DNA from: Elusimicrobiota bacterium
Lineage (GTDB): Bacteria > Elusimicrobiota > Elusimicrobia > FEN-1173
NCBI GenBank assembly: GCA_016715645.1
Contig: JADJZR010000004.1
Location: 101,269-165,268 of the forward strand
Reading direction: 5' to 3'
Length of the DNA stretch: 64,000 nucleotides
The notes under the pieces were generated by a model. The model did not search any database, was not told the DNA's origin, and was given only the letters and a program-made list of their open reading frames with translations. Below, one piece after another: positions 1-64,000 of the stretch (its first letter is position 1; every line of letters starts with the position of its first letter). A program made the translations under genes and the position numbers.

Positions 1-98
1 GCCCATTGGATTGCCGACCCGGCGGCGACGGTGTTTGAAAGCGACGGATTCGGCGGGCGCTGTTCGGTTTTGATCGTTAAATAAAAGGAGACAGAGTT

Positions 99-1262
99 AT
101 GGCGTTTTTTATAGGTCGTGATCGCGAAGCCCGGCGGGCCTACGGGTTCGACGAGGTGGCCCTGGTGCCCGGCACCGTAACGGTGAATCCCGAAGACACG
201 GACGTGTCCACACGGATCGGATCGGTCAAACTTCAAGTCCCCATTTTGGCGAGCGCCATGGACGGCGTGGTGGATGTGGAGTTTGCCGTGGCCATGGGCC
301 GGTTGGGCGGGTTGGCGGTGTTGAATTTGGACGGGGTTCAAACTCGTTACGAAAACCCCAAACCCCTCTTTAAGAAAATTTCGGAAGCCACCCCGGAAGA
401 GGCCACGCGGCTGGTTCAAGAAATTTACAAGGAGCCGTTCAAAGAAAAACTGGTGGCTCAGCGGGTGAAAGAGATTAAAGCGGGCGGGGCGTTGTGCGCG
501 GTCTCGTCGATCCCCCAAAACGCCGAGAAAGTGGGGAAAATCGCGGCCGACGCGGGGGCCGATTTGTTCGTGGTTCAAGGCACGGTGACCACGGCTCGGT
601 TCAAGTCGTCGAAGGGGCCGGTGGTGGATCTGGCCAAGTTTTGCGAGCGGATGAAAATTCCCGTCATCATTGGCAACGTCGTTACCTACAGCGCCGCTTT
701 GGAACTGATGGAAACGGGCGTGTCCGCGTTGTTGGTGGGCGTGGGACCCGGGGCGGCGTGTACCAGCCGGGGGGTGTTGGGGTTGGGTGTGCCGCAGGTC
801 ACGGCGACCATCGATTGCGCGGCCGCCCGGGACTTTTATTTCAAGAAAACCGGCCGTTACGTGACCATTATAACGGACGGGGGCATGACCACCGGCGGCG
901 ACGTCTGCAAGGCTTTCGCCTCGGGAGCCGACGCGGTGATGGTGGGCTCGGTGTTCGCCCGGGCCGAAGAGGCGCCGGGGCGGGGATTCCATTGGGGCAT
1001 GGCCACGCCACACCACAATTTACCCCGGGGCACACGCGTTCGCGTGGGGACCGTGGGAAGTCTAAAACAAATTCTTTTTGGACCCGCGTCGCTCGACGAC
1101 GGAACCCAAAACTTTGTGGGCGCGATCCGCACCTGCATGGGCGCTGTGGGCGCGACCACCATGAAAGAGTTTCAACTCACTGAAATTATCATCGCGCCCG
1201 AAATTAAGCACGAGGGCAAGCTGTTTCAACAGGCCCAAAAAGTGGGCATGGGGAAGAAGTAG
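99..1262 (+). CDS. IMP dehydrogenase family protein lacking the CBS pair (GuaB3/TIGR01304-like)
   Basis: 387-aa ORF. IMPDH-like N-terminus (ILASAMDGVV) and catalytic-loop-like GVGPGAACTSRG. No CBS insertion. SD-like aaaaggag upstream. Confidence 0.8.
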   Translation: MAFFIGRDREARRAYGFDEVALVPGTVTVNPEDTDVSTRIGSVKLQVPILASAMDGVVDVEFAVAMGRLGGLAVLNLDGVQTRYENPKPLFKKISEATPEEATRLVQEIYKEPFKEKLVAQRVKEIKAGGALCAVSSIPQNAEKVGKIAADAGADLFVVQGTVTTARFKSSKGPVVDLAKFCERMKIPVIIGNVVTYSAALELMETGVSALLVGVGPGAACTSRGVLGLGVPQVTATIDCAAARDFYFKKTGRYVTIITDGGMTTGGDVCKAFASGADAVMVGSVFARAEEAPGRGFHWGMATPHHNLPRGTRVRVGTVGSLKQILFGPASLDDGTQNFVGAIRTCMGAVGATTMKEFQLTEIIIAPEIKHEGKLFQQAQKVGMGKK

Positions 1263-1275
1263 AGGGGGATATCCA

Positions 1276-1692
1276 ATGAAAGTGGAACTGTTTGCGTTGT
1301 GCGATGCGGCCACCGAAAGCGGCGGCAAGTTGAACGTGTTGGGAATTTTCGATGTGATGGCGGGGCCGGACCTTCCGTTTTTTCACCCGGCGTGCGCGGT
1401 GGCGATCCGCCTTCGGTTTAAACGCATTGAATCGGGAACCCATCGGGTGAAGTTGGATATTGTGGATTTGGACGGTCGTCACACGGTCCCTTCATTTGAA
1501 ACCACGGTGACTGTCCAGTCGGGGGATGAAGTCGATTCGTCAGTGGCCAACCTGTTGTTGAATTTTCAGCAGTTGCGGTTTGATCGTTACGGCCGCTATT
1601 CCATCGATTTGGCGGTGGACGGTCGTCAAGAAGGGTCTTTGCCGGTCTATTTGCGGCCGGTCACGTCCCCCTCAGAAAAACCGGCCCACTGA
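1276..1692 (+). CDS. hypothetical protein (138 aa) between the guaB3-like gene and the MTase-guaA ORF
   Basis: ATG 13 nt after the upstream stop. No recognisable motifs. Tight spacing suggests co-transcription. Confidence 0.5.
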
Positions 1693-1697
1693 TTCGT

Positions 1698-4451
1698 GTG
1701 ACAACCGCGACGGTCAAGTCCGCGGGATGGGCCGATTTGCCCGATACCGTGTGGGACGAGGTGTGCGTGGGGGGGGCCTGGGGGTTTCAGGCCACGTCGT
1801 CGTTTTGGACGGCGAAACAACGGCAGGCGTGTTCTTTGCACGAGGTGTCGTATCGGGCCTGTTTTAAGCCGCAACTGCCGCGCTTTTTCATTGAACGGCT
1901 GACGGAACCAGGCGGGCGGGTGTATGATCCTTTCTCGGGGCGGGGAACCACGGGTCTGGAGGCGGGGCTCCTTGGTCGAACGCCGGTTCTAAACGACGCG
2001 AACCCCCTGGGCGCGATTTTGGCGAAACCTCGGTTTTTTGTTCCCGACCCGCAAGCGGTGGAACAGAGGCTTCGTTCCTTGGCGTGGGGCGAACAACGGT
2101 CGGCCGACCGGGATTTGTCCATGTTTTACCACCCGAAAACGGAATCGGAGATCATGGTTCTTCGAACCTATCTCAATAATCGGCGGGAGGCGGGTCAAGA
2201 AGACGATGTGGACCGGTGGATTCGGATGGTGGCCACAAACCGATTGACGGGACACTCGGCTGGATTTTTTTCGGTGTATTCACTGCCGCCCAACCAGGCG
2301 GCGTCGCCCCAAAGCCAGTTAAAAATAAACACCCGGCTCCGTCAGGCGCCGGAACCCCGGGACGTGGCGCGAATCATTCTTAAAAAGTCCCGGCAATTGG
2401 TGGCCGATCTGTCCCGGTCCGATATGGATCGGTTAGCCGAGGCAGGCCGAGCGGGGTTGTTTTTCTCTGAGGACGCCCAGCGGACGTCCGGTCTTTCGTC
2501 GAATTCGGTGGATCTGGTGGTCACCTCGCCGCCGTTTTTGGATGTGGTGCAATACGCCCAGGACAATTGGCTGAGGTTTTGGTTCAACGGTATCGACGAA
2601 AAAGAAGTGGGCGGGCGGATGTCGATGCAGCGAACCCTTGAAGAATGGTCCCGAACCATGGGCGACGTGTTTGTCGAACTGTTTCGAGTGGTTCGGTCCG
2701 GCGGGTGGGTGGCGTTTGAGGTGGGCGAAGTGCGCAAAGGGACAGTCCGGCTGGAAGAGGCCGTTGTTCCGGTGGGCATCGCGGCTGGGTTTCGGTTTGC
2801 GGGGGTTTTAGTGAACCAACAGACATTTACGAAAACGTCCCAGATTTGGGGCATTGACAACAACGCCAAGGGCACGAACACGAACCGAATCGCTCTCTTT
2901 CAAAAAAATAAAACAGAGGCCTTTATGATCGTTATTCTTGATTTCGGGTCCCAATACACTCAATTGATCGCCCGCCGAATACGGGAAGCCAACGTGTTTT
3001 GCGAGATTCATCCGTTCAACTATTCGGCGGAAAAGATCCGCACGTTGGACCCTAAAGGGATTATTTTGTCCGGCGGTCCCGCCAGCGTGTATGCCAAAAT
3101 CGCGCCTTTACCGGACCCGAAAATCTTCGAATTGGGCGTTCCGATGTTGGGCATTTGTTACGGATTGCAGGTGATGGTCAACCATTTCGGCGGCAAGGTG
3201 TCCCGGGCGGCCCGGCGGGAATACGGTCCTGCGGACATTCAGGTCGTGGCGGACAATCCTCTTTTTCAGGATTTGGGCGAGCGGATTCCGGTTTGGATGA
3301 GCCACGGCGACCACGCGGAGCGGATTCCGACATCGTTTTCCGTTTTGGCCCAAACGGCCAACGCCCCGTGCGTGGCCCTTCATCACAAAGAGCGGAACCT
3401 TTTTGCCGTGCAATTTCATCCAGAAGTCCACCACACGCCCCAGGGCAAAGAGATTTTGGCCAACTTCCTGTTTCGGGTCTGCGGCCAAAAGCCCGATTGG
3501 ACCATGACCTCTTTTGCCGAGGAACAAACCCGAGCTGTGCGCGAGCGGGTGGGCAAGGAAAAGGTTATTTTGGGGCTGTCCGGCGGGGTGGACTCATCGG
3601 TGGCGGCGGCGCTGTTGCACCGGGCGTTGGGCAAACAGCTGATTTGTATTTTCGTGAACAACGGCCTTTTGCGCGCTGGGGAAGAAGAGCGGGTGCGCAC
3701 GGTGTTCGGCAAAGCCCAGGGGTATGTGACTCACATCATCGACGCCCGGGCGCGGTTCCTGAAAAAATTGAAGGGTGTGAGGGATCCCGAAAGAAAACGC
3801 AAGATCATCGGCCACGAATTTATCAAGGTGTTCCAAGAAAACGCGAAAAAGTTGAAGGGCGTCAAATTCTTGGCCCAAGGCACCCTTTACCCCGACGTCA
3901 TTGAAAGCGTTTCGGTGAAAGGCCCGTCAGCGGTGATCAAAACCCACCACAACGTGGGCGGTCTTCCGGCCAAAATGAAAATGACGTTGGTGGAACCCCT
4001 GCGATTTTTGTTTAAAGACGAGGTTCGCGCGCTGGGCCGAACCTTGGGGTTGCCCGACGAGATCTTGTATCGCCAGCCGTTTCCGGGGCCGGGGTTGGCG
4101 GTGCGGGTGTTGGGGGACCTCACTGAAGAAAAACTGCGCATGGCCCGTGAATCCGATTCGATCGTGGAAGAAGAGATCCGGGCGGCGGGTCTTTACGACA
4201 AGTTGTGGCAGGCGTTTACGGTGTTTTTGCCGGTCAACAGCGTGGGCGTGATGGGCGACGAGCGCACGTATCAAAACGCGGTGGCGATCCGGGCGGTGAA
4301 CTCGGTGGACGCCATGACCGCCGACTGGGCCCGGTTGCCTGACGACGTTTTGGCCAAAATGTCGACGCGCATCATCAACGAAGTGCGCGGCATTAACCGG
4401 GTGGTGTACGACATTTCGTCCAAACCCCCCGCCACCATCGAGTGGGAATAA
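1698..4451 (+). CDS. in-frame fusion ORF: N-terminal SAM-dependent DNA (N4-C/N6-A) methyltransferase-like domain (~409 aa) + GMP synthase
   Basis: Single uninterrupted 917-aa ORF from GTG 1698. N-part has MTase motif I ([20 protein letters not shown]) and motif IV (VVTSPPF). No in-frame stop before the guaA start at 2925. Confidence 0.6.
2925..4451 (+). CDS. guaA: GMP synthase (glutamine-hydrolysing); canonical internal start of the fusion ORF
   Basis: [18 protein letters not shown] GATase start preceded by agagg SD at 2914-2918. GATase Cys (GICYG) and PP-loop SGGVDSS. 508 aa, the typical GuaA length. Confidence 0.9.
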
Positions 4452-4474
4452 AGACCAAAAAGGGAGCGTCTTGT

Positions 4475-5362
4475 ATGATTCAAACAGCCGATGTGCCCAC
4501 GTTGCCATTTAAAGTGTGGACCCGGGGAAAAGTCCGGGACGTTTATGATTTGGGAGACCATCTCTTGATTGTGGCCACGGACCGCATTTCGGCTTACGAT
4601 TTTGTTTTGCCCACGCCGGTGCCGGACAAGGGCAAAGTCTTGTGCCAAACCTCCAACTTTTGGTTCGCCAAGCTGGCGGACGTCTGCCCCCACCATCTGG
4701 TGGCCACGGAGGTGGCGAAATTTCCAGACGACGTTCGTCGGTCCTGCGCGGGGTTGGACGGGCGCACCGTTCTGGTAAAAAAAGCTAAACGGGTGGACAT
4801 CGAGTGCGTGGTGCGGGGCTATTTGGCCGGGTCCGGGTGGAAGGAATACAAGGAAAGCCAATCGGTGTGCGGGGTGAAACTGCCGGCGGGATTGCAGGAA
4901 TCGTCCAAACTGCCCGCGCCTATTTTTACGCCAGCCACCAAGGCCCCGGACGGCGAACACGACGAAAACATTTCTTTTGAGCGGATGGTCGCGCGGGTGG
5001 GGGCGGATTGGGCCCAGCGGCTTCGGGACGTGAGCCTCAAAATCTTTAATGCCGCGTCGGCCCACGCCGAGTCCAAGGGGTTTATTCTGGCGGACACCAA
5101 GTTCGAGTTCGGTGAACGGGACGGAAAAATTATCTGGATCGACGAAGCCCTCACGCCGGACTCGTCGCGGTTTTGGGACAAGGCCGCGCACCAGGCCGGG
5201 CGGTCCCAGGACTCGTTCGACAAACAGTTCGTGCGGGACTATTTGGTCAAAATCAAATGGAACAAACAGCCCCCCGTCCCGACGTTGCCCGACGACGTGG
5301 TCCAAAAAACCCGTGAAAAATACATCGCCGCCTACGAGCGGATAACGGGAAAAACATTTTAA
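4475..5362 (+). CDS. purC: SAICAR synthetase
   Basis: ATG 4475 after aaagggag SD. Conserved N-terminus, ~295 aa. Confidence 0.9.
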   Translation: MIQTADVPTLPFKVWTRGKVRDVYDLGDHLLIVATDRISAYDFVLPTPVPDKGKVLCQTSNFWFAKLADVCPHHLVATEVAKFPDDVRRSCAGLDGRTVLVKKAKRVDIECVVRGYLAGSGWKEYKESQSVCGVKLPAGLQESSKLPAPIFTPATKAPDGEHDENISFERMVARVGADWAQRLRDVSLKIFNAASAHAESKGFILADTKFEFGERDGKIIWIDEALTPDSSRFWDKAAHQAGRSQDSFDKQFVRDYLVKIKWNKQPPVPTLPDDVVQKTREKYIAAYERITGKTF

Positions 5363-5541
5363 TGACTGACGTCATTCCGTTTTAACCATCATCGTTCCGG
5401 AATGGCGGGTAAAAAGGCATCGACGAGACTTGGCGGATGCGTTTTCTTTAAGATTCCAGGTTGGAACGTTAACGGTGGCGCAACGGATCCCCGGTTTTGA
5501 GCGATTTCGGAAAATACATTGAGTTTTGATGTGAGGGAAAA

Positions 5542-6003
5542 ATGAATTGGCGCGTATTGGTGCACATGAAAGAATCGTTTGCCGATCACCACGGTGACGG
5601 CGTTAAAAAAGAAGCCCGTTTGGCGGGCGTGCTCGGTGTGAGCAAGGCCCGGGTGGGGCAGGCTTATGAGTTAACGGGGTCGATCCCAGAACCCACGGTG
5701 AAATCTTTGGCCGATCGGCTGTTGGCGGATCCGGTGACTCAAACGGCTGTCGTTCTCCCCGCGGACCGCCCGGCGCGCCTGGCCAAAGGACGCCGCGCGG
5801 AAGTTTGGTTTAAAAAGGGCGTGGCCGATCCCGTGGCCGACACAGTCCGGCTGGCGGCGGCGGATTTGGGCGTGAAAGGCTTGGACGAAATTCGCTCGGG
5901 CCGGGTCTTTGATTTCTACGGTTCCGTCACGCCCGGCGCGGTTCGACGTTTTTGTGAAGACCATTTGATGAATCCGTTGGTTCAAACCGTGGAGGTCGTG
6001 TGA
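5542..6003 (+). CDS. purS: FGAM synthase PurS subunit, tandem-duplicated (two PurS-like repeats, 153 aa)
   Basis: First half VLVHMKESFADHHGDGVKKEARLAGV matches PurS. Second half is another PurS-like repeat (GVKGLDEIRSGRVFDFYGSV). Stop overlaps purL GTG start. Confidence 0.8.
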   Translation: MNWRVLVHMKESFADHHGDGVKKEARLAGVLGVSKARVGQAYELTGSIPEPTVKSLADRLLADPVTQTAVVLPADRPARLAKGRRAEVWFKKGVADPVADTVRLAAADLGVKGLDEIRSGRVFDFYGSVTPGAVRRFCEDHLMNPLVQTVEVV

Positions 6004-8423
6004 CAGGGGAAACACGAACAGTGGATTTTCTTGCGTTGGATTCGGACGGGTTGGTTCGTCTCAGCAAAGAGCGGGGGCTATCGTTGAACGCCGAAGAAAT
6101 GGGCGCGATCCAGCGTTATTTTGGTACCCAAGGACGAAGTCCCTCGGATCCGGAATTGGAAACTCTGGCTCAAACCTGGTCGGAACATTGCAAACACAAA
6201 ACTTTTCGCGCCGCCGTGCACCATGTGGACGAAGACGCCGCCGGTGTTCAAACAGAAAAAAACTATAAAGATCTCCTGAAAGAAACCATAGTTAAGGTGA
6301 CTGACGAATTGCGCAAACCCTGGTGTTTGTCCGTATTCAAAGACAACGCCGGGATTGTGGACGCCAATTGGGCGGACGGGGAATGGGGTCCCCAGGCGTT
6401 GGCGTTTAAGGTGGAGACCCACAACCATCCTTCGGCGTTGGAGCCTTACGGCGGAGCGGGGACGGGACTAGGGGGCGTGATCCGCGACGTGTTAGGCGCG
6501 GGGTTGGGCGCCAAACCCATTGCCAACACGGATGTGTTTTGTTTTGGCCCGGTGGAGGATGGGGAGAAAAAAACCGGCTCCGGCCTTTCCACCCGACGGA
6601 TTGTGGAAGGCGTGGTGTCGGGGGTGCGGGATTACGGCAACCGGATGGGTATCCCGACGGTCAACGGGGCCGTGGTGTTTGACCCGGATTTTAAGGAAAA
6701 CCCGCTTGTGTTTTGCGGCACCCTGGGGCTGATTCCCCAATCCGCCATTGCCAAAGAAGTTCGGTCGGGCGACCTGATTGTCATGACGGGTGGCCGTGTG
6801 GGGCGCGACGGGATCCACGGCGCCACGTTTTCTTCCGACGCGCTCACCACGGGAATTCCTTCGAGCGTGGTTCAAATCGGCAACCCCATTGTCCAAAAGA
6901 AAATGATGGACGTCCTCTTGCGGGCCCGGGACAAGGGCCTTTATCGTGGCATCACGGACTGCGGAGCGGGCGGGCTGTCGTCGGCGGTCGGAGAAATGGG
7001 CGAAAAAACGGGCGCGCGGGTCCACTTGGAACGGGTGCCGCTGAAATACGACGGCATCGCTCCCTGGGAAATTTGGTTGTCGGAGTCCCAGGAACGCATG
7101 GTGTTGGCGGTTCCCCCGGAAAAGTGGGCCGAGTTGAAAAAGATGTTTGACGACGAAGATGTGGACTGTTCCGACATCGGCACGTTCACCAACGATGGGC
7201 GGCTGATCGTGAAACACGGTCCCCAGGTGTTGGTGGACATGGCGATGGACTTTTTGCACGACGGGGTACCCAAACGGTCCATGGAATCTCGGTGGGCCCC
7301 GCCCCCGGCCGTCCCTTTTCCAGCCCTGGGAACGAAAAAAGCGGACGGGATCGAATCGTCCTTGTTGGCCGTCTTGGCTCAACCCACGGTGGCGTCGAAA
7401 GAATGGGTGGTGCGCCAATACGATCACGAGGTTCAGGGGCGGACGGTGGGAAAACCGTTTGTGGGACCCGCGGGCGTTGGTCCGTCGGACGCGGCGGTCC
7501 TTCAGTTGTCTCCGCGCGAAAAGCGCGGGGTGGCCTTGGGGTGCGGATTGAATCCCCATTACAGCCGATGGGATCCGTACTGGATGGCGGCGTCGGTCCT
7601 TGATGAAGCCGTTCGCAACCTGGTGGCGGTGGGCGTTCGCACGGACCGCATTGCTATTTTGGACAACTTTTGCGGAGGCAATCCGTGGCGGCCAGAAATT
7701 TTGGGCGAACTGGTGCGCACCGCCCAGGCCTGCCACGACGTGGCGCTGGCCTACGGCACGCCGTTTATATCAGGCAAAGATAGTTTGTTTAACGAGTTCG
7801 TGGTAGGGGGATCTCGGCGATCCATTCCAACAACTTTGCTGATATCCGCCCTGTCTTTAGTGGATGATGTTTCCCGTTTGGTGACTATGGATTTGAAAAA
7901 GCCGGGGAACCTGTTGTTTGTGCTGGGGGAAACCCGCGACGAACTGGGCGGTTCCCGATACGGCTTGCATCGGGGAACCCGGGGCGGATCGGTGCCCCGG
8001 TTGGATCCGAAAGAAACCTGGCCCCTTTACGAGGCGCTCAGTTGGGCGATCCACGACGGGTTGGTGGCCTCGTGCCACGACTGTTCGGAAGGCGGGTTGG
8101 GCATCGCCTTGGCGGAAATGGCGATGGGGGGAGGGTTGGGGGCCGTGGTGGATTTGCGCCGGGTTCCGGTATCGGCGTCCTTGTCTTTGGAAAAGCGCTC
8201 GGACAAGGTGCTCTTCTCAGAAAGCAACGGTCGATTTGTGGTCGAGGTGGCCGCCCGCCATCGGCGGGCTTTTATGTCCGTGTTAAAGGGGTTGGTTGTG
8301 GAACAGGTCGGCGAGGTGCGATCGGCGGGTGGTTTGTGCGTCACGGACTTGGGCGCAAAGAAAGCGGTTTGGGCAATGAACGACATCCAATCGGCCTGGA
8401 ACGCAAAGGGAGGCCGGCCATGA
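6000..8423 (+). CDS. purL: FGAM synthase II (small PurL)
   Basis: 807-aa ORF. GTG start overlapping purS stop. Confidence 0.95.
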   Translation: MTGETRTVDFLALDSDGLVRLSKERGLSLNAEEMGAIQRYFGTQGRSPSDPELETLAQTWSEHCKHKTFRAAVHHVDEDAAGVQTEKNYKDLLKETIVKVTDELRKPWCLSVFKDNAGIVDANWADGEWGPQALAFKVETHNHPSALEPYGGAGTGLGGVIRDVLGAGLGAKPIANTDVFCFGPVEDGEKKTGSGLSTRRIVEGVVSGVRDYGNRMGIPTVNGAVVFDPDFKENPLVFCGTLGLIPQSAIAKEVRSGDLIVMTGGRVGRDGIHGATFSSDALTTGIPSSVVQIGNPIVQKKMMDVLLRARDKGLYRGITDCGAGGLSSAVGEMGEKTGARVHLERVPLKYDGIAPWEIWLSESQERMVLAVPPEKWAELKKMFDDEDVDCSDIGTFTNDGRLIVKHGPQVLVDMAMDFLHDGVPKRSMESRWAPPPAVPFPALGTKKADGIESSLLAVLAQPTVASKEWVVRQYDHEVQGRTVGKPFVGPAGVGPSDAAVLQLSPREKRGVALGCGLNPHYSRWDPYWMAASVLDEAVRNLVAVGVRTDRIAILDNFCGGNPWRPEILGELVRTAQACHDVALAYGTPFISGKDSLFNEFVVGGSRRSIPTTLLISALSLVDDVSRLVTMDLKKPGNLLFVLGETRDELGGSRYGLHRGTRGGSVPRLDPKETWPLYEALSWAIHDGLVASCHDCSEGGLGIALAEMAMGGGLGAVVDLRRVPVSASLSLEKRSDKVLFSESNGRFVVEVAARHRRAFMSVLKGLVVEQVGEVRSAGGLCVTDLGAKKAVWAMNDIQSAWNAKGGRP

Positions 8424-9208
8424 CGGTCAAAGCGTTGGTTCTGCGGGCACCGGGGACAAATTGCGATGTGGAAACCTCCTGGGCCCTGGAGGCCGCGGGG
8501 GCGGACCCCCAGCGGGTTCACGTGAACGCTTTGTTGCGGGGCGAGGTGTCGTTGGACGAGTTCGGCATCGTCGTTTTTCCGGGCGGGTTTTCGTTTGGAG
8601 ACGACATCGCGTCAGGAAAAGTGTTGGCCAACCGACTGGTGTATCGCCTGCGCGAACAGTTGGACAATTATTTGTCGTTGGGCCGGCCCATCGTGGGCAT
8701 TTGCAACGGGTTTCAAGTGTTGGTGAAAGCGGGCTTGTTGCCGGGCACGGCGGGCCCGTGGGACGGAACCCCCACGGTGACGCTGACCGACAACGATTCC
8801 GGCCGGTTCGAGTGCCGATGGGTTTATTTAAAAACAACGTCCAAAAAAAGTTTTTGGGTCAAGAGCCTGCCCGACGTTTTTCCTATTCCCGTCGCCCACG
8901 GGGAAGGCAAGTTCGTTGCGCTGAATCACTCGGTTTACAAACAGCTGGAAAAAAACGGCCAGGTCCTATTTCGGTATGTGGACGACCGGGGTCGCAAGGC
9001 CGGATATCCGGCCAACCCGAACGGATCGATGGGCGACGTGGCGGGGATCACCAACGGCGCGGGCAACATCTTGGGCCTGATGCCTCACCCGGAACGAACC
9101 TCGTTCCCGTTTCAAAACGCCCAGTGGACCCGTCAAAAACCGTCCAAAGATGGCGTCGGTCTGCGCCTCTTTAAAAACGCCGTCCGTTACGCGGCCCAGG
9201 TGAACTGA
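8420..9208 (+). CDS. purQ: FGAM synthase I, glutamine amidotransferase subunit
   Basis: ATGA overlap with purL. GATase Cys in GICNGFQ. 262 aa. Confidence 0.9.
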   Translation: MTVKALVLRAPGTNCDVETSWALEAAGADPQRVHVNALLRGEVSLDEFGIVVFPGGFSFGDDIASGKVLANRLVYRLREQLDNYLSLGRPIVGICNGFQVLVKAGLLPGTAGPWDGTPTVTLTDNDSGRFECRWVYLKTTSKKSFWVKSLPDVFPIPVAHGEGKFVALNHSVYKQLEKNGQVLFRYVDDRGRKAGYPANPNGSMGDVAGITNGAGNILGLMPHPERTSFPFQNAQWTRQKPSKDGVGLRLFKNAVRYAAQVN

Positions 9209-9210
9209 TT

Positions 9211-10617
9211 ATGAATCCGACCGTTGTTTCCAGAGATCCGATGGATGTGGTTCATGAAGAGTGCGGCGTTTTTGGGATTTACAACAATAAAGAAGCGGCG
9301 CGGCTGACGTATTTGGGGCTTCAACAGCTCCAGCATCGCGGGCAGGAATCCGCCGGGATTGTCAGTTCTGACGGAGATCGATTTTATTCCCATGTGTCCA
9401 TGGGATTGGTGTCCGACGTGTTTCATCAATCGGCGTTGGACAAGTTAAAAGGCCGCATGGCCATTGGCCATGTGCGTTACGCCACGGCGGGTGCGTCCAG
9501 TTTGCTCAACGCCCAGCCCATCGTGGTGACGACGGCCCGGGGACCTATGGCCATCGGCCACAACGGCAATCTCACCAACGCCATCACCCTGCGAAAAAAA
9601 TTGGAAGCCGAGGGGTCCATTTTTCAAACGTCCTCGGACACCGAAGTGGTTCTTCACCTCATCGCAAAATCGGCGGCTCCGGATTTGGTGGACGCGCTCA
9701 AGGAGGCGTTTGGCCAAGTGACCGGCGCCTACTCGATTGTCCTGCAAACCCCGAAAACCCTGTTCGCTGTGCGGGACCCCTGGGGCGTGCGGCCCCTGCA
9801 CATCGGGCGGTTGAACGGGTCCCACCTGGTCGCCTCAGAGACCTGCGCGTTTAATATTGTGAACGCCAAGCTGGTGCGGGAAGTGCGCCCTGGTGAAATT
9901 GTGGCCATCGACCACCGGGGTGTGCACACGGTGGCCCAACTGCCGGCTCAGTCCCAGGCCCATTGCGTTTTCGAATATGTCTATTTTGCCCGGCCCGACA
10001 GCCATATTTTCGGCAAAAGCGTGTACGAGGTCCGTCGGGAACTGGGCCGCCAACTGGCCCGGGAAGCCCCGGCCAAAGCGGATATCGTGGTGGCTGTTCC
10101 CGATTCGGCGTCGGTGGCCGCGATGGGCTACGCCGAAGAGTCGGGCCTTCCCCTGGAGATGGGTCTGATCCGGAGCCACTACAAGGGGCGCACTTTTATT
10201 GAACCCAAACAGTCCATTCGGGATTTCGGCGCGCGCATGAAATACGCCGCCGTGGTGGAAGCCTTGAAAGGCAAACGGGTGGTGTTGGTGGACGATTCCA
10301 TTGTGCGGGGCACCACCAGCCGCAAACTGATCCGGATGTTGAAACGGGCGGGAGCCAAAGAGATTCACATGCGCATCAGTTCCCCGCCCATGCGGGGGCC
10401 GTGCTTTTACGGGATCGATACGCCGGAATCCAACGAACTGATCGCGACGCGATTGTCGGTGGAAGGCATTCGCCGTTATTTGAACACCACCAGCCTGAAA
10501 TATTTAAGTCTGGAAGGGATGCTTCGTGCGGCGGGAAAAAAGCCGGACGATTTTTGTTCCGCCTGTTTCACGACAAAGTATCCCATCGCGATCACCGATG
10601 GCGGGAGGTTTCAATGA
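9211..10617 (+). CDS. purF: amidophosphoribosyltransferase
   Basis: 468-aa ORF. N-terminal catalytic CGVFGI and the PRTase motif. Confidence 0.95.
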   Translation: MNPTVVSRDPMDVVHEECGVFGIYNNKEAARLTYLGLQQLQHRGQESAGIVSSDGDRFYSHVSMGLVSDVFHQSALDKLKGRMAIGHVRYATAGASSLLNAQPIVVTTARGPMAIGHNGNLTNAITLRKKLEAEGSIFQTSSDTEVVLHLIAKSAAPDLVDALKEAFGQVTGAYSIVLQTPKTLFAVRDPWGVRPLHIGRLNGSHLVASETCAFNIVNAKLVREVRPGEIVAIDHRGVHTVAQLPAQSQAHCVFEYVYFARPDSHIFGKSVYEVRRELGRQLAREAPAKADIVVAVPDSASVAAMGYAEESGLPLEMGLIRSHYKGRTFIEPKQSIRDFGARMKYAAVVEALKGKRVVLVDDSIVRGTTSRKLIRMLKRAGAKEIHMRISSPPMRGPCFYGIDTPESNELIATRLSVEGIRRYLNTTSLKYLSLEGMLRAAGKKPDDFCSACFTTKYPIAITDGGRFQ

Positions 10618-11661
10618 ACGTCCTGGTGATCGGATCGGGCGGACGGGAACACGCTTTGGTGTGGGCGTTGCGCAAAAGCCAGACGGTGCGGCAAGCGTAT
10701 GCCGCGCCCGGCAACGCCGGGAGCGCCGGGTTGGCCGATTGTCTGGATGTGAACACCAAGGATGTTCGGGCGGTGATTCAGGCCATCGAGTCGAAAGAGA
10801 TCGGGCTCACGGTGATCGGGCCGGAGGCCCCGTTGGTGGACGGGTTGGCCGACGGATTGCGCGCGGCGGGCCACGCCGTGTTTGGGCCAGGCCGCGCCGC
10901 GGCTCGGTTGGAAGGGAGCAAAACGTTCGCTAAGGATTTTATGACCCGCCACGGGATTCCCACCGCCGGGTATAAGTCGTTTTCCACTCCAGCGGAAGCG
11001 TTGGGGTATGTTCAATCGGCTCAGTGGCCGGACAGTTACCGGGTGGTTAAGGCCGACGGGTTGGCCGCGGGTAAAGGCGTGGTGGTGTGCAAGAGCCGAG
11101 ACGAGGTGCAAGCCGCCGTTGAACAGATGATGGTGCACCGGGCGTTCGGCGCGGCGGGCGACCGGGTGGTGATCGAGGAGGCCATGACCGGGGAAGAACT
11201 GAGTGTGATGGCGTTAACAGACGGAGAAACCCTGTTGACCCTGCCCACCACCCAAGACCACAAACGGGTGTTCGATAAAGATGAAGGACCCAACACGGGC
11301 GGCATGGGAGCGTATGGGCCCGTGCCCCAAGTGACGAAAGAAACCTGGGCGCGGATTGAAACGGAAATTTTGGGCCGGTTTCGGGACGGCTTGAAACGGG
11401 AAAAGATCGATTACCGAGGGGTTATTTATGTCGGTCTCATGCTGACACCCACGGGGCCGCGGGTGTTGGAATTTAACGTGCGGTTCGGCGATCCGGAAAC
11501 CCAGGTGATTTTACCTCTGGTGAGTTCCGATTGGGGCAAACTGTGTGACGGGACTGGGCGAGAGCCTGGCTCTGGCCCGGGACCGGTCCTACGCCGCCGT
11601 GTCAAAAATTTCGTTCGAGGGCTCCCACCACCGCACCGACATCGCCGCCCGGGGCCTTTGA
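10614..11661 (+). pseudogene. purD: phosphoribosylamine-glycine ligase disrupted by a ~250-bp internal deletion plus frameshift
   Basis: ATGA overlap with purF. N and ATP-grasp domains intact to ...PLVSSDWGKLC (~11545). The reading then continues in another frame as VTGLGESLALARDRSYAAVSKISFEGSHHRTDIAARGL* (stop 11659-11661), which is the PurD C-terminus. About 80 aa of the C-domain are missing. Junction at ctgtgtgacg. Confidence 0.7.
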
Positions 11662-11720
11662 CCGGGATTTTCTGGTTGGCACAGGGCATTCGTTGACTTG
11701 CCAAAAGCCTGTGACGCGCA

Positions 11721-12137
11721 ATGAACCAATTTCCTGTTAATCCCGAAACATTAAAAAAGTTGGAAGAGCGGTTGCGCGCCGTGGGCGTTGAGGAACCCGA
11801 TTTGGAGGAGCGGTTTGTCCGGTCCGGAGGGCCCGGGGGACAAAACGTGAACAAGGTCTCCAGTTGCGTTATTTTGGTTCACGTCCCGTCGGGAATTACG
11901 GTCCGGTGCCAGGAAGAACGGTCGCAGGCGATGAACCGCTACCGGGCCCGGCAACGGTTGGCCGAGCGGATGGAAGAAAAAATTCTCGGCGCCGCGAGCG
12001 CGAAACGTCAAGCCATCGAACGGCTCCGCCGCCAAAAACGCCGACGGGGCCGGCGTGCCCGGGAAAAAATGCTCGCCGACAAACGCCACACCGCCCACCT
12101 CAAAGAGTCCCGCCGCCCGCCACTGGATGAAACCTAA
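11721..12137 (+). CDS. arfB: ribosome-rescue peptidyl-tRNA hydrolase ArfB (RF-1 domain, GGQ)
   Basis: 138 aa. SGGPGGQNVNK motif and basic C-terminal tail. Confidence 0.8.
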   Translation: MNQFPVNPETLKKLEERLRAVGVEEPDLEERFVRSGGPGGQNVNKVSSCVILVHVPSGITVRCQEERSQAMNRYRARQRLAERMEEKILGAASAKRQAIERLRRQKRRRGRRAREKMLADKRHTAHLKESRRPPLDET

Positions 12138-12239
12138 ACCCGGCCTATTGGCCCCTGTATAAATAAAGGTAACTGCTGTTATGTGAACATCAAGCCCCTG
12201 GGATGGGTGACGTTCAATAAAAACCCATTTTTATGCCCT

Positions 12240-13034
12240 CCCGACTTTGACAGATAAATTCAACTTTTGAGGGTCCCATCGTCGAAGGCGGGTTTCCAAA
12301 ACCGAAAATGTAGTTACACGATTTTTATTTTTCTGTGATTTTCTATTGATGATGGCGGTAAAAGTTAATGTAATGTTGCCATGTTCGTCAGACTCAATCG
12401 CAACTCTCAGGGCAAAGCCTACCTCCAACTCGTCCGCAGTTATCGAGAGGGCGGCAAGGTCTTGACACGGGCGCACCGACGTTGAATGAGCAGGCGATCT
12501 TGGAATCGCAACGACGGGATGGTTTTTTTGGTGTGGTCACGAGCGTGAAAACCGAGGCCATGAATGGGGAAGAGATCTACGAACGGTATCGGGATCTGTG
12601 GCGTGTGGAAGATGCCTTTGGAGAAATCAAAGGGCCACTGGAAACGCGTCCGATGTTTCACTGGGTGGATCCCCGGATCCAGTCCCACGTGATCATTTGT
12701 TTAATCGCATATTACATTGAGGCGATCATCACGCGAGAGCTACGAAAAGCCCAGGCCGACTTCACGGTGGGCGAGCTGTTCCGAGCGCTGAACCAGGTTC
12801 ATGCCATCCCGGTGGACGTCCGGGGAACGCGGGCGTGGGTGCGCAACGAAATGAAGGGGACGGCTACCGCAGGATACGAAATCCTGGGGCTAAAGTTACC
12901 CGACCGGGTGCTGAAGATTGAAAAGATGCAAATTAATGAGGAATCTGGGGAAAGTGTAGTGGCACAAAAAATGGCGCCAGTGCTGAAAAGTGTTGGTGGA
13001 TAGGTTTTTTTAAAATTCATGTGTCAAAGTCGGG
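12240..13034 (+). mobile_element. IS1634-family IS remnant (internally deleted) with terminal inverted repeats
   Basis: TIR cccgactttgaca (12240-12252) versus tgtcaaagtcggg (13022-13034). Transposase N-terminal 33 codons (MFVRLNRNSQGKAYLQLVRSYREGGKV, 12362-12466) and C-terminal 173 aa (12482-13003). The middle ~300 aa is absent. The 5' ~200 bp is AT-rich. Confidence 0.6.
12482..13003 (+). pseudogene. C-terminal fragment of an IS1634/IS4-like DDE transposase
   Basis: YRDLWRVEDAFGEIKGPLETRPMFH...IICLIAYYI matches the transposase C-terminal region. N-terminal and catalytic core are missing. Confidence 0.6.
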
Positions 13035-13059
13035 TTTCAATCGGGAAAGAGAAAGGCCC

Positions 13060-15530
13060 AACGACCGTAAGCCGTTGAGCCTTTCGACCCCCGTGGGGGG
13101 TTTCTCTAATGGCGGGGTTTTTAAATTTTGAAAAACTCCGTATTCCCATTTCCTTTCCGAATCTCTCCCACTCCTACTGGAGACATTATCATTTGACAGG
13201 TGACTATCCATCCGGCCGACACGATTGACCCTGTAGCATGGGCTTCCAGCCCATGTGGTTTTGCATGGGCCTTTGGAATTTAAGGGGGATGGTTGGGAGG
13301 GGGTGGCTGTGAATCTTCCTTCTCCCGTCCGTGGGAGAAGGTGTCCCGAAGGGACGGATGAGGGGCGGTTTTCCGTTGAACGAAGCCCTTGTAATTCCCT
13401 CGCCCGCTGGTGACTGCGCTAGCAAGAAATGCCGTGTGGGAACGGCCGGGAGAGGGCCAGGGAGAGGGTGGGCGTATTTCACCTCACCCCCACTGGGGGA
13501 GGCCGGTCGCAGAGCTCCCGGCACCTGGGGCGGCAGAGCCGCTGATGCGAGGCAGGGAGCGGGGGGCGTTTTTTTAGCTTCAATTTGTGCCCGCTATGCG
13601 GGCGCCACAGCGCGCCGCTGTTCTCTCCACGTTCTCGTCCAATGAATGGGACAGTAAGCAGGACAAGACCTGGATCTTCGGACCTGGCGAACGCCACGGT
13701 GACCGTGCTCGAACCCCCGGCCACCGAGAAACCCAGCGCCTTTCTTCGCTCATCGAAAACAGCCCCGCCACAGGAAGAAGAGGCCCAGCCATTTCGGGCC
13801 GGAGGAGGAAGCCGGGACCTTGGTTGAATTGCTGGACGGGGAAGAATGGGGACCGCTCCTCTTTCGGTGGATAAAAACGACTGTTCGCCAGGCCACCCAC
13901 GGCGGCGGACTGTGCGCCTGTTAAACGCTAACGGTTGATTCGTCTGCTGTTGAGGGAACAAGCGGACGACCCAACAAGCGGAGAAACCCCACGCTGGACG
14001 AACGCCCGTCGCGGCGCATCAAACGCGCCCAACTCCTGCCTCCAATTTCGACGTTTCCAGCTCCGATCCACGGGAAAAGCCGCGCGGCCTTTTTGCCGCG
14101 CCCCGCTGGGCTCCGGCGGATTCGTTCCCGCCGGACCGGTTCCGCCCATTGCTTCGGTCGGGAAACGGAAACCCGCTGACGGTTATTCTGTCAGTCGCGA
14201 GAGATGTGTTTCCCGCTCCGGTTTGCGGGAAACCCCGCGCCGGACGAACGCCCGTCGCGGCGCACCAAACGCGCCGCAACTCCTGCCTCCGATTCCAACG
14301 TTTCCAGCTCCGGTCCAACGGAGAAGCCTCGCGGCCTTTTTGGCCGCGCCCCGTGGGCTCCGGCTGAATCGTTCCCGGCCGGACCGCTTCCGCCCCTTGC
14401 TCCGGTTGGGGAAGGGAAACCCGCTGACGGTTATTCCGTCGGTCGTGGGAGATATGTTTCCCGCTCCGGTTTGCGGGAAACCCCGCGCCGGACGAACGCC
14501 CGTCGCGGCGCATTAAACGCGCCGCAACTCCTGCCTCCGATTCCGACGTTTCCAGCTCCGGTCCACCGGAAAAGCCGCGCGGCCTTTTTGGCCGCGCCCC
14601 GCTGGGCTCCGGTGGAATCGTTCCCGCCGGAGCGATTCCGCCCATTGCTCCGGTTGGGGAACGGAAACCCGCTGACGGTTATTCCGTCGGTCGCGGGAGA
14701 TATGTTTCCGGCTCCGGTTTGCGGGAAACCTCGCTCCGGACGAACGCCCGTCGCGGCGCATCAAACGCGCCGCAACTCTTGCCTCCGGTTCCGACGTTTC
14801 CCGCTCCGGTCCACGGGAAAAGCCGCGCGGCCTTTTGGCCGCGCCCATGAAGCTCCGGTGGATTCTTTCCCGCCGGACCACTTCCGCCCATCGCTTCGGT
14901 CAGGGAACGAAACCCACTGACGGTTATTTCGTCGCTCGCGGGAGATATGTTCCCGGCTCCGGTTTGCGGGAAATCCCCGCGCTGAACGAACGCCCGCCGC
15001 GGCGCATTAAACGCGCCGCAACTCCTGCCTCCGATTCCGACGTTTCCCGCTCCGGTCTACGGGAAAAGCCGCGCGGCCTTTTTGGCCGCGCCCCGCTGGG
15101 CTCCGGTGGAATCTTTCCCGCCGGACCACTTCCGTTCATCGCTCCGGTCGGGGAACGGAAACCCACTGACGGTTATTTCGTCGGTCGCAAGAGATATGTT
15201 CACAGCTCCGGTTTGTGGGAAATCATTGCTCCGGACGAACGCCCGTCGCGGCGCATGGTTTCCGGACGAGCGTCCTCCAACCAGCCCTTCGGACCCGGGG
15301 CCTGTTCGGCCCGCGCCAACCGTGTGCCGCCCGCCTCCACGGCTCGGCATTAAACGCGCCGCAACTCATGCCTCCGGTTCCGACGTTTCCCGCTCCGGTC
15401 CCACGGAGAAGCCGCGCGGCCTGAGGCCGCGCCCCGCTTCCGCCCCGGCCCCGCTCTGCGGGGCTCCACCTCCCGGCCCGCCGGTCACCTATGGGCTTCG
15501 CCCTTTCTTCGCGCGCGCACACCAAAATCA
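13060..15530. repeat. left arm of a ~2.47-kb inverted repeat (unique ~0.9 kb + tandem-repeat array); partner at 31330-33790
   Basis: Reverse complement recurs at 31330-33790. ORF-track peptides are identical on opposite strands (13204-13524 minus = 33350-33754 plus). The two tandem arrays are ~95% identical to each other. Confidence 0.9.
13996..15480. repeat. tandem array of ~6 copies of a GC-rich ~247-bp repeat (last copy has a ~95-bp insertion)
   Basis: Unit starts at 13996, 14242, 14490, 14738, 14983 and 15233 (periods 245-250). Each unit holds three GCTCCGGT motifs at spacings 92/64/92. It also contains the hairpins gcgcggcc-ttttt-ggccgcgc and gcgccg-N14-cggcgc. Confidence 0.9.
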
Positions 15531-16056
15531 AGTGGAATTCGTCGGTCCAGGAGGTGGACTCAGTCCCCTTCGGGGCCTGAGCGGGGCGGAATTGTGCCCG
15601 AACGGGCACATACCCCTCCGGGGTATACGGATAAAGGCCAGAGCAAATTCCGACACCAACTCTTAAATGCACAGACGAGTTGGGGCACGTTCACTTGTGC
15701 CCCAATTCGTCCGCAAATCGGTAGAGCAAATCCGAAAGTGCCACTGCCGCAGCCGATTAAGTCGGCCGCCCCGCCATGTCAACAGCCAAGGCGCGCGGCC
15801 TTCGGCCGCGATAGGAGCCGTCGCTCTGCTCCGGAAATATAATGGCGGCCAAGTCGTGGCCCCTCCCCCCCACGGTTCTCGCCTTCCTTCATGCTTGGTA
15901 GGCCAACGCTTTTGGCGTTTTTCTCTATCTCTGCTTTGGATCTGACGGCCGTGGCCAGGCCCCTGCCTAAGGGCAGGGGCGGGGGCGGGGCCACAGGCCG
16001 CCGCCCGTACAACCCCCCCTCCCCATTTCAAGGGCAAAACCATGAACACCTGCCCA

Positions 16057-16258
16057 CCCAGGCGCCGAAGGACACGGCTCGCCCGTAGCGCGGAGAGACC
16101 CGCGCCAGCCAGGCGCCGAACAACGCGGCTCGCCCATAACGCGGAGAGACCCGCGCCAGATGGGCGCCGAATAACGCGGCTTTTCCGGGGCGCGTAGGGA
16201 CTCGCGCCAACCAGGCGTCGAACCCCACGGCTAGCCCACTCGGCGTCAAGTGGGGCAC
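16057..16258. repeat. ~52-bp tandem repeat x4 (caggcgccgaa...cgcggagagacccgcgccag)
   Basis: Copies at 16057, 16109, 16160 and 16211, the last two degenerate. Confidence 0.8.
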
Positions 16259-16290
16259 AAAAAAAACGCTGGCAGATCTTATCCAGCGCT
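16259..16290 (-). terminator. rho-independent terminator downstream of the DUF1016/SNase gene
   Basis: Hairpin acgctgg-N10-ccagcgt followed by T8 on the minus strand. A weaker T4 follows on the plus strand. Confidence 0.6.
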
Positions 16291-16323
16291 TTTGAATATT
16301 TTCTTTTAAAAGAGGGGGGGAAC

Positions 16324-16851
16324 TCAGTAAATCCGGGCCAGTCCCCGATCGAGTAATTCTTGATTCAGCCATCGCCCGTCACGGTATACTCGGCCCCAAT
16401 CTATCCGCTCATCCAGGCTGTAAAATATGTGACCCACAAACCGCCCGTGTAAATCTTCTTTACTCGTTCGGATCACAATCTTCTGAGCCTTAGCCAATTG
16501 GTCCCGAACGTAGGCCAACGCTTCCTCCCCACCGTCTTCTTTCAACGGTGGCGTGTCCACTTCCGCCAGTCGAATTCGCTGACCAATCCACACCTCAAAC
16601 CCGAGGTCCAGTCGGACAAGCAAGGTATCGCCATCAACAACACGTTGAATCTCAGCCCGATAGATGAACGGTTCACCCTCCGGGCGCTTTAATTGTTTGG
16701 GCGGTTTCCTGTTTCCGTTTGTGGGATCTTCACCAAAATGGTCCGCTTGGATCGCTTTGACCAGTTCGTCCCGGGTCCACTTCTTTTCGACGGCCGTGGT
16801 CTCGTAAAAACGGCGGGCCTCATCGTTTTTTACCGTCAAAAGTTCCCTGAC
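16324..16851 (-). pseudogene. 3' part of a DUF1016(YhcG)_N / staphylococcal-nuclease (SNase) fusion gene split by the RIT insertion
   Basis: VRELLTVKNDEARRFYETTAVEKKWTRDEL continues the DUF1016 middle region (compare E. coli YhcG WSHNVVLIQSCKSDEERLFY). It is followed by an SNase domain (VVDGDTLLV, RLAEVDTPP, DLHGRFVGHIFY). The apparent start is TTG because this is an internal continuation. Confidence 0.7.
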
Positions 16852-16935
16852 TTATGTTGGCCTCGCACTTATGTTGGCTTCACTCCCACCTCTGACGGCA
16901 CTGTTCTCATTTTACACAACATAACGCGGGCTTGC

Positions 16936-17932
16936 TCACAACCCGGCGAGGAAGGCCATGACGCCCGGGTCCGTTTTCCAGGGTTTGACTTGGCGTCCCG
17001 TCCCGGCGACGTTGCAACGGGCCAGGGCCTTGGCCTTGGTTTCAAAATCGACCTCGGCGTAGATCAATGTGGTGTCCAGTGAAACATGCCCCAGCCAGCC
17101 GCGGATGGTGTTGATATCGACGCCTGAGCGGAGGAGGTGGACGGCGGCGGTGTGGCGGAGGGTGTGCGGGCTGATGCGTTTCTTGAGCATGTCGGGATTG
17201 GTTTTGGCGGCGACGGCGGCATATCTCTGGACGAGTTCGTAGAGGCCGAACCGCGTGATGGCTTTCCCGCCGCGGCTGATGAAGACCGGATCTTCGGGCG
17301 TGCGGCCTGCGGTCAAGCGCTTGAGGGCTTTGACCGTTTCCGGCCAAAGCGGGCAGAAGCGCGTCTTGCGGCCTTTGCCCAGAATTTTGACGGAGGACGA
17401 TCGCCCGAGGTCCAAGTCTTGGATGGTGAGTCGGGCGACTTCATCGGCGCGGGCGCCGGTGTTGTAGAAAAAGAGCAGCACGGCGTAGTCGCGGAACCCG
17501 AGTGAATCCTTAATATTCGGGGCCAGCCTGAGCGCGTCCATTTCCGATTTGTCGAGGTAGGGGACCTGGGGCCTGCCTGTTTTTCTTGAAAGGGACGACA
17601 TGAAGAGCTGAACACCAGGCGACGTGTTCCGGGCTATGCAAGGCGATGAATCGTGCGAGTGAATGGACGGCCGCCAGCCTGTGGTTGCGTGTGGCGATTG
17701 AACAGTGGCGGACCTCTTCCAGGTGGGCGAGGAAACGGCGGATGGCGTCCGGGGAGAGGTCCTCCACATCCAGGCGGTCGACGGGTTTTCGGGCGAGCCC
17801 TGCGGCGAAGGGGAGCAAGAGGACCAAGGCGTCGCGGTAGCTGGCCTGGGTTTGGAGCGCCAGGTTGCGCTCACCGACGATATGCTCCAAGAGAAAGCGT
17901 CGAATCCAGGTACCGACGAGGGCGTTAGACAT
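16936..17932 (-). pseudogene. tyrosine recombinase (ritC-like), frameshifted near 17560-17600
   Basis: N-terminal core-binding domain in one frame (17932-17510). Catalytic domain (HTLRHTAAVHLL...LGHVSLDTTLIYAEV) in another frame. Frames overlap at FKKNRQAPGPLP / SRKTGRPQVPYLD in a C/G run. Confidence 0.7.
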
Positions 17933-18869
17933 GGGAATCCTCCGAAAAGGCGTAGCGGTGGAAGCGGCGGTTGGCGGCGGCGAGGAGCTCCGGGGTCAAG
18001 GTGAGATAGACCTGCGTGTCTTGAAGATGGCGATGGCCCAGGTAAACAGAGAGATGATGGAGTCTTGTGGAGAGGTCCGCGCCCGGCGGCATTCAGGCCA
18101 GGAGCCTGTGGACGGCGGCCGAATGTCGGAGGTCGTGGAGCCGTGGCTAGTAGCGTGCGTCGGCTTCCCGACGGACGCCCGCCTGGTTGCAGATTCGTCG
18201 AAACCAGCATTCGACGGTGGGATGGGACAGGCGGCGACCCGAGCGACGGCCGACGAAGAAGGGTTCTGTCGTTGAGGAGGATTTTGCCCATGGCTTTCGT
18301 TTGACGGCGTAGGCCGTGAGGACTTGGGCCAGCTTGGGGCCAATGGGGACCAGACGTGTCTTGAAGAACTTGGTGTCGCGGATGGTGAGGATCCTCTGGT
18401 CCAGGTCCACGTCGGCGACGGTGAGGAGATCGCCTCGCCGATGCGCAGGGCCGCGCCGTAGAGGGTGAGCAGGACGGCGTGGAGCGTGAAAGGCTCCAGC
18501 TCGTAGGCGAGCTTCATCCGCATATGAGCGACGGCCGCGAGGATCCGGCGGATTTCCTCCGGGCGTAGATGTAGGGTTTCATGCGCTCGGGTTTCTTGGG
18601 TTCGAAGGCCGGGAGGGGCAGTGGAAGGGGAATCTCTCTTCCCGCGCGAAGCGCTGGAGGCCCCGGAGGGCGCTGGCCTTGTGGTGCCAGTATTGGGTAA
18701 GTGGCCCTGAACCGTTGAGAGGCCAGGACCTTGTCGGGTGAAATGCGGCGGTGGTTGCTTTTTCCGATCGTTCGACGAACAGGCGCAGGGCGCGGGCGTA
18801 TGTATCGAACTTCTTGCCAAGGGAGCGTTTGTAGGCGATGTAGCGCTCAACGAGGACGGGGAGCTTCAT
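17929..18869 (-). pseudogene. tyrosine recombinase (ritB-like), at least 3-4 frameshifts
   Basis: Pieces in different frames: MKLPVLVERYIAYKRSLG; HETLHLRPEEIRRILAAV...LYGAALRIGEAI; DLDQRILTIRDTKFFKTRLVPIG; LHDLRHSAAVHRLLA; LGHRHLQDTQVYLTLTPELLAAANRRFHRYAFSEDSHV*. Stop overlaps the ritC ATG. Confidence 0.65.
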
Positions 18870-20100
18870 AGGACCTCCCCCAAGTCGAAGGCGGCGACGT
18901 CGCGTAACGCCGGGAGGTCGACTTTGGCGTAATGTCGGGTGGCGTCGGCGCTCCTGTGGCCGAGGTGGTTGCCGATTTCGGGCAGGGAGAAACCTTCGGA
19001 AACGAGCCGGCTGGCGCAGGCGTGGCGGAGGCAGTGGGGCCCGCGATGGAGGAGCTTGATCCCGGCGCGGTCGATGGGGTTGGCGACGACGGTCCAGAGG
19101 GCCGCGGAGGAGATCGGCCGGACAGGGGCCAAGAGACATAGGAAGACCTCGCGGTGGTGGGTCTTGGGGCGGACCTCTTTCAGGTAACGCAGGATGGCCC
19201 GGCCGACCGAAGGGATAAGCGGATATGTCTGGCGGCGGCGCTGCTTGGTCCTGGGAACGGTGATGCGATCACGGCGCCAGTCGATGTCGTCCAGGCAAAG
19301 GCGGGCGACCTCACCGGCCCTGAAGCCGTAGACGGCGAAAAGGAGGAGGATGGCCCTATTGCGGACGTGGGAGGGGCGGCCGGTGTTCAGGGCGGCGAGG
19401 AGGCGCTTAACCTCGGCCAGAGGGCCCGCGGGGCAGACCTTCGCGGGAATAAATAGTCGGGCCATGGAAGGCATCGGCGAGGCCCGGAGAGCAGAGGCGT
19501 CGGATTTCGGCGTATCGCAGGAAGGACCTGGTGGCGTTGGCGACGTTGAGGACACCGACGCGGGAGAGGCCCTGGGCATGACAGGCGGCCAGGAAGTCGT
19601 CAAGGTCGACGACGCGTAGGCAGAAGAGCGGACGATTCTTCGGTTCCCACCACCGGAGGAAGGTGAGGAGGCTGTATTTGCGGTTCTTGAGCGAACCGAC
19701 GGAGAAACCGCGCTCATGCTCCAGCCAATTGAGGGAAATCCCGGTAGAGGGTCCACAGGGGCCCGGCAGCGGGAGTGGGATCCTTCCAGCGGCCGAAGAA
19801 ACGGAGCCATTGTTTAAGCAGACGTCGGAGTGTCTTGCGAAGATAGGGTAAAACCCGGCCATGACGTTGGCGGACGAAGCGCGCGATGACCGCCTCCACG
19901 CCGGCCGTGTCATGGACCCCGTCGGCCAAGAGCTGGATTGCGGGGACCAAACGGAGCAGGTCCACGGCGGTTTGGGCCAGGTGTCCTGGTTTGTATCCTT
20001 GACGGTCGAGTTGGGCAAGAAATCGCCGGCGTTCTTCTGACAGCGGGGCAGCTTTGTGGCGGGCAACGGCGGACGGGAGCGAGAAGATTTTATCGAACAT
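18866..20100 (-). pseudogene. tyrosine recombinase (ritA-like), two or more frameshifts
   Basis: N-terminal extension MFDKIF... (20100-~19745). Core-binding domain GISLNWLEHERGFS...RSFLRYAEI (~19742-19410). Catalytic domain RNRAILLLFAVYGFRAGE...HCLRHACASRLV...LGHRSADATRHYAKVD (to 18866). Confidence 0.65.
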
Positions 20101-20253
20101 GGTCGGGCACCTCCGAGGGATTGGATACACCCAACCAATACAGCGACTTGTTATGTTATGTCAAGGCAAGGCGTGCTCGACAGAAACAGAGGGCAAAGCC
20201 AACATAAGTACGAGCCCAACATAATACCGCTTATGTTATGCACAACATAAGCG

Positions 20254-20565
20254 CATGTGGGACCAGCTCAATGGTGTGTTTTTGGGGACGCCCTTGGGAT
20301 AATACTGGTGGTAAAGAACACACCGCACCAGAGTTGTCCGGTCGGCGTGTAGCTCGGTGGCAAGCCGTTCCATGATGGACTCGCCGTAGCCGGAGTTTTC
20401 CGTCAGCCGCTCGCGCGCGATACGTTCTCCCGCGCGCCAATAGGTCGTCATCAATGCTTGATTCGTCGCCGCTTGCGCCCTTGCCCGTCCAGTGTCAATG
20501 ATTTTCCGGAGATCAACGACCAGCTTGTCGAACGTTGGGCCGCTTAGGACAATTTCTTTCGTCAT
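20254..20565 (-). pseudogene. 5' part of the DUF1016(YhcG)_N / SNase gene interrupted by the RIT element
   Basis: RAQAATNQALMTTYWRAGERIAR...NSGYGESIMERLATEL is a typical DUF1016 N-terminal region. It reads ...PLSWSHM then enters the RIT terminus. Confidence 0.7.
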
Positions 20566-20975
20566 CAGGATTCACTTTCCAAAAGGTTTTTCAGAGTGCT
20601 AAGGTCACGCTTTACCAAAGCAATATCCGCCATGAATCTCTTTTTAGACATGTTCGGTGACCGGAATAAAGTGAATACCACTTCGCTTCCGGCCCCGTTC
20701 GCCACCACACGCATTGGCACGTAGACCGGAACGCCTCCGGGGGGGAGAATTATGTGGTCCAGAACCCCAAGAGCATTCTTTTTTTCAAGCCGGATCTCAA
20801 CCGGACCCAACGAGGTTTCCATCAACCATTTGCCTTTCTGCCGCCTGGACGCCTTGCAAAACGTCGTCGCCCATCGAGCTAGATTGGCGGGATTGGAGGC
20901 GAAACGGTAAACATCTTTAGGGGTCCGTTTAATAGAAACGCTCAACGTATGCGATACAAGCATGGGGTTTGTCAT
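20565..20975 (-). CDS. SRPBCC (START/Bet v1-like) family protein
   Basis: 136 aa. Weak fold-level similarity only. ATGA overlap with the downstream DUF1016 gene. Confidence 0.5.
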   Translation of the reverse strand: MTNPMLVSHTLSVSIKRTPKDVYRFASNPANLARWATTFCKASRRQKGKWLMETSLGPVEIRLEKKNALGVLDHIILPPGGVPVYVPMRVVANGAGSEVVFTLFRSPNMSKKRFMADIALVKRDLSTLKNLLESES

Positions 20976-20985
20976 GGTTTTTGGT

Positions 20986-21207
20986 TTATCGTCGATTCAA
21001 GACCAACTCCAACCCTTCCCGCGCCTTCGCGGCAACGGTTTCGTCAACCGCCAAAGATTCCAGGTATCCCAGGAACAAATCCGCCGTTAACTGGTCGGCC
21101 GCGCCCTCAATGGCGGCGGCGAGGGTCAACAACTTTTTCCATTCGTCGCCTTTCCCCACCATTCGGCGCAAGGCTCGAACTTGCCCACCCATGCGGGCAA
21201 GGCGCAT
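20986..21207 (-). CDS. hypothetical small protein (73 aa)
   Basis: ORF 11 nt upstream of the SRPBCC gene, same strand. No motifs recognised. Confidence 0.35.
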   Translation of the reverse strand: MRLARMGGQVRALRRMVGKGDEWKKLLTLAAAIEGAADQLTADLFLGYLESLAVDETVAAKAREGLELVLNRR

Positions 21208-21503
21208 TTGTAAGGTCGTATGATCATTTGTTGCTTCGGTAACGGCGTATTTTTTTTCATTTTCCCCATGCCATTATCTCCCCATTATGGCCTGAATAAT
21301 CCCAATAACACAAAGCCTTTGAGATGAAGAATTCTACAAAATCCGAGCTTGACCATGCCCAAGGATGGCGGTAGAATTCGATATTCTTAGTAGAGCCTTA
21401 CGGAGGTCCCCTGCGAAAAATCAAACGTTACGGCTGGCTCCCGGACTTACCCGACCAATGAGACTTTCTTTTCGCCGCGCCGCCCATCAAACTTCCGAAA
21501 ACG

Positions 21504-22160
21504 GTGGACTTCCGCCCCAAATGCCCGCCGGTCTACGACCATGGCCAGCTCGGCGGTTGCACCGCCAATGCCATTGGCGCCGCCCACCAGTTCGAGCGGA
21601 TGAAGCAAAAGGCAAAATCCGCTTTCGTCCCATCCCGGCTTTTCATTTATTTCAACGAGCGGTTGATCGAACACACGGAAAACCAGGGTTCTGGCGCCAT
21701 GATCCACGACGGCATGAAAACAATCGTCCACCAGGGGTCTGATTGGCCCTACGTGACAGCCCGTTTCACCAATAAGCCCCCAGCCCCTTGTAATAAAAAG
21801 GCGTTAGACCACCAGGTGGTCTCCTATCAACGATTGGTTCAAACGGAGCGCCAGATGAAAGCATGACTTGCCTCTGGGTTTCCCTTTGTCTTCGGTTTCT
21901 CCGTCTATGAAGGTTTTGAGTCCGAATCCTTGGCGAAAACAGGCAAATTCCCCATGCCCGAAAAGGGGGAGAAGATGCTCGGCGGCCACGCCGTCAAGGC
22001 GGTCGGCTATGACGACGCTAAGGGGCGTTTTATCGTCAGGAATTCGTGGGGGCCGGAGTGGAGGATGGAAGGCTACTTTAGCATACCCTACAACTACCGG
22101 CTCAGCGATACACTTTCCATGGAATTCTGGACAATCCGGTTGGTGGAGGTTCCTGGGTAA
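21504..22160 (+). pseudogene. papain-like (C1 family) cysteine peptidase with one in-frame TGA (21864-21866)
   Basis: PPVYDHGQLGGC (catalytic Cys region). After the TGA the same frame continues LASGFPFVFGFSVYEGF...GGHAVKAVGYDD...FIVRNSWGPEW (His and Asn). GTG start, no obvious signal peptide. Confidence 0.65.
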
Positions 22161-22308
22161 GATTCGATCTCCTTACGGTCCAGGGTGCATTACCTCCATC
22201 TCGCCGAGTTCGACCGTAAACCGAATCGGGAGGGCGACAAATAAGGAGGAGGCAGCTACAAGGCGATAAAAAACCTCAACAAGACGTAGGACGAGCGTGA
22301 CGTTTTCA

Positions 22309-23709
22309 TCAGCGCGGCTGAGCGCGTTCGCGCCAGTGGCGATCCCATCGGCCGTCTTGGGAGTGATAAAGGGCACACAAGGCGAGCATTTCTTCGGCCC
22401 CCGTTTGATGAGGAGGCTGAGTTTCGGTGGGCTGAAATCCATTCCAAAACTTCTCACTTCCTTTCATGCGCAAGCCGAATTGTTTGACAGCGCCTTCGGC
22501 CACCCCGGACCCAATGGGCCATCCGTTGGCCCGGAAGCGGGGATAATCCATCGCGGTTTGGTTGTTGGGAAAATAGGAGGTGGCGTTTTGGTGGAGGACT
22601 CGGCGCGGAGATGCCTCCGAATCGGTTTCGGTCGGTGGTCCCAGCCGGTCGGATAAACAACCAAGATCGGCGATGATCCGGTCGGATTTTCCCTCCCAGA
22701 GCAACTCCTTGTGGTCCTCAAACCAGCGGAGGGCATCCGGCGTTCCCTCTCCGAAGGCGGCCTTAGCGCAGTCGGAAAGATGTTGGGCGGCGTGGGCCCA
22801 ATCAAGAATAAACGTGGCTTCCGGGAAATGCAGGTTCTTGAGCTCGCGGATCGACCGAGCTCCATCCGCCACGAATAAGCGATTTTCGGCGCGGGCGTAT
22901 CCCCGGCGTTCGGCTTCCACACGTAACAGCCACCCCATGGCCTCCCAGTCGGCCAGAGTGGCCACGTAGGTTTTTGTTTTTGCCTTCGCGCCTTCGTATT
23001 CACCCCGGGGAACGTGCGGCTGGGGGGTGGCCGTCGCGTCGTAGACGATGCCGATTTTGTCCTCCTTCCACCGTTCCCGAGGATCCGCCGATCGCGTCTG
23101 CACCCGTCCGCCGTCCGCCGCGATCACCAGCAGTCTCGGCGCCTGCGTCGTGGACGCGGGGCGCGCCCCGGCTTGATAGGAGGTCCGTTCCTGATCGCGC
23201 TCTTTGCGCACACGGCCCCCCTCCGTTCCCGCGATCCATCGCACGTGTTTGGCGCTCAGATCAACGTTGGAATGAACCTGAAGGATCTCTCGCCCCGCTT
23301 CAAAAGACCGCCCCACCACCGCCGCGTGGCAAATCTTCTTGCGCGTCTCCACGCTGGGACCAAACGGCGGAATCCCCAACGCCTCATCCAGCGGCGCGCC
23401 CGTGTGTCCGCACCGGTCGCAGACACCATAGGCCCGCCGGTATTCAATGGGTCCCACCGCCGTTTGAATCACCCGCCGTTGCGCTGTATTCTGAAACCGC
23501 CACCGTCCTGTGCAATGTCGACAGCGGGCCTCCTGGGGATGCGTTCGGGGGTCCTCCTCCAAACGCGATGTGAGCATCGCCTGGGCCAGCTCACGGCCGA
23601 GGCTCTCCGCAAACACCGCCAATTCCGACAGGGTCATGTCTTTCGTCATGGAATAACGCATCCTCCCGAAGTTTCCTTTTGATAACGTCAGAAAATCCGT
23701 CTCGTTCAT
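22309..23709 (-). CDS. DDE transposase, ISKra4-like
   Basis: 466 aa. N-terminal CxxC...CxxC zinc ribbon. DG and ILDWAHAAQHL motifs. Family assignment made from memory. Confidence 0.6.
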   Translation of the reverse strand: MNETDFLTLSKGNFGRMRYSMTKDMTLSELAVFAESLGRELAQAMLTSRLEEDPRTHPQEARCRHCTGRWRFQNTAQRRVIQTAVGPIEYRRAYGVCDRCGHTGAPLDEALGIPPFGPSVETRKKICHAAVVGRSFEAGREILQVHSNVDLSAKHVRWIAGTEGGRVRKERDQERTSYQAGARPASTTQAPRLLVIAADGGRVQTRSADPRERWKEDKIGIVYDATATPQPHVPRGEYEGAKAKTKTYVATLADWEAMGWLLRVEAERRGYARAENRLFVADGARSIRELKNLHFPEATFILDWAHAAQHLSDCAKAAFGEGTPDALRWFEDHKELLWEGKSDRIIADLGCLSDRLGPPTETDSEASPRRVLHQNATSYFPNNQTAMDYPRFRANGWPIGSGVAEGAVKQFGLRMKGSEKFWNGFQPTETQPPHQTGAEEMLALCALYHSQDGRWDRHWRERAQPR

Positions 23710-24128
23710 GGAAGGGGTTGGATGCGAGATCGCCCCATCGCATCAATCAAGCGAAGAATCTCCCTCTGCCATTTCACCCACCGATCTCGCGCTTGCCGGA
23801 ACTGGCGGTATCGCCCCGTCCATTCTCGGGCCAGGCCCACCCGATCGGGGGGCAGGGTCCAAAGCCGTGTTCGGCCTTGAACGCTGGCGGTCAGAACCAC
23901 CGTGGTGTGGGGTTTCCCCCGCGCGCAACGGCAGGAGGGTTTTGAACATTTTCGGCGAAGCGTATACACCGTTCCGCGGGCCGAGGGCCCCGGCGCGACG
24001 AACACGTCCAGAAGGCTTTTACCGGCGGGGTTCTCGATCAGCGTCAAGAGGCGCCGACGAAGTAAGCTGAGTTTTCGGTTTGACTGCATGTTGTTATACA
24101 TAATAGCATACAGAATAAAAAAAATCAA
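23706..24128 (-). CDS. IS-associated hypothetical protein (140 aa, Cys-rich KCSKPSCRCARGKPH)
   Basis: ATGA overlap with the transposase. Lies inside the IS boundaries. Confidence 0.45.
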   Translation of the reverse strand: MIFFILYAIMYNNMQSNRKLSLLRRRLLTLIENPAGKSLLDVFVAPGPSARGTVYTLRRKCSKPSCRCARGKPHTTVVLTASVQGRTRLWTLPPDRVGLAREWTGRYRQFRQARDRWVKWQREILRLIDAMGRSRIQPLP

Positions 24129-24203
24129 CCGAGATCGTGGTAGTGCACCCTACGGTCCAGGCATCCTTGCGAGCGGCCGATATATCTGATATAGATGTAA
24201 GGT

Positions 24204-24467
24204 ATGAAAAATTGGGTAGCGTTACCTCTCCTGCTCTTCATCGGCTATAACATCGTCCTGGACAGCGCCCTGGCGGACTGTCACGAGGCCGCCAACGTGT
24301 CGGCCTGCCATGCTTGCGTCTGCCAGACGCACATGAAGGACCAATCCGTCTCGACTCCCCGAGATAACGCCCCCGCGCCATCCGAGCGCATGGTCTTTGC
24401 CGATCCCCAGGTTCCCCAGCGTCTTTTCGATAAGTTCATCTTCCACCCTCCTAAAGTCTCCGCTTAA
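24204..24467 (+). CDS. small Cys/His-rich secreted protein (CzcI-like position upstream of czcC)
   Basis: 87 aa. N-terminal hydrophobic segment. CHEAANVSACHACVCQTHM. AT-rich promoter region upstream. Confidence 0.4.
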   Translation: MKNWVALPLLLFIGYNIVLDSALADCHEAANVSACHACVCQTHMKDQSVSTPRDNAPAPSERMVFADPQVPQRLFDKFIFHPPKVSA

Positions 24468-24546
24468 CCCTCGTCATTTCCCAAGCTTTCCCTGACCGGC
24501 CGCTCCGCGCCGCCGGTCGCATCTTGCAGCTACGAAAGAGGTCCCC

Positions 24547-25780
24547 ATGCGAAAATTATTCGTCGGGCTTTTGCCCCTATTCATCTTCCAAGGCGTCCGC
24601 GCGGGCGAGGCCGATTGTCCGCCCTTCGCCTCGCCCCAGGACGTCCTGAACTGCGTCCGGAAAAACCACCCGGAGGTCCTCCGCGCCGAGGCCGAGGCCG
24701 CCAACCTCGACGCCTTCGACTCCTTCGCCCGCCAGCGCCCCAACCCGGAGATCGATGCGGAAGCCGTGTCCAACAGCGATGATGACGAGGCCGCCCTTTC
24801 CGCAGAGGCCTCCTACCTCCACACCTTCGAGCTGGGCGGCAAACGAGGCCGTCGCCGGGACCTCGCCAAAGCGCGGAGAGAAGGCCTACTCGCCCGAATC
24901 CAAAAGACACGGGAAGAAGTGACATTGACCGCCGTCCTCAACCTCTACCGCCTGCGGCACCTCCAGGCCGAGCTCCACGCCGTTGAGGAGGCGCAAAACA
25001 CTTTCGGTACCATCATCGGCCAATACAAGAACCGCCGCCAGCTCTCGCCCGAGCAGCAGGTTTCGCTCAACGTCTTCCTCCTCGCGCAGAGCGACTACAT
25101 CCTGCGCAGGTCCCGCCTCCTCCAGGAGCAGCGGGCCTTGAGGCAGTACTTCGACCTCGCCACCGGCACCGACTTCCGGGCGGTCCTTAAAGCTCTCCCG
25201 CCTCCCAAAACCGTTTGGCCCGCTCTTCCCGCCTCCGTGCCGACCCTCGCCGGGGCGGCCCGCAAGGAGGCCCAGGCCGAAGTCGCCTTAGCGCAGGCGG
25301 AGCTGGGACTGACAAACAGCGACGCTGCTCCCGACCTCAAGCTCGGCCCCAAGGCGGGGGGTGGAATCCGGCCGAGGCCATAAGAACCAGTCCCTGGGCG
25401 GCACCCTTTCCATGGACCTTCCGCTTTACCAAAGGAACCAGGGTGCCCGCGCTCTGGCCCGCAACGAGGCCCGCCGGTCCGAGGTCAGCCTCGCCCAGCG
25501 CGAGCGCGAGCTCTCCGCCCAATGGACAACCTGGCTCGACGTCTATCAGGACGCCGTCGCCTCCCTGCGCGGCATGCCCACCCTGGAGCAGATGGAGAAG
25601 AAGCACCAGGGCATGGAGAGCCTCTTCGAGCGGGGCCTCATCCAAAGCGCCCTCATCATCGAGGCCCACCGACAGATGACCGACTTTACCGAAAGCTTTA
25701 ACGCCCAGGAACTCCGGGCCCTGGAAGCCCTGTGGTCCGTCTACGTTCTTCAAGGCCGCGCCCTCGAGGAGGGAATATGA
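24547..25780 (+). pseudogene. CzcC/TolC-family outer membrane efflux protein, frameshifted near 25360 and short
   Basis: N part in one frame to 25383 and C part in another (25361-25780). OMF-like helical repeats (LLQEQRALRQYFD ...). Confidence 0.6.
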
Positions 25781-26355
25781 AACCTTTCTTTTTGATTCTT
25801 TGTCTCGTTTTGCCTCTTAGCCTTCAGGCAGGAAAATCCCCCCAGACCCATGAGGAGGACGGCCACAAGGACGAACACGGCGACCACGTGGACCACGACG
25901 AAGATGACAAGGGCCATGAGGAAAGCGAGGGACATGGGGAAGAAGGCCACGAGGAGGGTGAAGAAGAAGCCTCCTCCAGCGTCGGTCCCGGCAACGCCGT
26001 GACGGCCACCGACCATGAGAACGGTCTCCAGCTCTCTCCTGAAGCCGTCGCCACCTTGGACATCAAAACCCATCCCGCGCCAATGGATTCCCTGTTCCCC
26101 AAGAAAGCCATCGTCACCTCCAAGGACGAAACTGGCGTTTACCGCCTCCGGGACGGATGGTACAAATTGGTCCAGGGCAAAACCGAGCCGCAGGGAGACC
26201 GCGTCCGCTTCACCCCGCACCGTAAACAAGACCTCCGCCCCGGCGACCAGGTCGTCGTCGAGGGTGCCCCTCTCCTCCGCGTCGCCGAACTCGACGCCTT
26301 CTCGACCGGCGAAGCCGGCACGGCCATTAGGCTTTCCAGGAGACAACCACGATAG
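25777..26355 (+). pseudogene. CzcB-like RND membrane-fusion protein with His-rich N-terminus, internally deleted (~190 aa remaining)
   Basis: Signal peptide. HEEDGHKDEHGDHVDHDEDDKGHEE. MFP N-terminal strand (LQLSPEAVATLDIK) joined directly to the C-terminal beta-domain (VTSKDETGVYRL...GDQVVVEG). Coiled-coil/lipoyl middle absent. Confidence 0.55.
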
Positions 26356-29300
26356 AAAAACTCGTCAGATTCTCCGTCAACAACCAGGGGCCTCGTCTTC
26401 GCGTTGGCCCTCATCCTCGCTGGGTTGGGCTGGACCAGCTTCCAGGCCCCTGCCTATCGACGCCGTGCCCGACACCAACAATCAGGTCCAGGTCAACACC
26501 GCCGTGGAAGGCCTCACTCCTGAGGAAATCGAGCGCTACATCACCGTCCCGATAGAGAACGGCATGGGCGGCCTGGCGGACCTTCTGCAGACCCGCTCCA
26601 TCTCTCGGTTCGGCCTCTCCCAAGTCACGCTGGTCTTTGAGGACAGGGTGGACATTTACCGCGCCCGGCAGGTGGTCTCCGAGCGCCCGGGCGGCGTCAT
26701 CCCCGCAGCTCCCCGAAGGCATCCAGCCCGGCCTTGGCCCTGGCTGCAGCACGGGCCTGGGCGAGGTCTACTTACACTCTCCAAGCCTCCACCCCCCGCC
26801 GTTGGGGCCGCGCGCATCGCCCAGCTCATGGAGCTCAAGAGCATCCAGGACTGGTATCTGAAGCCCCGCTCTCTCACCGTCCCCGGCGGCCGAGGTCAAC
26901 AGCATCGGCGGCTTCGAGAAACAGTTTCACGTCCAACCCGACATCCGCGCCATGGCCCGCTACGGCCTCCACTTCGACGACCTCATCGAGGCCCTCGAGA
27001 ACACGAACCGCAACGTGGGCGGCGGCTACGTCCAGCAGACGGGCGAGCAGTTCCTTGTCCAGGCCACCGGCCTTTTAGAAAACGTCGAGGATGTCCGCCA
27101 GGTCCCCATCAAGTCCCTGGAAACGCTTCAGACCATCCGCATCGGCGACGTGGCCAAGGTCCGCCTCGCCACGGATTGCGCACAGGCGCGGCCCCTGGTG
27201 AACGGCCGGAGGACATCGTCGGCACAGCCCGCATGCGCTTGGGCGAAAACAGCCGCGTTGTCGCCCACCGCGTGGCGGAGAAAGTGGCGGAGGTCAAGAA
27301 GGGCCTCCCCGAGGGAGTCGTTCTCAACGTCCTCTACGACCGCTCCGTCCTAGTGGACGCCACGCTCGGCACCGTCAAGCACAACCTCGTCACTGGCGCC
27401 GTCCTGGTCATCGTCATCCTGGTCCTCCTCCTGGGCAACTTCCGGGCCGCGCTCATCACCGCCGTTACCATCCCGCTCACGCTCCTCATCACCTTCATCG
27501 TGATGAAGCGCCTGGGCATGTCCGGCAACCTCATGAGCCTGGGCGCCCTGGACTTCGGCATCATTGTGGACGGGGTGGTCATCGTCATCGACAACTGCGT
27601 GCGCCGCGTCCACCACCACAGCCAGGAACTGCGCCGCGCGCTCAAGAAAGATGAGCTGTCCCGCACCATCGAGGAGGCCACGCTCGAAATCCGACAGTCC
27701 GCCGGGTTCGGCCAGCTCATCATCGTTGTGGTCTTCCTTCCCATCTTCGCCTTCACCGGGGTGGAGGGCAAGATGTTCGTCCCCATGGTGGGGTCCTTCT
27801 GCATCGCGCTCATGGCCGCCTTTGTCCTTTCCTTCACCCTGGCACCGGCCCTGGCCAGCCTCTTCCCTCAAGGGGGACGTGGGGGAGAAGGAGCCTTGGC
27901 TCATGCTCCGCATCCGACACATCTATGCCCCGACGCTCCAAAGACTTCTGAAATACCGCCCCGGGGTATTGGGGTTGGGCGCCTTCTCCATCCTCCTTGG
28001 CGGTTTCCTCTTCACACGCCTGGGTGGCGAGTTCCTCCCACAGCTGGACGAAGGCTCCCTCGCCATCCAGTTCGTCCGCCCCGGCACCATTAGCATAGAC
28101 CAGTCCGTGGCCCTCCAAGAAAAAAGCGAAGCCGTCATCCGGGAGTTTCCCCAGGTCAGCCTTGTCTTCAGCCGCATCGGCACTGCCGAGGTCGCCACCG
28201 ACCCCATGGGCGTGAACCTCTCGGACACCTTCATCCTCCTCAATGAGAGGGACAGTTGGGAGCCCATCAACGGCAGAAAGCCATCCAAGTCGGACCTCTC
28301 GGACGCGCTGGTCGCCCGCCTGCGGCTCAAGGTCCCCGGCCAACGCATGCTCATCACCCAGCCCATCCAGATGCGCTTCAACGAGCTTTTAGAGGGCACC
28401 CGTGCGGACATCTCCGTCAAAATCTTCGGCGACGACATGGACCGCCTTTCCGACCTCGCCGGGAAGATCAAGGCCGTCATAGACAAAGTGCCGGGCGCAG
28501 GGGACGTCGAGCTGGAGGTCCAGGGCAAGTCGCCCCTCCTGCACGTCAAACCCAACCTCGAGATGCTCCATTCCCTGGGCGTCTCCAACCGCGAGGTGCT
28601 GGAGACCGTGGGCACCGCCGTTGGCGGTCAAGAGGTGGGGGTCATCTATGAGGGGATGAAACGGTTCCCCATCGTCGTCCGGCTAAACGAGAAGGACCGC
28701 TCCGACCTGGACGCCTTGAGGGCCCTCCCCGTCGGCCTCTCCGCCAACACCACCGTCCCGCTGGCCGAGGCGGCGAGCCTCCGCTTCACGGACACCTACG
28801 GCGCATACTCCCGCGAGATGGGCAAGCGTCGGGTCGCCATCCTCGTCAACCCGCGCGGCCGCGACACGGGGAGCTTCGTGGCCGAGGCTCAAAGGAAGGT
28901 CGAGGAGGCCGTTAAGATGCCCTCGGGCTACTTCATCGAGTGGGGCGGCAACTTCAAGAACCTCCAACAAGCCAAGTCCCGCCTGGCGGTCTTAATGCCG
29001 CTGGTCCTGGTCCTTGTCCTCGGCATGATCTTCGTTGCCTTCCGCAACGTCTACGAGACTCTCCTTATCTTCTCCTGCGTCCCCCTGGCTCTGGTGGGCG
29101 GAGTTTTGGGCCTCATGCTCAACGGCTTGCCCTTCAGTATCTCCGCGGGGGGGTTTCGTGGCCCTCTCCGGCATCGCGGTCCTGAACGGCGTGGTCCTCA
29201 TCAACTGCTTCAACGACCTCCACCGGCTGGGCGTTACGGGGAAGGACCTCATCCACCAGGGCACGGACCTCCGGATCCGCCCCGTCCTCATGACGGCCTT

Positions 29301-29487
29301 GGTGGAAATCTTCGGCTTCCTGCCCATGATGCTCTCCTCAGGGATCGGCTCGGAAGTCCAGCGCCCCCTGGCCTCCGTCGTCATCGGCGGCGTGGTGTCC
29401 TCGACGCTCCTGACTCTGGTGGTCCTGCCGGTGCTGGTGTCACTGCTTGAAAAGAAAATCTGGCGCGAAAAAGAGGTGGAACTATGA
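26356..29487 (+). pseudogene. CzcA/CusA-family heavy-metal RND transporter, at least 5 frameshifts, start codon lost
   Basis: Recognisable CzcA segments occupy alternating frames: IEKLVRFSVNNQG; LVFALALILAGLGW; AVPDTNNQVQVNTAVEGLTPEEIERYITVPIE; QLPEGIQPGLGPGCSTGLGEVYL; MARYGLHFDDLIEALENTNRNVGGGYVQQTGEQFLV; the TM bundle; a long middle block (ORF 27564-29450); C-terminal TM helices (ORF 29035-29487). Confidence 0.7.
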
Positions 29488-29810
29488 AAGAAATCAAGGC
29501 TATCATCAAGCCCCACAAAGTGGAGGAGGTGCTCCACGCCCTCCACGCCATTCCCAACCTCCCCGGATGCATCGTCTCCCAGGTAAAGGGTTACGGACGC
29601 AGTCCCCAAAGCCCAAACGAAGATCTATTGGAGTCCGACAACTGGACCAAGATGGAGCTCGTCGTCCCGGACCTTCTCGTCAAGACGGTCCTCAAGACCA
29701 TCCAAACCCACGCCCACACCGGACAGAAGGGGGACGGCAAGGTCTTCGTGGTCAAGGTGGCGGACGTCCTCGCCATTCGCACGGGCAAGCGGGGGAACGA
29801 GGCGATTTAG
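29484..29810 (+). CDS. P-II (GlnB)-like small regulatory protein
   Basis: 108 aa. MKEIKAIIKPHKVEEV...GDGKVFVVKV P-II fold signature. Start overlaps the czcA-like end. Confidence 0.7.
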   Translation: MKEIKAIIKPHKVEEVLHALHAIPNLPGCIVSQVKGYGRSPQSPNEDLLESDNWTKMELVVPDLLVKTVLKTIQTHAHTGQKGDGKVFVVKVADVLAIRTGKRGNEAI

Positions 29811-30748
29811 GCATGGAGACCCTGAAAAAAGTCTGGCGCGGCCTCTCCCGCACATTCAAAATCCTGGGCGACCCGTCGCTTCGGGGAGAGTCGAGGGAGC
29901 TCTTCGAGCGGATGATAAAAGACGGCGTGGGTCCCGCCGACGCCCGCCAGGTATGTGGCCGGACATCATCGTGGGGGGCGCCATCGCCGTTATGATCCTG
30001 GGGTCCTCCATCGGCATCTTGAGGGAGGTCCGCCGCGAGCTGAAAGACAAGGAGGCGTCATGACTAACTTTGTCGTCAAGTTCGCCGCCACGCGCTTGCC
30101 GATGAGGGAGTCGTGCTGGACGTTCTGGAACGACGACGAATCATTCGGCCGGGGAAACATTTGTTGGCCGCGACGGTGATTCCGGCGAACATGGAATACC
30201 GACGGACGCGAAGCTGTTGAACCGCGCGCGGGAGTAAGCGGTGAAGGTGATCCGGGTGATTCGGCGACGGTGCGATGTCAAAAGCAAGGTGCGAACGTAT
30301 TGCCGGAAGTTGCGGGCGGCGTATCTTAAGTTTTCAAAGAAGCGGAAGAAGACGAAGGCGATGGTGCGGTTGGTGCGGGAAAAGCTGTTGCGGGAGAAAC
30401 AGAAGGTTCCTCGGCTTCTCGTGCGTTACGATTACATCTCTTGGTTTCCCCAACGGCAAGAATGTCCCCGCTGGGATCAAATAGACAATAATCGGTAACC
30501 CCATTCCATGGCTCGGCGTCATACCCGTCAACGGGGACATCAAATTTAACCAATGATCGGTCTTGGAGAGGACATTCCTCCCGTTCAAGTTGGGGATCAA
30601 TAAGGAGAATGCTCGTTTTGGATTCATTGATGTCCATAGAATTGTGGATATTCTACCAGGTGCAGGATAAGGCGAAAGATCAAAGCGATGGATGATCCGG
30701 GGCCAACCTCTTGACGAAATGTAATGCAGAATGTCACACTACACCCAG

Positions 30749-30903
30749 ATGGTCAGGAGAGGGGTTCCCCCGCGGGCAAAGGCGGTGCAAATCCGCATGA
30801 CCGAAGAAGAGGTCAAGACCCTACGGGTTCTCGCCAAGAAAGAACAGCGCAGCATTTCGAATTATGTTCGCTGGCTGGTCGAAAAAGAGGCGAAGAAATC
30901 GTA
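30749..30903 (+). CDS. ribbon-helix-helix (CopG/ParD-like) DNA-binding protein, 51 aa
   Basis: MVRRGVPPRAKAVQIRMTEEEVKTLRVLAKKEQRSISNYVRWLVEKEAKKS. RHH beta-strand plus two helices pattern. Confidence 0.55.
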
Positions 30904-30959
30904 GGCACTTTTTTTTAGAAACATTTATAGTGCATTATGCAATACATTAAGGAGGAGCT

Positions 30960-31145
30960 ATGAGACTTACAGATGAACAAAAAATGGTCGGACGGGAAGG
31001 TCTTATCTTCTGGGGAAATGGGCTTGAAGTGTCGGTGATAATTCGAGATGTGAGAACAAAACCAGAAACGGTGGATTATTTGATAGAGCCGACAGCAGGA
31101 AAAGGAAAAGCGTGGATCGAGGGAAAACAAGTTTCAATCCTTTGA
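30960..31145 (+). CDS. hypothetical small protein (61 aa) with strong SD (aaggagg), in an AT-rich segment
   Basis: RBS aaggaggagctATG. Lies 57 nt downstream of the RHH gene. Confidence 0.4.
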   Translation: MRLTDEQKMVGREGLIFWGNGLEVSVIIRDVRTKPETVDYLIEPTAGKGKAWIEGKQVSIL

Positions 31146-31329
31146 GAGGTAACAAATGACTTGGAAAATTTTGATACTCAAGAATCAAAAAACGGTGATC
31201 ATTACCTCATTGGCAGACCAAAATCAGCCTAAATGTGAGTCCCAGAAGCGGGGGCCTGGTGCCCGCGTTCCACGCGTGCACCCAAGCCCCCAACGACGGG
31301 ACGCTGTTGAAGGGCAAGGAAGAGGAATA

Positions 31330-33790
31330 CTTAATTTGCGCGCGCGAAGAAAGGGCGAAGCCCATAGGTGACCGGCGGGGCGGGAGGTGGAGCCCCGCAG
31401 AGCGGGGCCGGGGCGGAAGCGGGGCGCGGCCTCAGGCCGCGCGGCTTTTCCGTTGGACCGGAGCGGAAAGCGTCGGAATCGGAGGCAGGAGTTGCGGCGC
31501 GTTTAATGACCGAGCCGTGGGAGGCGAGGGCGCCGTGTGCCAGTGGCACACGGTTGGCGCGGGCCGAACAGGCCCCGGGTCCGAAGGGCTGGTTGGAGGA
31601 CGCTCGTCCGGAAACCATGCGCCGCGACGGGCGTTCGTCCGGAGCAATGATTTCCCACAAACCGGAGCTGTGAACATATCTCTTGCGACCGACGAAATAA
31701 CCGTCAGTGGGTTTCCGTTCCCCGACCGAGCGATGAACGGAAGTGGTCCGGCGGGAAAGATTCCACCGGAGCCCAGCGGGGCGCGGCCAAAAAGGCCGCG
31801 CGGCTTTTCCCGTAGACCGGAGCGGGAAACGTCGGAATCGGAGGCAGGAGTTGCGGCGCGTTTAATGCGCCGCGACGGGCGTATGTCCGGAGCGATGATT
31901 TCCCGCAAACCGGAGCCGGGAACATATCTCCCGCGACCGACGAAATAACCGTCAGCGGGTTTCCGTTCCCCGACCGGAGCAATGGGCGGAAGTGGTCCGG
32001 CGGGAACGAATCCACCGGAGCCCAGCGGGGCGCGGCCAAAAAGGCCGCGCGGCTTTTCCCGTGGACCGGAGCGGGAAACGTCGGAATCGGAGGCAGGAGT
32101 TGCGGCGCGTTTAATGCGCCGCGACGGGCGTTCGTCCGGGGCGGGGTTTCCCGCAAACCGGAGCGGGAAACATATCTCCCACGACCGACGGAATAACCGT
32201 CAGCGGGTTTCCGTTTCCCGACCGAAGCGATGGGCGGAATCGCTCCGGCGGGAACGATTCCACCGGAGCTCAGCGGGGCGCGGCCAAAAAGGCCGCGCGG
32301 CTTCTCCGTTGGACCGGAGCGGGAAACGTCGGAATCGGAGGCAGGAGTTGCGGCGCGTTTAATGCGCCGCGACGGGCGTTCGTCCGGCGCGGGGTTTCCC
32401 GCAAACCGGAGCGGGAAACATATCTCCCACGACCGACGAAATAACCGTCAGCGGGTTTCCGTTCCCCGACCGAAGCGATGGGCGGAATCGCTCCGGCGGG
32501 AACGATTCCACCGGAGCTCAGCGGGGCGCGGCCAAAAAGGCCGCGAGGCTTCTCCGTTGGACCGGAGCTGGAAACGTTGGAATCGGAGGCAGGAGTTGCG
32601 GCGCGTTTGGTGCGCCGCGACGGGCGTTCGTCCGGCGCGGGGTTTCCCGCAAACCGGAGCGGGAAACACATCTCTCGCGACTGACAGAATAACCGTCAGC
32701 GGGTTTCCGTTTCCCGACCGAAGCAATGGGCGGAACCGGTCCGGCGGGAACGAATCCGCCGGAGCCCAGCGGGGCGCGGCAAAAGGCCGCGCGGCTTTTC
32801 CCGTGGATCGGAGCTGGAAACGTCGAAATTGGAGGCAGGAGTTGGGCGCGTTTGATGCGCCGCGACGGGCGTTCGTCCAGCGTGGGGTTTCTCCGCTTGT
32901 TGGGTCGTCCGCTTGTTCCCTCAACAGCAGACGAATCAACCGTTAGCGTTTAACAGGCGCACAGTCCGCCGCCGTGGGTGGCCTGGCGAACAGTCGTTTT
33001 TATCCACCGAAAGAGGAGCGGTCCCCATTCTTCCCCGTCCAGCGATCGAACCAAGGTCCCGAATTTCTCCTCCGGCCCGAAATGGCTGGGTCTCTTCTTC
33101 CTGTGTCGGGGGCTGTTTTCGATGAGCGAAGAAAGGCGCTGGGTTTCTCGGTGGCCGGGGGGTCGAGCACGGTCACCGTGACGTTCGCCAGGTCCGAAGA
33201 TCCAGGTCTTGTCCTGCTTACTGTCCCATTCATTGGACGAGAACGTGGAGAGAACAGCGGCGCGCTGTGGCGCCCGCATAGCGGGCACAAATTGAAGCTA
33301 AAAAAAGCCCCCCGCTCCCGGCCTCGCATCAGCGGCTCTGCCGCCCCAGGTGCCGGGAGCTCTGCGACCGGCCTCCCCCAGTGGGGGTGAGGTGAAATAC
33401 GCCCACCCTCTCCCTGGCCCTCTCCCGGCCGTTCCCACACGGCATTTCTTGCTAGCGCAGTCACCAGCGGGCGAGGGAATTACAAGGGCTTCGTTCAACG
33501 GAAAACCGCCCCTCATCCGTCCCTTCGGGACACCTTCTCCCACGGACGGGAGAAGGAAGATTCACAGCCACCCCCTCCCAACCATCCCCCTTAAATTCCA
33601 AAGGCCCATGCAAAACCACATGGGCTGGAAGCCCATGCTACAGGGTCAATCGTGTCGGCCGGATGTAATAGTCACCTGTCAAATGATAATGTCTCCAGTA
33701 GGAGTGGGAGAGATTCGGAAAGGAAATGGGAATACGGAGTTTTTCAAAATTTAAAAACCCCGCCATTTTAGAAACACCCCCCGGTTGGAA
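31330..33790. repeat. right arm of the ~2.47-kb inverted repeat (tandem ~247-bp array 31380-32870 + unique ~0.9 kb)
   Basis: Reverse complement of 13060-15530. The six unit copies are mirrored (ggcgcgttt at 31495, 31855, 32100, 32345, 32590, 32835). Confidence 0.9.
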
Positions 33791-34140
33791 AGAATCCGAT
33801 GTATCCAATCGGGGGGAATCTTTCTGTATCCTGGCGACGGAATTTCCCTCATTCCGAATCGTTCCCCCGGCCCGACATCGAACATCCGAAGGAGTCAAAA
33901 TTTCTCCATTTTCCGCGCTCAGCGCGGAGGGGTGGAATCGCATTCCATCGGGTCTTTTCCGTCGATCGAACGGCGGGGGACGTCTCCCCGCTCGGTCGTT
34001 GTCGCCTCTTGTTTCTCCGTTTCTGATCCGACCAAAACGAAGTCCACGCCGATCGTCTTTTTCGTATACCGGACGCTTTCGATCCACTTCCGAACCGACA
34101 GGGCTTTTTCGATTCCAACCCCGCGCGCACACCCACCCCA
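33759..34140. repeat. inverted copy (S1) of the tRNA-Ser 3'-flank (~380 bp); partner S2 at 35925-36287
   Basis: 33759-33787 is the exact reverse complement of 36259-36287 (ccaaccggggggtgtttctaaaatggcgg). Identity continues ~360 bp. It includes the last 6 nt of the tRNA (ccgcca). Confidence 0.85.
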
Positions 34141-34401
34141 AAAGGAGCCCTCTCCCTGTCCTCCCTCTCCCCTCTGGGGAAAGGGACAACCCACCGGTGG
34201 AACCCTCTCCCGGCCTCTCCCCATCCGGGGCGAGGGGAAAATCAATCAGATTAAGTCAAATGCCGAAAGGATTTTCGCGCCCGAAATCCAAAGGCCGCTA
34301 ACCTCTTTCATCGGCCCGCCCTCCGGCCCGGCGGAATGAAACCCAATAGAGCGGCCGCGCCAATGGGCCACGTTGCGGCCCATAGACGCGGCCTTTTTGG
34401 T

Positions 34402-34629
34402 TCAAATTTTGGAATGGCTCGGAATGGCCCGCCCAATTAGATCGTCGATCGAAAGACCCATGGCGTCGGCCATCTTGACGAGGGAAGACATGGCCGGGTC
34501 TTTGGTGACCCCCTGTTCAATCTTTGTTATCACCACCAAGGACAACCCCGCCTCTTGGGCTAGTTTTTGTTGTGTCCACCCGGCGGTTTTTCGAGCCCGT
34601 CTTAGACTATCAGGAAGGGAAGGTTTCAT
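34402..34629 (-). CDS. XRE-family helix-turn-helix transcriptional regulator (75 aa)
   Basis: HTH TQQKLAQEAGLSLVVITKIEQG. Divergent from the recombinase. Palindrome ttgtcatagacaa (34679-34691) in the shared intergenic region. Confidence 0.75.
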   Translation of the reverse strand: MKPSLPDSLRRARKTAGWTQQKLAQEAGLSLVVITKIEQGVTKDPAMSSLVKMADAMGLSIDDLIGRAIPSHSKI

Positions 34630-34713
34630 CTTGACTCCTGTATTGCTATTGAAGTATCATCACGTGAGTATTTAGAATTTGTCATAGACAATAATAACCA
34701 TTGGAGGCACCCC

Positions 34714-36153
34714 ATGCAAGTATTGGCCAAGCCAGCGGAAGCCAAAAAGAAAATCACCCGTTGTGCCATCTATACTCGTGTTTCCACTGATCGACAGGCC
34801 GAAGTGGAGTTTAATTCTTGCGAGGCCCAGGAGGATCGGATTCGTTCCTTCATCGCCAGCCAGGAAGGTTTCGAGGTTGCCCAGGTTTACTCAGATCCCG
34901 GTTTCACCGGGGCCAACATGAACCGCCCGGCCCTTCGTCAGATGGTCAACGATATTCGGGCTGGACAAATTGACCTGGTGTTCACTTACAAGATTGACCG
35001 CCTCACCCGCGCTCCTCGTGATTTTTATCAACTGATCGAATTTTTCGAGACGCATCAGGTTTCATTTATCTCCGTTACGGAACGCTTTGACACGTCCACT
35101 CCCGCTGGGCGTCTGCTCCGAAATATCATGCTGACTTTTGCCCAATTCGAAAGAGAGCTTGCCTCGGAGCGAGTCAAAGACAAAGTGATCCAGCGCGTCA
35201 ATCGCGGGCTATATCATGGAGGCCACCCGCCTTTTGGATACAAGGCGGAAAATGGCGGCCTGGTCTTGGACCCGCCGCGCGACGGAATCGTAAAGATGAT
35301 TTTTGAAACCTACATCAAAACGCGATCTTTCCGCGCCATCATGCGGGTTCTGAAAGAAAAAAATGTCGTGTCCCGCCGTGGCAAGCCTTTTGTCGATTCG
35401 GCCATTTGGAACATGGTAAAGAATCCAGTATATACGGGCAAGATTTCCCACAAGGGCATACTGCACCCGGGCAAACACCCACCCATCATTTCGGAGGAAC
35501 TTTTTAACCATGTTCAAAAACTGATGACCGAGTCACCCCGACTCCAAATGGAAAACCATTCCCATCTGCCCTTTGCCGGGATCATCAAATGTGGGGAATG
35601 TGGATCGACCATGTGCGTGGCCTATTCAAGCAAGCTCAACAAAAACGGACACAAGTACTATTATCGATGTTCCAAGGTGGGGCATGAAGGAAAGGACGCC
35701 TGCGGCACCCGCCAGATCGGGGCGGAGCGGCTCCACAACACCGTTTATGGGAACCTCCTCAGGCTTTCCTTCGACCCTGAATACCTGCGGAATCTAGTTT
35801 TTTCCCTAAAAAATCAAACCTCCCACCCCAGGGCAACTTGTGTTGAACCGCTCCACCCTTTTGCCGAATTAACACCCGAAAAGCTCCAAAAAGAGCTTAA
35901 GGCATTTGTAAAGGCATGTGCGCGCAAACCCGGAATCGAAAAGCCCTGTCGGTTCGGAAGTGGATCGAAAGCGTCCGGTATACGAAAAAGACGATCGGCG
36001 TGGACTTCGTTTTGGTCGGATCAGAAACGGAGAAACAAGAGGCGACAACGACCGAGCGGGGAGACGTCCCCCGCCGTTCGATCGACGGAAAAGACCCGAT
36101 GGAAGGCGATTCCACCCCCTCCGCGCGGAGCGCGGAAAATGGAGAAATTTTGA
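34714..36153 (+). CDS. large serine recombinase (resolvase catalytic domain + recombinase domain + zinc ribbon); 3' ~230 nt run into inverted repeat S2
   Basis: AIYTRVSTDRQ catalytic Ser motif. Recombinase domain. CGECGS...YYRCSKVGHEGKDAC zinc ribbon. Basic low-complexity tail from ~35925 is encoded by the repeat. Confidence 0.8.
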   Translation: MQVLAKPAEAKKKITRCAIYTRVSTDRQAEVEFNSCEAQEDRIRSFIASQEGFEVAQVYSDPGFTGANMNRPALRQMVNDIRAGQIDLVFTYKIDRLTRAPRDFYQLIEFFETHQVSFISVTERFDTSTPAGRLLRNIMLTFAQFERELASERVKDKVIQRVNRGLYHGGHPPFGYKAENGGLVLDPPRDGIVKMIFETYIKTRSFRAIMRVLKEKNVVSRRGKPFVDSAIWNMVKNPVYTGKISHKGILHPGKHPPIISEELFNHVQKLMTESPRLQMENHSHLPFAGIIKCGECGSTMCVAYSSKLNKNGHKYYYRCSKVGHEGKDACGTRQIGAERLHNTVYGNLLRLSFDPEYLRNLVFSLKNQTSHPRATCVEPLHPFAELTPEKLQKELKAFVKACARKPGIEKPCRFGSGSKASGIRKRRSAWTSFWSDQKRRNKRRQRPSGETSPAVRSTEKTRWKAIPPPPRGARKMEKF

Positions 36154-36287
36154 CTCCTTCGGATGTTCGATGTCGGGCCGGGGGAACGATTCGGAATGAG
36201 GGAAATTCCGTCGCCAGGATACAGAAAGATTCCCCCCGATTGGATACATCGGATTCTTTCCAACCGGGGGGTGTTTCTAAAATGGCG
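35925..36287. repeat. S2: tRNA-Ser 3'-flank copy (inverted relative to S1), contiguous with the tRNA 3' end
   Basis: See S1. Confidence 0.85.
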
Positions 36288-36371
36288 GAAGGGGAGGGAT
36301 TTGAACCCTCGAGGATCTTGCGACCCTACACGATTTCCAGTCGTGCCGATTCAGCCGCTCTCGCACCCTTC
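36282..36371 (-). tRNA. tRNA-Ser (anticodon GGA), type II with long variable arm, CCA encoded
   Basis: Minus strand reads GGAAGGG... (acceptor), then anticodon stem CACGA/TCGTG with loop CUGGAAA, a 19-nt variable arm, T-arm GGGTTCAAATCCC, then CCCTTCC-GCCA. Confidence 0.85.
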
Positions 36372-36435
36372 CAAATAGAACAAAAATTAAGGTTGTGCGA
36401 AGGAGTCGGCTACCTGGGTCTGTCGACGTCCTGAC

Positions 36436-36700
36436 CGACTTTTGTCCGACCAGCTGAGTCGGACAAAAGCCTGTGCGGCATAGCCGCCCGTGGAATGTGC
36501 CATTCAAGGCACACCACCCACGGCGGGCCGCCCTAGTCGTCGCCTCGCCGTAGGCACCCGAAGCTCTGCAAGGGTGCCAAATAATTCCATCCGGAGTCGT
36601 CGGCACTCTGGGCCGCCGTAGGCACCCGAAGCTCTGCAAGGGTGCCAAGCTCTGCAAGGGTGCCAAATAATTCCATCCGGAGTCGTCAGCCATTTTAACT
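36436..36700. repeat. cluster of GC-rich palindromic (REP-like) hairpins and a ~55-bp direct repeat x2 between yraN and tRNA-Ser
   Basis: 12-bp stem cttttgtccgac/gtcggacaaaag (36439-36469). gccgcccgtgg...ccacggcgggc. ggcaccc-N12-gggtgcc present twice. Confidence 0.7.
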
Positions 36701-36735
36701 TATTCCGAAAAATGACGGAAAAAAAATTGACAAAT

Positions 36736-37101
36736 TTAGATCGTGTAACGTGTCGGCACAAAGGCGTTTTCAATGTGGGCCAACTCGGTCCCCTGAATAG
36801 TCACCACATCGAACCGCAAATTTCGGCCGACCAAAAATTTTGATTTCACATACATCATCGCCGCCCGGCCCACACGGTCCTGTTTTTTCTTGGTCACGCT
36901 GTCGGCTGCCGTTCCGTATCCGCTGGATCGGCGTTTGCGCACTTCCACGAACACCACCGTGGTCCCCTTTTCCATCACCAAATCCACTTCGCCTAACGGC
37001 GTTCGATAGTTTGAATCCAAAAGGCGATAGCCCTTCTTTTCAAGGTAGCGTTGGGCTTCAATCTCAGCTTCCCGGCCTTCCGCCTGTTTAAGCGTGATCA
37101 T
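36736..37101 (-). CDS. yraN: YraN-family (UPF0102) endonuclease
   Basis: 121 aa. Conserved GEVDLV...VFVEVRKRRS core. Confidence 0.8.
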   Translation of the reverse strand: MITLKQAEGREAEIEAQRYLEKKGYRLLDSNYRTPLGEVDLVMEKGTTVVFVEVRKRRSSGYGTAADSVTKKKQDRVGRAAMMYVKSKFLVGRNLRFDVVTIQGTELAHIENAFVPTRYTI

Positions 37102-37748
37102 GGAGAAACAACGGACTCAAAAGGAAGTTCCGGTGCCAAAGCCGCTCGGACCGGCGCATAACTTCGACGGTGAATCGGTGAAGGACCGAATTTCTTCAGC
37201 GCCTCGGCGTGTTCCGCCGTCCCGTATCCCTTGTTCGAAGCGAAATGATACTGGGGGAACTTTTTATCCACCTCTGTCATGTAACGGTCTCGGGTGACCT
37301 TGGCCAAAACGCTGGCCGCGGCAATGCTGGCGCTTTTGGCGTCGCCCCCCACCACCGGTTCTTGCAACCGCGCCGGCAAGCGGGGAATTCGCTGGTTTCC
37401 GTCGATCAAAATGAGTCCCGGTTCCACATCCAACGAACGAATTGCTTCCGTCATGGCTTGGAACGTGGCTTTTAAAATATTGATCTTATCAATGACGTCC
37501 GGTGAAACCATTCGCACTGAATGATAGAGCGATTCGGCGACAATTTTTCCGTAAAGAGTTTCTCGAACGTCGGGGGTGAGTTTCTTGCTGTCGTTCAGTT
37601 CCGGCCAAGAGGTGTCGGGTTTCAATACAACCGCCGCCGCCGCCACTGGGCCCGCCCACGGGCCTCGGCCCGCTTCGTCCACGCCCGCTAAAAGAAAAAA
37701 GCCCTTCTCGCGCCACGCTTTATCGAAGGCGAAAAGGGCTTCCGGCAT
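37098..37748 (-). CDS. rnhB: ribonuclease HII
   Basis: GVDEAGRGPWAGPV and DDSK(KL) motifs. 216 aa. 4-nt overlap with yraN. Confidence 0.9.
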   Translation of the reverse strand: MPEALFAFDKAWREKGFFLLAGVDEAGRGPWAGPVAAAAVVLKPDTSWPELNDSKKLTPDVRETLYGKIVAESLYHSVRMVSPDVIDKINILKATFQAMTEAIRSLDVEPGLILIDGNQRIPRLPARLQEPVVGGDAKSASIAAASVLAKVTRDRYMTEVDKKFPQYHFASNKGYGTAEHAEALKKFGPSPIHRRSYAPVRAALAPELPFESVVSP

Positions 37749-37788
37749 AACCGGATAATAACAATCTTAGACGCGATGAATCAAGGTG

Positions 37789-38178
37789 TTACTTCGAAGC
37801 AACCGCTTCGGCTTCTAGCGTCTTGGTAGCCACGACCGCGACTTCTTCAATCCGAGCCGCTTTACCCGACAAATCCCGCAAGTAATAAAGTTTTGCCCGG
37901 CGGACTTTTCCGGACCGCAACACCTTAATGCCTTGAATGCGGGGACTGTGAAGAGGGAACGTTCGTTCCACGCCCACACCGAAAGAAATTTTGCGAACCG
38001 TAAACGTCGTGGCGATACCATGACCCCGACGGCGAATCACAACACCTTCAAAGGCCTGCACCCGGCGGGACTCACCTTCCAGAATCTCCACGTCCACCCG
38101 CACCACGTCGCCCGCTCGGAACTGACCCGGATTTTTTTTCAGAAAGCCGCTTTCAATTTTGTCGATAATGGCATTCAT
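37789..38178 (-). CDS. rplS: 50S ribosomal protein L19
   Basis: 129 aa. FRAGDVVRV...RRRG signature. Confidence 0.9.
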
Positions 38179-38226
38179 AACACGCTCACTTTTTAACGTT
38201 CCCCCGCCGGCGGCGGGGATTTAATA

Positions 38227-38937
38227 TCAAATCGGGCCTTTTCTTTTTGTGGCTGACAACGACGCGCCTTCGCGCCACGCTTGAATCTTTCGGTGGTCCC
38301 CTCCCAGCAAAACCGAGGGAACTTCCCTCCCGAACCACTTTGCCGGACGGGTAAAATGGGGACAATCCAGCCGTCCTTCCCATCCCGCCGCATACGAATC
38401 CCATTCCAACGATCCCGCTTCTTTCACCACACCCGGCACTTTCCGGACCACCGCATCCACCACCGCCATGGCGGGTATTTCACCACCGGTTAACACCACA
38501 TCGCCGACCGACACTTCCATATCGATCCAATCAAACAGACGCTCGTCAATCCCTTCGTAATGACCGGCCACCAAAACCAATCGATTCTTTTTGGCCAAGT
38601 CGTCGGCTAACCCTTGGGTTAACGGTCGCCCTTGGGGCGACAGGTATATAACTGTGGGCCGATTTGCTTTCTTGCGCGCCTTCGGCCCGCGCAACGGAAC
38701 CCCCGCTCCCACCGATTTCAACGCTTCCCACAAAGGTTCCGGCTTAAGAACCATCCCCGGCCCGCCGCCAAAGGGACGATCATCCGCTTGGCGATGTTTG
38801 CCCTGGGCAAAGTCGCGGATATCCACCACCCGCAAATCCACCCGGCTTCTTTCCCGGGCCTTTCCCAACAAACTCTCATTGAAAACCCCTTCGAACATCC
38901 GGGGGAACAAAGTCAAAACATCAATTCGAAGCCCCAC
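38227..38937 (-). CDS. trmD: tRNA (guanine37-N1)-methyltransferase
   Basis: 236 aa. IDVLTLFP and YEGIDER motifs. Confidence 0.9.
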   Translation of the reverse strand: MGLRIDVLTLFPRMFEGVFNESLLGKARERSRVDLRVVDIRDFAQGKHRQADDRPFGGGPGMVLKPEPLWEALKSVGAGVPLRGPKARKKANRPTVIYLSPQGRPLTQGLADDLAKKNRLVLVAGHYEGIDERLFDWIDMEVSVGDVVLTGGEIPAMAVVDAVVRKVPGVVKEAGSLEWDSYAAGWEGRLDCPHFTRPAKWFGREVPSVLLGGDHRKIQAWREGASLSATKRKGPI

Positions 38938-39174
38938 TTATTCTTCGCGAAGTTTAACGTCGATCCGTTCGTTGGGACCCGCAAACACCGCGGTGGCCAA
39001 AATCCGCAACGAATCAATGGTTTTTCCGCGACGGCCAATCACTTTCCCTCGGTCGTCGGGGAGCACATTGATTTCAACGGTTTTTTCAGTCTCCAACCAG
39101 CGGGCTTCCACTTTTTCAGGGTGGTCCACCAACCGCTTAACGACCGATTCCACCCATTCCACCGGGGACGCCAC
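38938..39174 (-). CDS. KH-domain RNA-binding protein (YlqC-like)
   Basis: 78 aa. GRRGKTI KH motif. Sits in the usual position between rpsP and trmD. Confidence 0.75.
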   Translation of the reverse strand: MASPVEWVESVVKRLVDHPEKVEARWLETEKTVEINVLPDDRGKVIGRRGKTIDSLRILATAVFAGPNERIDVKLREE

Positions 39175-39185
39175 GGCGTGTTAAA

Positions 39186-39443
39186 TTAATTGGCGGAAGC
39201 GACAACCCACGCGCCGGCGTTTTTCAACGCGGTGCGAAGGGTGTCCGAAGCCTGGGCCCCGTGATCCAACCAATACTTCAGTCGCTCGGCATTCACCGTG
39301 ACCTTGTTGGTTTTCTCTTTCGGGTGGTAATGACCCAACACTTCCAGACTGGCGGCGTCGCGGGCCTTTCGGCTATCGACGGCCACAATTCGAAAATGGG
39401 GCGTTTTCGGGCGTCCCACCCGCTGCATGCGTATGCGAACCAT
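39186..39443 (-). CDS. rpsP: 30S ribosomal protein S16
   Basis: MVRIRMQRVGRPKTPHFRIVAVDSR. Confidence 0.9.
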   Translation of the reverse strand: MVRIRMQRVGRPKTPHFRIVAVDSRKARDAASLEVLGHYHPKEKTNKVTVNAERLKYWLDHGAQASDTLRTALKNAGAWVVASAN

Positions 39444-39471
39444 TGGATTCTCCTCGTAAAATGAGCGGCTC

Positions 39472-39501
39472 ATTTTAGCCTAATGGGCGGACCCCTGTCA
39501 A
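39472..39501 (-). promoter_or_regulatory. sigma70-type promoter for rpsP (TTGACA-17-TAAAAT)
   Basis: On the minus strand: ccTTGACAggggtccgcccattaggcTAAAATg. The -35 element is 39496-39501 and the -10 element is 39472-39477. SD ggagaa lies 6 nt before the ATG. Confidence 0.6.
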
Positions 39502-39632
39502 GGCAAATCGCAATAAAAAATGGGCCCGGCCGGGCCCATTCGCAAAAAAATTGACGCCGTCCTTCCTATTTAATAGACTTCGATCCGGGCGACGTGATAT
39601 TCCGATGAATGTGCGTCGCTTCACCTCCACCC

Positions 39633-41270
39633 ATGTCCATCGACAGTCGGTCCCCCACGGGGGCTTTGAATGCCCCCCCGCCCTCCTCAGGCCCGGTCAC
39701 CCAAGGGGAGACACCGACATTTCAAGGGCCCCGGGTTCGGCTGGTTAACGCGTTCAAGACCCCCTACAACAACGCCATCGCGACCGCGCGCACCTGTTAC
39801 TCCCCCACGGTGGTTTTGCCCGAAGACGTGGACAAAGATGAGAAATCACGCCTTCAGCGCGACGCCATCGCCCAGAGCATCTTCAAAGCCGGCCACCATA
39901 CCACGTTACAGCACGCCACCTTTCAATTTATTTTAGAAAACGTTTCGCGCCATTTTATTTGGTCGTTTCTGCACAGCCATCCTTTTTACAACAGTGAACA
40001 GGTCAGCCAACGCTACGTGACGGTCGGACCCGACCGGCTCACGGTTCCCCCGCTTCCCGAGAAACCATTGGCGCTTTACCTAAAAACGGCCCGGGACCTG
40101 ATGGACGCTTACCGTCGATTGACGGATCTATTGATTCCGACCGTTCGATCGGAATACAAAAAGCTGTTTCCCTTGCGCGATCCCGACCAGAAACCTTGGG
40201 CAAAATATGTTCAACGTCGCGCCCAAGAAGTGGCTCGCTACGTTCTCCCCGTGGCCACCCAGGCGCATCTGTATCACACGGTGAGCGGGTTGACGTTGCA
40301 CCGATACCACCGGTTGTGCCAAAGCTTTGATACCCCCTGGGAACAGAAAAGGGTGGTCGACCAAATGATCGCCGAGGTCAGAGTTCTTGATCCCCTGTTT
40401 GTGGATCGGATGGAAGACCCCCTGCCCCTCGATCAAACGCCCGAATATCGCAGCCATCGGGAGTTTCACGGGGAAAAGCCTGTGTCCACCCGGGTGTTTC
40501 TTAAAGAGTTTGACGATCGGCTCAAATGGCGCAGTTCTTGTTTGGTGGACTACAAGGCCCACGGGGAGAAAGTGATGGCTCAGGCCGTTCGATCGGTCAT
40601 GGGGTTGCCCCGGGCGGCGATGTCCGACGATGACGCCTTGGATCGGGTGTTGAACCCCGCCCGCAACCGCTATTTGGGCGAATCCCTTAACCTCACGGCC
40701 CATTCCAAACTGTGCCGCACGATGGCGCACATGCATTTCACATTCGCCAAAAAGATTTCTCATACCGCCGACAGCCAAGACCAGCGCCACCGCATGACAC
40801 CGGCCTCTCGCCCCGTGTTGTCAGGCCATTTCGTGCCGGACTTTCCGGACTACATAACGCCCGTTCTCATTCAGCACAACGCCGAGGCCAAAGAATTTTA
40901 CGACGTCACGTTGACCCAATTGTGGCGGCGGTTGGCCGAGCTCCTGTCTCTGGGCGCGCCGGAAGAATTTGTTCTTTATCTCTTGCCCAACGCCGTCAGC
41001 GTTCGCTTTGAAGAATCGGGCGACTTGATGGGATTTCATCACAAATGGACGAAACGGCTATGTTACACCGCCCAGGAAGAAATTTGGAAGACCAGCCAAG
41101 AAGAAGTGTTGCAGGTTCAGCGGGTGGCTCCCCGTGTGGGACGGTATCTGGGCGCTCCCTGCCAATTGAGGGCGGCGTCGGCCACGCGGCCCTTTTGTCC
41201 GGAAGGAGACCGGTTTTGCGGGGTAGTCGTTTGGAAAAAAAATGTTGACCAATACGCCCGGATCATTTGA
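39633..41270 (+). CDS. thyX: flavin-dependent thymidylate synthase ThyX, long tandem-domain form (~545 aa)
   Basis: N-terminal ARTCYS motif. RHRMTPASRP (RHR-x7-S signature) in the second half. Length implies a duplicated ThyX fold. Confidence 0.7.
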   Translation: MSIDSRSPTGALNAPPPSSGPVTQGETPTFQGPRVRLVNAFKTPYNNAIATARTCYSPTVVLPEDVDKDEKSRLQRDAIAQSIFKAGHHTTLQHATFQFILENVSRHFIWSFLHSHPFYNSEQVSQRYVTVGPDRLTVPPLPEKPLALYLKTARDLMDAYRRLTDLLIPTVRSEYKKLFPLRDPDQKPWAKYVQRRAQEVARYVLPVATQAHLYHTVSGLTLHRYHRLCQSFDTPWEQKRVVDQMIAEVRVLDPLFVDRMEDPLPLDQTPEYRSHREFHGEKPVSTRVFLKEFDDRLKWRSSCLVDYKAHGEKVMAQAVRSVMGLPRAAMSDDDALDRVLNPARNRYLGESLNLTAHSKLCRTMAHMHFTFAKKISHTADSQDQRHRMTPASRPVLSGHFVPDFPDYITPVLIQHNAEAKEFYDVTLTQLWRRLAELLSLGAPEEFVLYLLPNAVSVRFEESGDLMGFHHKWTKRLCYTAQEEIWKTSQEEVLQVQRVAPRVGRYLGAPCQLRAASATRPFCPEGDRFCGVVVWKKNVDQYARII

Positions 41271-41283
41271 GAGATGCTTTTAG

Positions 41284-43724
<2,441 letters not shown>

Positions 43725-43774
43725 TCCAACTAAACAAAGAAAGGGGGTCGCTCCGATGTCGGTGGGAGGGGGAA

Positions 43775-45457
43775 ATGCTGATTCACGAGACATTTCAAAC
43801 CCCAGATGTCGGCATGCGCCGGAACGACGGATTTTGGGCGGGGTCGAACTTAAAAAAATACGGTTTCCTATTTTCACTCCTTGTGATGCCCTTCACCTTT
43901 CACGCGGCCGTTTCGATGGACACGGTGGCTCCTGTCGTGGTTTCGACCTCTGATTTTATGAGCGCGAACATTGTTAGGGATGCTCAGAACAACGTCCATG
44001 TGGTGTTTGTGGACACCACCACCCATATTTTGAAGTATGCAAAACTTTCCAACGGGACCACGACTTGGGCCCTTTCCGATGTGACGGATAAAAAAACGGC
44101 CCCCCAAAGCGATTTGGCCATCAGCCCCGGCGGAGTTCTCCACGCGGTCTATTACCAAACCGATTCCCCGGCGGGAGTCAAGCATGCGCGGTTGGCTGGG
44201 GCCGCCTGGAGCACGAACACGGTTGAGGATTTTGTGAGCACGGCCACGTTTGTTTCCATCGCTGTGGGATCCGACAACGATCCGCGGGTGGTTTACAGTC
44301 AAACCGTCGATTCCAGAACCCGGTATGGGGAATGGTCCGGGAATGTTTGGGTCACCACCGATGTGTTTGATTTCGATTTTGTGGGGGGTCCGTTGGCGTT
44401 GGCTTTGGACACGGACAACACCCCCCATGGGCTGAGCGTGGGGGACTTGTTCGGAACGCGGTATGTGGTTTTCTTTAAAAAGGAGCAAGGGGGGATGTTC
44501 CTCGCCGACGTTCTCGGGTGGAGCGTGGACCCGATTGTGGAAACTCAAAAAATGGGTCTTGCGGTGGATCGGCAGGGAAAGGCGCACATGTCTTTTTTTG
44601 ATGAGAACGAGGGGGGGCTCGTTTACGCCCTCTTCGACGGGGCGCACGTTTCATCCTCGACTTTGGACGTTTCACCGGGGGCCGGGGTTCATTCTGATAT
44701 CGCCGTCAATTCGCAAAATTTCCCCATGATTGTCTATCTGTCCGCGGGGATTGGAGTGCGGGCGGCGGTGTTTGGGGGAGCCTCGTGGTCATTGTCGACG
44801 TTAGAGGCCGGCGCGCGAAACGGCGTGGGGCCGAGCGTCGTGTTTAATCGATACAACCATTTTCTCACGTCTTATCTGAACGGAGACTCTCATGAACTGA
44901 AATTCTTAACGGACGCCCCCCGGGACTTGTCGATTTCGGGCACCGTGCTTGACTTCGGGGGATCTCCCATTCCAGGCGCCTCTGTGACTCTTTCGGGGGG
45001 GATCGCTTCGTCTGTGTTGACGGTCTCCGAGATCAACGGCGGGTATGCGGCAGAGCATTTGTTCGAGGGGTCTTACACCCTCACTCCGGCAAAGGGGGGC
45101 TATGTCTTTCAGCCCACCGCCCGATCTTTTTCTCCTTTGCGAGAGTCCCAGTCACTCCAGAATTTTCAAGGCGGGCCCGTGAGTTTTTCTCCTCAAGGCA
45201 ACCTCTTTAATCCGGCGGCTGGGGAACAGGTGACTTTCAACTATTCTGTCGTCCCTGGCCATGTGTCGCTTAAAATCTATAGTCTCAAGGGAACGCCAGT
45301 GCGAACATTGGTGGATCAAGACGAACCCGCGGGGACATATTCGGTTCACTGGGATGGCCGTGACGCGGACGGACACACGGTCGCCAGCGGAATCTATCTC
45401 GTCTATTTCGAGGCCGACCAAACCCAAAGCACCACTAAAGTCGTGGTGGTGAAATGA
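43775..45457 (+). CDS. secreted protein with carboxypeptidase-regulatory-like domain and T9SS-type C-terminal sorting (FlgD Ig-like) domain
   Basis: Signal-peptide-like KKYGFLFSLLVMPFTFHAAVS. C-terminus FNPAAGEQVTFNY...YSVHWDGRDADGHTVASGIYLVYFEA...KVVVVK. Start uncertain (43721/43775/43814). Confidence 0.6.
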   Translation: MLIHETFQTPDVGMRRNDGFWAGSNLKKYGFLFSLLVMPFTFHAAVSMDTVAPVVVSTSDFMSANIVRDAQNNVHVVFVDTTTHILKYAKLSNGTTTWALSDVTDKKTAPQSDLAISPGGVLHAVYYQTDSPAGVKHARLAGAAWSTNTVEDFVSTATFVSIAVGSDNDPRVVYSQTVDSRTRYGEWSGNVWVTTDVFDFDFVGGPLALALDTDNTPHGLSVGDLFGTRYVVFFKKEQGGMFLADVLGWSVDPIVETQKMGLAVDRQGKAHMSFFDENEGGLVYALFDGAHVSSSTLDVSPGAGVHSDIAVNSQNFPMIVYLSAGIGVRAAVFGGASWSLSTLEAGARNGVGPSVVFNRYNHFLTSYLNGDSHELKFLTDAPRDLSISGTVLDFGGSPIPGASVTLSGGIASSVLTVSEINGGYAAEHLFEGSYTLTPAKGGYVFQPTARSFSPLRESQSLQNFQGGPVSFSPQGNLFNPAAGEQVTFNYSVVPGHVSLKIYSLKGTPVRTLVDQDEPAGTYSVHWDGRDADGHTVASGIYLVYFEADQTQSTTKVVVVK

Positions 45458-46557
45458 TCATTGCCCAAAAGAGGCAAATTCCCCCGCGCCCCGCGTCAGC
45501 GCCTCTGGCGCCCCAGGCGCACGTCGCTCTGCGACGGCCCCTAACACTGAGAGAAGGGCTTTTGGGGGAAGGGGGGATTTGGAATACGTCGTCAGTGGGA
45601 AAATTTGCCCTCGCTTTGATCGTTCTTGTTTTCTTACTCGATTTATCCGCTTGGGCCATCGACCCTAGGACGGGCGGGACGACTCTGTTGGAAACTCTCG
45701 ACGCTCGCGCCGCCGCCCTGGGACAGGCGGGAACCACGCTCACGGGGGATTTGGCCGGGGCCTCGTTTAACCCAGCCGTTTATCCGACTTTGGAAAACCC
45801 CCAGCTGGAAACCCAATTTCAAGTGGCGCCGGGGGATGTGCATACCGCGTTGTTGGCGTACGGAAGGGGTGGGCCCCGGTTGGGTTGGGGTGCCGCTTTG
45901 GTCGTGTTGGACGCGGGCACGGTGGAGACCTCTTCAGTGGGAGGGGCTCCCTCAACGGTGCGGGCCCAACAGGACATTGTGGGCACTTTGTCGGCGGGCG
46001 TGGCGCCAACGTCTTGGTTGAAAGTCGGGGGCACGGTGAAAGGGTTGCAGTCCAAGTTGGCCGAGGAATATTCCGCGTCCACTGTGGCCGCTGATGTCGG
46101 GTTATTAATTGACTTGCCGTTGCCGGGGTTGCGGTTGGGCGGTGCGGTCCAGAACATGGGCCCCGATCTGACGTTTCGGTCGGAGGGCGATCCGTTGCCT
46201 TTGTTTTACCGTGTGGGTTTGTCCCACATCTGGACAATTGGCGGGGAAGACGACTTATCCCCCATAAAACCAACGGCATGGTATGCACGCGACGAGAGAC
46301 CTGCCTCTGTGCTTTGGGTGGGTGCTGACGCGGTGTTTGATCGATGGGGGGAATGTTCGGGCCATTTGGGACTGGAATGGGACTACAATCGCTTGGCGAT
46401 CCTGCGGTTGGGAGGAATTGTGGGTGAAGACGGTTTGGGCCCGACGGGCGGCATTGGATTTTGGATCAACAAATGGCGGTTTGATTACGCCATCCAGTTG
46501 GTGGACGAATTAACGGATCGACACCGTGTCACGGTGTCTTACTTTTGGAGAGATTAA
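45454..46557 (+). CDS. putative outer-membrane beta-barrel protein (PorV/PorQ/UPF0164-like)
   Basis: Hydrophobic signal segment KFALALIVLVFLLDLSAWA. Alternating beta-strand pattern. Ends in aromatic ...YFWRD. Start uncertain. Confidence 0.45.
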   Translation: MIIAQKRQIPPRPASAPLAPQAHVALRRPLTLREGLLGEGGIWNTSSVGKFALALIVLVFLLDLSAWAIDPRTGGTTLLETLDARAAALGQAGTTLTGDLAGASFNPAVYPTLENPQLETQFQVAPGDVHTALLAYGRGGPRLGWGAALVVLDAGTVETSSVGGAPSTVRAQQDIVGTLSAGVAPTSWLKVGGTVKGLQSKLAEEYSASTVAADVGLLIDLPLPGLRLGGAVQNMGPDLTFRSEGDPLPLFYRVGLSHIWTIGGEDDLSPIKPTAWYARDERPASVLWVGADAVFDRWGECSGHLGLEWDYNRLAILRLGGIVGEDGLGPTGGIGFWINKWRFDYAIQLVDELTDRHRVTVSYFWRD

Positions 46558-49500
46558 ATGCCTAAACGAACAGACATAGAAACCATTTTGATCATTGGGT
46601 CGGGGCCCATCGTGATCGGCCAGGCCTGCGAATTCGACTATTCCGGCGCTCAGGCGGTGAAAGCCCTGAAGAAAGAAGGGTACCGTGTTGTACTGATCAA
46701 TTCCAACCCGGCCACGATCATGACCGATCCCGAGTTCGCCCACGCCACCTACGTGGAACCGTTGATCCCGTCCATGGTCGAGCGCATCATCGAAAAAGAA
46801 CGGCCCCAGGTGATTCTGCCCACCTTGGGCGGTCAAACGGCGTTGAATCTCGCCGTGGCGTTGCACGAACGGGGAAGCCTGGCGAAATACAACGTTGAGC
46901 TTATCGGCGCCAAGGTGGAGGCGATCAAACGGGCGGAAGACCGGGAACTGTTCAAGAAAACCATGCTGGGCATTGGGCTCAGCGTACCCCGAAGCGGAGT
47001 GGCGCGCACCATTTCCGAAGCCGAACGGATCGCTGAAGAGATCGGGTTTCCGCTCATTATCCGGGCGTCGTTCACGTTAGGGGGGATCGGGTCCGCCATC
47101 GTGTATACGCGGGAAGACTTTTTGGCCGCCGCCCGCCGGGGATTGGACGCTAGCCCCATTCATGAAATATTGCTGGAACAGAGCGTGATCGGCTGGAAAG
47201 AATATGAGCTGGAAGTCATGCGTGACCGGGCCGACCAGTGCGTGGTGATTTGTTCCATTGAAAATGTGGACCCCATGGGGGTTCATACCGGCGATTCCAT
47301 CACCGTGGCGCCGGCGCAAACGTTGTCGGACCCGGACTATCAAATCTTGCGCGACCAGTCCTTCGCCTGCATCCGGGCGATTGGCGTTGAAACGGGAGGG
47401 TCCAACGTCCAGTTTGCCGTGGACCCAAAAACGGGCCATGCCTCCATTATTGAAATGAACCCCCGGGTGTCGCGCTCTTCCGCCCTGGCGTCCAAGGCCA
47501 CAGGGTTCCCGATCGCCAAAATGGCCGCGCTCCTGGCCGTGGGGTACAGGCTGGACGAAATTCCCAATGACATCACGAAAAAAACACCCGCCTGCTTTGA
47601 GCCGGTGATCGATTATGTGGTCACCAAAATCCCCAGATTTGCTTTTGAAAAGTTCACCGAGGCCGATCAAACCTTGAACACCAGCATGAAATCCGTCGGC
47701 GAGGTCATGGCCATTGGGCGCACGTTCCGCGAATCCCTTCAAAAGGCTTTGCGGGGGTTGGAAATCGGCCGGGCGGGGCTTGGGGCCGACGGGAAAGTCC
47801 TCGTGCCGAAAGTGGACGACCTTGTTCGGCGCGGCGCTGGTCCCGAGGATGTTGAAAAGCGAAAAATGATGGAGGAGGTGGAGCATAAACTCCGCGTCCC
47901 TAACTGCGATCGGATTTTCCACATCAAATACGCTTTCCAATTAGGGTTGACGACAGACGACATTTGCCGGCTCTCGTTGATCGATCCTTGGTTCGTCCAC
48001 CAAATCGGGATGATCTGGGATTTGGAAAAAGAAATCCGCGCCGCCGGGAAAAAGATGGATGTGCCTCTTCTTCGGCGGGCGAAACGGGACGGGTTTTCAG
48101 ACGTCCAGCTCGCTTACCTGACGGGCCTGACCGCCGAAGCGGTCGCAACCATGCGGAAAGAACACGTGCCGGTGACTTTTAAGAGGGTGGACACCTGCGC
48201 GGCCGAATTTCCCGCCGACACGCCGTATTTTTATTCCACGTATGAAGAGGAGGACGAATCCCTCCCTTTGTCAAAGAAAGAGCGGGTGATCGTTCTGGGC
48301 GGCGGGCCCAACCGTATTGGCCAAGGCATCGAGTTCGATTACTGTTGCGTTCACGCGGCCTGGGCCATCAAAGAGTGCGGTTACGAAGCCATCATGGTCA
48401 ATTGCAACCCCGAAACGGTTTCGACGGACTACGACACCTCCGATCAACTTTTCTTTGAGCCGTTGACCCTGGAAGACGTGGTGAACGTCGTCGAACGGAC
48501 TGGCGCAAAAGGGGTCATTCCCCAATTCGGCGGTCAAACGCCGCTGAATTTGGCCAAACCTCTTTTGAAGGCGGGGGTTCGGATTTTGGGCACGTCGGCG
48601 GATTCCATCGATATCGCCGAGGATCGGGAACGGTTTGGCGCTCTTTTAAAGAAACTGAACATCCCGCACCCGGCCAACGGCACCGCCCGGAATTTCAAAG
48701 AAGCGGAAGAAGCCGCCGATCGGGTGGGGTATCCCGTCATGGTCCGGCCCTCCTATGTGCTCGGCGGACGCGCCATGGAAGTGGTGTTTGACAAGGTCCA
48801 GCTGGCCGATTATATGCGGCGGGCGTTGGAGTCACACGCCGGGTTGCCGATTCTCTTGGACCGGTTCTTGGAAGACGCGAAAGAAGTGGACGTGGACGCT
48901 GTCTGCGATGGAAAAGACGTGTTCATCGCCGGCATTATGGAACACATTGAAGAGGCCGGCATTCATTCCGGGGATTCGGCGTGTGTTCTGCCGCCCCACA
49001 GCCTTGAACCCAAAGTGATGGAAGATTTGTCGCGTTACACCACGGAAATGGCGTTGGCCCTGGAAGTGAAGGGGTTGATCAATATCCAATATGCCGTGCA
49101 AAACGGCACGGTGTATGTGTTGGAGGCCAACCCCCGGGCCAGCCGGACGGTGCCGTTTGTCTCGAAGGCCACGGGCGTGCCGCTGGCCAAAGTGGCCGCG
49201 ATGGTGATGGTGGGGAAATCATTGAAGGACGTTCTCGCGCCATGGCAAAAAGTGATCGCTCAAAAAAAGCCCTGGTTTTCCGTCAAGGAAGTGGTGTTCC
49301 CTTGGTTGCGGTTCCCCGAAGTGGACGTGGTGCTGGGCCCCGAAATGCGGTCCACGGGGGAAGTCATGGGGATCGATGTGGATTACGGCACGGCTTTCGG
49401 GAAATCCCAAGCGGCCGCCGGCGGCGCTTTGCCGAAGAAGGGGACGATTCTGTTCAGCCTGCGGGTTCGGGATCGGGCCCAAGCGCTTCCGATCGCCAGG

Positions 49501-49842
49501 GCGTTTGAAAAAATGGGCTACGGTTTAATGGGCACCGAGGGAACGGCGGCTTACTTACGGGAAAATGGGCTGAACATACAGTCGGTCAAGAAAATCGCCG
49601 AAGGCCGCCCGAACGTGTTGGACGTCATTAAAAACCGCGAAGTGGTCTTGGTGTTGAACACCCCCGAAGGCCACCGCTCAAGGTCCGATGGGTTCCACAT
49701 TCGCCGCACCGCTCTTCTTTCCAATGTTCCTATCATCACCACCCACGCCGCCGCCCGGGCGGTGGTGGAAGGGCTCCAACAATCCCGGGAACGCCGCTGG
49801 GAAGCGCGCTCCCTCCAAGACGTCTACACATTAGGCGTGTGA
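46558..49842 (+). CDS. carB: carbamoyl-phosphate synthase large subunit
   Basis: 1094-aa intact ORF. Two ATP-grasp halves. Confidence 0.95.
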
Positions 49843-50639
49843 TGAGGCAGAGCCTGTCTATAACCGAGGCGGATGAGGCGATCGGCGAGGGAGGGGAAGA
49901 GAGTCGCAATCCAAATTTCTGGGCGATTCCACCAAGGGACATGAATTTCCTTGTGTTTCCATTTAACGGCTTTTCCTATGGCTCGTGCGACCCGTTCAGC
50001 GGATACGCGGGACCGTTCGTGGCTGGGGTACCCGGGGGGCAATCGAGACCGGTCTAGGTTCGCCGGCATTTCGGTTTCTGTTCCGCCGGGGAGAACCAAG
50101 CTCATGGTGATCCCTTTTGGTCTGAGTTCCATTCTTAATCCTTCGGTCAGACCCAAAAGGGCAAACTTGCTGGCGGCATAGGCCGCCATGAACGGTAACC
50201 CTCGCCGGCTGACTCCGGACCCCACTTGAACAATGTGGCCGCTCCCCTGCTTTTCCATGAAAGGGATCGCGGCTCGGACGGTTTCGATCGTTGCCCAAAA
50301 GTTGGTTTCGAAAAGTTCCCGCATCTCGCTTACCGGTATTGCCATGAACGGCGCCATGCGCAGGATCCCGGCGTTGTTGACCAGCACATCCAACCGTCCA
50401 AAATGGGCAAAGGTTTTTTCCACCACAGCCCGCGCCTGGTCCGGCTGAGAAATGTCCGCCTCAATCACCAGGGGACATTCGTCCCCTTTTCTACAAAGCT
50501 TGTTTGCCAGTGTGTCTAGGCGGGGTTTTCGGCGGGCTGTCAACGCCAGTGACCAACCGCGGGCGGATAAAAGTTTGGCTGTCTCCCAGCCGATTCCGGA
50601 CGAGGCGCCGGTGATGAGGGTGACTTTTTTAGGAATCAT
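49824..50639 (-). CDS. SDR-family oxidoreductase
   Basis: TGASSGIG Rossmann motif. YAASK catalytic motif. Start at [11 protein letters not shown]. Confidence 0.8.
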
Positions 50640-52305
50640 AGGGCCTGAACCGGTTGGTGATGGGCATTCGCCGGTCTCGGCCAAAGGCGCGCGGGGTGAT
50701 CTTAACACCCAAGGGCGCCTGGCGACGCTTGTATTCCATGGCATCGATGGTTCGCAACGTTTTGGCCGCCACCTCGGGTTCGATGCCCTCTTTGACTATT
50801 TCCGCCAACCCGTGGTTTTCGCCCACGTGATGGGCGATGATGGCGTCCAACACGTCGTAGGGGGGCAGGGTGTCTTGGTCTTTTTGGTGCGGCCGCAGTT
50901 CCGCCGATGGGGCTCGGGTGATAATGCTTTCGGGGATGAGAGGATCCTTTTCTTGGCTGTTTCGCCAACGGGCCAGCTCGTACACCATGGTTTTCGGCAC
51001 GTCTTTGATGACCGCAAACCCGCCCACGGAATCACCGTACAGCGTAAAATACCCCGCGGAAATTTCGGATTTGTTCCCGGTCGTTAGAACCAACCAGCCA
51101 AACTTGTTGGACAACGCCATCAGCAACGTGCCGCGCACCCGCGATTGAAGATTTTCTTCCGTTACGTCCGCCGCCCGCCCGACGAACAGGGGAGCGAGCG
51201 TTTTAATAAAAGCCTGAACCGTCTGTTCGATGTCCACCGTCAAAAAATCAACGCCCAACCGCGTGGCCATCTTTTCGGCGTCGCTTTTGGTCTCGGAAGA
51301 ATTGAAGCGCGAGGGCATCGACACCCCCACCACGTTTTCTTTCCCCAGCGCGTCCACCGCCAGGGCGGCCACCAGGGCGGAATCGATTCCTCCGGAAATG
51401 CCGATAACAACTTTGTTAAAACCATTCTTACGCACGTAATCTTTTGTCCCCATCAGGAGCGCCGAATAAATTTCCCGGGTCCAATCCAGGGGCGGCGCAA
51501 TGGTCGGGGCGATCGTCGATCGTTCGGTTTTGGTGATGGGAATTGAAATGTCCGCGGCCCGGCCCCGCGCGTTCGGCAATTCCAGGTCGGTGACCAATAG
51601 ATTTTCTTCAAAAGACGGCGCAAGGGCCAGCGTGTTGCCCCGTTTGTCCATCACCAAACTTCCGCCGTCGTAGACCAGTTCGTCTTGGCCGCCCACCATG
51701 TTGCAGTAGGCGATGGCCGTGCCGCACTCCATCGCCTTTTTTCGCAGGACGTTAAGCCGTTCTTTGAGTTTGCCCGCGTGGTAAGGGCTGGCCGACAGGT
51801 TGAGCAACAAAGACGCGCCCGCTTCGGCCGCCGCCAAGCCCGGCCCTTTCGGCCGCCAGACATCTTCGCAAATGGTTAAACCCACCCGCACCGATCCCAA
51901 ATCCAAAAGGCCGGGTTTTTCTCCTTCCTGAAAATAGCGTTGCTCGTCGAACACACCGTAATTAGGCAAAAACCATTTGTTGTATCGGGCCCGCAACTTG
52001 CCGTTGTGCATCACAAACGCGCTGTTGTGCAACATCCCTTTTTTCCCCGCGGGGGTGCCCACCACGACCGCCAAACCCTTGGGAATGGATTTCAGGAGAC
52101 GGCGCACCGTGCCATCGGTTTTGGCTAAAAAAAGAGGTTCGAACAACAGGTCTTCCGGCGGGTATCCGGTGAGAGCCATTTCAGGAAACAACACAACGTC
52201 GGCCTCGGCCTTTTTGGCTCGCCGACTGAATTCCACAATCCGTTGGGCGTTGCCAGCCAGGTCCCCGACTGTGGGGTTGATTTGAGCCAGGGCGATCCGA
52301 AGCAT
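50629..52305 (-). CDS. nadE: glutamine-dependent NAD+ synthetase
   Basis: N-terminal nitrilase-like domain (MLRIALAQINP). C-terminal PP-loop GISGGIDS. 558 aa. Confidence 0.9.
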   Translation of the reverse strand: MLRIALAQINPTVGDLAGNAQRIVEFSRRAKKAEADVVLFPEMALTGYPPEDLLFEPLFLAKTDGTVRRLLKSIPKGLAVVVGTPAGKKGMLHNSAFVMHNGKLRARYNKWFLPNYGVFDEQRYFQEGEKPGLLDLGSVRVGLTICEDVWRPKGPGLAAAEAGASLLLNLSASPYHAGKLKERLNVLRKKAMECGTAIAYCNMVGGQDELVYDGGSLVMDKRGNTLALAPSFEENLLVTDLELPNARGRAADISIPITKTERSTIAPTIAPPLDWTREIYSALLMGTKDYVRKNGFNKVVIGISGGIDSALVAALAVDALGKENVVGVSMPSRFNSSETKSDAEKMATRLGVDFLTVDIEQTVQAFIKTLAPLFVGRAADVTEENLQSRVRGTLLMALSNKFGWLVLTTGNKSEISAGYFTLYGDSVGGFAVIKDVPKTMVYELARWRNSQEKDPLIPESIITRAPSAELRPHQKDQDTLPPYDVLDAIIAHHVGENHGLAEIVKEGIEPEVAAKTLRTIDAMEYKRRQAPLGVKITPRAFGRDRRMPITNRFRPYDS

Positions 52306-53534
52306 CACCGCGATTGACCCAAATCTTCGGCGAGCAAAATGGCTTCCGCGATTTCTTTCATGGACTTGCGCCGATCCATACTCTGTTTTTGGATTTCCCG
52401 AAACGCGTCCGGTTCGGACAGGCCCCGTTTTTTCATGAGCGCGCCTTTGGCCCGTTCCACCAGCTTTCGCGTTTCCAGCGCTTCCTGGGCCGTCAACTTT
52501 TCTTGAAGAAGCCGCGTCTGCATGATCGCCGAGGCGCATTGGTTGGCCACCGCCTGCAAAACGGAAATGTCTTCTTTCGAAAAATCGTATTCCTGGGCGG
52601 AATAAGTGTTGATGACGCCCAACGCCTTGTCTTTGAACAGCATGGGCAACGACAGCAACGACACGAGTCCCTCGGACACGGCGATGTCGGGATAGGAAAA
52701 CCGTTTGTCTTTTCGCACGTCGGCCACCACGATGGGTTTCTTTTCCAGCACCGCTCGGCCCGAGAGGCTTTGATCCACGCGCACCGGCGGTTTGTTGCGG
52801 TACGCGTCTGACAACGATTGGGTGGCGGCGATGCGAAGCTGGCGCGACTCTTCGTCCAACAGCATCACGGAACAAATTTTGGATCCCAGCAGCGACGCCG
52901 TCATGGCCACGATGAGTTGCAGGATTTCGTCCATGAACCGGTCGGAGGTCACCGTGCGGCTGACCGCCGAGAGTGTCTGGATGGCGTCGGCTTTACGGCG
53001 GGTTTCTTCATACAACCGGGCGTTTTCAATGGCCCCGCTCACCTGCCGCGCGATGGTGGTGAGAAGTTTCAAGGCCCGTTCGCTGTAAGCGTACGGTTTT
53101 TTGTGTTGAACGTTGATGACGCCGACAACGCCGTCTTTCACCAGCAGGGGCACCGAAAGAAACGCTTCGAACTTGTCTTCGGGCAGGTTGTGGAAAAACT
53201 TGAACCGGTGATCTTCGTGGGCTTTTTCAGAAATGGCCAAGGGCTTTTTGTGTTCCGCCACCCAGCCGGTTAATCCTTCCCCCATCTTGAGCCGCAACTG
53301 GTCGATTTCTCCGGGATGAGGCGGCTTTGACGCCGATAAAACCAAACTGCGGTGCGCGGGCTCATGCAAGTAAATAAAACACGCATCGGCTTTGGTGAGT
53401 CCGCTGACCAACGCCACAATTTCCTGAAGGATGGTCCGCAGGTCCAACGTGGACCCGATGATATCGGTAATGCGGTGCAACAGGTCCAGTTCTTCGGACG
53501 AGGACAAAACGCGGGTGGTTTTGGGACGGGGCAT
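52305..53534 (-). CDS. GAF-GAF-ANTAR RNA-binding antitermination regulator
   Basis: Two GAF domains. C-terminal ANTAR (LETRKLVERAKGALMKKRGLSEPDAFREIQKQSMDRRKSMKEIAEAIL). Confidence 0.75.
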   Translation of the reverse strand: MPRPKTTRVLSSSEELDLLHRITDIIGSTLDLRTILQEIVALVSGLTKADACFIYLHEPAHRSLVLSASKPPHPGEIDQLRLKMGEGLTGWVAEHKKPLAISEKAHEDHRFKFFHNLPEDKFEAFLSVPLLVKDGVVGVINVQHKKPYAYSERALKLLTTIARQVSGAIENARLYEETRRKADAIQTLSAVSRTVTSDRFMDEILQLIVAMTASLLGSKICSVMLLDEESRQLRIAATQSLSDAYRNKPPVRVDQSLSGRAVLEKKPIVVADVRKDKRFSYPDIAVSEGLVSLLSLPMLFKDKALGVINTYSAQEYDFSKEDISVLQAVANQCASAIMQTRLLQEKLTAQEALETRKLVERAKGALMKKRGLSEPDAFREIQKQSMDRRKSMKEIAEAILLAEDLGQSR

Positions 53535-53642
53535 GAAAAACTCCTCAACGTGATAAAGTGAGGTCCACTTTATCAACTTTCCCTCGACGCGTCAAACAGA
53601 GCCCCCTCCCCCTCATGCCCCCTAATAAATTTCTTTTCTTCA

Positions 53643-54512
53643 TCAAATCACTTTCGTTCGCTGGAGGACGTCCAGGAAGAATTCTTTCGACCAAACAGCC
53701 AAGGAACCCGCGTCTTTGACGAAAGGTTCAACTTCTCGTCGGGCCTGGGTCAAAGAAACCGTTTCAATCCGTTCCCGAGCCAGGCGGCGAAAGGCCTGTT
53801 CGTCCAGGCGGCGGGAAGAAGGCCAATGCCCACTTTGCACCATTCGTTTTTCCAGATGCACCAGGTGGACTTCGGGATGATGGCCGGCATACCAAGCCCA
53901 ATCATACCAGTCTCGTCCCTTGACCCGGCTCTTCCACCCGCGGCACAAAACCGCGTGCATTTTTCCCGCAAAGAGGTCGGGCAACTGAAAGACCCGCACG
54001 GCAAACGGGAGGGGTTGAGCGAGGTAGCGCGTTTCCGTATCAAACCCGCTGGGAGGATTCGTGTCCGCTTCCAGTTTAATGGTCAATAACCGGCCTAGAG
54101 GAACCTCCCCGACCATGGATTCGCCCACGCGAATACGAAGAAGCTCCCGGCGGGTTTCCACTTTAAGAAAAGCAGACTGGATGGGCGTCACGACCTTCTT
54201 GCCTATTTTATCGACGGAAACGTCGAACCCAAAGGAGCGAATTTCCCGTTTAATTGAATCGAGCGGGGCCGTCCAGTCAAAGGCGGGTCGGGAGGTTAGG
54301 AGAGAGAAATCGAGGTCTTCCGAAAAGCGGTCCAATCCGTGCAGGAGGCGCAGGGCCGTCCCGCCATAAAACGCCGCGTGTTCAAAGAATTTGCAACGCC
54401 AAAGGCCTAAAAGAGCCACCTCCTGAAGAATCTCACGAAGGGCCTGCTGAGCCGATCCGGGGTCCCGCCGATCGTAACGGTCCAGCATTTTAGCAAGGGC
54501 CGGGTGGTTCAT
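53643..54512 (-). CDS. AbiEii/AbiGii-family nucleotidyltransferase toxin (type IV toxin-antitoxin/abortive infection)
   Basis: FYGGTALRLLHGLDRFSEDLDFSL nucleotidyltransferase motif. 289 aa. Confidence 0.75.
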   Translation of the reverse strand: MNHPALAKMLDRYDRRDPGSAQQALREILQEVALLGLWRCKFFEHAAFYGGTALRLLHGLDRFSEDLDFSLLTSRPAFDWTAPLDSIKREIRSFGFDVSVDKIGKKVVTPIQSAFLKVETRRELLRIRVGESMVGEVPLGRLLTIKLEADTNPPSGFDTETRYLAQPLPFAVRVFQLPDLFAGKMHAVLCRGWKSRVKGRDWYDWAWYAGHHPEVHLVHLEKRMVQSGHWPSSRRLDEQAFRRLARERIETVSLTQARREVEPFVKDAGSLAVWSKEFFLDVLQRTKVI

Positions 54513-55147
54513 TGCGTGTGTCCGACACAGCGCGCCAGGAGACGTAACTTCTGTGATCGGTACGCTTGGGCGATTTCCTCAACAGAATCGGAGCTCAACT
54601 CCGCCAAACGCTGTTCGGGGATCCTTAAATTCTCCTTGAGGTAAGAGAGCATGTCGGATCGGTTCAATAGGGCCGAACCGCGGTCGTCATGGACCTTGTC
54701 GGCGAGGGCTTTCTCCGGCGTGGCCAAGAGAAAAGGGGGGGACCCTTCTTGTTCTGATCGATCCACTCCCACAGCGAACGCGTTTGGTGGAGCGCATCGA
54801 TAAATAAATACGCCCAACGGCGTCGTGAATCGTCGAGAGCGCCCGCAGGCGACGGACGTGACGGCTTCGACCTTCTCTGGAATAAATCCATGGATTTGGA
54901 GGGCGGAGTCCAGGGAAACATAGGACGGCCCGTAAATCAGGTTGGCCAGCAACTCGCGAGACGCGGGGCGGCGCGAATGAAGTGGACCAAACACGTAGAG
55001 CCCCTTTTTAACCCGAACAAGATCACCCCGCCGAATCCATGTCGCGATCTTCGCACGGGGGTTCACATACTCCCTCAACGCGCTTATTAAGGTTCGGTAG
55101 TCCACCTCTTCTCCGGGCACAGCCCGGCGCAGTTCTTCAATTCTCAT
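54509..55147 (-). CDS. AbiEi-family antitoxin / transcriptional regulator
   Basis: 212 aa. Lies upstream of the AbiEii gene with a 4-nt overlap. N-terminal wHTH-like region. Confidence 0.65.
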   Translation of the reverse strand: MRIEELRRAVPGEEVDYRTLISALREYVNPRAKIATWIRRGDLVRVKKGLYVFGPLHSRRPASRELLANLIYGPSYVSLDSALQIHGFIPEKVEAVTSVACGRSRRFTTPLGVFIYRCAPPNAFAVGVDRSEQEGSPPFLLATPEKALADKVHDDRGSALLNRSDMLSYLKENLRIPEQRLAELSSDSVEEIAQAYRSQKLRLLARCVGHTQ

Positions 55148-55236
55148 GCCATTTATTACAATAATTCGACATAGTATGTCCAGTAAAATTGGACTTACTG
55201 GTCGACTGCATCGTTTCCAATCCGTTCGTTAGGCTT

Positions 55237-55707
55237 TTATCCCTCCAACAGGCTTCGTAGCATCCAGGCGGTTTTCTCGTGGAGTTGGAGCCGTTGGGTG
55301 AGAAGGTCCATGGTGGCTTGGTCGCCGGCCCGTTCCGCGGCGGGAAAGACCCGGCGGGCGGTTTGAATAACGATCTCGTGGCCTTCCAACAGCTGGCGGA
55401 TCATGTCTGGGGCCTTGGGCACCCCCACGGCTTCTTTAACGGACGTGAGTTTTCCGAACTCCGCGTATGAGCCCGGCGCGTGCTGTTCCAATGCCCGAAT
55501 CCGTTCGGCGATCAAGTCCACGGCCAGGGCCATTTCGTTGTAGTGGGTCTCGAACATGAGGTGCAATGTCTGGAACATGGGGCCCGTGACGTTCCAATGG
55601 AAATTGTGGGTCTTCAGATACAGCGTGTAAGTGTCGGCCAACAAAACCGACAGCCCTGCGGCGATTTCTTTCTTCTGTTCGTTCGATATGACTTTGGTTT
55701 GGGCCAT
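55237..55707 (-). CDS. dps: Dps (DNA-binding ferritin-like protein)
   Basis: 156 aa. Ferroxidase residues pattern HW...D...E. Confidence 0.8.
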
Positions 55708-55765
55708 GGGAGCCTCCTTGAATTTGCTGACAGACAGGTATTGTAGCGTTTTTCGAAGATTCTGG

Positions 55766-57634
55766 TTAATGGAATCCCAGCAGGCGGCCCCCTTGGAAGA
55801 CGATGAAAGCCACGGCGTAGGCGACGCCGTTCATGTAAAAAAATTGAATCACGGGGATCTTCCAGCCGCCGGTTTCACGCCGGACCACAGCCGTGGTGGC
55901 CATGCATTGCATGGCCAGGGCGAAAAAGACCAGGAGGGACAGAGCCGCTAGGGGGGAAAGGTCTTGCCGCAAGGCCGCTTGCAGGGTCGTGGTGTCGTCG
56001 TCCGACTCGATGCTGTAGATCGTTGAGAGCGAACTGACAATAACCTCCCGCGCGGCTTGGGATCCCACGAGACCCACCCCGATCTTCCAATTAAACCCCA
56101 ACGGCTCAATAAGGGGTTCAATGAAAACTCCGATTTGACCGGCGTAGCTGTCTTTCACAGGTTCGGGTCCGCTTGATTTGGGGTAACTGGCCAAAAACCA
56201 GAGGGCGATATTAACCAGGAGGATAATGGTTCCGGCCTGCCGCAAAAATATTTTTGAACGGTCCCACAACATTAAGATCGTTCCCCGCGGGGAGGGCCAT
56301 CGGTAGGGCGGAACTTCCAGGTGGAAGGGGGTAATGTCTTTTTTCAGAACGGTGGCGTTGAATCCCCAGGCGGTGAGGACGGCGGCCAAAAAACCAAGGG
56401 CGTATAAGCTGAGCAAGGCCAGCGCTTGAAGGCCCAACACGCCCTTGATGACGGGCACGGGTGGCACGAAGGCGCCGATCAGCAACGCATACACGGGCAA
56501 TCGCGCGCTGCACGTCATAAAAGGAGCCACGAAAATCGTGGCCAATCGTTCACGACGGCTTTCGATGGTTCGGGCCGCCATGATGCCCGGAATGGCGCAG
56601 GCGTAGGAACTGATGAAAGGAAGAAACGATTTTCCTTGCAGTCCGATTTTGCTGAAGAACCGGTCCATGACGATGGCCGCTCGGGCGAGATACCCCGAAT
56701 TTTCCATGATCGAAATGAAAAAGAACACGATCAAAATTTGGGGCAAAAAAATCACCACGCCGCCCACGCCGGCGATGATGCCGTCCACCGCCAGACTGCG
56801 CAAGAACGGGTTTGTGATCCATTCCCCGACCCGGGTCCCCAGCCAGCCGAACAGTCCATCAATTCCATCCATCAGAGGCCCGGCCCACGAGAAAACAGAT
56901 TGGAAAACCAAGAGAACCACTAACGCGAACACGATGGGCCCAACCACTTTGTGCATGATCACCTTGTCCACCTTCGCTGAAAAGGCGTGAATCGATCGCG
57001 ACTGTCGAACGACCGCCCTCGCAATGGTTTTCGCTTGAACGCGCAGATCCTGGGGTGTGAGGGGGCCGCCTCTTTCTTCAATGGCCGGCGCCGTGGGGAT
57101 TGACGGTTTTGTGAGTTGTGCGTTCAACCACTGTTTGACCTCCCCCATTCCGCGGCGGGTCCGGGCTGAAATGAATAAAGTCGGCACGCCCAAACGCGAT
57201 TCAAGTTCCTTTAGGTCAATTGTCGTCCCCAATCGATCGAGTTCGTCGGTCATGTTAATCAAAAGGAGCGTGGGAAGGTTCAAACGCCGGACCTGGAGGA
57301 CCAACGGCAGGCTCCGTTCCAGGGTGTTTCCGTCCACGACGCACAGAACTCCGTCCAACGCCGGCGCGGAAGGAGACCGGCCGCCCAGAATGTCGGCGGC
57401 CACGCGGGCGTCTTCCGTGCGGGGCGACAAGCTGTAGGTGCCGGGCAGGTCGATCAGATGAACCACCCCGTCTTCCGTGGCAAGGGAACCGGATTTTCGT
57501 TCCACGGTGATGCCCGGGTAGTTGGCCACTTTTTGGCGAAGGCCCGTCAGGAGGTTAAACAGCGTGGTCTTTCCGCAATTGGGATTTCCAGCGATGGCGA
57601 GGGTGATCGTTTTATTTTGAACAAGAGGGGCCAT
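55766..57634 (-). CDS. feoB: ferrous iron transporter B
   Basis: [13 protein letters not shown]-domain. Polytopic membrane C-terminus. 622 aa. Confidence 0.9.
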
Positions 57635-57635
57635 T

Positions 57636-57893
57636 TTATTCTCTCCCCATGGATTTTGTTTGAACGTCGCGCAAAAGGATTTTTTCGGCGTCCCGTTTTC
57701 GCAGAGAGAGCCGATAATTCATCAGGCCCACGACGATCGGGTCGCCGAACGGCGATCGGCCTTCCATTGAAACAATTTCACCCAGGCCCAACCCCAACTC
57801 GAGCCATTGGTCCGCCACCTCGGGTTCCGCTTGGACGTCGCACACAACGCCCTCTTCTCCTAAGGCCAAATCCGAAAGTTTTTTCGTCTTCAT
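57636..57893 (-). CDS. feoA: ferrous iron transport protein A
   Basis: 85-aa SH3-like FeoA immediately upstream of feoB. Confidence 0.8.
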   Translation of the reverse strand: MKTKKLSDLALGEEGVVCDVQAEPEVADQWLELGLGLGEIVSMEGRSPFGDPIVVGLMNYRLSLRKRDAEKILLRDVQTKSMGRE

Positions 57894-57905
57894 CGAAGAA
57901 TCTCC

Positions 57906-58922
57906 TTAGAAAGACGACGACAGCATGAGGCTTGAGACCCACCCTTTCGCGCGTTCACCGGCGCCGGGATCGTAGGCGTCACGAAGGTACTGCCCGTCCA
58001 GGTTGACCCCTACCCCTTCCGTTAATTGAACACGCACATAGGCCTCGGTCACGTCGCTTTGATGGACGCCCTTGTTCCCGTTGTTCGCCGTGGCGTGGCC
58101 AATCCCGAAATTGTCCGCGGGCCGTCCCCAAAGGGTTCCACGGACGTTGAGGCCTCCCGAATAAAGGTTTCCGAATTGGATGGCGGCGTCCCCGTTTTGA
58201 ACACCCACCCGGACCCAGCCGCCCAGAATCGGCCCGAATTCTTGATCGCAGGACAAAACCGCCCCGTGGCGGGTTCTTAACGTGGTGCTGCTCACATCCA
58301 AGAAATTTTTGTCCGCGGCTTCCAGGGAGAGCCGATAATTTCCTTCTCCCCACGCCGATTTCAGTTTCACGCCGGTTTGAAGGCCGTAGAAAGTGAAGGG
58401 ATTTCCGTCGTCGTTTTCCCCTACGTCCATGACCACCCCGTTCACAGACAGAAGGCCCTTCTCGAACCGAACGGCGCCCCCCAGATCATAGGAGGGGGCG
58501 AAAACGTTCGCTCCGTTCACCAGCGCCTCGTTCATGAATTGAGAATATTCGTCGTTAGCGAACGCGTTTTCGTCCAGATAGTCTGTTGCGTCGATAAGGC
58601 CCCCCGTCACTTCCAAGAGTGTGGAGTCTCGCGAAAAATCATGTTTATACCAGGCGGTGAGCAAATGGTCGCGGTTGCGGCCATTGATGTCGCGAACGTC
58701 GTCCTCGGCGTCGGCGGCCCAGGGGGAGAGAACGAATGGCGAAATCGCCTTCACTCCATTGCCAGCGGCAAATCCGAATTTGAAAAAGAATTCGTCCTTC
58801 TCGGATTGCCGAACAGACACTTCAGGTTGAAAAACAAAAACGCCGCGGGAACCCTCCGTGATGTCGGGGGCGGGATTGTGGACGTCGAAGGCCTGAGCGT
58901 TGCCGGCCATGACCCCATTCAA
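57906..58922 (-). CDS. outer-membrane porin (OprB/carbohydrate-porin-like). A signal peptide may lie in an upstream frame (58919-59095).
   Basis: Beta-barrel pattern ending in ...MLSSSF (C-terminal Phe). Apparent TTG start. A signal-peptide ORF MHDNGAFKRGKGGGFVFFTLAGLALPISA in another frame overlaps the 5' end. Confidence 0.6.
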   Translation of the reverse strand: MNGVMAGNAQAFDVHNPAPDITEGSRGVFVFQPEVSVRQSEKDEFFFKFGFAAGNGVKAISPFVLSPWAADAEDDVRDINGRNRDHLLTAWYKHDFSRDSTLLEVTGGLIDATDYLDENAFANDEYSQFMNEALVNGANVFAPSYDLGGAVRFEKGLLSVNGVVMDVGENDDGNPFTFYGLQTGVKLKSAWGEGNYRLSLEAADKNFLDVSSTTLRTRHGAVLSCDQEFGPILGGWVRVGVQNGDAAIQFGNLYSGGLNVRGTLWGRPADNFGIGHATANNGNKGVHQSDVTEAYVRVQLTEGVGVNLDGQYLRDAYDPGAGERAKGWVSSLMLSSSF

Positions 58923-59339
58923 GCTGACGCGGGGAGCGGACGCGCTCTCCTCAACTGTTGGACCCGTGACTGAATCGAACGCATTTCCTGACTCACCAAC
59001 GATTCTTCCGCCGAAATCGGCAATGCCAGCCCCGCCAGCGTGAAAAAAACAAATCCCCCACCTTTCCCGCGCTTGAATGCCCCGTTGTCGTGCATTGGAA
59101 CGTCCCCCTCTATTGTATGATATTGAAATTCAATCTCATTTTAATTTTCTGTCGTTTCGTTGTCAAGGGGTCAAAATTACGAAAGGTAAAAAACGTGGGC
59201 ACGTCGATCGCATTGGAACAAACGCCGATCGGACGAGCTGAGTGGTCAAGAACAGCCAGTGTAGTGATTAATAATTGGCATAGAACGAAAAAATATGTTT
59301 TTGTTAGGTTGACGGTGATCCCGCGACAAAAACGGACAA

Positions 59340-62300
59340 TTATTTGATGACCGCCATCTTGAAAAATCGATCATCGCTTCCGTTCAAGGTGAATCGGGCG
59401 ATGTAAACCCCGGACGAAACGGGATGGCCGTTCTTGTCGCGGCCGTCCCATTCGACGTAGTGATATTTTCCTCCCGCCAATCCCTTGGCTTCAATCGTTC
59501 GGGTCAATATCCCTGCCGCATCCACAATTTCAATGAGGACGTCGCCGGATTTGTCGGAGGGCAAGGCGAGTTTAATGAAAGTTCCTTCCGTTGTCACAAC
59601 GTGGGGAGGGTCGGTGTCGTTCAACGGCACGGACTTGGGTTTTAGGTTGAATGGGTTGGGCACATTGTGGATTTGGATTGTCCCGTTCAACGGGATGGGT
59701 TGGCCGACGATCACGGCCGTTTCATTGTTCAGAACCACGAAAATAGAGAGGTGGTTAACGGATACGGTGATGGTGTGGTTTATTTCGTCCACCTTCCGGT
59801 CACGGGATTCCATGAAATAATAGCCGCCGTTGGGCCGGTAGTAGTAGATGTTCAGGGTCGACGGGTCCGTCACGAGGTCTGGATCGTAGGACAAGGTGAG
59901 AGAGGCGTTGCTTTTGAGATTATGGCTGATTCCCGCCGGCAGAAAGATATCGTAGAACGCGCTAAAAGGAGATATCCGGGGGGCCGACGCGACAGCCGCG
60001 TGGAGGTCGGCCGACGGGTAAGCCTTCGGTCCCAGCCGCGCGGCCGCGGACAGAGCGGCGGGAGCGGGCCGCGCGGGTAGGACAGACAATCCAGCGGGCC
60101 CCGACAGAGGGTCCAAGCTCGCGGCACGCTGTATCCCGATTTCCACACTGGATGAACCGGCCACATCAAACGCCCCGGGATCAAAACTAACGCCGGCGGG
60201 GTCGCCGTCAAGCGTCACGCTTCCCCCAGCGGCGTTTGTCACCTGCCCCTGACGGCGCATTCCCACCCCCGCGAAAAACTCGAACGTTTTGTCGACCGCG
60301 AAGGGGGCTCCAACCGGGCTTTCGGGGTCGGTCACGTTGGTTATGAATTGGAGACGAAATTGAAAGGAGGTCTCATTGTCCGGTTTTTCATAAACCACCC
60401 CGATGGCGTCGCGGGAAGCGCTGAGTTCCCTTGACAAGACGTGGCCGGTGCCGTCTACCAGCGTTACGATTTGGGTTAAATCGTCGTCTTCCGCGGCGAG
60501 AGATTGCAAGGCCTGAGAGACCTTGAACGAAAGAGTGTATCGAAGGGGATAGTGTTCATCTTGCGATTGGTCAGCGATAATCGTGGGCGGCGAGACGTTG
60601 AGGGCGAGGTTAACCCCTTTGGTTTCGTGAGGAGACTCCACGGTGACGTTGCTTTTTACTTCAGTGAAATTGTTTTTGGCGTTCCCAATGAGAATGGAGT
60701 AGGCCTTGTTCGGCTGAAACCCGGTCAGAGAGTATCCTGTGACCAGGAGGGTGTCGTTATGGCTGTACACCTTGCCAAAAACAACATCAGAAAATCCTTC
60801 CGCCACAGCCAGGATTGTTTGCGCGTCTTGAAGGCCGGGGGGGGATCCATCCGATTTCGTTATGTTGCCGGAAAGGGTCGCGCCTTTGTTGAGGACGATG
60901 GTGCCGAGGTCCGTGGTTTCACCGCGAGAGATGACGAATTTCCAGTTTCTCGTGGCGTATCCCAAAGCGACAACACGCGCGGCATACTGACCGGGCTTGA
61001 GACCTTTGATCAGGAACACACCATCGGCGTCGGTGGTTTCCACAATTTCGCCCAGGGGGTTGTCTCCCCGGGGGTCCCCATCGCGGTGGAGTCCGAGCGT
61101 GGCCCGACGTTGTCCCTGCCCGTTAATAAAATCTTCAAAGGGGGTTTCCAGGGGGCCCCCGTCTAGGGTGGTGATGGTTCCGCGGACCAGGGTTTCGATG
61201 GGGGAGAGGTTGAAGTCAACGGAGACGCGTTTGGAGTCGTCGCGGACGTCAATCATCCGCCGGGTTTCGGATCCATATTGAACGCCTTGTAAGTCGGCCT
61301 GCCAATCGCCGGTGTTAAAACGAGGTGCGGCCGTGACGTCGTAACGCCGTTGGGCGCGGTCGATGCCTTCAAAAATGTAGTGCCCTTCATCATCTGTGTA
61401 CGTTTCCATTCGACCTTGTGTCCGTTGGGAGCCGTTGTCAAGAGAAGGCATGGCCCAGACGCGAATGTTGGAGAGGGGCTCCCCGGATGAATTGTTGACG
61501 GTGCCCGACAGAGTGACAGTCCGATTCAAGTCAACGATGCCGATGTCCACGATTTTTCCCTCGCTGACCCGCACACCCGACAGGAGGGTTGGCGCATAAA
61601 CAGGTTGTTCCGCGGTTCGGGTCTGTGAGCCTTCGTTGACGTCCTCTCCAAAGAAGAGGTCGTAGGTCGTGCCGGGGGCCAGTTGTGTTATCTGGAACTG
61701 GTGGGTTATGCTGTCAATGGCGAGGGTGAACCCATCGGTCTCTCGGCTGGCGTGGGAGAGGCCGCCCGGGATCCAGGGGTTAGCCCGAGCAGTGATCGCA
61801 AAAGAGGTCGAAAGATATTGGGATAAATTTTGGGCCGTCATCAATGTTCCAGAATCGTCATCGCGCAATTTCCCGTAGAGCGTTCCCGCCAAGTCCAACG
61901 TGATGTTGTGGGTGCGGTCAGCGCTGCCGACCGTGATGAGCGCCGTTGCGGCTGAATATTTGGCCGGGGGGGGCGGGGTGGTGGGATGGTCCAGTGCCCA
62001 TTGGGTAAAATCTTCGCGAATTTCAAGGACGTAAGTCCCGGGCGATAAGTGTTCGAAACGATAGGCGGCGGTTCCATCTCCTTCGGTGTCAACGATCTCC
62101 TGCCACAGAGACAAGTTGTTGGTGGCACGCAACGTCACGTGAAAAGAGCGCGTGTCTGTGGAGTCATCCCCATCGGGCCGCACGAGAGCGCCAGCCAACG
62201 CTGAACCGTTGGAAATTGTCAGATCGATTCCAGTTAACCCTGTCGCCCCCACGTGAACCACGCGGCTTAGAGACGCAACATCCGCAAGGTCATCGGTTGA

Positions 62301-63983
62301 ATCAAGGCGTTGCGCGAGCCGTACGAGATAGGATCCCGGGACCAACCCGTCTACGGTGTAAGTCACCGTGTCTCCACTGAGTTGGGTGGGGATGAGACGG
62401 TCAGGGCTTCGCTGAGGATCGTAGACGCTCGGCAAGGGGAATTGATGGATTTCGATTGGGGGGGCTGTGGAAACCGCGGCGCCGAGACCCGCGGCCGACG
62501 TCACGGTCACGTTCCAAGGGCGACCGAGGTTTAGATTGCCCTCGAGAACAATCGCGCCGGTCAACGAATGGGTGTGTCCGCTCATGTCCACCGTCAACGT
62601 CGTGGTGGACCCGTTGGTGACGGCGACCGGAACTCGCTTTCGTAAACCGCTCGATGGGTTGGAGTTGATGAGCGACACGCTGTAAAGACCCGTCCCCACA
62701 TTGGTCAAATCGGCAAATCCGGTGATCGTATCCAGAGTTTGGAATGTTCCCGTTTGCGAGCCCGTTGGGGAGCCCGCGGCGTCCAGACTGTAGGACACCA
62801 GCGACGGCAAGTCGCCCGCCGACAGTTTTGCCAACAACCGTACGGCGCCCTGAAAGGTTTGGAAGGTGATATTGCGTTCGGAAAATCCGTCCTGCACTGT
62901 GACCAGAGTGGGGAGGGTTGGGGTGGCACCAAATCCGGTCAAGTCGGCGTTAAGTCGGTACACGCCGTCTTCAAGCCCTGTTAAGGTGTAATTTGCTGTG
63001 GCGTTGCTGGGTCCTGTGCTCAAACACACCGATGTGGCCACACTGGTCAATCGGAGGGACGACACGGCAGTCAGAGTGAGGGGGACTTGCCCTGGAGAAC
63101 AGTAATTCGCAAATCCAGGACGGGTGTCGGGCGGAAGGTGGGAACTGTCTCCCATCACCGTGATGGTTCCGCTGATTGTTCCGGTGTTGGTGAACATTGG
63201 AAAATCAACTCCCCCATCAAAGGGGGTGCCGATGTCTGCTGTTGCCACGGTGACGGTGGACACGGACTGGGGGTTATACCCGGGGCTGTTAGCGCGAAGG
63301 ACATAGGCGCCTGGGTCTAGATTTGTCAGACGAAATACGCCGGACGATTGGTTGTTGACAACCCACGCGCCGCCCCAGGCCGTGGGCTGAGTGGCTCCCA
63401 GGGGAGTCGCCTCCACCGTCACCCACCGACCCCCGTAAGGGGTGTTGCGGTCGGACGGAAAGCGGACCCAACCATAGATGTTGGCTTTGCGTCCGATGCT
63501 GGTGCTGATGTCCACCATCGAACCACTGTCTCCCGACGTGGCGGACAGGGCAAGAGTTCCAAATTCCGGAAGCACGAGCTCCAGAGTGTAAAGCGTTCCG
63601 GTTGATACGTTAAGCACTGTCCATGTGCTGTAAGCTGGGTCATACGTTGGTCGGCCGTTGTCCGTGCCGATCGAGCCGGCCGGTAAGCCGAGGGGAGCTT
63701 CAATAACGTCTTGCTCTGTTCGGGCAAGAACTCGCCCATAAACATTGTAATGGAGCGACATCGGAACGCTCACATGCACACGGATCGCCGCCGTGCCCAC
63801 CAACTGGAAATCCACATTCGGCGTTGCCGTAGTCACCCACACGATTTTTCGAGCGGTGAGGGTCCCCGGCATGACCGTCTCCAACGTGTAGTTTTGACCG
63901 GCCCGCAGTCCTCCCACAAAATACGTCCCGTCCGCGTTTGTGCGTGCGGTTCCGCCACCGCCCGCGCCGTAAACGTTGATCAT
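59340..63983 (-). CDS. giant secreted multi-domain (CarbopepD_reg/Ig-like repeats) protein with T9SS-type C-terminal sorting domain; N-terminus beyond the window
   Basis: Longer than 1547 aa and open at the window edge. C-terminus YHYVEWDGRDKNGHPVSSGVYIARF...KMAVIK. Confidence 0.7.
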   Translation of the reverse strand: MINVYGAGGGGTARTNADGTYFVGGLRAGQNYTLETVMPGTLTARKIVWVTTATPNVDFQLVGTAAIRVHVSVPMSLHYNVYGRVLARTEQDVIEAPLGLPAGSIGTDNGRPTYDPAYSTWTVLNVSTGTLYTLELVLPEFGTLALSATSGDSGSMVDISTSIGRKANIYGWVRFPSDRNTPYGGRWVTVEATPLGATQPTAWGGAWVVNNQSSGVFRLTNLDPGAYVLRANSPGYNPQSVSTVTVATADIGTPFDGGVDFPMFTNTGTISGTITVMGDSSHLPPDTRPGFANYCSPGQVPLTLTAVSSLRLTSVATSVCLSTGPSNATANYTLTGLEDGVYRLNADLTGFGATPTLPTLVTVQDGFSERNITFQTFQGAVRLLAKLSAGDLPSLVSYSLDAAGSPTGSQTGTFQTLDTITGFADLTNVGTGLYSVSLINSNPSSGLRKRVPVAVTNGSTTTLTVDMSGHTHSLTGAIVLEGNLNLGRPWNVTVTSAAGLGAAVSTAPPIEIHQFPLPSVYDPQRSPDRLIPTQLSGDTVTYTVDGLVPGSYLVRLAQRLDSTDDLADVASLSRVVHVGATGLTGIDLTISNGSALAGALVRPDGDDSTDTRSFHVTLRATNNLSLWQEIVDTEGDGTAAYRFEHLSPGTYVLEIREDFTQWALDHPTTPPPPAKYSAATALITVGSADRTHNITLDLAGTLYGKLRDDDSGTLMTAQNLSQYLSTSFAITARANPWIPGGLSHASRETDGFTLAIDSITHQFQITQLAPGTTYDLFFGEDVNEGSQTRTAEQPVYAPTLLSGVRVSEGKIVDIGIVDLNRTVTLSGTVNNSSGEPLSNIRVWAMPSLDNGSQRTQGRMETYTDDEGHYIFEGIDRAQRRYDVTAAPRFNTGDWQADLQGVQYGSETRRMIDVRDDSKRVSVDFNLSPIETLVRGTITTLDGGPLETPFEDFINGQGQRRATLGLHRDGDPRGDNPLGEIVETTDADGVFLIKGLKPGQYAARVVALGYATRNWKFVISRGETTDLGTIVLNKGATLSGNITKSDGSPPGLQDAQTILAVAEGFSDVVFGKVYSHNDTLLVTGYSLTGFQPNKAYSILIGNAKNNFTEVKSNVTVESPHETKGVNLALNVSPPTIIADQSQDEHYPLRYTLSFKVSQALQSLAAEDDDLTQIVTLVDGTGHVLSRELSASRDAIGVVYEKPDNETSFQFRLQFITNVTDPESPVGAPFAVDKTFEFFAGVGMRRQGQVTNAAGGSVTLDGDPAGVSFDPGAFDVAGSSSVEIGIQRAASLDPLSGPAGLSVLPARPAPAALSAAARLGPKAYPSADLHAAVASAPRISPFSAFYDIFLPAGISHNLKSNASLTLSYDPDLVTDPSTLNIYYYRPNGGYYFMESRDRKVDEINHTITVSVNHLSIFVVLNNETAVIVGQPIPLNGTIQIHNVPNPFNLKPKSVPLNDTDPPHVVTTEGTFIKLALPSDKSGDVLIEIVDAAGILTRTIEAKGLAGGKYHYVEWDGRDKNGHPVSSGVYIARFTLNGSDDRFFKMAVIK

Positions 63984-64000
63984 GGCTCCTTGGACGGGAC

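Follow-up and report, generated by a model that had tools for sequence, protein, structure and literature searches.

Organization of the locus

The window, i.e., the whole 64-kb stretch of Elusimicrobiota DNA that was analysed, carries a cluster of nucleotide-biosynthesis genes near its beginning. In the ORF listing of the window, a single open reading frame of 917 aa with a GTG start was found on the plus strand from 1698 to 4451, and it contains no in-frame stop codon. Its N-terminal part is an amino-methyltransferase (MTase) and its C-terminal part is the GMP synthase GuaA. The first-pass annotation had described a methyltransferase region that reads without a stop into guaA, and the ORF listing confirmed this. 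Across the junction the reading frame is TTT CAA AAA AAT AAA ACA GAG GCC TTT ATG. The genes and features of the locus are listed in Table 1.

Table 1. Genes and sequence features at the MTase-guaA locus, in window coordinates
Feature	Position	Strand	Remarks
guaB3 (IMP-dehydrogenase-related, GuaB3 family)	99..1262	+	TIGR01304, 452.5 bits (cutoff 342); opens the conserved block
DUF6941 gene, 138 aa	1276..1692	+	PF22091, 120 bits; always between guaB3 and the MTase gene in the lineage
Solitary Type II-family amino-methyltransferase gene	1698..2911	+	404 aa in relatives, closing with FQKK and a TAA; this TAA is shifted out of frame by one base in the window
AdoMet-binding loop, motif I, DPFSGRGTT	1926..1952	+	Residues 77-85; invariant in the family alignment
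Catalytic loop, motif IV, SPPF	2526..2537	+	Residues 277-280; invariant in the family alignment
A7 homopolymer	2902..2908	+	One base shorter than the A8 of every other assembly with the same linker
guaA Shine-Dalgarno sequence, AGAGG	2915..2919	+	Followed after 5 nt by the ATG at 2925; kept in L001, L002 and L054
guaA, glutamine-hydrolysing GMP synthase, 508 aa	2925..4451	+	Complete from its own ATG; residues 411-917 of the fused ORF
purC (SAICAR synthetase)	4475..5362	+	PF01259, 246 bits; 295 aa in relatives; next gene of the block

The GuaA part matched the GuaA model NF000848 from end to end (profile positions 1-512 of 512; 797.9 bits, cutoff 400). It also contained all three domains of the enzyme, namely GATase (PF00117), the NAD_synthase-like ATP-pyrophosphatase (PF02540) and GMP_synt_C (PF00958). 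The start of guaA is identical in the relatives, where it belongs to a separately called gene of 508 aa. The earlier observation that the guaA start is preserved, with the AGAGG sequence and the ATG ahead of a full-length GuaA, was therefore correct.

The position of the MTase gene between its neighbors had been regarded as odd. The gene described as a CBS-less IMPDH paralog encodes a member of the GuaB3 family, and the product described as an unknown protein of 138 aa is a DUF6941 protein. The guaB3 gene is 94-99% identical in the lineage relatives, and the identical DUF6941 protein is present in three other assemblies. The gene order in the lineage is RNR, dCTP deaminase, GGDEF protein, GuaB3, DUF6941, MTase, GuaA, PurC, PurS and PurL; the order from GuaB3 to PurL is conserved across the lineage, and the location of the MTase gene directly before guaA is thus its ordinary one. 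A scan of the whole window with Rfam at the gathering thresholds gave zero matches, indicating that the gua-pur cluster has no known riboswitch or leader.

The N-terminal methyltransferase

The amino-MTase motifs reported for the N-terminal region were found as described, and both DPFSGRGTT and SPPF are invariant in an alignment of 38 family members. The curated PADLOC model PDLC03325 (MTase_II) matched the full length of the protein (E=6.9e-145, residues 35-404, model positions 55-424 of 426). The match to PF01555 was above the gathering score (49.7 and 26.7 bits, respectively) and covered profile positions 140-205 only, which is the motif-I end. There was no MTase-specific model in NCBIfam, the sole match being a weak one to TIGR01177. 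The family is large and highly conserved, with 50-60% identity across Bacteria and Archaea, and its members carry the name 'site-specific DNA-methyltransferase' in NCBI records.

A sequence search of the PDB with the MTase returned only M.PvuII and one other weak match. M.PvuII (PDB 1BOO), an N4-cytosine MTase with an SPPF motif, is the nearest solved sequence relative, and the two proteins have in common a motif I of the form DPFxGxGTT and the motif IV SPPF. However, compared with M.PvuII the motifs of the window MTase come in a circularly permuted order: motif I lies on the N-terminal side, and a helical insert of ~180 aa separates it from motif IV on the C-terminal side. The motif I region (residues 45-98) aligned to residues 225-279 of PvuII, which are C-terminal in that protein, and the SPPF aligned to the N-terminal SPPF of PvuII. 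The AF2 model of the MTase (pLDDT 84.8, pTM 0.87) consists of a class-I SAM MTase core and the helical insert. Its best fold matches in the PDB were the class-I amino-MTases Trm11, TrmN, AviRa and Dam, all with a probability of 1.00, although the large insert kept the TM-scores down to 0.3-0.4. Of the solved folds in which the motifs follow the same linear order, the Trm11/TrmN-type amino-MTases and Dam are the nearest.

Its motifs and profile matches identify the N-terminal part as a genuine amino-MTase, for which DNA-methylation activity is predicted. The likeness of its SPPF motif to that of M.PvuII points to N4-cytosine as the target, which we regard as a lead only. An RNA substrate is conceivable, since the top structural matches of the model are RNA m2G MTases.

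The A-run at the junction

The TAA codon at 2909-2911 sits just after the A7 run and is one base out of frame in the window, and consequently the MTase frame continues through the 15-nt spacer into the frame of guaA. Indels in this run were simulated. With eight A residues the ORF became a 404-aa MTase that ends in FQKK followed by the stop codon, and with six A residues it ended at a TGA overlapping the ATG of guaA. Residues 1-402 of the MTase were intact in the A6, A7 and A8 versions alike. The six linker residues of the fused product, NKTEAF, are the translated intergenic spacer including the Shine-Dalgarno sequence of guaA. The fused ORF is due to the A7 run alone. Translational read-through, one of the explanations offered by the first-pass annotation, is inapplicable, because the frame of the window holds no stop codon that could be read through.

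Comparison with related assemblies

Near-identical assemblies were found via exact-sequence look-ups of the DUF6941 and PurS proteins of the window. All five other assemblies that share the linker (L001, L002, L051/L055, L052 and L054) carry A8 and an in-frame TAA. In these relatives the MTase gene ends with ...TTT CAA AAA AAA TAA, and guaA starts 13 nt after the stop codon. L001 is the contig of the closest MTase homolog, P0001, a protein of 404 aa with 86% identity that ends in ...NRIALFQKK, and its gene order is the same as in the window. L002, a GTDB representative (Elusimicrobiota MAG JAYRXX01), shows 91% amino acid identity. The other three are near-identical at the nucleotide level, namely GCA_020054605.1 (L051/L055, 99.75-99.80% identity over window 1-7587), GCA_018057525.1 (L054, 99.80% over window 1-7590) and GCA_018060765.1 (L052, 99.53% over window 1215-5270), and in each of these alignments the A-run was the only indel. 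Two further alignments, to a second contig of GCA_018060765.1 (L056, 99.96% over window 4825-10007) and to Logan SRR11088465 (L057, 99.96% over window 4419-6938), contained no indels. Together, the near-identical sequences cover window 1-10007; the missing A is the only indel there, and it is unique to the window. All other homopolymers of at least 7 bases in this region, among them a G8 and a number of A7 and T7 runs, agree with the near-identical assemblies.

The junction is different in the more distant part of the lineage. Two loci (L044 and L045) end with CAG AAG TAG, have a spacer of 58-73 nt with in-frame stop codons and lack an A-tract; a third (L046) has A5 only, with a 17-nt overlap at the junction and a GTG start. 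JGI metagenome contigs were also searched with a pattern accepting either the A7 or the A8 linker, and zero matches of either kind were obtained. The exact 508-aa GuaA of the window had no record in an exact look-up.

Search for fused homologs

No record of the exact 917-aa product was found among 153 billion gene positions. When the whole product was compared with 1.84 billion representative proteins by phmmer, none of the best 150 of the 33,744 matches covered both halves, and the top score of 629 bits came from GuaA alone. The best 120 MTase homologs included no fused protein; all of them are stand-alone proteins of 373-461 aa. One homolog, P0268, was considered as a second fusion, since it matched the query as far as residue 447, yet BLASTP and Pfam showed that its C-terminal extension is unrelated to GuaA. 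The MTase-GuaA architecture had been noted as unfamiliar, in agreement with its absence from all of the protein searches.

Other frame disturbances in the window

An indel was simulated at every run of at least 7 bases in the window, and only two positions, 13569 and 33300, were flagged, which are the two arms of one inverted repeat. In a self-trained coding-frame Viterbi scan, frame breaks clustered at 17.7-19.5 kb and 26.3-29.2 kb, with an additional break in purD. The czcA gene (~26352-29484) showed about nine frame switches in comparison with an intact homolog of 91% identity, and relative to the DNA of that homolog it had both insertions and deletions of 1-3 nt, some of them outside homopolymers. 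The coding sequences of two or three tyrosine recombinases in tandem are divided between frames, and purD lacks the GARS_C domain, its conserved tail being in another frame. The broken czcA, recombinase and purD genes lie in or beside a repeat-bounded mobile island at ~11.7-36.3 kb of the window, which is unrelated to the MTase-GuaA junction. We rejected these breaks as clean proof of sequencing error, because the mixed indels of czcA fit real decay equally well. They are compatible with genuine decay as much as with a poor consensus, and were counted neither way.

Origin of the fused reading frame

In principle, the fused ORF could encode an evolved bifunctional protein of the Rosetta-stone type that couples DNA methylation to guanine-nucleotide synthesis, and throughout this Elusimicrobiota lineage the MTase and guaA genes indeed lie side by side in the same orientation. 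However, a stop codon is present in the linker of all five assemblies sharing it, three of them at 99.5-99.8% nucleotide identity, which is a result that the first-pass annotation had itself named as refuting; the junctions vary among the relatives from a 13-nt gap to a 58-73-nt gap or a 17-nt overlap; and the searches described above yielded no fused homolog. An evolved, meaningful fusion is thus effectively refuted, and we give it almost no credence. Alternatively, the A-tract could be a functional recoding or contingency site, at which slippage of the RNA polymerase, of the ribosome or, reversibly, of the DNA deliberately yields some MTase-GuaA fusion. On the A8 of the relatives, slippage by minus one base would produce exactly the fused frame of the window, and bacteria are known to show transcriptional slippage on A and T runs (Baranov et al. 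2005, PMC1088944). The junction resembles such transcriptional slippage and programmed frameshifting systems in that a one-base slip on an A-run alters the products, but it differs from them in that a second functional frame is dispensable, guaA having a start of its own. In addition, most genomes show slippage-related selection from a length of ~9 nt (PMC1088944), and the tract of 7-8 nt is below this length. It is not conserved in the lineage either, being absent from L044 and L045 and reduced to A5 in L046, and the linker is merely the translated Shine-Dalgarno spacer. A programmed function of the tract is accordingly very improbable. A phase-variable MTase (phasevarion) was also considered and rejected: the tract encodes the last two codons of the MTase gene, which makes on/off switching of the MTase impossible, and residues 1-402 stay the same in the A6, A7 and A8 versions.

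The explanation we favor, and hold to be reasonably probable, is that two ordinary co-oriented neighbor genes were joined by a one-base under-call of the homopolymer in a long-read-based consensus. The window is contiguous over 64 kb, through 2.4-kb inverted repeats with 248-nt tandem arrays, and the near-identical short-read-like assemblies fragment into contigs of 4-10 kb, which suggests that the window assembly is of long-read origin. The error that typically remains in long-read assemblies is a homopolymer indel in the consensus that upsets gene calls (Sereika et al. 2022, PMC9262707), and here one base is missing from an A-run that is among the longest of the region. As in the errors described there, a single-base indel in an A-run shifts the frame and is unique to one assembly. 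Unlike the usual homopolymer errors, the indel lies in the last codons of the MTase gene and merges two ORFs instead of splitting one. We infer that the missing base is an error rather than a mutation. Against an error, the rest of window 1-10007 is free of indels relative to the near-identical assemblies, and the agreement of the other homopolymers there indicates a consensus that is generally good at homopolymers. The A7 allele also leaves both domains and the guaA start intact, and might therefore be tolerated in a real strain.

These points favor the view that A7 is a real, very recent and strain-private replication slippage from A8. Such a strain would make an MTase-NKTEAF-GuaA chimera of 917 aa (~100 kDa) as well as free GuaA from the AGAGG/ATG start, and the chimera would be an accident, neutral or mildly deleterious. 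Homopolymers of 8 bases are slippage-prone and A8 tracts are genuine mutational hot spots. Furthermore, ~0.2-0.5% substitutions separate the window from its nearest relatives, so these are different strains, in which private mutations are expected. On the other hand, A8 has been kept in all five other assemblies at 86-99.8% identity, suggesting that length changes at this tract are selected against, the public gene calls searched do not contain the fused product, and the loss of one base from a long A-run is the exact form of consensus errors (PMC9262707). A real slip is hence possible but doubtful to us. The fuller picture, in which a domesticated, restriction-less Type II MTase that is fixed in the gua-pur operon has now become fused to the GMP synthase beside an internally initiated free GuaA, appears somewhat unlikely. 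If it were true, the window would be a snapshot of a Rosetta-stone fusion born from a slip in the A-tract of a terminal Lys-Lys-stop. The A7 allele, if real, would be a small, datable case of gene fusion by homopolymer slippage, without evidence of selection.

Returning to the under-called consensus, the MTase of 404 aa and GuaA of 508 aa would be separate proteins in the real organism, and termination and re-initiation would probably be coupled on one gua-pur operon transcript. The recent loss of a stop codon, also put forward in the first-pass annotation, holds only in the trivial sense that a 1-nt change from A8 to A7 moves the TAA out of frame; as the origin of a meaningful fusion it fails, the change being a slip or, more likely, a consensus error. 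The fused ORF is best handled as a likely consensus error, or at most as a private slip mutation. The case calls for caution, since the loss of one base from a terminal A-run can mimic a striking new domain architecture, and near-identical assemblies, once compared, expose such an artefact at once.

A solitary methyltransferase in the gua-pur operon

In other phyla, a small ORF of the same orientation follows the homologs of the MTase gene, mostly 0-10 nt downstream. At nine such loci the ORF after the MTase gene encodes a Type II restriction endonuclease (REase; PDLC03511, E=2.4e-42) at a distance of 3-30 nt, or 470 nt in one locus, and at five loci the partner is a different, unannotated protein of ~180 aa. 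Neither the REase nor the other partner families were found by tblastn in the 64-kb window or in the lineage loci, where the neighbors of the MTase gene are in all cases the DUF6941 gene and guaA. The gene was filed as a solitary MTase of a Type II family because the window and the lineage loci have no REase partner.

Within the lineage, the MTase has diverged to 68-71% identity, compared with 65-68% for DUF6941, 67-68% for PurS and 84-87% for GuaA. Divergence in step with its neighbors fits a solitary methyltransferase that is passed on vertically and kept by purifying selection. The orphan MTases Dam and CcrM share with the window MTase a fixed chromosomal position and the lack of a cognate endonuclease nearby, but the window MTase belongs to another family. 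To our knowledge, neither Dam nor CcrM has been described as lying within a gua-pur operon. The MTase of this Elusimicrobiota lineage is therefore best described as a candidate orphan methyltransferase: a member of a family that has an REase partner elsewhere, it appears to stay alone and at a fixed place in a nucleotide-biosynthesis operon.

Conserved gene order around the methyltransferase

The gene order around the amino-methyltransferase (MTase) is shared across the Elusimicrobiota lineage. At window positions 99-8423, in two more distant lineage loci (L044 and L046) and in the near-identical assembly GCA_018057525.1 (L054), it reads (RNR, dCTP deaminase, GGDEF/CBM48 protein), GuaB3, DUF6941, MTase, GuaA, PurC, PurS, PurL, the bracketed genes lying upstream of GuaB3. 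The uncharacterised DUF6941 was found between GuaB3 and the MTase in every case in this lineage; in other phyla it was not found as a companion of the MTase. The lineage member GCA_016721625.1 has an additional gene, with an ORF6N domain, separating guaA from purC, which shows that the gene junctions of the gua-pur operon can take insertions.

Downstream of the MTase homologs, loci L015, L017, L020, L022, L023 and L025 from other phyla were examined. There the MTase gene shares a two-gene operon with the gene of a ~220-aa Type II restriction enzyme, which was matched by the PADLOC model PDLC03511 and not recognised by Pfam. A different partner, unannotated and ~180 aa long, stands beside the MTase homolog in five further loci.

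Features of the window and of locus L044
Feature	Location	Strand	Description
purD	10603-11694	+	GARS_N and GARS_A, without GARS_C
Long inverted repeat	13091-15519 and 31337-33784		arms of ~2.4 kb
Tyrosine recombinases	16939-20160	-	three in tandem; PF00589 and SAM-like N domains
UPF0236 transposase-like ORF	22309-23742	-
CzcA-type RND heavy-metal efflux gene	26352-29484	+	interrupted
Inverted-repeat pair	33760-34108 / 35939-36288		~350 nt, 99% identical
Large serine recombinase	34606-36153	+	Resolvase, Recombinase and Zn_ribbon_recom
ORF6N-domain gene	L044 7857-8363 (GCA_016721625.1)		168 aa, between guaA and purC

The mobile island downstream of purD

Although GARS_N and GARS_A were found in the window purD, GARS_C was absent, and the protein seems to lack ~70 residues. 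Past ~11542 the conserved C-terminal tail (GLGESLALARDRSYAAVSKISFEGSHHRTDIA) runs on in another frame, and the gene sits immediately upstream of a mobile island. Frame changes were also observed in the tandem tyrosine recombinases, a set similar to a 'recombinase-in-trio' element: at least two of these genes encode the N-terminal and catalytic domains in different frames. The CzcA-type gene is broken up by about nine frame switches, with mixed indels of 1-3 nt, many of them at short G/C runs. Its in-frame pieces are still 88-100% identical to the intact 1046-aa CzcA homolog P0271, and the interruption may reflect either a pseudogene or a consensus that was poorly resolved here.

The arms of the long inverted repeat are 91-100% complementary and separated by 16-20 kb; within each arm, a unit of approximately 248 nt is repeated 5-6 times in a tandem array. 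Reading frames across these arrays have a non-coding appearance (GC2 ~0.65), and a gathering-threshold Rfam search over the whole window returned no matches. The shorter inverted-repeat pair overlaps the ends of the large serine recombinase gene. Together, this pair, the serine recombinase, the UPF0236 ORF and the czc genes mark ~11.7-36.3 kb of the window as a mobile island.

Follow-up and report, generated by a model that had tools for sequence, protein, structure and literature searches.

Among large serine recombinases (LSRs), the integrases of phiC31, Bxb1, TP901-1 and A118 have an enzyme architecture, a catalytic motif, and hybrid attL and attR sites around a very short identical core that all recur at the locus described here. 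To our knowledge, the characterised serine integrases use protein-coding or intergenic sites rather than tRNA 3' ends and carry a single attP, whereas the present element has, as conserved parts, a second attP in inverted orientation and long inverted repeats into which the integrase 3' end extends.

Islands integrated at tRNA genes by tyrosine integrases, and tycheposons, likewise place the integrase gene beside the tRNA 3' end, carry a small, variable cargo that often includes defence genes, and occur as empty and occupied sites among close strains. However, tRNA islands are bounded by direct repeats of 15–50 nt of the tRNA body, whereas only 3–8 nt are shared here, with the crossover at the CCA/discriminator end; the enzyme next to the tRNA is an LSR, and the repeated part of the tRNA amounts to 6 nt, as opposed to the at least 15 nt of classical tyrosine-integrase islands. 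A tycheposon preprint reports an LSR in a minority (27 of 937) of its tRNA-island elements (doi 10.1101/2020.12.28.424599), and the portions of the literature covered by our search contained no description of an internal inverted att site in tRNA islands or tycheposons.

The predicted circular form recalls the yeast 2-micron plasmid, with Flp/FRT in 599-bp inverted repeats, and the flip-flop isomers of the chloroplast inverted repeat, in that an inverted repeat holding a recombination site separates two unique segments, the orientation of these segments relative to each other distinguishes the isomers, and the arms show concerted evolution. The 2-micron plasmid differs in relying on the tyrosine recombinase Flp instead of an LSR and in not being integrative; no replication function was seen in the present element, whose circle is a prediction. 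Hin, Gin and Cin also combine a serine recombinase gene with inverted sites that bracket a DNA segment, but these are enzymes of ~190 aa that need a Fis enhancer and act on identical sites of ~26 bp lacking attP/attB asymmetry, in contrast to the 479-aa LSR and the attL-, attP- and attR-type hybrid sites found here.

The stretch analysed, referred to as the window, comprises 64,000 nt of contig JADJZR010000004.1 of an Elusimicrobiota bacterium. We propose, with a probability of about 0.75, that it contains an integrative island of 23.2 kb whose own LSR inserted it exactly where tRNA-Ser(GGA) ends on the 3' side, the internal copy of the repeated core being a second, inverted attP. The features are collected in Table 1.

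Table 1. Coordinates of the island, its attachment sites, its repeat arms and adjoining features in the window.
Feature	Position	Strand	Basis or content
Whole inserted element, 23,173 bp	13116–36288		missing from the L005 empty site
attL (site A)	13091–13140	+	host B arm 13091–13107, core AATGGCGG 13108–13115, element P' arm (Y) from 13116
IR1 left arm (core + Y, 2.4 kb)	13091–15519	+	inverted-repeat pairs I25, I3, I14, I6, I8, I15, I19, 96–100% identity
Tandem array in IR1 left arm, 248 bp x 5.2	13978–15256		TRF
Unique cargo	15520–31336		two tyrosine recombinases, UPF0236 transposase, OEP, split AcrB (Pfam)
IR1 right arm (Y' + core')	31337–33784	-	tandem array at 31617–32896
Internal inverted attP (site B)	33735–33812	-	minus strand reads z-AATGGCGG-Y; core CCGCCATT at 33760–33767 on + strand
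IR2 left arm (core' + z')	33760–34108	-	inverted copy of recombinase 3' end + 130-bp spacer
LSR gene, 479 aa	34714–36153	+	Resolvase, Recombinase, Zn_ribbon_recom domains; residues ~408 onward encoded inside IR2
IR2 right arm (z + core)	35939–36288	+	terminator-like hairpins at 36236–36252, 36256–36271
attR (site C)	36260–36310	+	element P arm (z), core AATGGCGG 36281–36288, tRNA body as B' arm
tRNA-Ser(GGA), intact	36283–36372	-	ARAGORN; last 6 nt (CCGCCA) inside core

Insertion and hybrid junctions at tRNA-Ser(GGA)

The initial annotation described three att-like copies of a core derived from the tRNA-Ser 3' end, with a direct pair bracketing an element of ~23 kb and an inverted pair bracketing the recombinase cassette. 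The exact repeat CCAACCGGGGGGTGTTTCTAAAATGGCGG occurs only twice, at 33760–33788 (-) and 36260–36288 (+), with 0 expected from 100 shuffles, and the pattern GGGGGGT-N0-2-TTCT-NN-AATGGCGG matches exactly three sites, 13095–13115 (+), 33760–33782 (-) and 36266–36288 (+), with a chance expectation of 0. The three copies are thus real, although their coordinates had been given one base too low, and the core is not a common genomic repeat. The derivation from the tRNA holds for 6 nt, TGGCGG being the complement of the 3'-terminal CCGCCA of tRNA-Ser(GGA), and not for the rest of the core; AATGGCGG itself ends in the complement of the tRNA CCA. None of the three sites is an isolated 25-mer: they are where two long inverted repeats, IR1 and IR2, have their outer ends. 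Rfam, searched over the whole window at the gathering threshold, gave no match, the tRNA included.

The comparison genomes are all metagenome-assembled genomes (MAGs). One of them, the near-identical L005 (99.9% identity), has an empty tRNA-Ser site of the kind anticipated in relatives. It matches window 7577–13115 at 99.9% and then 36264–36993, collinear on both sides, with a 25-nt overlap that corresponds to the core region, and reads TTTCTGTAATGGCGG followed directly by AAGGGGAGGG at the junction. Since L005 runs from window position 13115 straight into the tRNA, 13116–36288 is an insertion, and the direct pair does bracket an element of ~23 kb. The site is occupied in L001 (97% identity) and in L006, where the element is 92–95% identical and the flanks only 73–77%. 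The unit has therefore passed from one species to another complete with its internal site. tRNA-Ser(GGA) is identical in L005, L001 and L006. A target-site duplication of the transposon type is absent, the cassette being flanked by CCA and TGG in inverted rather than direct orientation, and the empty site lacks the entire 23 kb and not the cassette alone, which counts against a transposon or IS with terminal inverted repeats.

With attB taken from L005 and attL, attP and attR from the window, attL and attR are clean half-site hybrids of attP and attB around a short identical core, the exchange point lying inside AATGGCGG. The left part of attL equals the L005 attB except for one SNP, while its right part has the sequence found on the Y side of site B; in the reverse complement of site B, the sequence left of the core is identical to attR and that right of the core to attL. 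The 13.1-kb copy, which matches 21 of the last 25 positions of the exact repeat (ungapped manual count, anchored at the right end), is an att site as first thought, yet not a decayed element core: its divergence is that of a host attB left arm joined to the right arm of the element. The inverted copy is more than a core, since the complete z-core-Y junction is present; by its sequence, the 33.77-kb copy is a complete and intact attP that lies within the element in inverted orientation. That the repeat reaches into the flank, which had been called unusual, is explained by where the crossover sits in this recombinase family, namely the CCA/discriminator end of the tRNA. As the CCGCCA terminus comes with the core, the tRNA is left intact.

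The internal junction is independently spanned by the metagenome contig L052 (1224 nt, JGI) and by L006. Related MAGs come from nanopore assemblies, as their contig names indicate, so fold-back or chimeric long-read assembly might have created the inverted copies; such an artefact is extremely improbable, given that the arms differ in point changes and in repeat register, that four independent assemblies, L052 among them, contain this junction, and that dozens of unrelated assemblies have the same layout.

The adjacent recombinase and its relatives

The enzyme adjoining attR is identified by its domains and motifs as a bona fide LSR, in agreement with the initial annotation. Its catalytic domain matches PF00239 (E = 1.9e-37) and contains the nucleophilic-Ser motif YxRVSTxxQ as AIYTRVSTDRQ, followed by PF07508 at residues 192–273 and PF13408 at residues 286–347. 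The best matches among solved structures are the TP901-1 and A118 integrases, the former through its catalytic domain (E = 6e-28) and the latter through its C-terminal region. An exact-protein look-up of the LSR returned no record.

Since tyrosine integrases typically target tRNA 3' ends and two Phage_integrase ORFs are present in the cargo, a cargo tyrosine recombinase (16936–19810) might have integrated the island with the LSR as a passenger. These genes, however, are separated from attL by 3.8 kb, including the 2.4-kb repeat arm, and L006 carries a different cargo between the same backbone ends, unrelated in the visible 7 kb. Moreover, the same triad of sites bounds L014, an element of only 5.3 kb in its entirety, in which the LSR is the sole recombinase recognised among the scanned ORFs and no Phage_integrase match was found among them. 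With a shared core of 3–8 nt and no repeat of the tRNA body, this origin is very unlikely.

Related LSR loci extend the layout beyond the window. In about 30 of 37, the recombinase gene is enclosed by an inverted repeat; these loci come from hosts belonging to Omnitrophota, Planctomycetia, Margulisiibacteriota, Nitrospirota and others, and their recombinases are only 45–60% identical. At 14 loci (13 relatives and the window), an arm ends at most 9 nt from a tRNA 3' end, the targets comprising ten tRNA species (Ser, Gln, Val, Ile, Met, Leu, Tyr, Arg, Asn and Ala). The full triad of attL, inverted attP and attR is found in four further elements, L014, L018, L020 and L036, with only TGG shared. 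The inner repeat boundary falls at recombinase residue ~410 throughout the related loci, the left arm has differences of its own that are conserved across elements together with a conserved promoter-like motif, and many relatives have a recombinase ORF that continues through attP into the antisense strand of the tRNA. Judged by these comparisons, the three-site layout is conserved across the family and is not an accident of the window locus. Only one subclade has a DprA-like gene ahead of the LSR. In L007, whose LSR is 73% identical, the inverted repeats are longer and interrupted, and the contig contains no tRNA. The viral contigs scanned yielded one relative with an incomplete locus and no circular form.

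In a set of nine elements, a CGAACC-like motif starts at position 17–18 on the Y side (P' arm), while CGAACC of the tRNA T-loop starts at position 13–15 and GGTTCG lies ~14–15 nt left of TGG. This spacing gives these elements a quasi-palindromic attP that is longer than attB, as in other serine-integrase elements. It also agrees with the geometry expected from A118 integrase structures, in which attP half-sites carry the outer recognition motif farther from the centre than those of attB. The offset of 3–4 nt between attP and attB motifs is seen in the other subclade and is not evident in the window's own sites, where the T-loop-like TTTGAA is equally distant in Y and in the tRNA.

Inverted-repeat arms and inversion isomers

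The IR2 arms of 350 nt differ by 3 mismatches, all more than 160 nt away from the core, and IR1 and IR2 overlap by 25 bp at site B. Fifteen fixed differences between the window and L006 are common to both arms, and the 120–150 nt nearest the core are 100% identical between arms in 15 of 20 elements, a pattern in which the arms evidently evolve in concert. Three other readings of the arms were considered. As L006 combines the same arm with unrelated cargo, we rejected the view that the 2.4-kb arms bound a recombinase-in-trio element, in which a trio of neighbouring tyrosine recombinase genes lies between inverted repeats. Stop codons interrupt the tail frame in most elements, and a protein-coding left arm was rejected on this ground. 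The idea that the recombinase is driven from a promoter within Y' was set aside for the window, where a promoter-like site (34631–34660) lies directly upstream of the gene inside the cassette.

The internal copy might instead be a neutral fossil without a role, left by a one-off inverted duplication or a rearranged tandem integration. Inverted duplications do occur, other mobile DNA litters the window element, and the arms have decayed in L011, L012, L028 and L017. This reading is nevertheless improbable in view of the spread of the layout over several phyla with such divergent recombinases, the constant inner boundary of the repeat, the conserved peculiarities of the left arm, and the complete identity kept next to the core; nor are the relatives recent copies of a single element, as their cargo and tRNA targets differ.

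Inversion isomers exist among the relatives, as read from their arm junctions. The internal site has a beta-type Y end in L014, L018, L020, L036 and L039 and an alpha-type Y end in L048, L031, L021 and L012, the latter four being alternative isomers with respect to the cargo ends. In L032, the cassette isomer, tRNA-Tyr is bordered by the left-type arm, and a beta-type Y end adjoins the recombinase arm. Of the 14 loci where an arm ends at a tRNA 3' end, only L032, whose LSR looks frameshifted, has the cassette reversed. A second orientation of the window element was not seen in the window, L001, L006 or L052, the last of which, the only contig (1.2 kb) recovered by a metagenome scan with the core, is too short for isomer detection; the scan gave no circular contig. 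No inversion is seen in this element, and the evidence for the suggested inversion lies only in the isomers of relatives.

An in-situ switch, as read in the initial annotation, would have the LSR itself recombine the inverted cores while the element stays integrated, flipping the cassette (33.77 x 36.28 kb) and the 20-kb segment (13.1 x 33.77 kb). The cores have the right orientation, the exchange points of the isomers lie within ~45 nt (cargo) or ~150 nt (cassette) of the core, and L032 represents a cassette-only inversion that is unobtainable via the other attP of an unrearranged (type I) circle. However, such a switch would depend on attP recombining with attR and with attL, and, as far as we know, the characterised LSRs of phiC31, Bxb1 and A118 perform neither reaction. 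We likewise know of no canonical LSR that recombines attP with attL, attR or attP, so that inversion driven by the LSR would be non-canonical. Identical arms of 150–2400 bp are ample RecA substrates, and the isomers could come from homologous recombination in the arms instead of recombinase action at the core. Together with the strong orientation bias and the single orientation of this element, this makes in-situ switching doubtful, albeit with a real share of the probability.

Proposed cycle and its implications

In the favoured account of an island integrated by its own LSR, attB would consist of the host terminator-like flank, AATGGCGG and the tRNA acceptor/T-arm, and its recombination with the element attP (z-AATGGCGG-Y), probably catalysed by this LSR, would create the junctions at 13.1 kb (attL) and 36.28 kb (attR), while the core copy at 33.77 kb would be a second complete attP retained in inverted orientation. 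The element would comprise two back-to-back segments, each bounded by an inverted repeat, namely the cargo with its Y arms and a 2.5-kb recombinase cassette with its z arms, which contain the recombinase gene 3' end. Excision (attL x attR) is predicted to release a circle with two inverted attP sites embedded in an inverted repeat of ~2.8 kb, a form that we infer to exist; the excision product is unrecognisable from sequence alone because its junction is identical to the internal attP. Recombination between the arms of this circle, whether at the core through the LSR or in the arms through homologous recombination of the host, would flip cargo and cassette relative to each other and to the tRNA. 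The internal attP is presumably functional, and either attP of the circle could then be used for integration. Several points count against this account: the unrecognisable excision product, the non-canonical character of any LSR-driven inversion, the equal spacing of TTTGAA in the window's own sites, the biased orientation, comparisons made with MAGs only, the tyrosine recombinases in the cargo, and no candidate recombination directionality factor identified in the window.

A broader and more tentative proposal, to which we give somewhat less than even odds, concerns a family of small, cargo-carrying integrative elements whose LSR reads generic tRNA features (the CCA/discriminator end and the T-loop) and has been retargeted to at least ten tRNA species. 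Such elements would have an obligatory second inverted attP within long inverted repeats that include the recombinase 3' end, forming a two-segment flip-flop of 2-micron-like geometry with a switchable orientation of cassette and cargo. Such switching might give the elements an intrinsic means of controlling integration or the expression of their recombinase or cargo. No description of the three-site layout, an LSR with an internal inverted attP, was found in the available portions of the full-text literature searched, which does not prove its absence; as far as these sources go, the widespread family has so far been undescribed.

Serine integrases are workhorses of genome engineering. A clade landing on the CCA end of many tRNA genes suggests recognition via universal tRNA features, which could make targets predictable or retargetable. 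The conserved inverted attP and the inclusion of the integrase 3' end in the repeat point to an unstudied control layer in LSR elements, comprising inversion isomers, two attP sites per circle and the concerted evolution of the arms. The layout also suggests an annotation rule for small islands, in which a tRNA 3' end is followed by an LSR cassette flanked by inverted repeats and by a second inverted repeat that ends at attL; the rule would apply in poorly studied phyla, where some such islands carry defence genes.

Insertion at the end of tRNA-Ser

The 29-mer CCAACCGGGGGGTGTTTCTAAAATGGCGG has two exact matches (sites B and C, at 33.77 and 36.28 kb), where none is expected by chance, and a relaxed pattern recovers a third copy at 13.1 kb (site A) with no further match in the 64-kb window. 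The core coordinates of the initial annotation are one base too low and otherwise right. The core, i.e., the short block common to the three sites, overlaps the 3' end of a tRNA-Ser(GGA) gene, and from the position of this gene on the minus strand, its TGGCGG is the complement of the terminal CCGCCA. With a denoting the host left flank, t the tRNA, Y the sequence to the right of the 13.1-kb core, and z that to the left of the 36.28-kb core, site A reads a-core-Y, the reverse complement of site B reads z-core-Y, and site C reads z-core-t.

A 173-aa protein encoded immediately left of site A is also found on contig JAGPDP010000067.1 (L005), which shares 99.9% identity with window 7577-13115; from there, its sequence jumps straight to window 36264, with the junction ...GACCCCCGTGGGGGGTTTCTGTAATGGCGG|AAGGGGAGGGATTTGAACC, i.e., a-core-t. 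Therefore, 13116-36288 (23,173 bp) is an insertion with hybrid junctions, in which A is attL and C is attR, while the L005 sequence represents attB; the comparison also places the exchange point within AATGGCGG, the only block identical between attB and the element's junction. The direct pair had been proposed to bracket a ~23-kb element as candidate attL/attR, and an empty tRNA-Ser locus in relatives had been suggested as a check; L005 bears out both. However, the 13.1-kb site, previously read as a diverged core copy, is a host arm and not a decayed element core. This host arm and the z arm are alike in having a G-run, then TTTCT; each is hairpin-like with a T-rich tail and abuts the tRNA end, which we infer may reflect functional convergence. 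In sequence, site B corresponds exactly to the attP expected from excision, yet it lies inverted inside the integrated element. Elsewhere in L005, 230 nt in the purD (GARS) gene region (3969-4198) are absent at window 11544/11545, representing either a deletion/frameshift in the window or an insertion in L005.

The three sites mark the outer limits of a pair of long inverted repeats, IR1 and IR2, with a 25-bp overlap at site B. The ORF in the IR2-flanked cassette carries the catalytic motif AIYTRVSTDRQ, and among solved structures it best matches the TP901-1 and A118 integrases; together with its domains, this identifies the ORF as a large serine recombinase (LSR), as initially annotated, and the element's enzyme belongs to that class. 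Its final ~70 codons fall within the right arm of IR2.

Features of the element and its surroundings in the window
Feature	Position	Orientation	Description
Site A	13095-13115	+	relaxed pattern
IR1	13091-15519 / 31337-33784	inverted	2.4-kb arms, 96-100% identity
248-bp tandem repeat	13978-15256 and 31617-32896		in each IR1 arm; 5.2 copies, 89-92% matches; GC-rich, without codon periodicity
51-bp tandem repeat	16054-16237		just interior to left IR1 arm; 3.6 copies, 75% matches
Cargo	16936-19810		two Phage_integrase ORFs around a 284-aa ORF; possibly a recombinase-in-trio unit
Other cargo	22309-23709, 24547-29450		UPF0236-family transposase, outer-membrane efflux protein, AcrB-type pump (two overlapping frames; may be a pseudogene or long-read frameshift)
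Site B	33760-33788	-	exact 29-mer
IR2	33760-34108 / 35939-36288	inverted	350-nt arms, 3 mismatches
LSR ORF	34714-36153		479 aa; bracketed by IR2; Resolvase, Recombinase and Zn_ribbon_recom domains
Site C	36260-36288	+	exact 29-mer
tRNA-Ser(GGA)	36283-36372	minus	ARAGORN
86-bp direct repeats	36546-36690 (L005 6034-6185)		just 5' of tRNA-Ser; arrangement differs between window and L005

Related elements and their sites

Another metagenome-assembled genome (MAG), L001, has the site occupied at 97% identity. In L006, an Elusimicrobia MAG of another species, flank identity to the window is just 73-77%; the Y' array, core, IR2, LSR, and tRNA-Ser are present at 92-95% identity, and the cargo is unrelated. 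In addition, a 1.2-kb JGI metagenome contig (L052) spans Y'-core'-z'-U, where U is the unique interior of the cassette. The internal attP therefore moves with the element and is not an assembly artefact, a reading that the family data also contradict. The 248-bp array is kept at ~92% identity in L006 (7193-8121), and the Y arm measures only 40-190 nt in relatives versus 2.4 kb in the window. L006 also contains a 156-bp insert (11571-11750) that separates attR from the complete tRNA-Ser and has a 24-nt direct repeat of the tRNA 3' end (AAATGGCGGAAGGGGAGGGATTTG) on either side; this insert resembles a relic of another, distinct integration in the T-arm region.

A search with the LSR as query, one genome per species, returned 45 loci. 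An inverted repeat of 40-700 nt surrounds the recombinase gene in ~30 of the 37 loci with a substantial match, its right arm beginning at about residue 410 of the recombinase, and at 13 loci plus the window, an arm ends at most 9 nt from a convergent tRNA gene's 3' end (Ser, Gln, Val, Ile, Met, Leu, Tyr, Arg, Asn, or Ala). All three sites were located in L014, L018, L020, and L036, and follow the same attL/inverted attP/attR logic as in the window, demonstrating a conserved layout; the sites share just TGG, which is complementary to CCA or to CC followed by the discriminator base. Cargo in these four (5.3-9.2 kb) includes a type I restriction-modification system, a protease paired with a MORC-like ATPase, a caspase-like protein with a MORN-repeat protein, and an enolase-like protein alongside an MFS transporter. 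Among the scanned ORFs of the 5.3-kb L014 element, the LSR is the sole recombinase. Integration by a tyrosine recombinase from the cargo is contradicted by the family data and the independent contigs, which also contradict the internal copy being a neutral fossil.

In most relatives (L014, L018, L020, L036, L039, L048, and others), the recombinase ORF has no stop before the core and runs 29-125 nt into the tRNA antisense strand; thus, its last 10-40 residues would not be the same after excision as in the integrated form. In one subclade, a DprA-like (PF02481) gene of ~190 aa lies directly upstream of the recombinase within the cassette (L014 9215-9805), with homologues in L018, L020, L028, L029, L030, L032, L036, L039, and L048; in L031 the homologous stretch is split over two frames ~3.7 kb upstream, outside the cassette, and neither the window nor L006 has the gene, which could encode a directionality factor or have another function. 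The closest non-identical relative, L007 (73% aa identity), has a far longer inverted repeat (3201-4341 / 6240-7425), in which an unrelated stretch of ~100-135 nt interrupts the homology between blocks of 350 nt and 700+ nt; its contig carries no tRNA, and it may represent a different state of the element, e.g., a free form.

In nine elements of one subclade, the tRNA T-loop CGAACC starts 13-15 nt past TGG, Y has a CGAACC-like motif beginning at 17-18 nt, and GGTTCG in z lies ~14-15 nt left of TGG. This spacing makes attP a ~46-bp quasi-palindrome and attB ~38 bp, reportedly the site pattern of serine integrases from work on the A118 integrase; the window's own sites show no evident offset of this kind.

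Homogenised arms and inversion isomers

Within the 120-150 nt closest to the core, the arms are 100% identical in 15 of 20 elements, with mismatches concentrated 120-220 nt from it. A comparison of the window with L006 gives 15 fixed differences common to both arms, against 9 and 6 within the elements, a pattern of concerted evolution. The innermost ~60 nt differ between left (AAAG-TGGCAT-TTATTCGAC) and right (AAAG-GTCAT-TTATTCGAA) arms, and this difference is itself conserved among elements. A conserved TTGACA-N19/20-TGCTAnAnT motif precedes the left arm, oriented into it. The left arm was considered as a second coding copy and rejected, since the tail reading frame is interrupted in most left arms.

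The Y ends fall into two types: alpha has a promoter-like TTGCAn-N17-TATAAT directed at the core, then a terminator hairpin, and beta has a GCGGGCGC...GCGCCCGC hairpin, followed in L020 and L036 by a promoter-like site directed into the cargo. The attL is alpha and the internal site beta in L014, L018, L020, and L036; the internal site is also beta in L039, whose attL is unlocated, and alpha in L048, L031, L021, and L012. In L032, the LSR of which appears frameshifted, the left-type arm adjoins tRNA-Tyr and a beta end follows the recombinase arm, an inversion of the cassette alone. Hence, relatives comprise isomers, and both segments have inverted in the course of the family's evolution, the exchange points always lying in the shared arms.

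Characterised LSRs, as far as known, do not target tRNA 3' ends and have a single attP, whereas the window element targets such an end, has an additional attP in inverted orientation, and has long inverted repeats that take in the integrase 3' end. A full-text literature search found no description of a tRNA-end LSR with an internal inverted attP; a tycheposon preprint records only the presence of an LSR in 27 of 937 tRNA-island elements (doi 10.1101/2020.12.28.424599). The window's LSR would have integrated a circle via z-core-Y, and the excised circle would carry two inverted attP sites in a ~2.8-kb inverted repeat, a geometry like that of the 2-micron plasmid. Arm-to-arm recombination would flip the segments, either through host homologous recombination or through a non-canonical reaction of the LSR at the core, and integration may be possible through either attP.

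Follow-up and report, generated by a model that had tools for sequence, protein, structure and literature searches.

Within the window analyzed here (the whole 64-kb stretch of DNA), a nuclease-like gene is split by three tandem tyrosine-recombinase genes that are framed by inverted repeats. The locus raises the question of how such a trio, known as a RIT element, came to lie in this gene: where the inserted DNA begins and ends, how its position relates to that of other copies, and what it brought along. The element itself is of a known kind, and the sequence-only reading that a RIT element interrupts a nuclease-like gene holds, with the recombinase genes (Pfam Phage_integrase / Phage_int_SAM) standing in tandem on the minus strand and intact forms of the host gene found elsewhere. 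At the level of the genome the meaning is ordinary, namely a transposon that knocks out a nuclease-like, candidate-defense gene.

The host gene, also on the minus strand, encodes 278 aa with a DUF1016_N domain followed by a C-terminal SNase domain (PF00565 in the rejoined protein); NCBIfam gave weak thermonuclease matches only. Both halves are still open and contain no further stop codons. Rejoining 20257–20565 with 16324–16851 yields a single ORF in which one DUF1016_N match (PF17761; residues 19–143, E = 1e-21) crosses the junction, and the restored protein has 282 single-protein homologues, the best of which is 278 aa long and 91% identical. The suggestion that an uninterrupted ORF could be restored was thus borne out. 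The N-terminal part of the host protein is 92% identical to that of the intact protein P0001, the motif WSH-x-RELL is present in every intact homologue, and the family matches candidate defense models (PDC-S02). Colinearity with Escherichia coli YhcG had also been proposed, but only the N-terminal DUF1016_N domain is common to both; YhcG ends in a PDDEXK domain (YhcG_C), whereas the host protein carries an SNase/thermonuclease-like domain instead. The host gene thus has another architecture and is no orthologue of YhcG.

The limits of the insert were set by comparison with an empty allele, L001, which reads CAC GTC AGG GAA at the insertion site. This comparison places the insert at 16852–20256 (3405 bp), between the codon for His-103 and the x-Arg codon pair that follows it. 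Deletion of these bases gives a 278-aa protein of which 253 residues are identical to those of P0001, without gaps. In the direction of the host gene, the insert consists of a 6-bp sequence (O1), a palindromic module of 20 bp, a second 6-bp sequence (O2), the inverted repeat IR_A, the genes ritA, ritB, and ritC, and the inverted repeat IR_C, after which the native 6-bp sequence O3 follows (Table 1). The distance from inverted repeat to inverted repeat is 3373 bp, and the 32 extra bases beyond the right inverted repeat are accounted for by the two 6-mers and the palindrome. The host reading frame runs into the insert for six codons before it meets a stop (MRLCCA*), the first of 11 in-frame stops, and we infer that the nuclease-like protein is truncated by the insertion.

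Table 1. Features of the interrupted gene and the inserted element, in the direction of the host gene.
Feature	Position	Strand	Description
Host N-terminal part	20257..20565	-	Codons 1-103, up to ...W S H; within DUF1016_N; from ORF list
O1	20251..20256	-	6-mer ATGCGC (Met-Arg), in frame with host N-terminal part; not in empty allele L001
Palindromic module	20231..20250		20 bp, TTATGTT-ATGCAC-AACATAA on + strand
O2	20225..20230	-	6-mer GCGGTA, reverse complement of TACCGC (Tyr-Arg); between module and inverted-repeat tip
IR_A	20151..20224		ritA-side terminal inverted repeat; two direct CCAACATAA(G) motifs 17 bp apart, one inverted about 50 bp inward; repeat search and motif map
ritA	18866..20100	-	411 aa in intact copies; indels at 19413, 19421, 19733; Pfam, alignment to intact L014
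ritB	17925..18869	-	316 aa in intact copies; 4-bp overlap with ritA; indels at 18424, 18560, 18614, 18719 (2 nt), 18773
ritC	16936..17932	-	331 aa in intact copies; 8-bp overlap with ritB; one extra T at 17580
IR_C	16852..16924		ritC-side terminal inverted repeat, mirror image of IR_A
O3	16846..16851	-	Target 6-mer GTCAGG (Val-Arg), abuts inverted-repeat tip; same as L001
Host C-terminal part	16324..16845	-	DUF1016_N end, linker, SNase-like domain, stop codon

The three recombinases were examined in intact copies. In translations of L014 inspected by eye, the residues R...HxxR...(H)...Y are found in all three proteins (RitA, FRAGE...HCLRH...GH...RHY; RitB, LRIGE...HDLRH...GH...QVY; RitC, ARADE...HTLRH...GH...LIY). 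According to Smyshlyaev 2021, RitA is extended at its N terminus by a second core-binding domain and RitC at its C terminus by a helix; here, Xer models reach residues 121–401 of RitA and 15–302 of the 331 aa of RitC, and the remaining extensions are of the expected size. The genes in L028 (209–1444, 1441–2391, and 2384–3379) overlap by 4 and 8 bp, as do those in the window and in the trio on the Paraburkholderia phymatum plasmid pBPHY02.

When set against intact copies with ~99% identity (P0121, an intact relative of RitC, is 99% identical), each of the three genes in the window carries frameshifts, as had been noted from the sequence. The accompanying view that the element is now probably immobile is not secure, as nine of the 10 indels are homopolymer-length changes. 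The frameshifts could instead be assembly or sequencing artefacts in an unpolished, multicopy repeat, in which case the element in the genome would be intact and potentially active. We take this to be a serious explanation that falls somewhat short of even. The nine indels are single-base changes in short homopolymers, mostly deletions, and two more local differences resemble compensating homopolymer shifts. By count from the list of differences, substitutions are few, about equal in number to the indel events, and no indel of the window recurs in L014, L022, L025, L028, or L036. Outside the RIT element, one frameshift was found among five suspicious ORF pairs checked. Against an artefact, the long ORFs in the rest of the window are undisturbed, so that the error would need to be confined to the repeat, and slippage at homopolymers is also the most frequent kind of indel in nature. 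That O2 has not been homogenized with O3 fits an inactive copy, though a recent one as well. With nine of 10 indels being of this homopolymer type relative to intact copies of 99% identity, the sequence does not discriminate between real decay and an assembly error.

The element ends are terminal inverted repeats of about 75 bp, in which a stretch of 29 nt (16852–16880 and 20196–20224) is 93% complementary, in agreement with the imperfect inverted repeats built from CTTATGTTGG motifs that had been proposed; in the window, these motifs occur at the two element ends only. The palindrome, which lies 6 bp outside one inverted repeat, consists of two facing recombinase-type motifs with 6 bp between them. 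The same design is present in L003, L008, L009, L025, L028, L036, L037, and L039, and in the RIT element of the Paraburkholderia plasmid. The module was found at each of the seven junctions with the host N-terminal part that were read as DNA, and at none of the six junctions with the C-terminal part.

Comparison of copies showed that RIT elements 98.8–99.7% identical to that of the window lie in related genes. Copies of ~99% identity occupy one and the same codon position in four or more alleles or paralogues, which are themselves only 46–91% identical; the element is thus site-specific. The inverted-repeat tip directly abuts [M/V/Y]-R-E/V-L-L codons in the window, L028, L029, L014 (at both ends), and L022. 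The flanks X and Z are the two halves of one paralogue, P0114 (46% identity to the host protein), and the empty site of P0114 is present in L034. A single ancient insertion inherited vertically was rejected, given copies ~99% identical in hosts 46–91% identical, and given intact alleles with flanks 100% identical to those of interrupted ones. As to what defines the site, target half-sites matched the element motif at seven of 12 positions at best, inconsistently among targets, and the overlap gave no usable target consensus beyond x-Arg (NNNMGN). Since the element is repeated, several of the contigs that bear on these points, being metagenomic and short (3.5 kb), may combine flanks of different copies: in L014 the host C-terminal part flanks the element at both ends, and in L028 the two halves belong to different alleles. 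Among contigs considered for other RIT lineages, L030–L033 end within the inverted repeat and have no flanks, and L010 (P0030), which begins 5 nt before the TTG of the C-terminal part, is uninformative. In the contig of P0122 (RitC 84% identical), the gene list alone shows a 109-aa DUF1016_N ORF in antisense directly past ritC.

The two sides of the insert differ in how their 6-mers relate to the interrupted allele. In four of four cases, the 6-mer next to the inverted repeat is the one found in the nearest intact allele. At the module side, the window encodes Met where its nearest intact allele (91% identity in protein, about 81% in DNA, and no strain match) encodes Val. Other copies also have a foreign 6-mer at the place equivalent to O1. 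P0242 has Tyr versus Val; L036 has Tyr next to a flank 100% identical to that of P0002, which has Met; and L039 has Val next to a flank 100% identical to that of P0004, which has Met. The conserved palindrome (TTATGTT-N6-AACATAA) is always on the side of the imported 6-mer. The reverse complement of O2 reads x-Arg in six of seven module junctions of the gene family, or in five of six distinct ones, L037 and L038 being the same sequence; in neither L008 nor the window is O2 reverse-complementary to O3.

By the pattern in the other copies, O3 would be native and O1 foreign in the window. We interpret O1 as probably imported from the previous site of the element, still encoding the x-Arg pair of another allele. 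The earlier statement that there is no target-site duplication is strictly correct, but it overlooked the foreign 6-mer that occupies the same codon pair across the insert. From these comparisons we infer that a true target duplication is absent and that the element, in the manner of Tn554 and SE elements, carries a 6-bp fingerprint of its donor. A classical core shared by both junctions was also sought; only ACAT is common to them, and it would not rebuild the empty allele.

A different origin of the two 6-mers is improbable in our judgment. ATGCGC and GTCAGG could be a scrambled true 6-bp target duplication, or the gene could be a chimera of two alleles formed by recombination between RIT copies, with no donor fingerprint in either case. 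Recombination of this kind is plausible, as the copies are ~99% identical and evidently numerous, and L036 and L029/L039 show rearranged contexts. However, the two 6-mers differ at five of six positions, which is beyond point mutation, and L001 resembles the N-terminal part of the window gene as closely as the C-terminal part (81.2% and 81.4%), on which ground a chimeric window gene was rejected. In L036 and L039, moreover, the N-terminal protein part matches an intact allele at 100% identity as far as the 6-mer, and it is the 6-mer alone that differs. The asymmetry is also systematic, in that native sequence always stands at the inverted-repeat side and foreign sequence at the module side.

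We find it hard to credit that the locus is a simple, exact, in-frame RIT insertion of 3402 bp, bounded by its inverted repeats alone, with nothing imported and now dead. Removal of 16852–20253, as first proposed, does leave an open frame, the inverted repeats are real, and the frameshifts are present in the sequence. That frame, however, has 279 aa, one residue too many, since it joins the halves as WSHM-V-RELL, compared with WSH-x-RELL in all intact homologues. The empty allele puts the right end at 20256, 3 bp farther, and the 32 conserved bases outside the right inverted repeat have no place in such an insertion. Nor is a precise in-frame length a property of the family. It is a one-in-three coincidence, given that the host frame soon meets a stop and that a related RIT insertion in an IS66 gene (L003) measures 3859 bp, which is no multiple of three. 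Equally far-fetched is a reversible switch in which precise excision restores the nuclease gene, as in the skin and nifD elements or active lysogeny: the halves are open, excision across the 6-mers would give a functional x-Arg pair whichever 6-mer stays, and the family has its candidate-defense matches, but there is no sign of excision, the recombinase genes of the window copy are frameshifted, related copies lie in rearranged contexts rather than in conserved, maintained split genes, and intact halves are just what a recent insertion would leave.

The reading that we favor, and consider likely, is that 16852–20256 is a RIT transposon inserted between His-103 and the x-Arg codons and carrying a 6-bp fingerprint of its donor. 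In the proposed movement, the three recombinases would swap strands over a 6-bp overlap at AACATAA-N6-TTATGTT sites. The mobile form, probably a circle, would take 6 bp from the inverted-repeat-side flank of the donor and, at the new site, deposit them beside the module; the one-sided fingerprint suggests that the reaction is strand-biased. The module may act in recombination, and O2 could be an older relic 6-mer, reversed by in situ inversion of the segment bounded by the inverted repeats. A hairpin or telomere-resolvase-like source of the 32-bp palindrome was considered and not adopted, two tandem 6-bp sites with an inversion being simpler and fitting.

More tentatively, RIT elements may in general be strand-biased and site-specific, with each move copying the x-Arg 6 bp, excision rewriting residue x, and the internal site using secondary sites. 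The 6-mers O2, O1, and O3 might then be read as the itinerary of the window copy, from a Tyr-Arg allele through a Met-Arg allele to the present Val-Arg allele. If this is true, excision would leave a foreign 6-mer and thereby rewrite residue x of the target protein, which could explain why x varies (Tyr, Phe, Val, Met, or Ile) in the otherwise conserved W-S-H-x-R. The perfect internal site (module-N6-inverted-repeat tip) may also recombine with secondary sites, giving solo modules, and whole circular DNAs could integrate through it, as suggested by contig Ga0558121_01724.

RIT elements were described between 2009 and 2013 and are very abundant; relatives of RitC with E < 1e-40 number more than 7,900. 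According to a 2023 review (PMC10214605), their target specificity and movement were "not tested" and their transposition had never been reproduced. The RIT papers that were read contain no report of target specificity, a 6-bp rule, or experimental transposition. The target and fingerprint rules appear to be new, and some of the end features are possibly already in Ricker 2013. ("RIT" in PMC12306157 denotes rho-independent terminators, not the recombinase trio.) The window copy and ~10 related contigs supply an empty site, both junctions, a putative joint site, and a rule of 6-bp polarity, the set of sites that the design of a recombination assay needs.

The present element shares the adjacent ritA–ritB–ritC tyrosine-recombinase genes with RIT elements of Cupriavidus, Paraburkholderia, and others (Van Houdt 2009, 2012; Ricker 2013). 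Described elements have the same protein sizes (~410/315/330 aa), ORF overlaps (4 and 8 bp), and total size (~3.4–3.5 kb), and, like the window element, they have terminal inverted repeats of ~29–37 bp with an adjacent palindrome and a CAACAT(A/G)AG motif repeated 17 bp apart. The present element differs in its host, apparently an Elusimicrobia-like organism, judging solely by the names attached to homologues of the interrupted protein. RitA, which was compared on its own for the relationship to described hosts, shows 42% identity along 100% of its length with trio proteins on Cupriavidus, Paraburkholderia, and Mesorhizobium plasmids. Among these, the pBPHY02 trio of P. phymatum encodes proteins of 413/309/331 aa, the first of which shows this 42% identity to RitA over full length. 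Comparison of the termini with RIT ends, as the sequence-only reading had suggested, gave the design of pBPHY02, in which the motifs are spaced by 17 bp and the palindrome stands 6 bp away from the inverted-repeat tip, and agreed with the published description of an element of about 3.5 kb with imperfect terminal inverted repeats of about 28–34 bp and a palindrome beside them.

Tn916/CTnDOT-type integrases use a 6–7-bp overlap in which element and target need not match, and flanking bases ("coupling sequences") travel along. In Tn916, either junction may receive the donor bases after replication, whereas in the RIT element here the fingerprint is one-sided. Tn916 is also conjugative and has one integrase plus Xis, unlike RIT.

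Likenesses are also found in SE (strand-biased circularizing integrative elements) and Tn554, which, like the RIT element here, are target-specific tyrosine-recombinase elements that leave no target duplication, as set out in PMC10214605. There, attB contributes 6 bp at one side and the donor 6 bp at the other, and our comparisons point to the same asymmetry in the RIT element. A 20-bp module 6 bp outside one inverted repeat is not described for SE or Tn554 in the text read. SE encode IntA, Tfp, IntB, and Srap, and Tn554 encodes TnpA, TnpB (large), and TnpC, whereas RIT consists of three Xer-like recombinases; the window element holds only these three genes, with no counterpart of Tfp, Srap, or TnpC. 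On sequence grounds, RIT elements would thus be linked mechanistically to Tn554 and SE elements, alike in their 6-bp behavior but not members of either group.

The block of 3.4 kb comprises three tandem tyrosine-recombinase genes, each in several ORF pieces, and is flanked by two ORFs (see table). The flanks as first joined give a 279-aa protein in which a single DUF1016_N match (PF17761, residues 19–143, E = 1e-21) crosses the joint and is followed by an SNase domain (PF00565); the host is therefore a DUF1016_N plus thermonuclease-like protein. Single-protein homologues of the rejoined host number 282 (best P0001, 91% identical, 278 aa), and those with names come from Elusimicrobia metagenome bins. 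The claim of the sequence-only reading that a RIT (recombinase-in-trio) element disrupts a nuclease-like gene is real. The likeness to YhcG extends to the N-terminal domain alone, the C-terminal domain of the host protein being SNase. DUF1016_N also gives the protein a match to the candidate-defence models PDC-S02 of PADLOC.

The boundaries first proposed (16852–20253) had to be corrected to 16852–20256. In every aligned homologue the motif is W-[SA]-H-x-R-E/V-L-L, x standing for a single residue, whereas the first reconstruction has two there (M and V). The empty allele in loci L001/L002 reads TGG AGT CAC GTC AGG GAA CTT TTG ACG, and the window reads ...TGG TCC CAC / ATGCGC TTATGTT... at the N-side junction and ...CCAACATAA / GTC AGG GAA CTT TTG ACG at the C-side junction; this comparison sets the insert at 3405 bp. 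Its removal leaves a 278-aa protein that is identical to P0001 at 253 of 278 positions, gap-free, and the upstream flanking gene is syntenic with L001. That the insert length is a multiple of three, as is that of the intact copy in L036 (3411 bp), is chance and without consequence: the RIT insert in L003 has 3859 bp, which is not a multiple of three, and in the window the host frame ends after MRLCCA, with 11 stops in that frame within the insert.

Features of the window and of the comparison loci, with the bases at the IR tip of four alleles
Feature	Sequence	Coordinates	Strand
109-aa ORF flanking the 3.4-kb block	window	20236–20565	minus
171-aa ORF flanking the 3.4-kb block	window	16324–16839	minus
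RIT insert	window	16852–20256	minus
Upstream flanking gene, 136 aa	window	20565–20975	
51-bp tandem repeat (3.6 copies, 75% matching)	window	16054–16237	
248-bp tandem-repeat arrays (5.2 copies each, 89–92% matching)	window	13978–15256 and 31617–32896	
Array similar to the 248-bp arrays	L001	7514–8531	
466-aa ORF matching UPF0236	window	22309–23709	
RND efflux transporter gene (ACR_tran)	window	26015–29450	
Bacteroidia RIT (RitA 553 aa)	L003	1602–5466	
Terriglobia RIT (~5.9 kb)	L008	1786–7698	
Additional 633-aa ORF between IR and ritC	L008	2254–4155	
Interruption at the second position	L009	8530–8588	
Empty site of the second position	L011	around 8500	
Solo module attached to host-family N part	L039	6490–6530	
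RIT and C part of the L039 allele	L029	4700–8110	
IR tip: GTCAGG-GAACTTTTGACGG	window		
IR tip: GTCAGA-GAACTTTTGTCGG	L028		
IR tip: ATGCGC-GAATTGTTGACGG	L029, L014		
IR tip: TACCGK-GTCCTWCTAACG	L014, L022		

The 51-bp tandem repeat lies directly 3′ of the host stop codon, and the two 248-bp arrays are inverted to each other, bracketing a 16.4-kb segment with the split gene and the RIT; the similar array of L001 follows directly downstream of its intact gene. The UPF0236 ORF, of a transposase-like family, is separated from the split gene by 1.7 kb, and further mobile DNA may thus be present in this neighbourhood.

Scanning metagenomes and genomes for the terminal motif pair brought up close relatives of the element. 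Those in L014, L028, and L036 have intact rit genes of 411, 316, and 331 aa that overlap by 4 and 8 bp. Over its full length, RitA has 42% identity to the first gene of trios carried by Cupriavidus, Paraburkholderia, and Mesorhizobium plasmids; RITs were defined in these taxa. In P. phymatum, the pBPHY02 locus has a trio of 413/309/331 aa that shares its overlaps and end design with the window element: CAACAT(A/G)AG motifs lie 17 bp from each other, and a palindrome stands 6 bp beyond one IR tip. These features agree with the published description of RITs as elements of ~3.5 kb with 28–29-bp IRs and a palindrome adjoining one end (PMC3414803), and the window element is a member of this known family. 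RitA (N-terminally) and RitC (C-terminally) also extend beyond the Xer core, by sizes that would fit the RitA and RitC subgroups.

All three recombinase genes of the window copy do carry frameshifts, as first noted. Over the 3373-bp IR-to-IR element, it differs from L014 by ten indels (net −6 nt): one in ritC, five in ritB, including a 2-nt event at 18719, and three in ritA. In nine of them, a short homopolymer has changed length, mostly by loss of a G or C, and two small substitution clusters resemble compensating homopolymer shifts. Substitution events are few, about as many as indels, and none of the window's indels is shared with other RIT copies. Long ORFs elsewhere in the window are intact; of the five suspect ORF pairs examined beyond the RIT, only the RND transporter gene is split, and its two overlapping ORFs cover profile positions 278–489 and 509–918. 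Because this pattern fits slippage decay of a dead copy and a multi-copy repeat left unpolished in a long-read assembly alike, the proposed immobility of the element is unproven.

At each end of the element, two direct CCAACATAA(G) copies lie 17 bp apart, with one inverted copy ~50 bp further inside. Outside the ritA-proximal IR lie 32 extra bases that read, on the minus strand, ATGCGC (O1), TTATGTT-GTGCAT-AACATAA (the module), and GCGGTA (O2). This 6-7-6-7-6 layout is present in every close relative showing the N-terminal junction, in the Bacteroidia and Terriglobia RITs (L003; L008/L018), in a second RIT lineage (L009), and in a Paraburkholderia element (L035). The rit genes occur in either orientation relative to the host gene; regardless of their direction, the module is found at seven of seven N-terminal and none of six C-terminal junctions at the DNA level. 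It adjoins IR_A, the repeat next to ritA, in the window, L028, and L036, and IR_C, next to ritC, in L025/L022, where its spacer is flipped.

The IR tip meets the x-Arg codon pair of the host gene family at six junctions in four alleles (see table). The TACCGK flank and the N-side flank of L025 and L028 are the two halves of a paralogue (P0114/P0103/P0120) that is 46% identical to the window's host protein and whose empty site in L034 reads GCGCAC/TACAGG/GTCCTAC. The element enters the same codon position repeatedly. A single old insertion passed on vertically is excluded, since RIT copies are 98.8–99.7% identical to the window copy, against only ~70–81% for the host DNA around them. At least four further alleles have 109-aa N-part ORFs running into the module (...WSHxR-LCCA-stop or -LCYA-stop), and in a RIT lineage that is 84% identical, such an ORF adjoins ritC. 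Much of the comparison draws on short contigs, from metagenomes, of an element that is repeated. Many RitC-bearing contigs measure 3.4–3.5 kb, the element's own length, which suggests that RITs often assemble as separate collapsed-repeat contigs; the flank pairs of L014 and L028 may therefore not share one genomic copy.

Different targets are used by other RIT lineages. The L003 element lies in an IS66 transposase gene, between ...AVGR and KNYLF, with GGGAGA, TCTCCC, and GGAAGA as O1, O2, and O3 (the 6-mer at the other IR tip); that of L008 lies where a helicase-like gene starts, and its junction 6-mers, CTCAGA and CTCCGC, are synonymous Leu-Arg pairs. The L009 lineage occupies a second position (after ...FIYRA) of the same nuclease gene family, 66 codons beyond the first, so this gene is struck by RITs at two positions; its end reads TTATGTT-ATGCAT-AACATAA, CCATCG, and then the IR tip TTATGTTGTGTTCC.

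The x-Arg 6-mers on the two sides of the window element, ATGCGC and GTCAGG, differ at five of six bases. The first reading was right that there is no target-site duplication, but it overlooked this foreign 6-mer on the module side. When each interrupted half was compared with its nearest intact allele, the IR-side (C-terminal) 6-mer agreed in four of four cases (V/V, M/M, V/V, Y/Y). On the module side, the encoded residue was M versus V in the window, Y versus M (P0002) in L036, V versus M (P0004) in L039, and Y versus V in P0242, even though the N parts of L036 and L039 are 100% identical to P0002 and P0004. Every foreign 6-mer encodes [M/V/Y]-Arg, residues used there by intact alleles (Y 59, F 21, V 11, M 8, I 4 among those counted). 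On the simplest reading, the element would arrive with six bases of the site it last occupied, this position in a different allele, and leave them on the module side, the target's own six being kept on the IR side. As O1 is diverse, the travelling 6-mer would be taken from the donor's IR-side flank. Such visits, leaving 6-bp footprints, could contribute to the variation of x (Y, F, V, M, or I) in the otherwise nearly invariant W-S-H-x-R and of its Arg codon (CGC, CGT, CGG, AGG, AGA), although this is an idea only.

The reverse complement of O2 is an x-Arg pair at six of seven module junctions in this gene family (five of six distinct ones, L037 being the same as L038): TACCGC, TACCGG (twice), TACCGT, and TTCCGC (twice), L039 being the exception. 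O2 is also the exact reverse complement of O1 in L025/L022 and L003, and that of O3 exactly in L025/L022 and at five of six bases in L003. These relations can be accommodated by a model in which the mobile form would carry two tandem AACATAA-N6-TTATGTT sites, at IR_C tip/module and module/IR_A tip, and a single inversion in situ, from the inner site to the junction of IR and flank, would turn O2 into the reverse complement of O3. The window's O2 (reverse complement TACCGC) matches neither O1 nor O3, which fits a copy not flipped since arrival. L037/L038 and L039 have solo modules, without a RIT, at this position of the gene. L039 and L029 lie ~20 kb apart on one 106-kb contig (Ga0558121_01724), in the same orientation and in the order RIT – C part ... 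N part – module; speculatively, this is the layout expected from a ~24-kb circle integrated via the module/IR site.

The specialist interest lies in the comparison set rather than in the window alone, the points being a defined target codon, no target duplication, a putatively imported one-sided 6-mer, and a conserved palindromic module. For RITs, target specificity and movement have been listed as "not tested," and transposition has never been reproduced (PMC10214605). Experiments have demonstrated fingerprint/footprint behaviour for SE elements, and it is reported for Tn554 as well (PMC10214605); the one-sided 6-mer of the window RIT would correspond to that behaviour, here as read from sequence comparison.
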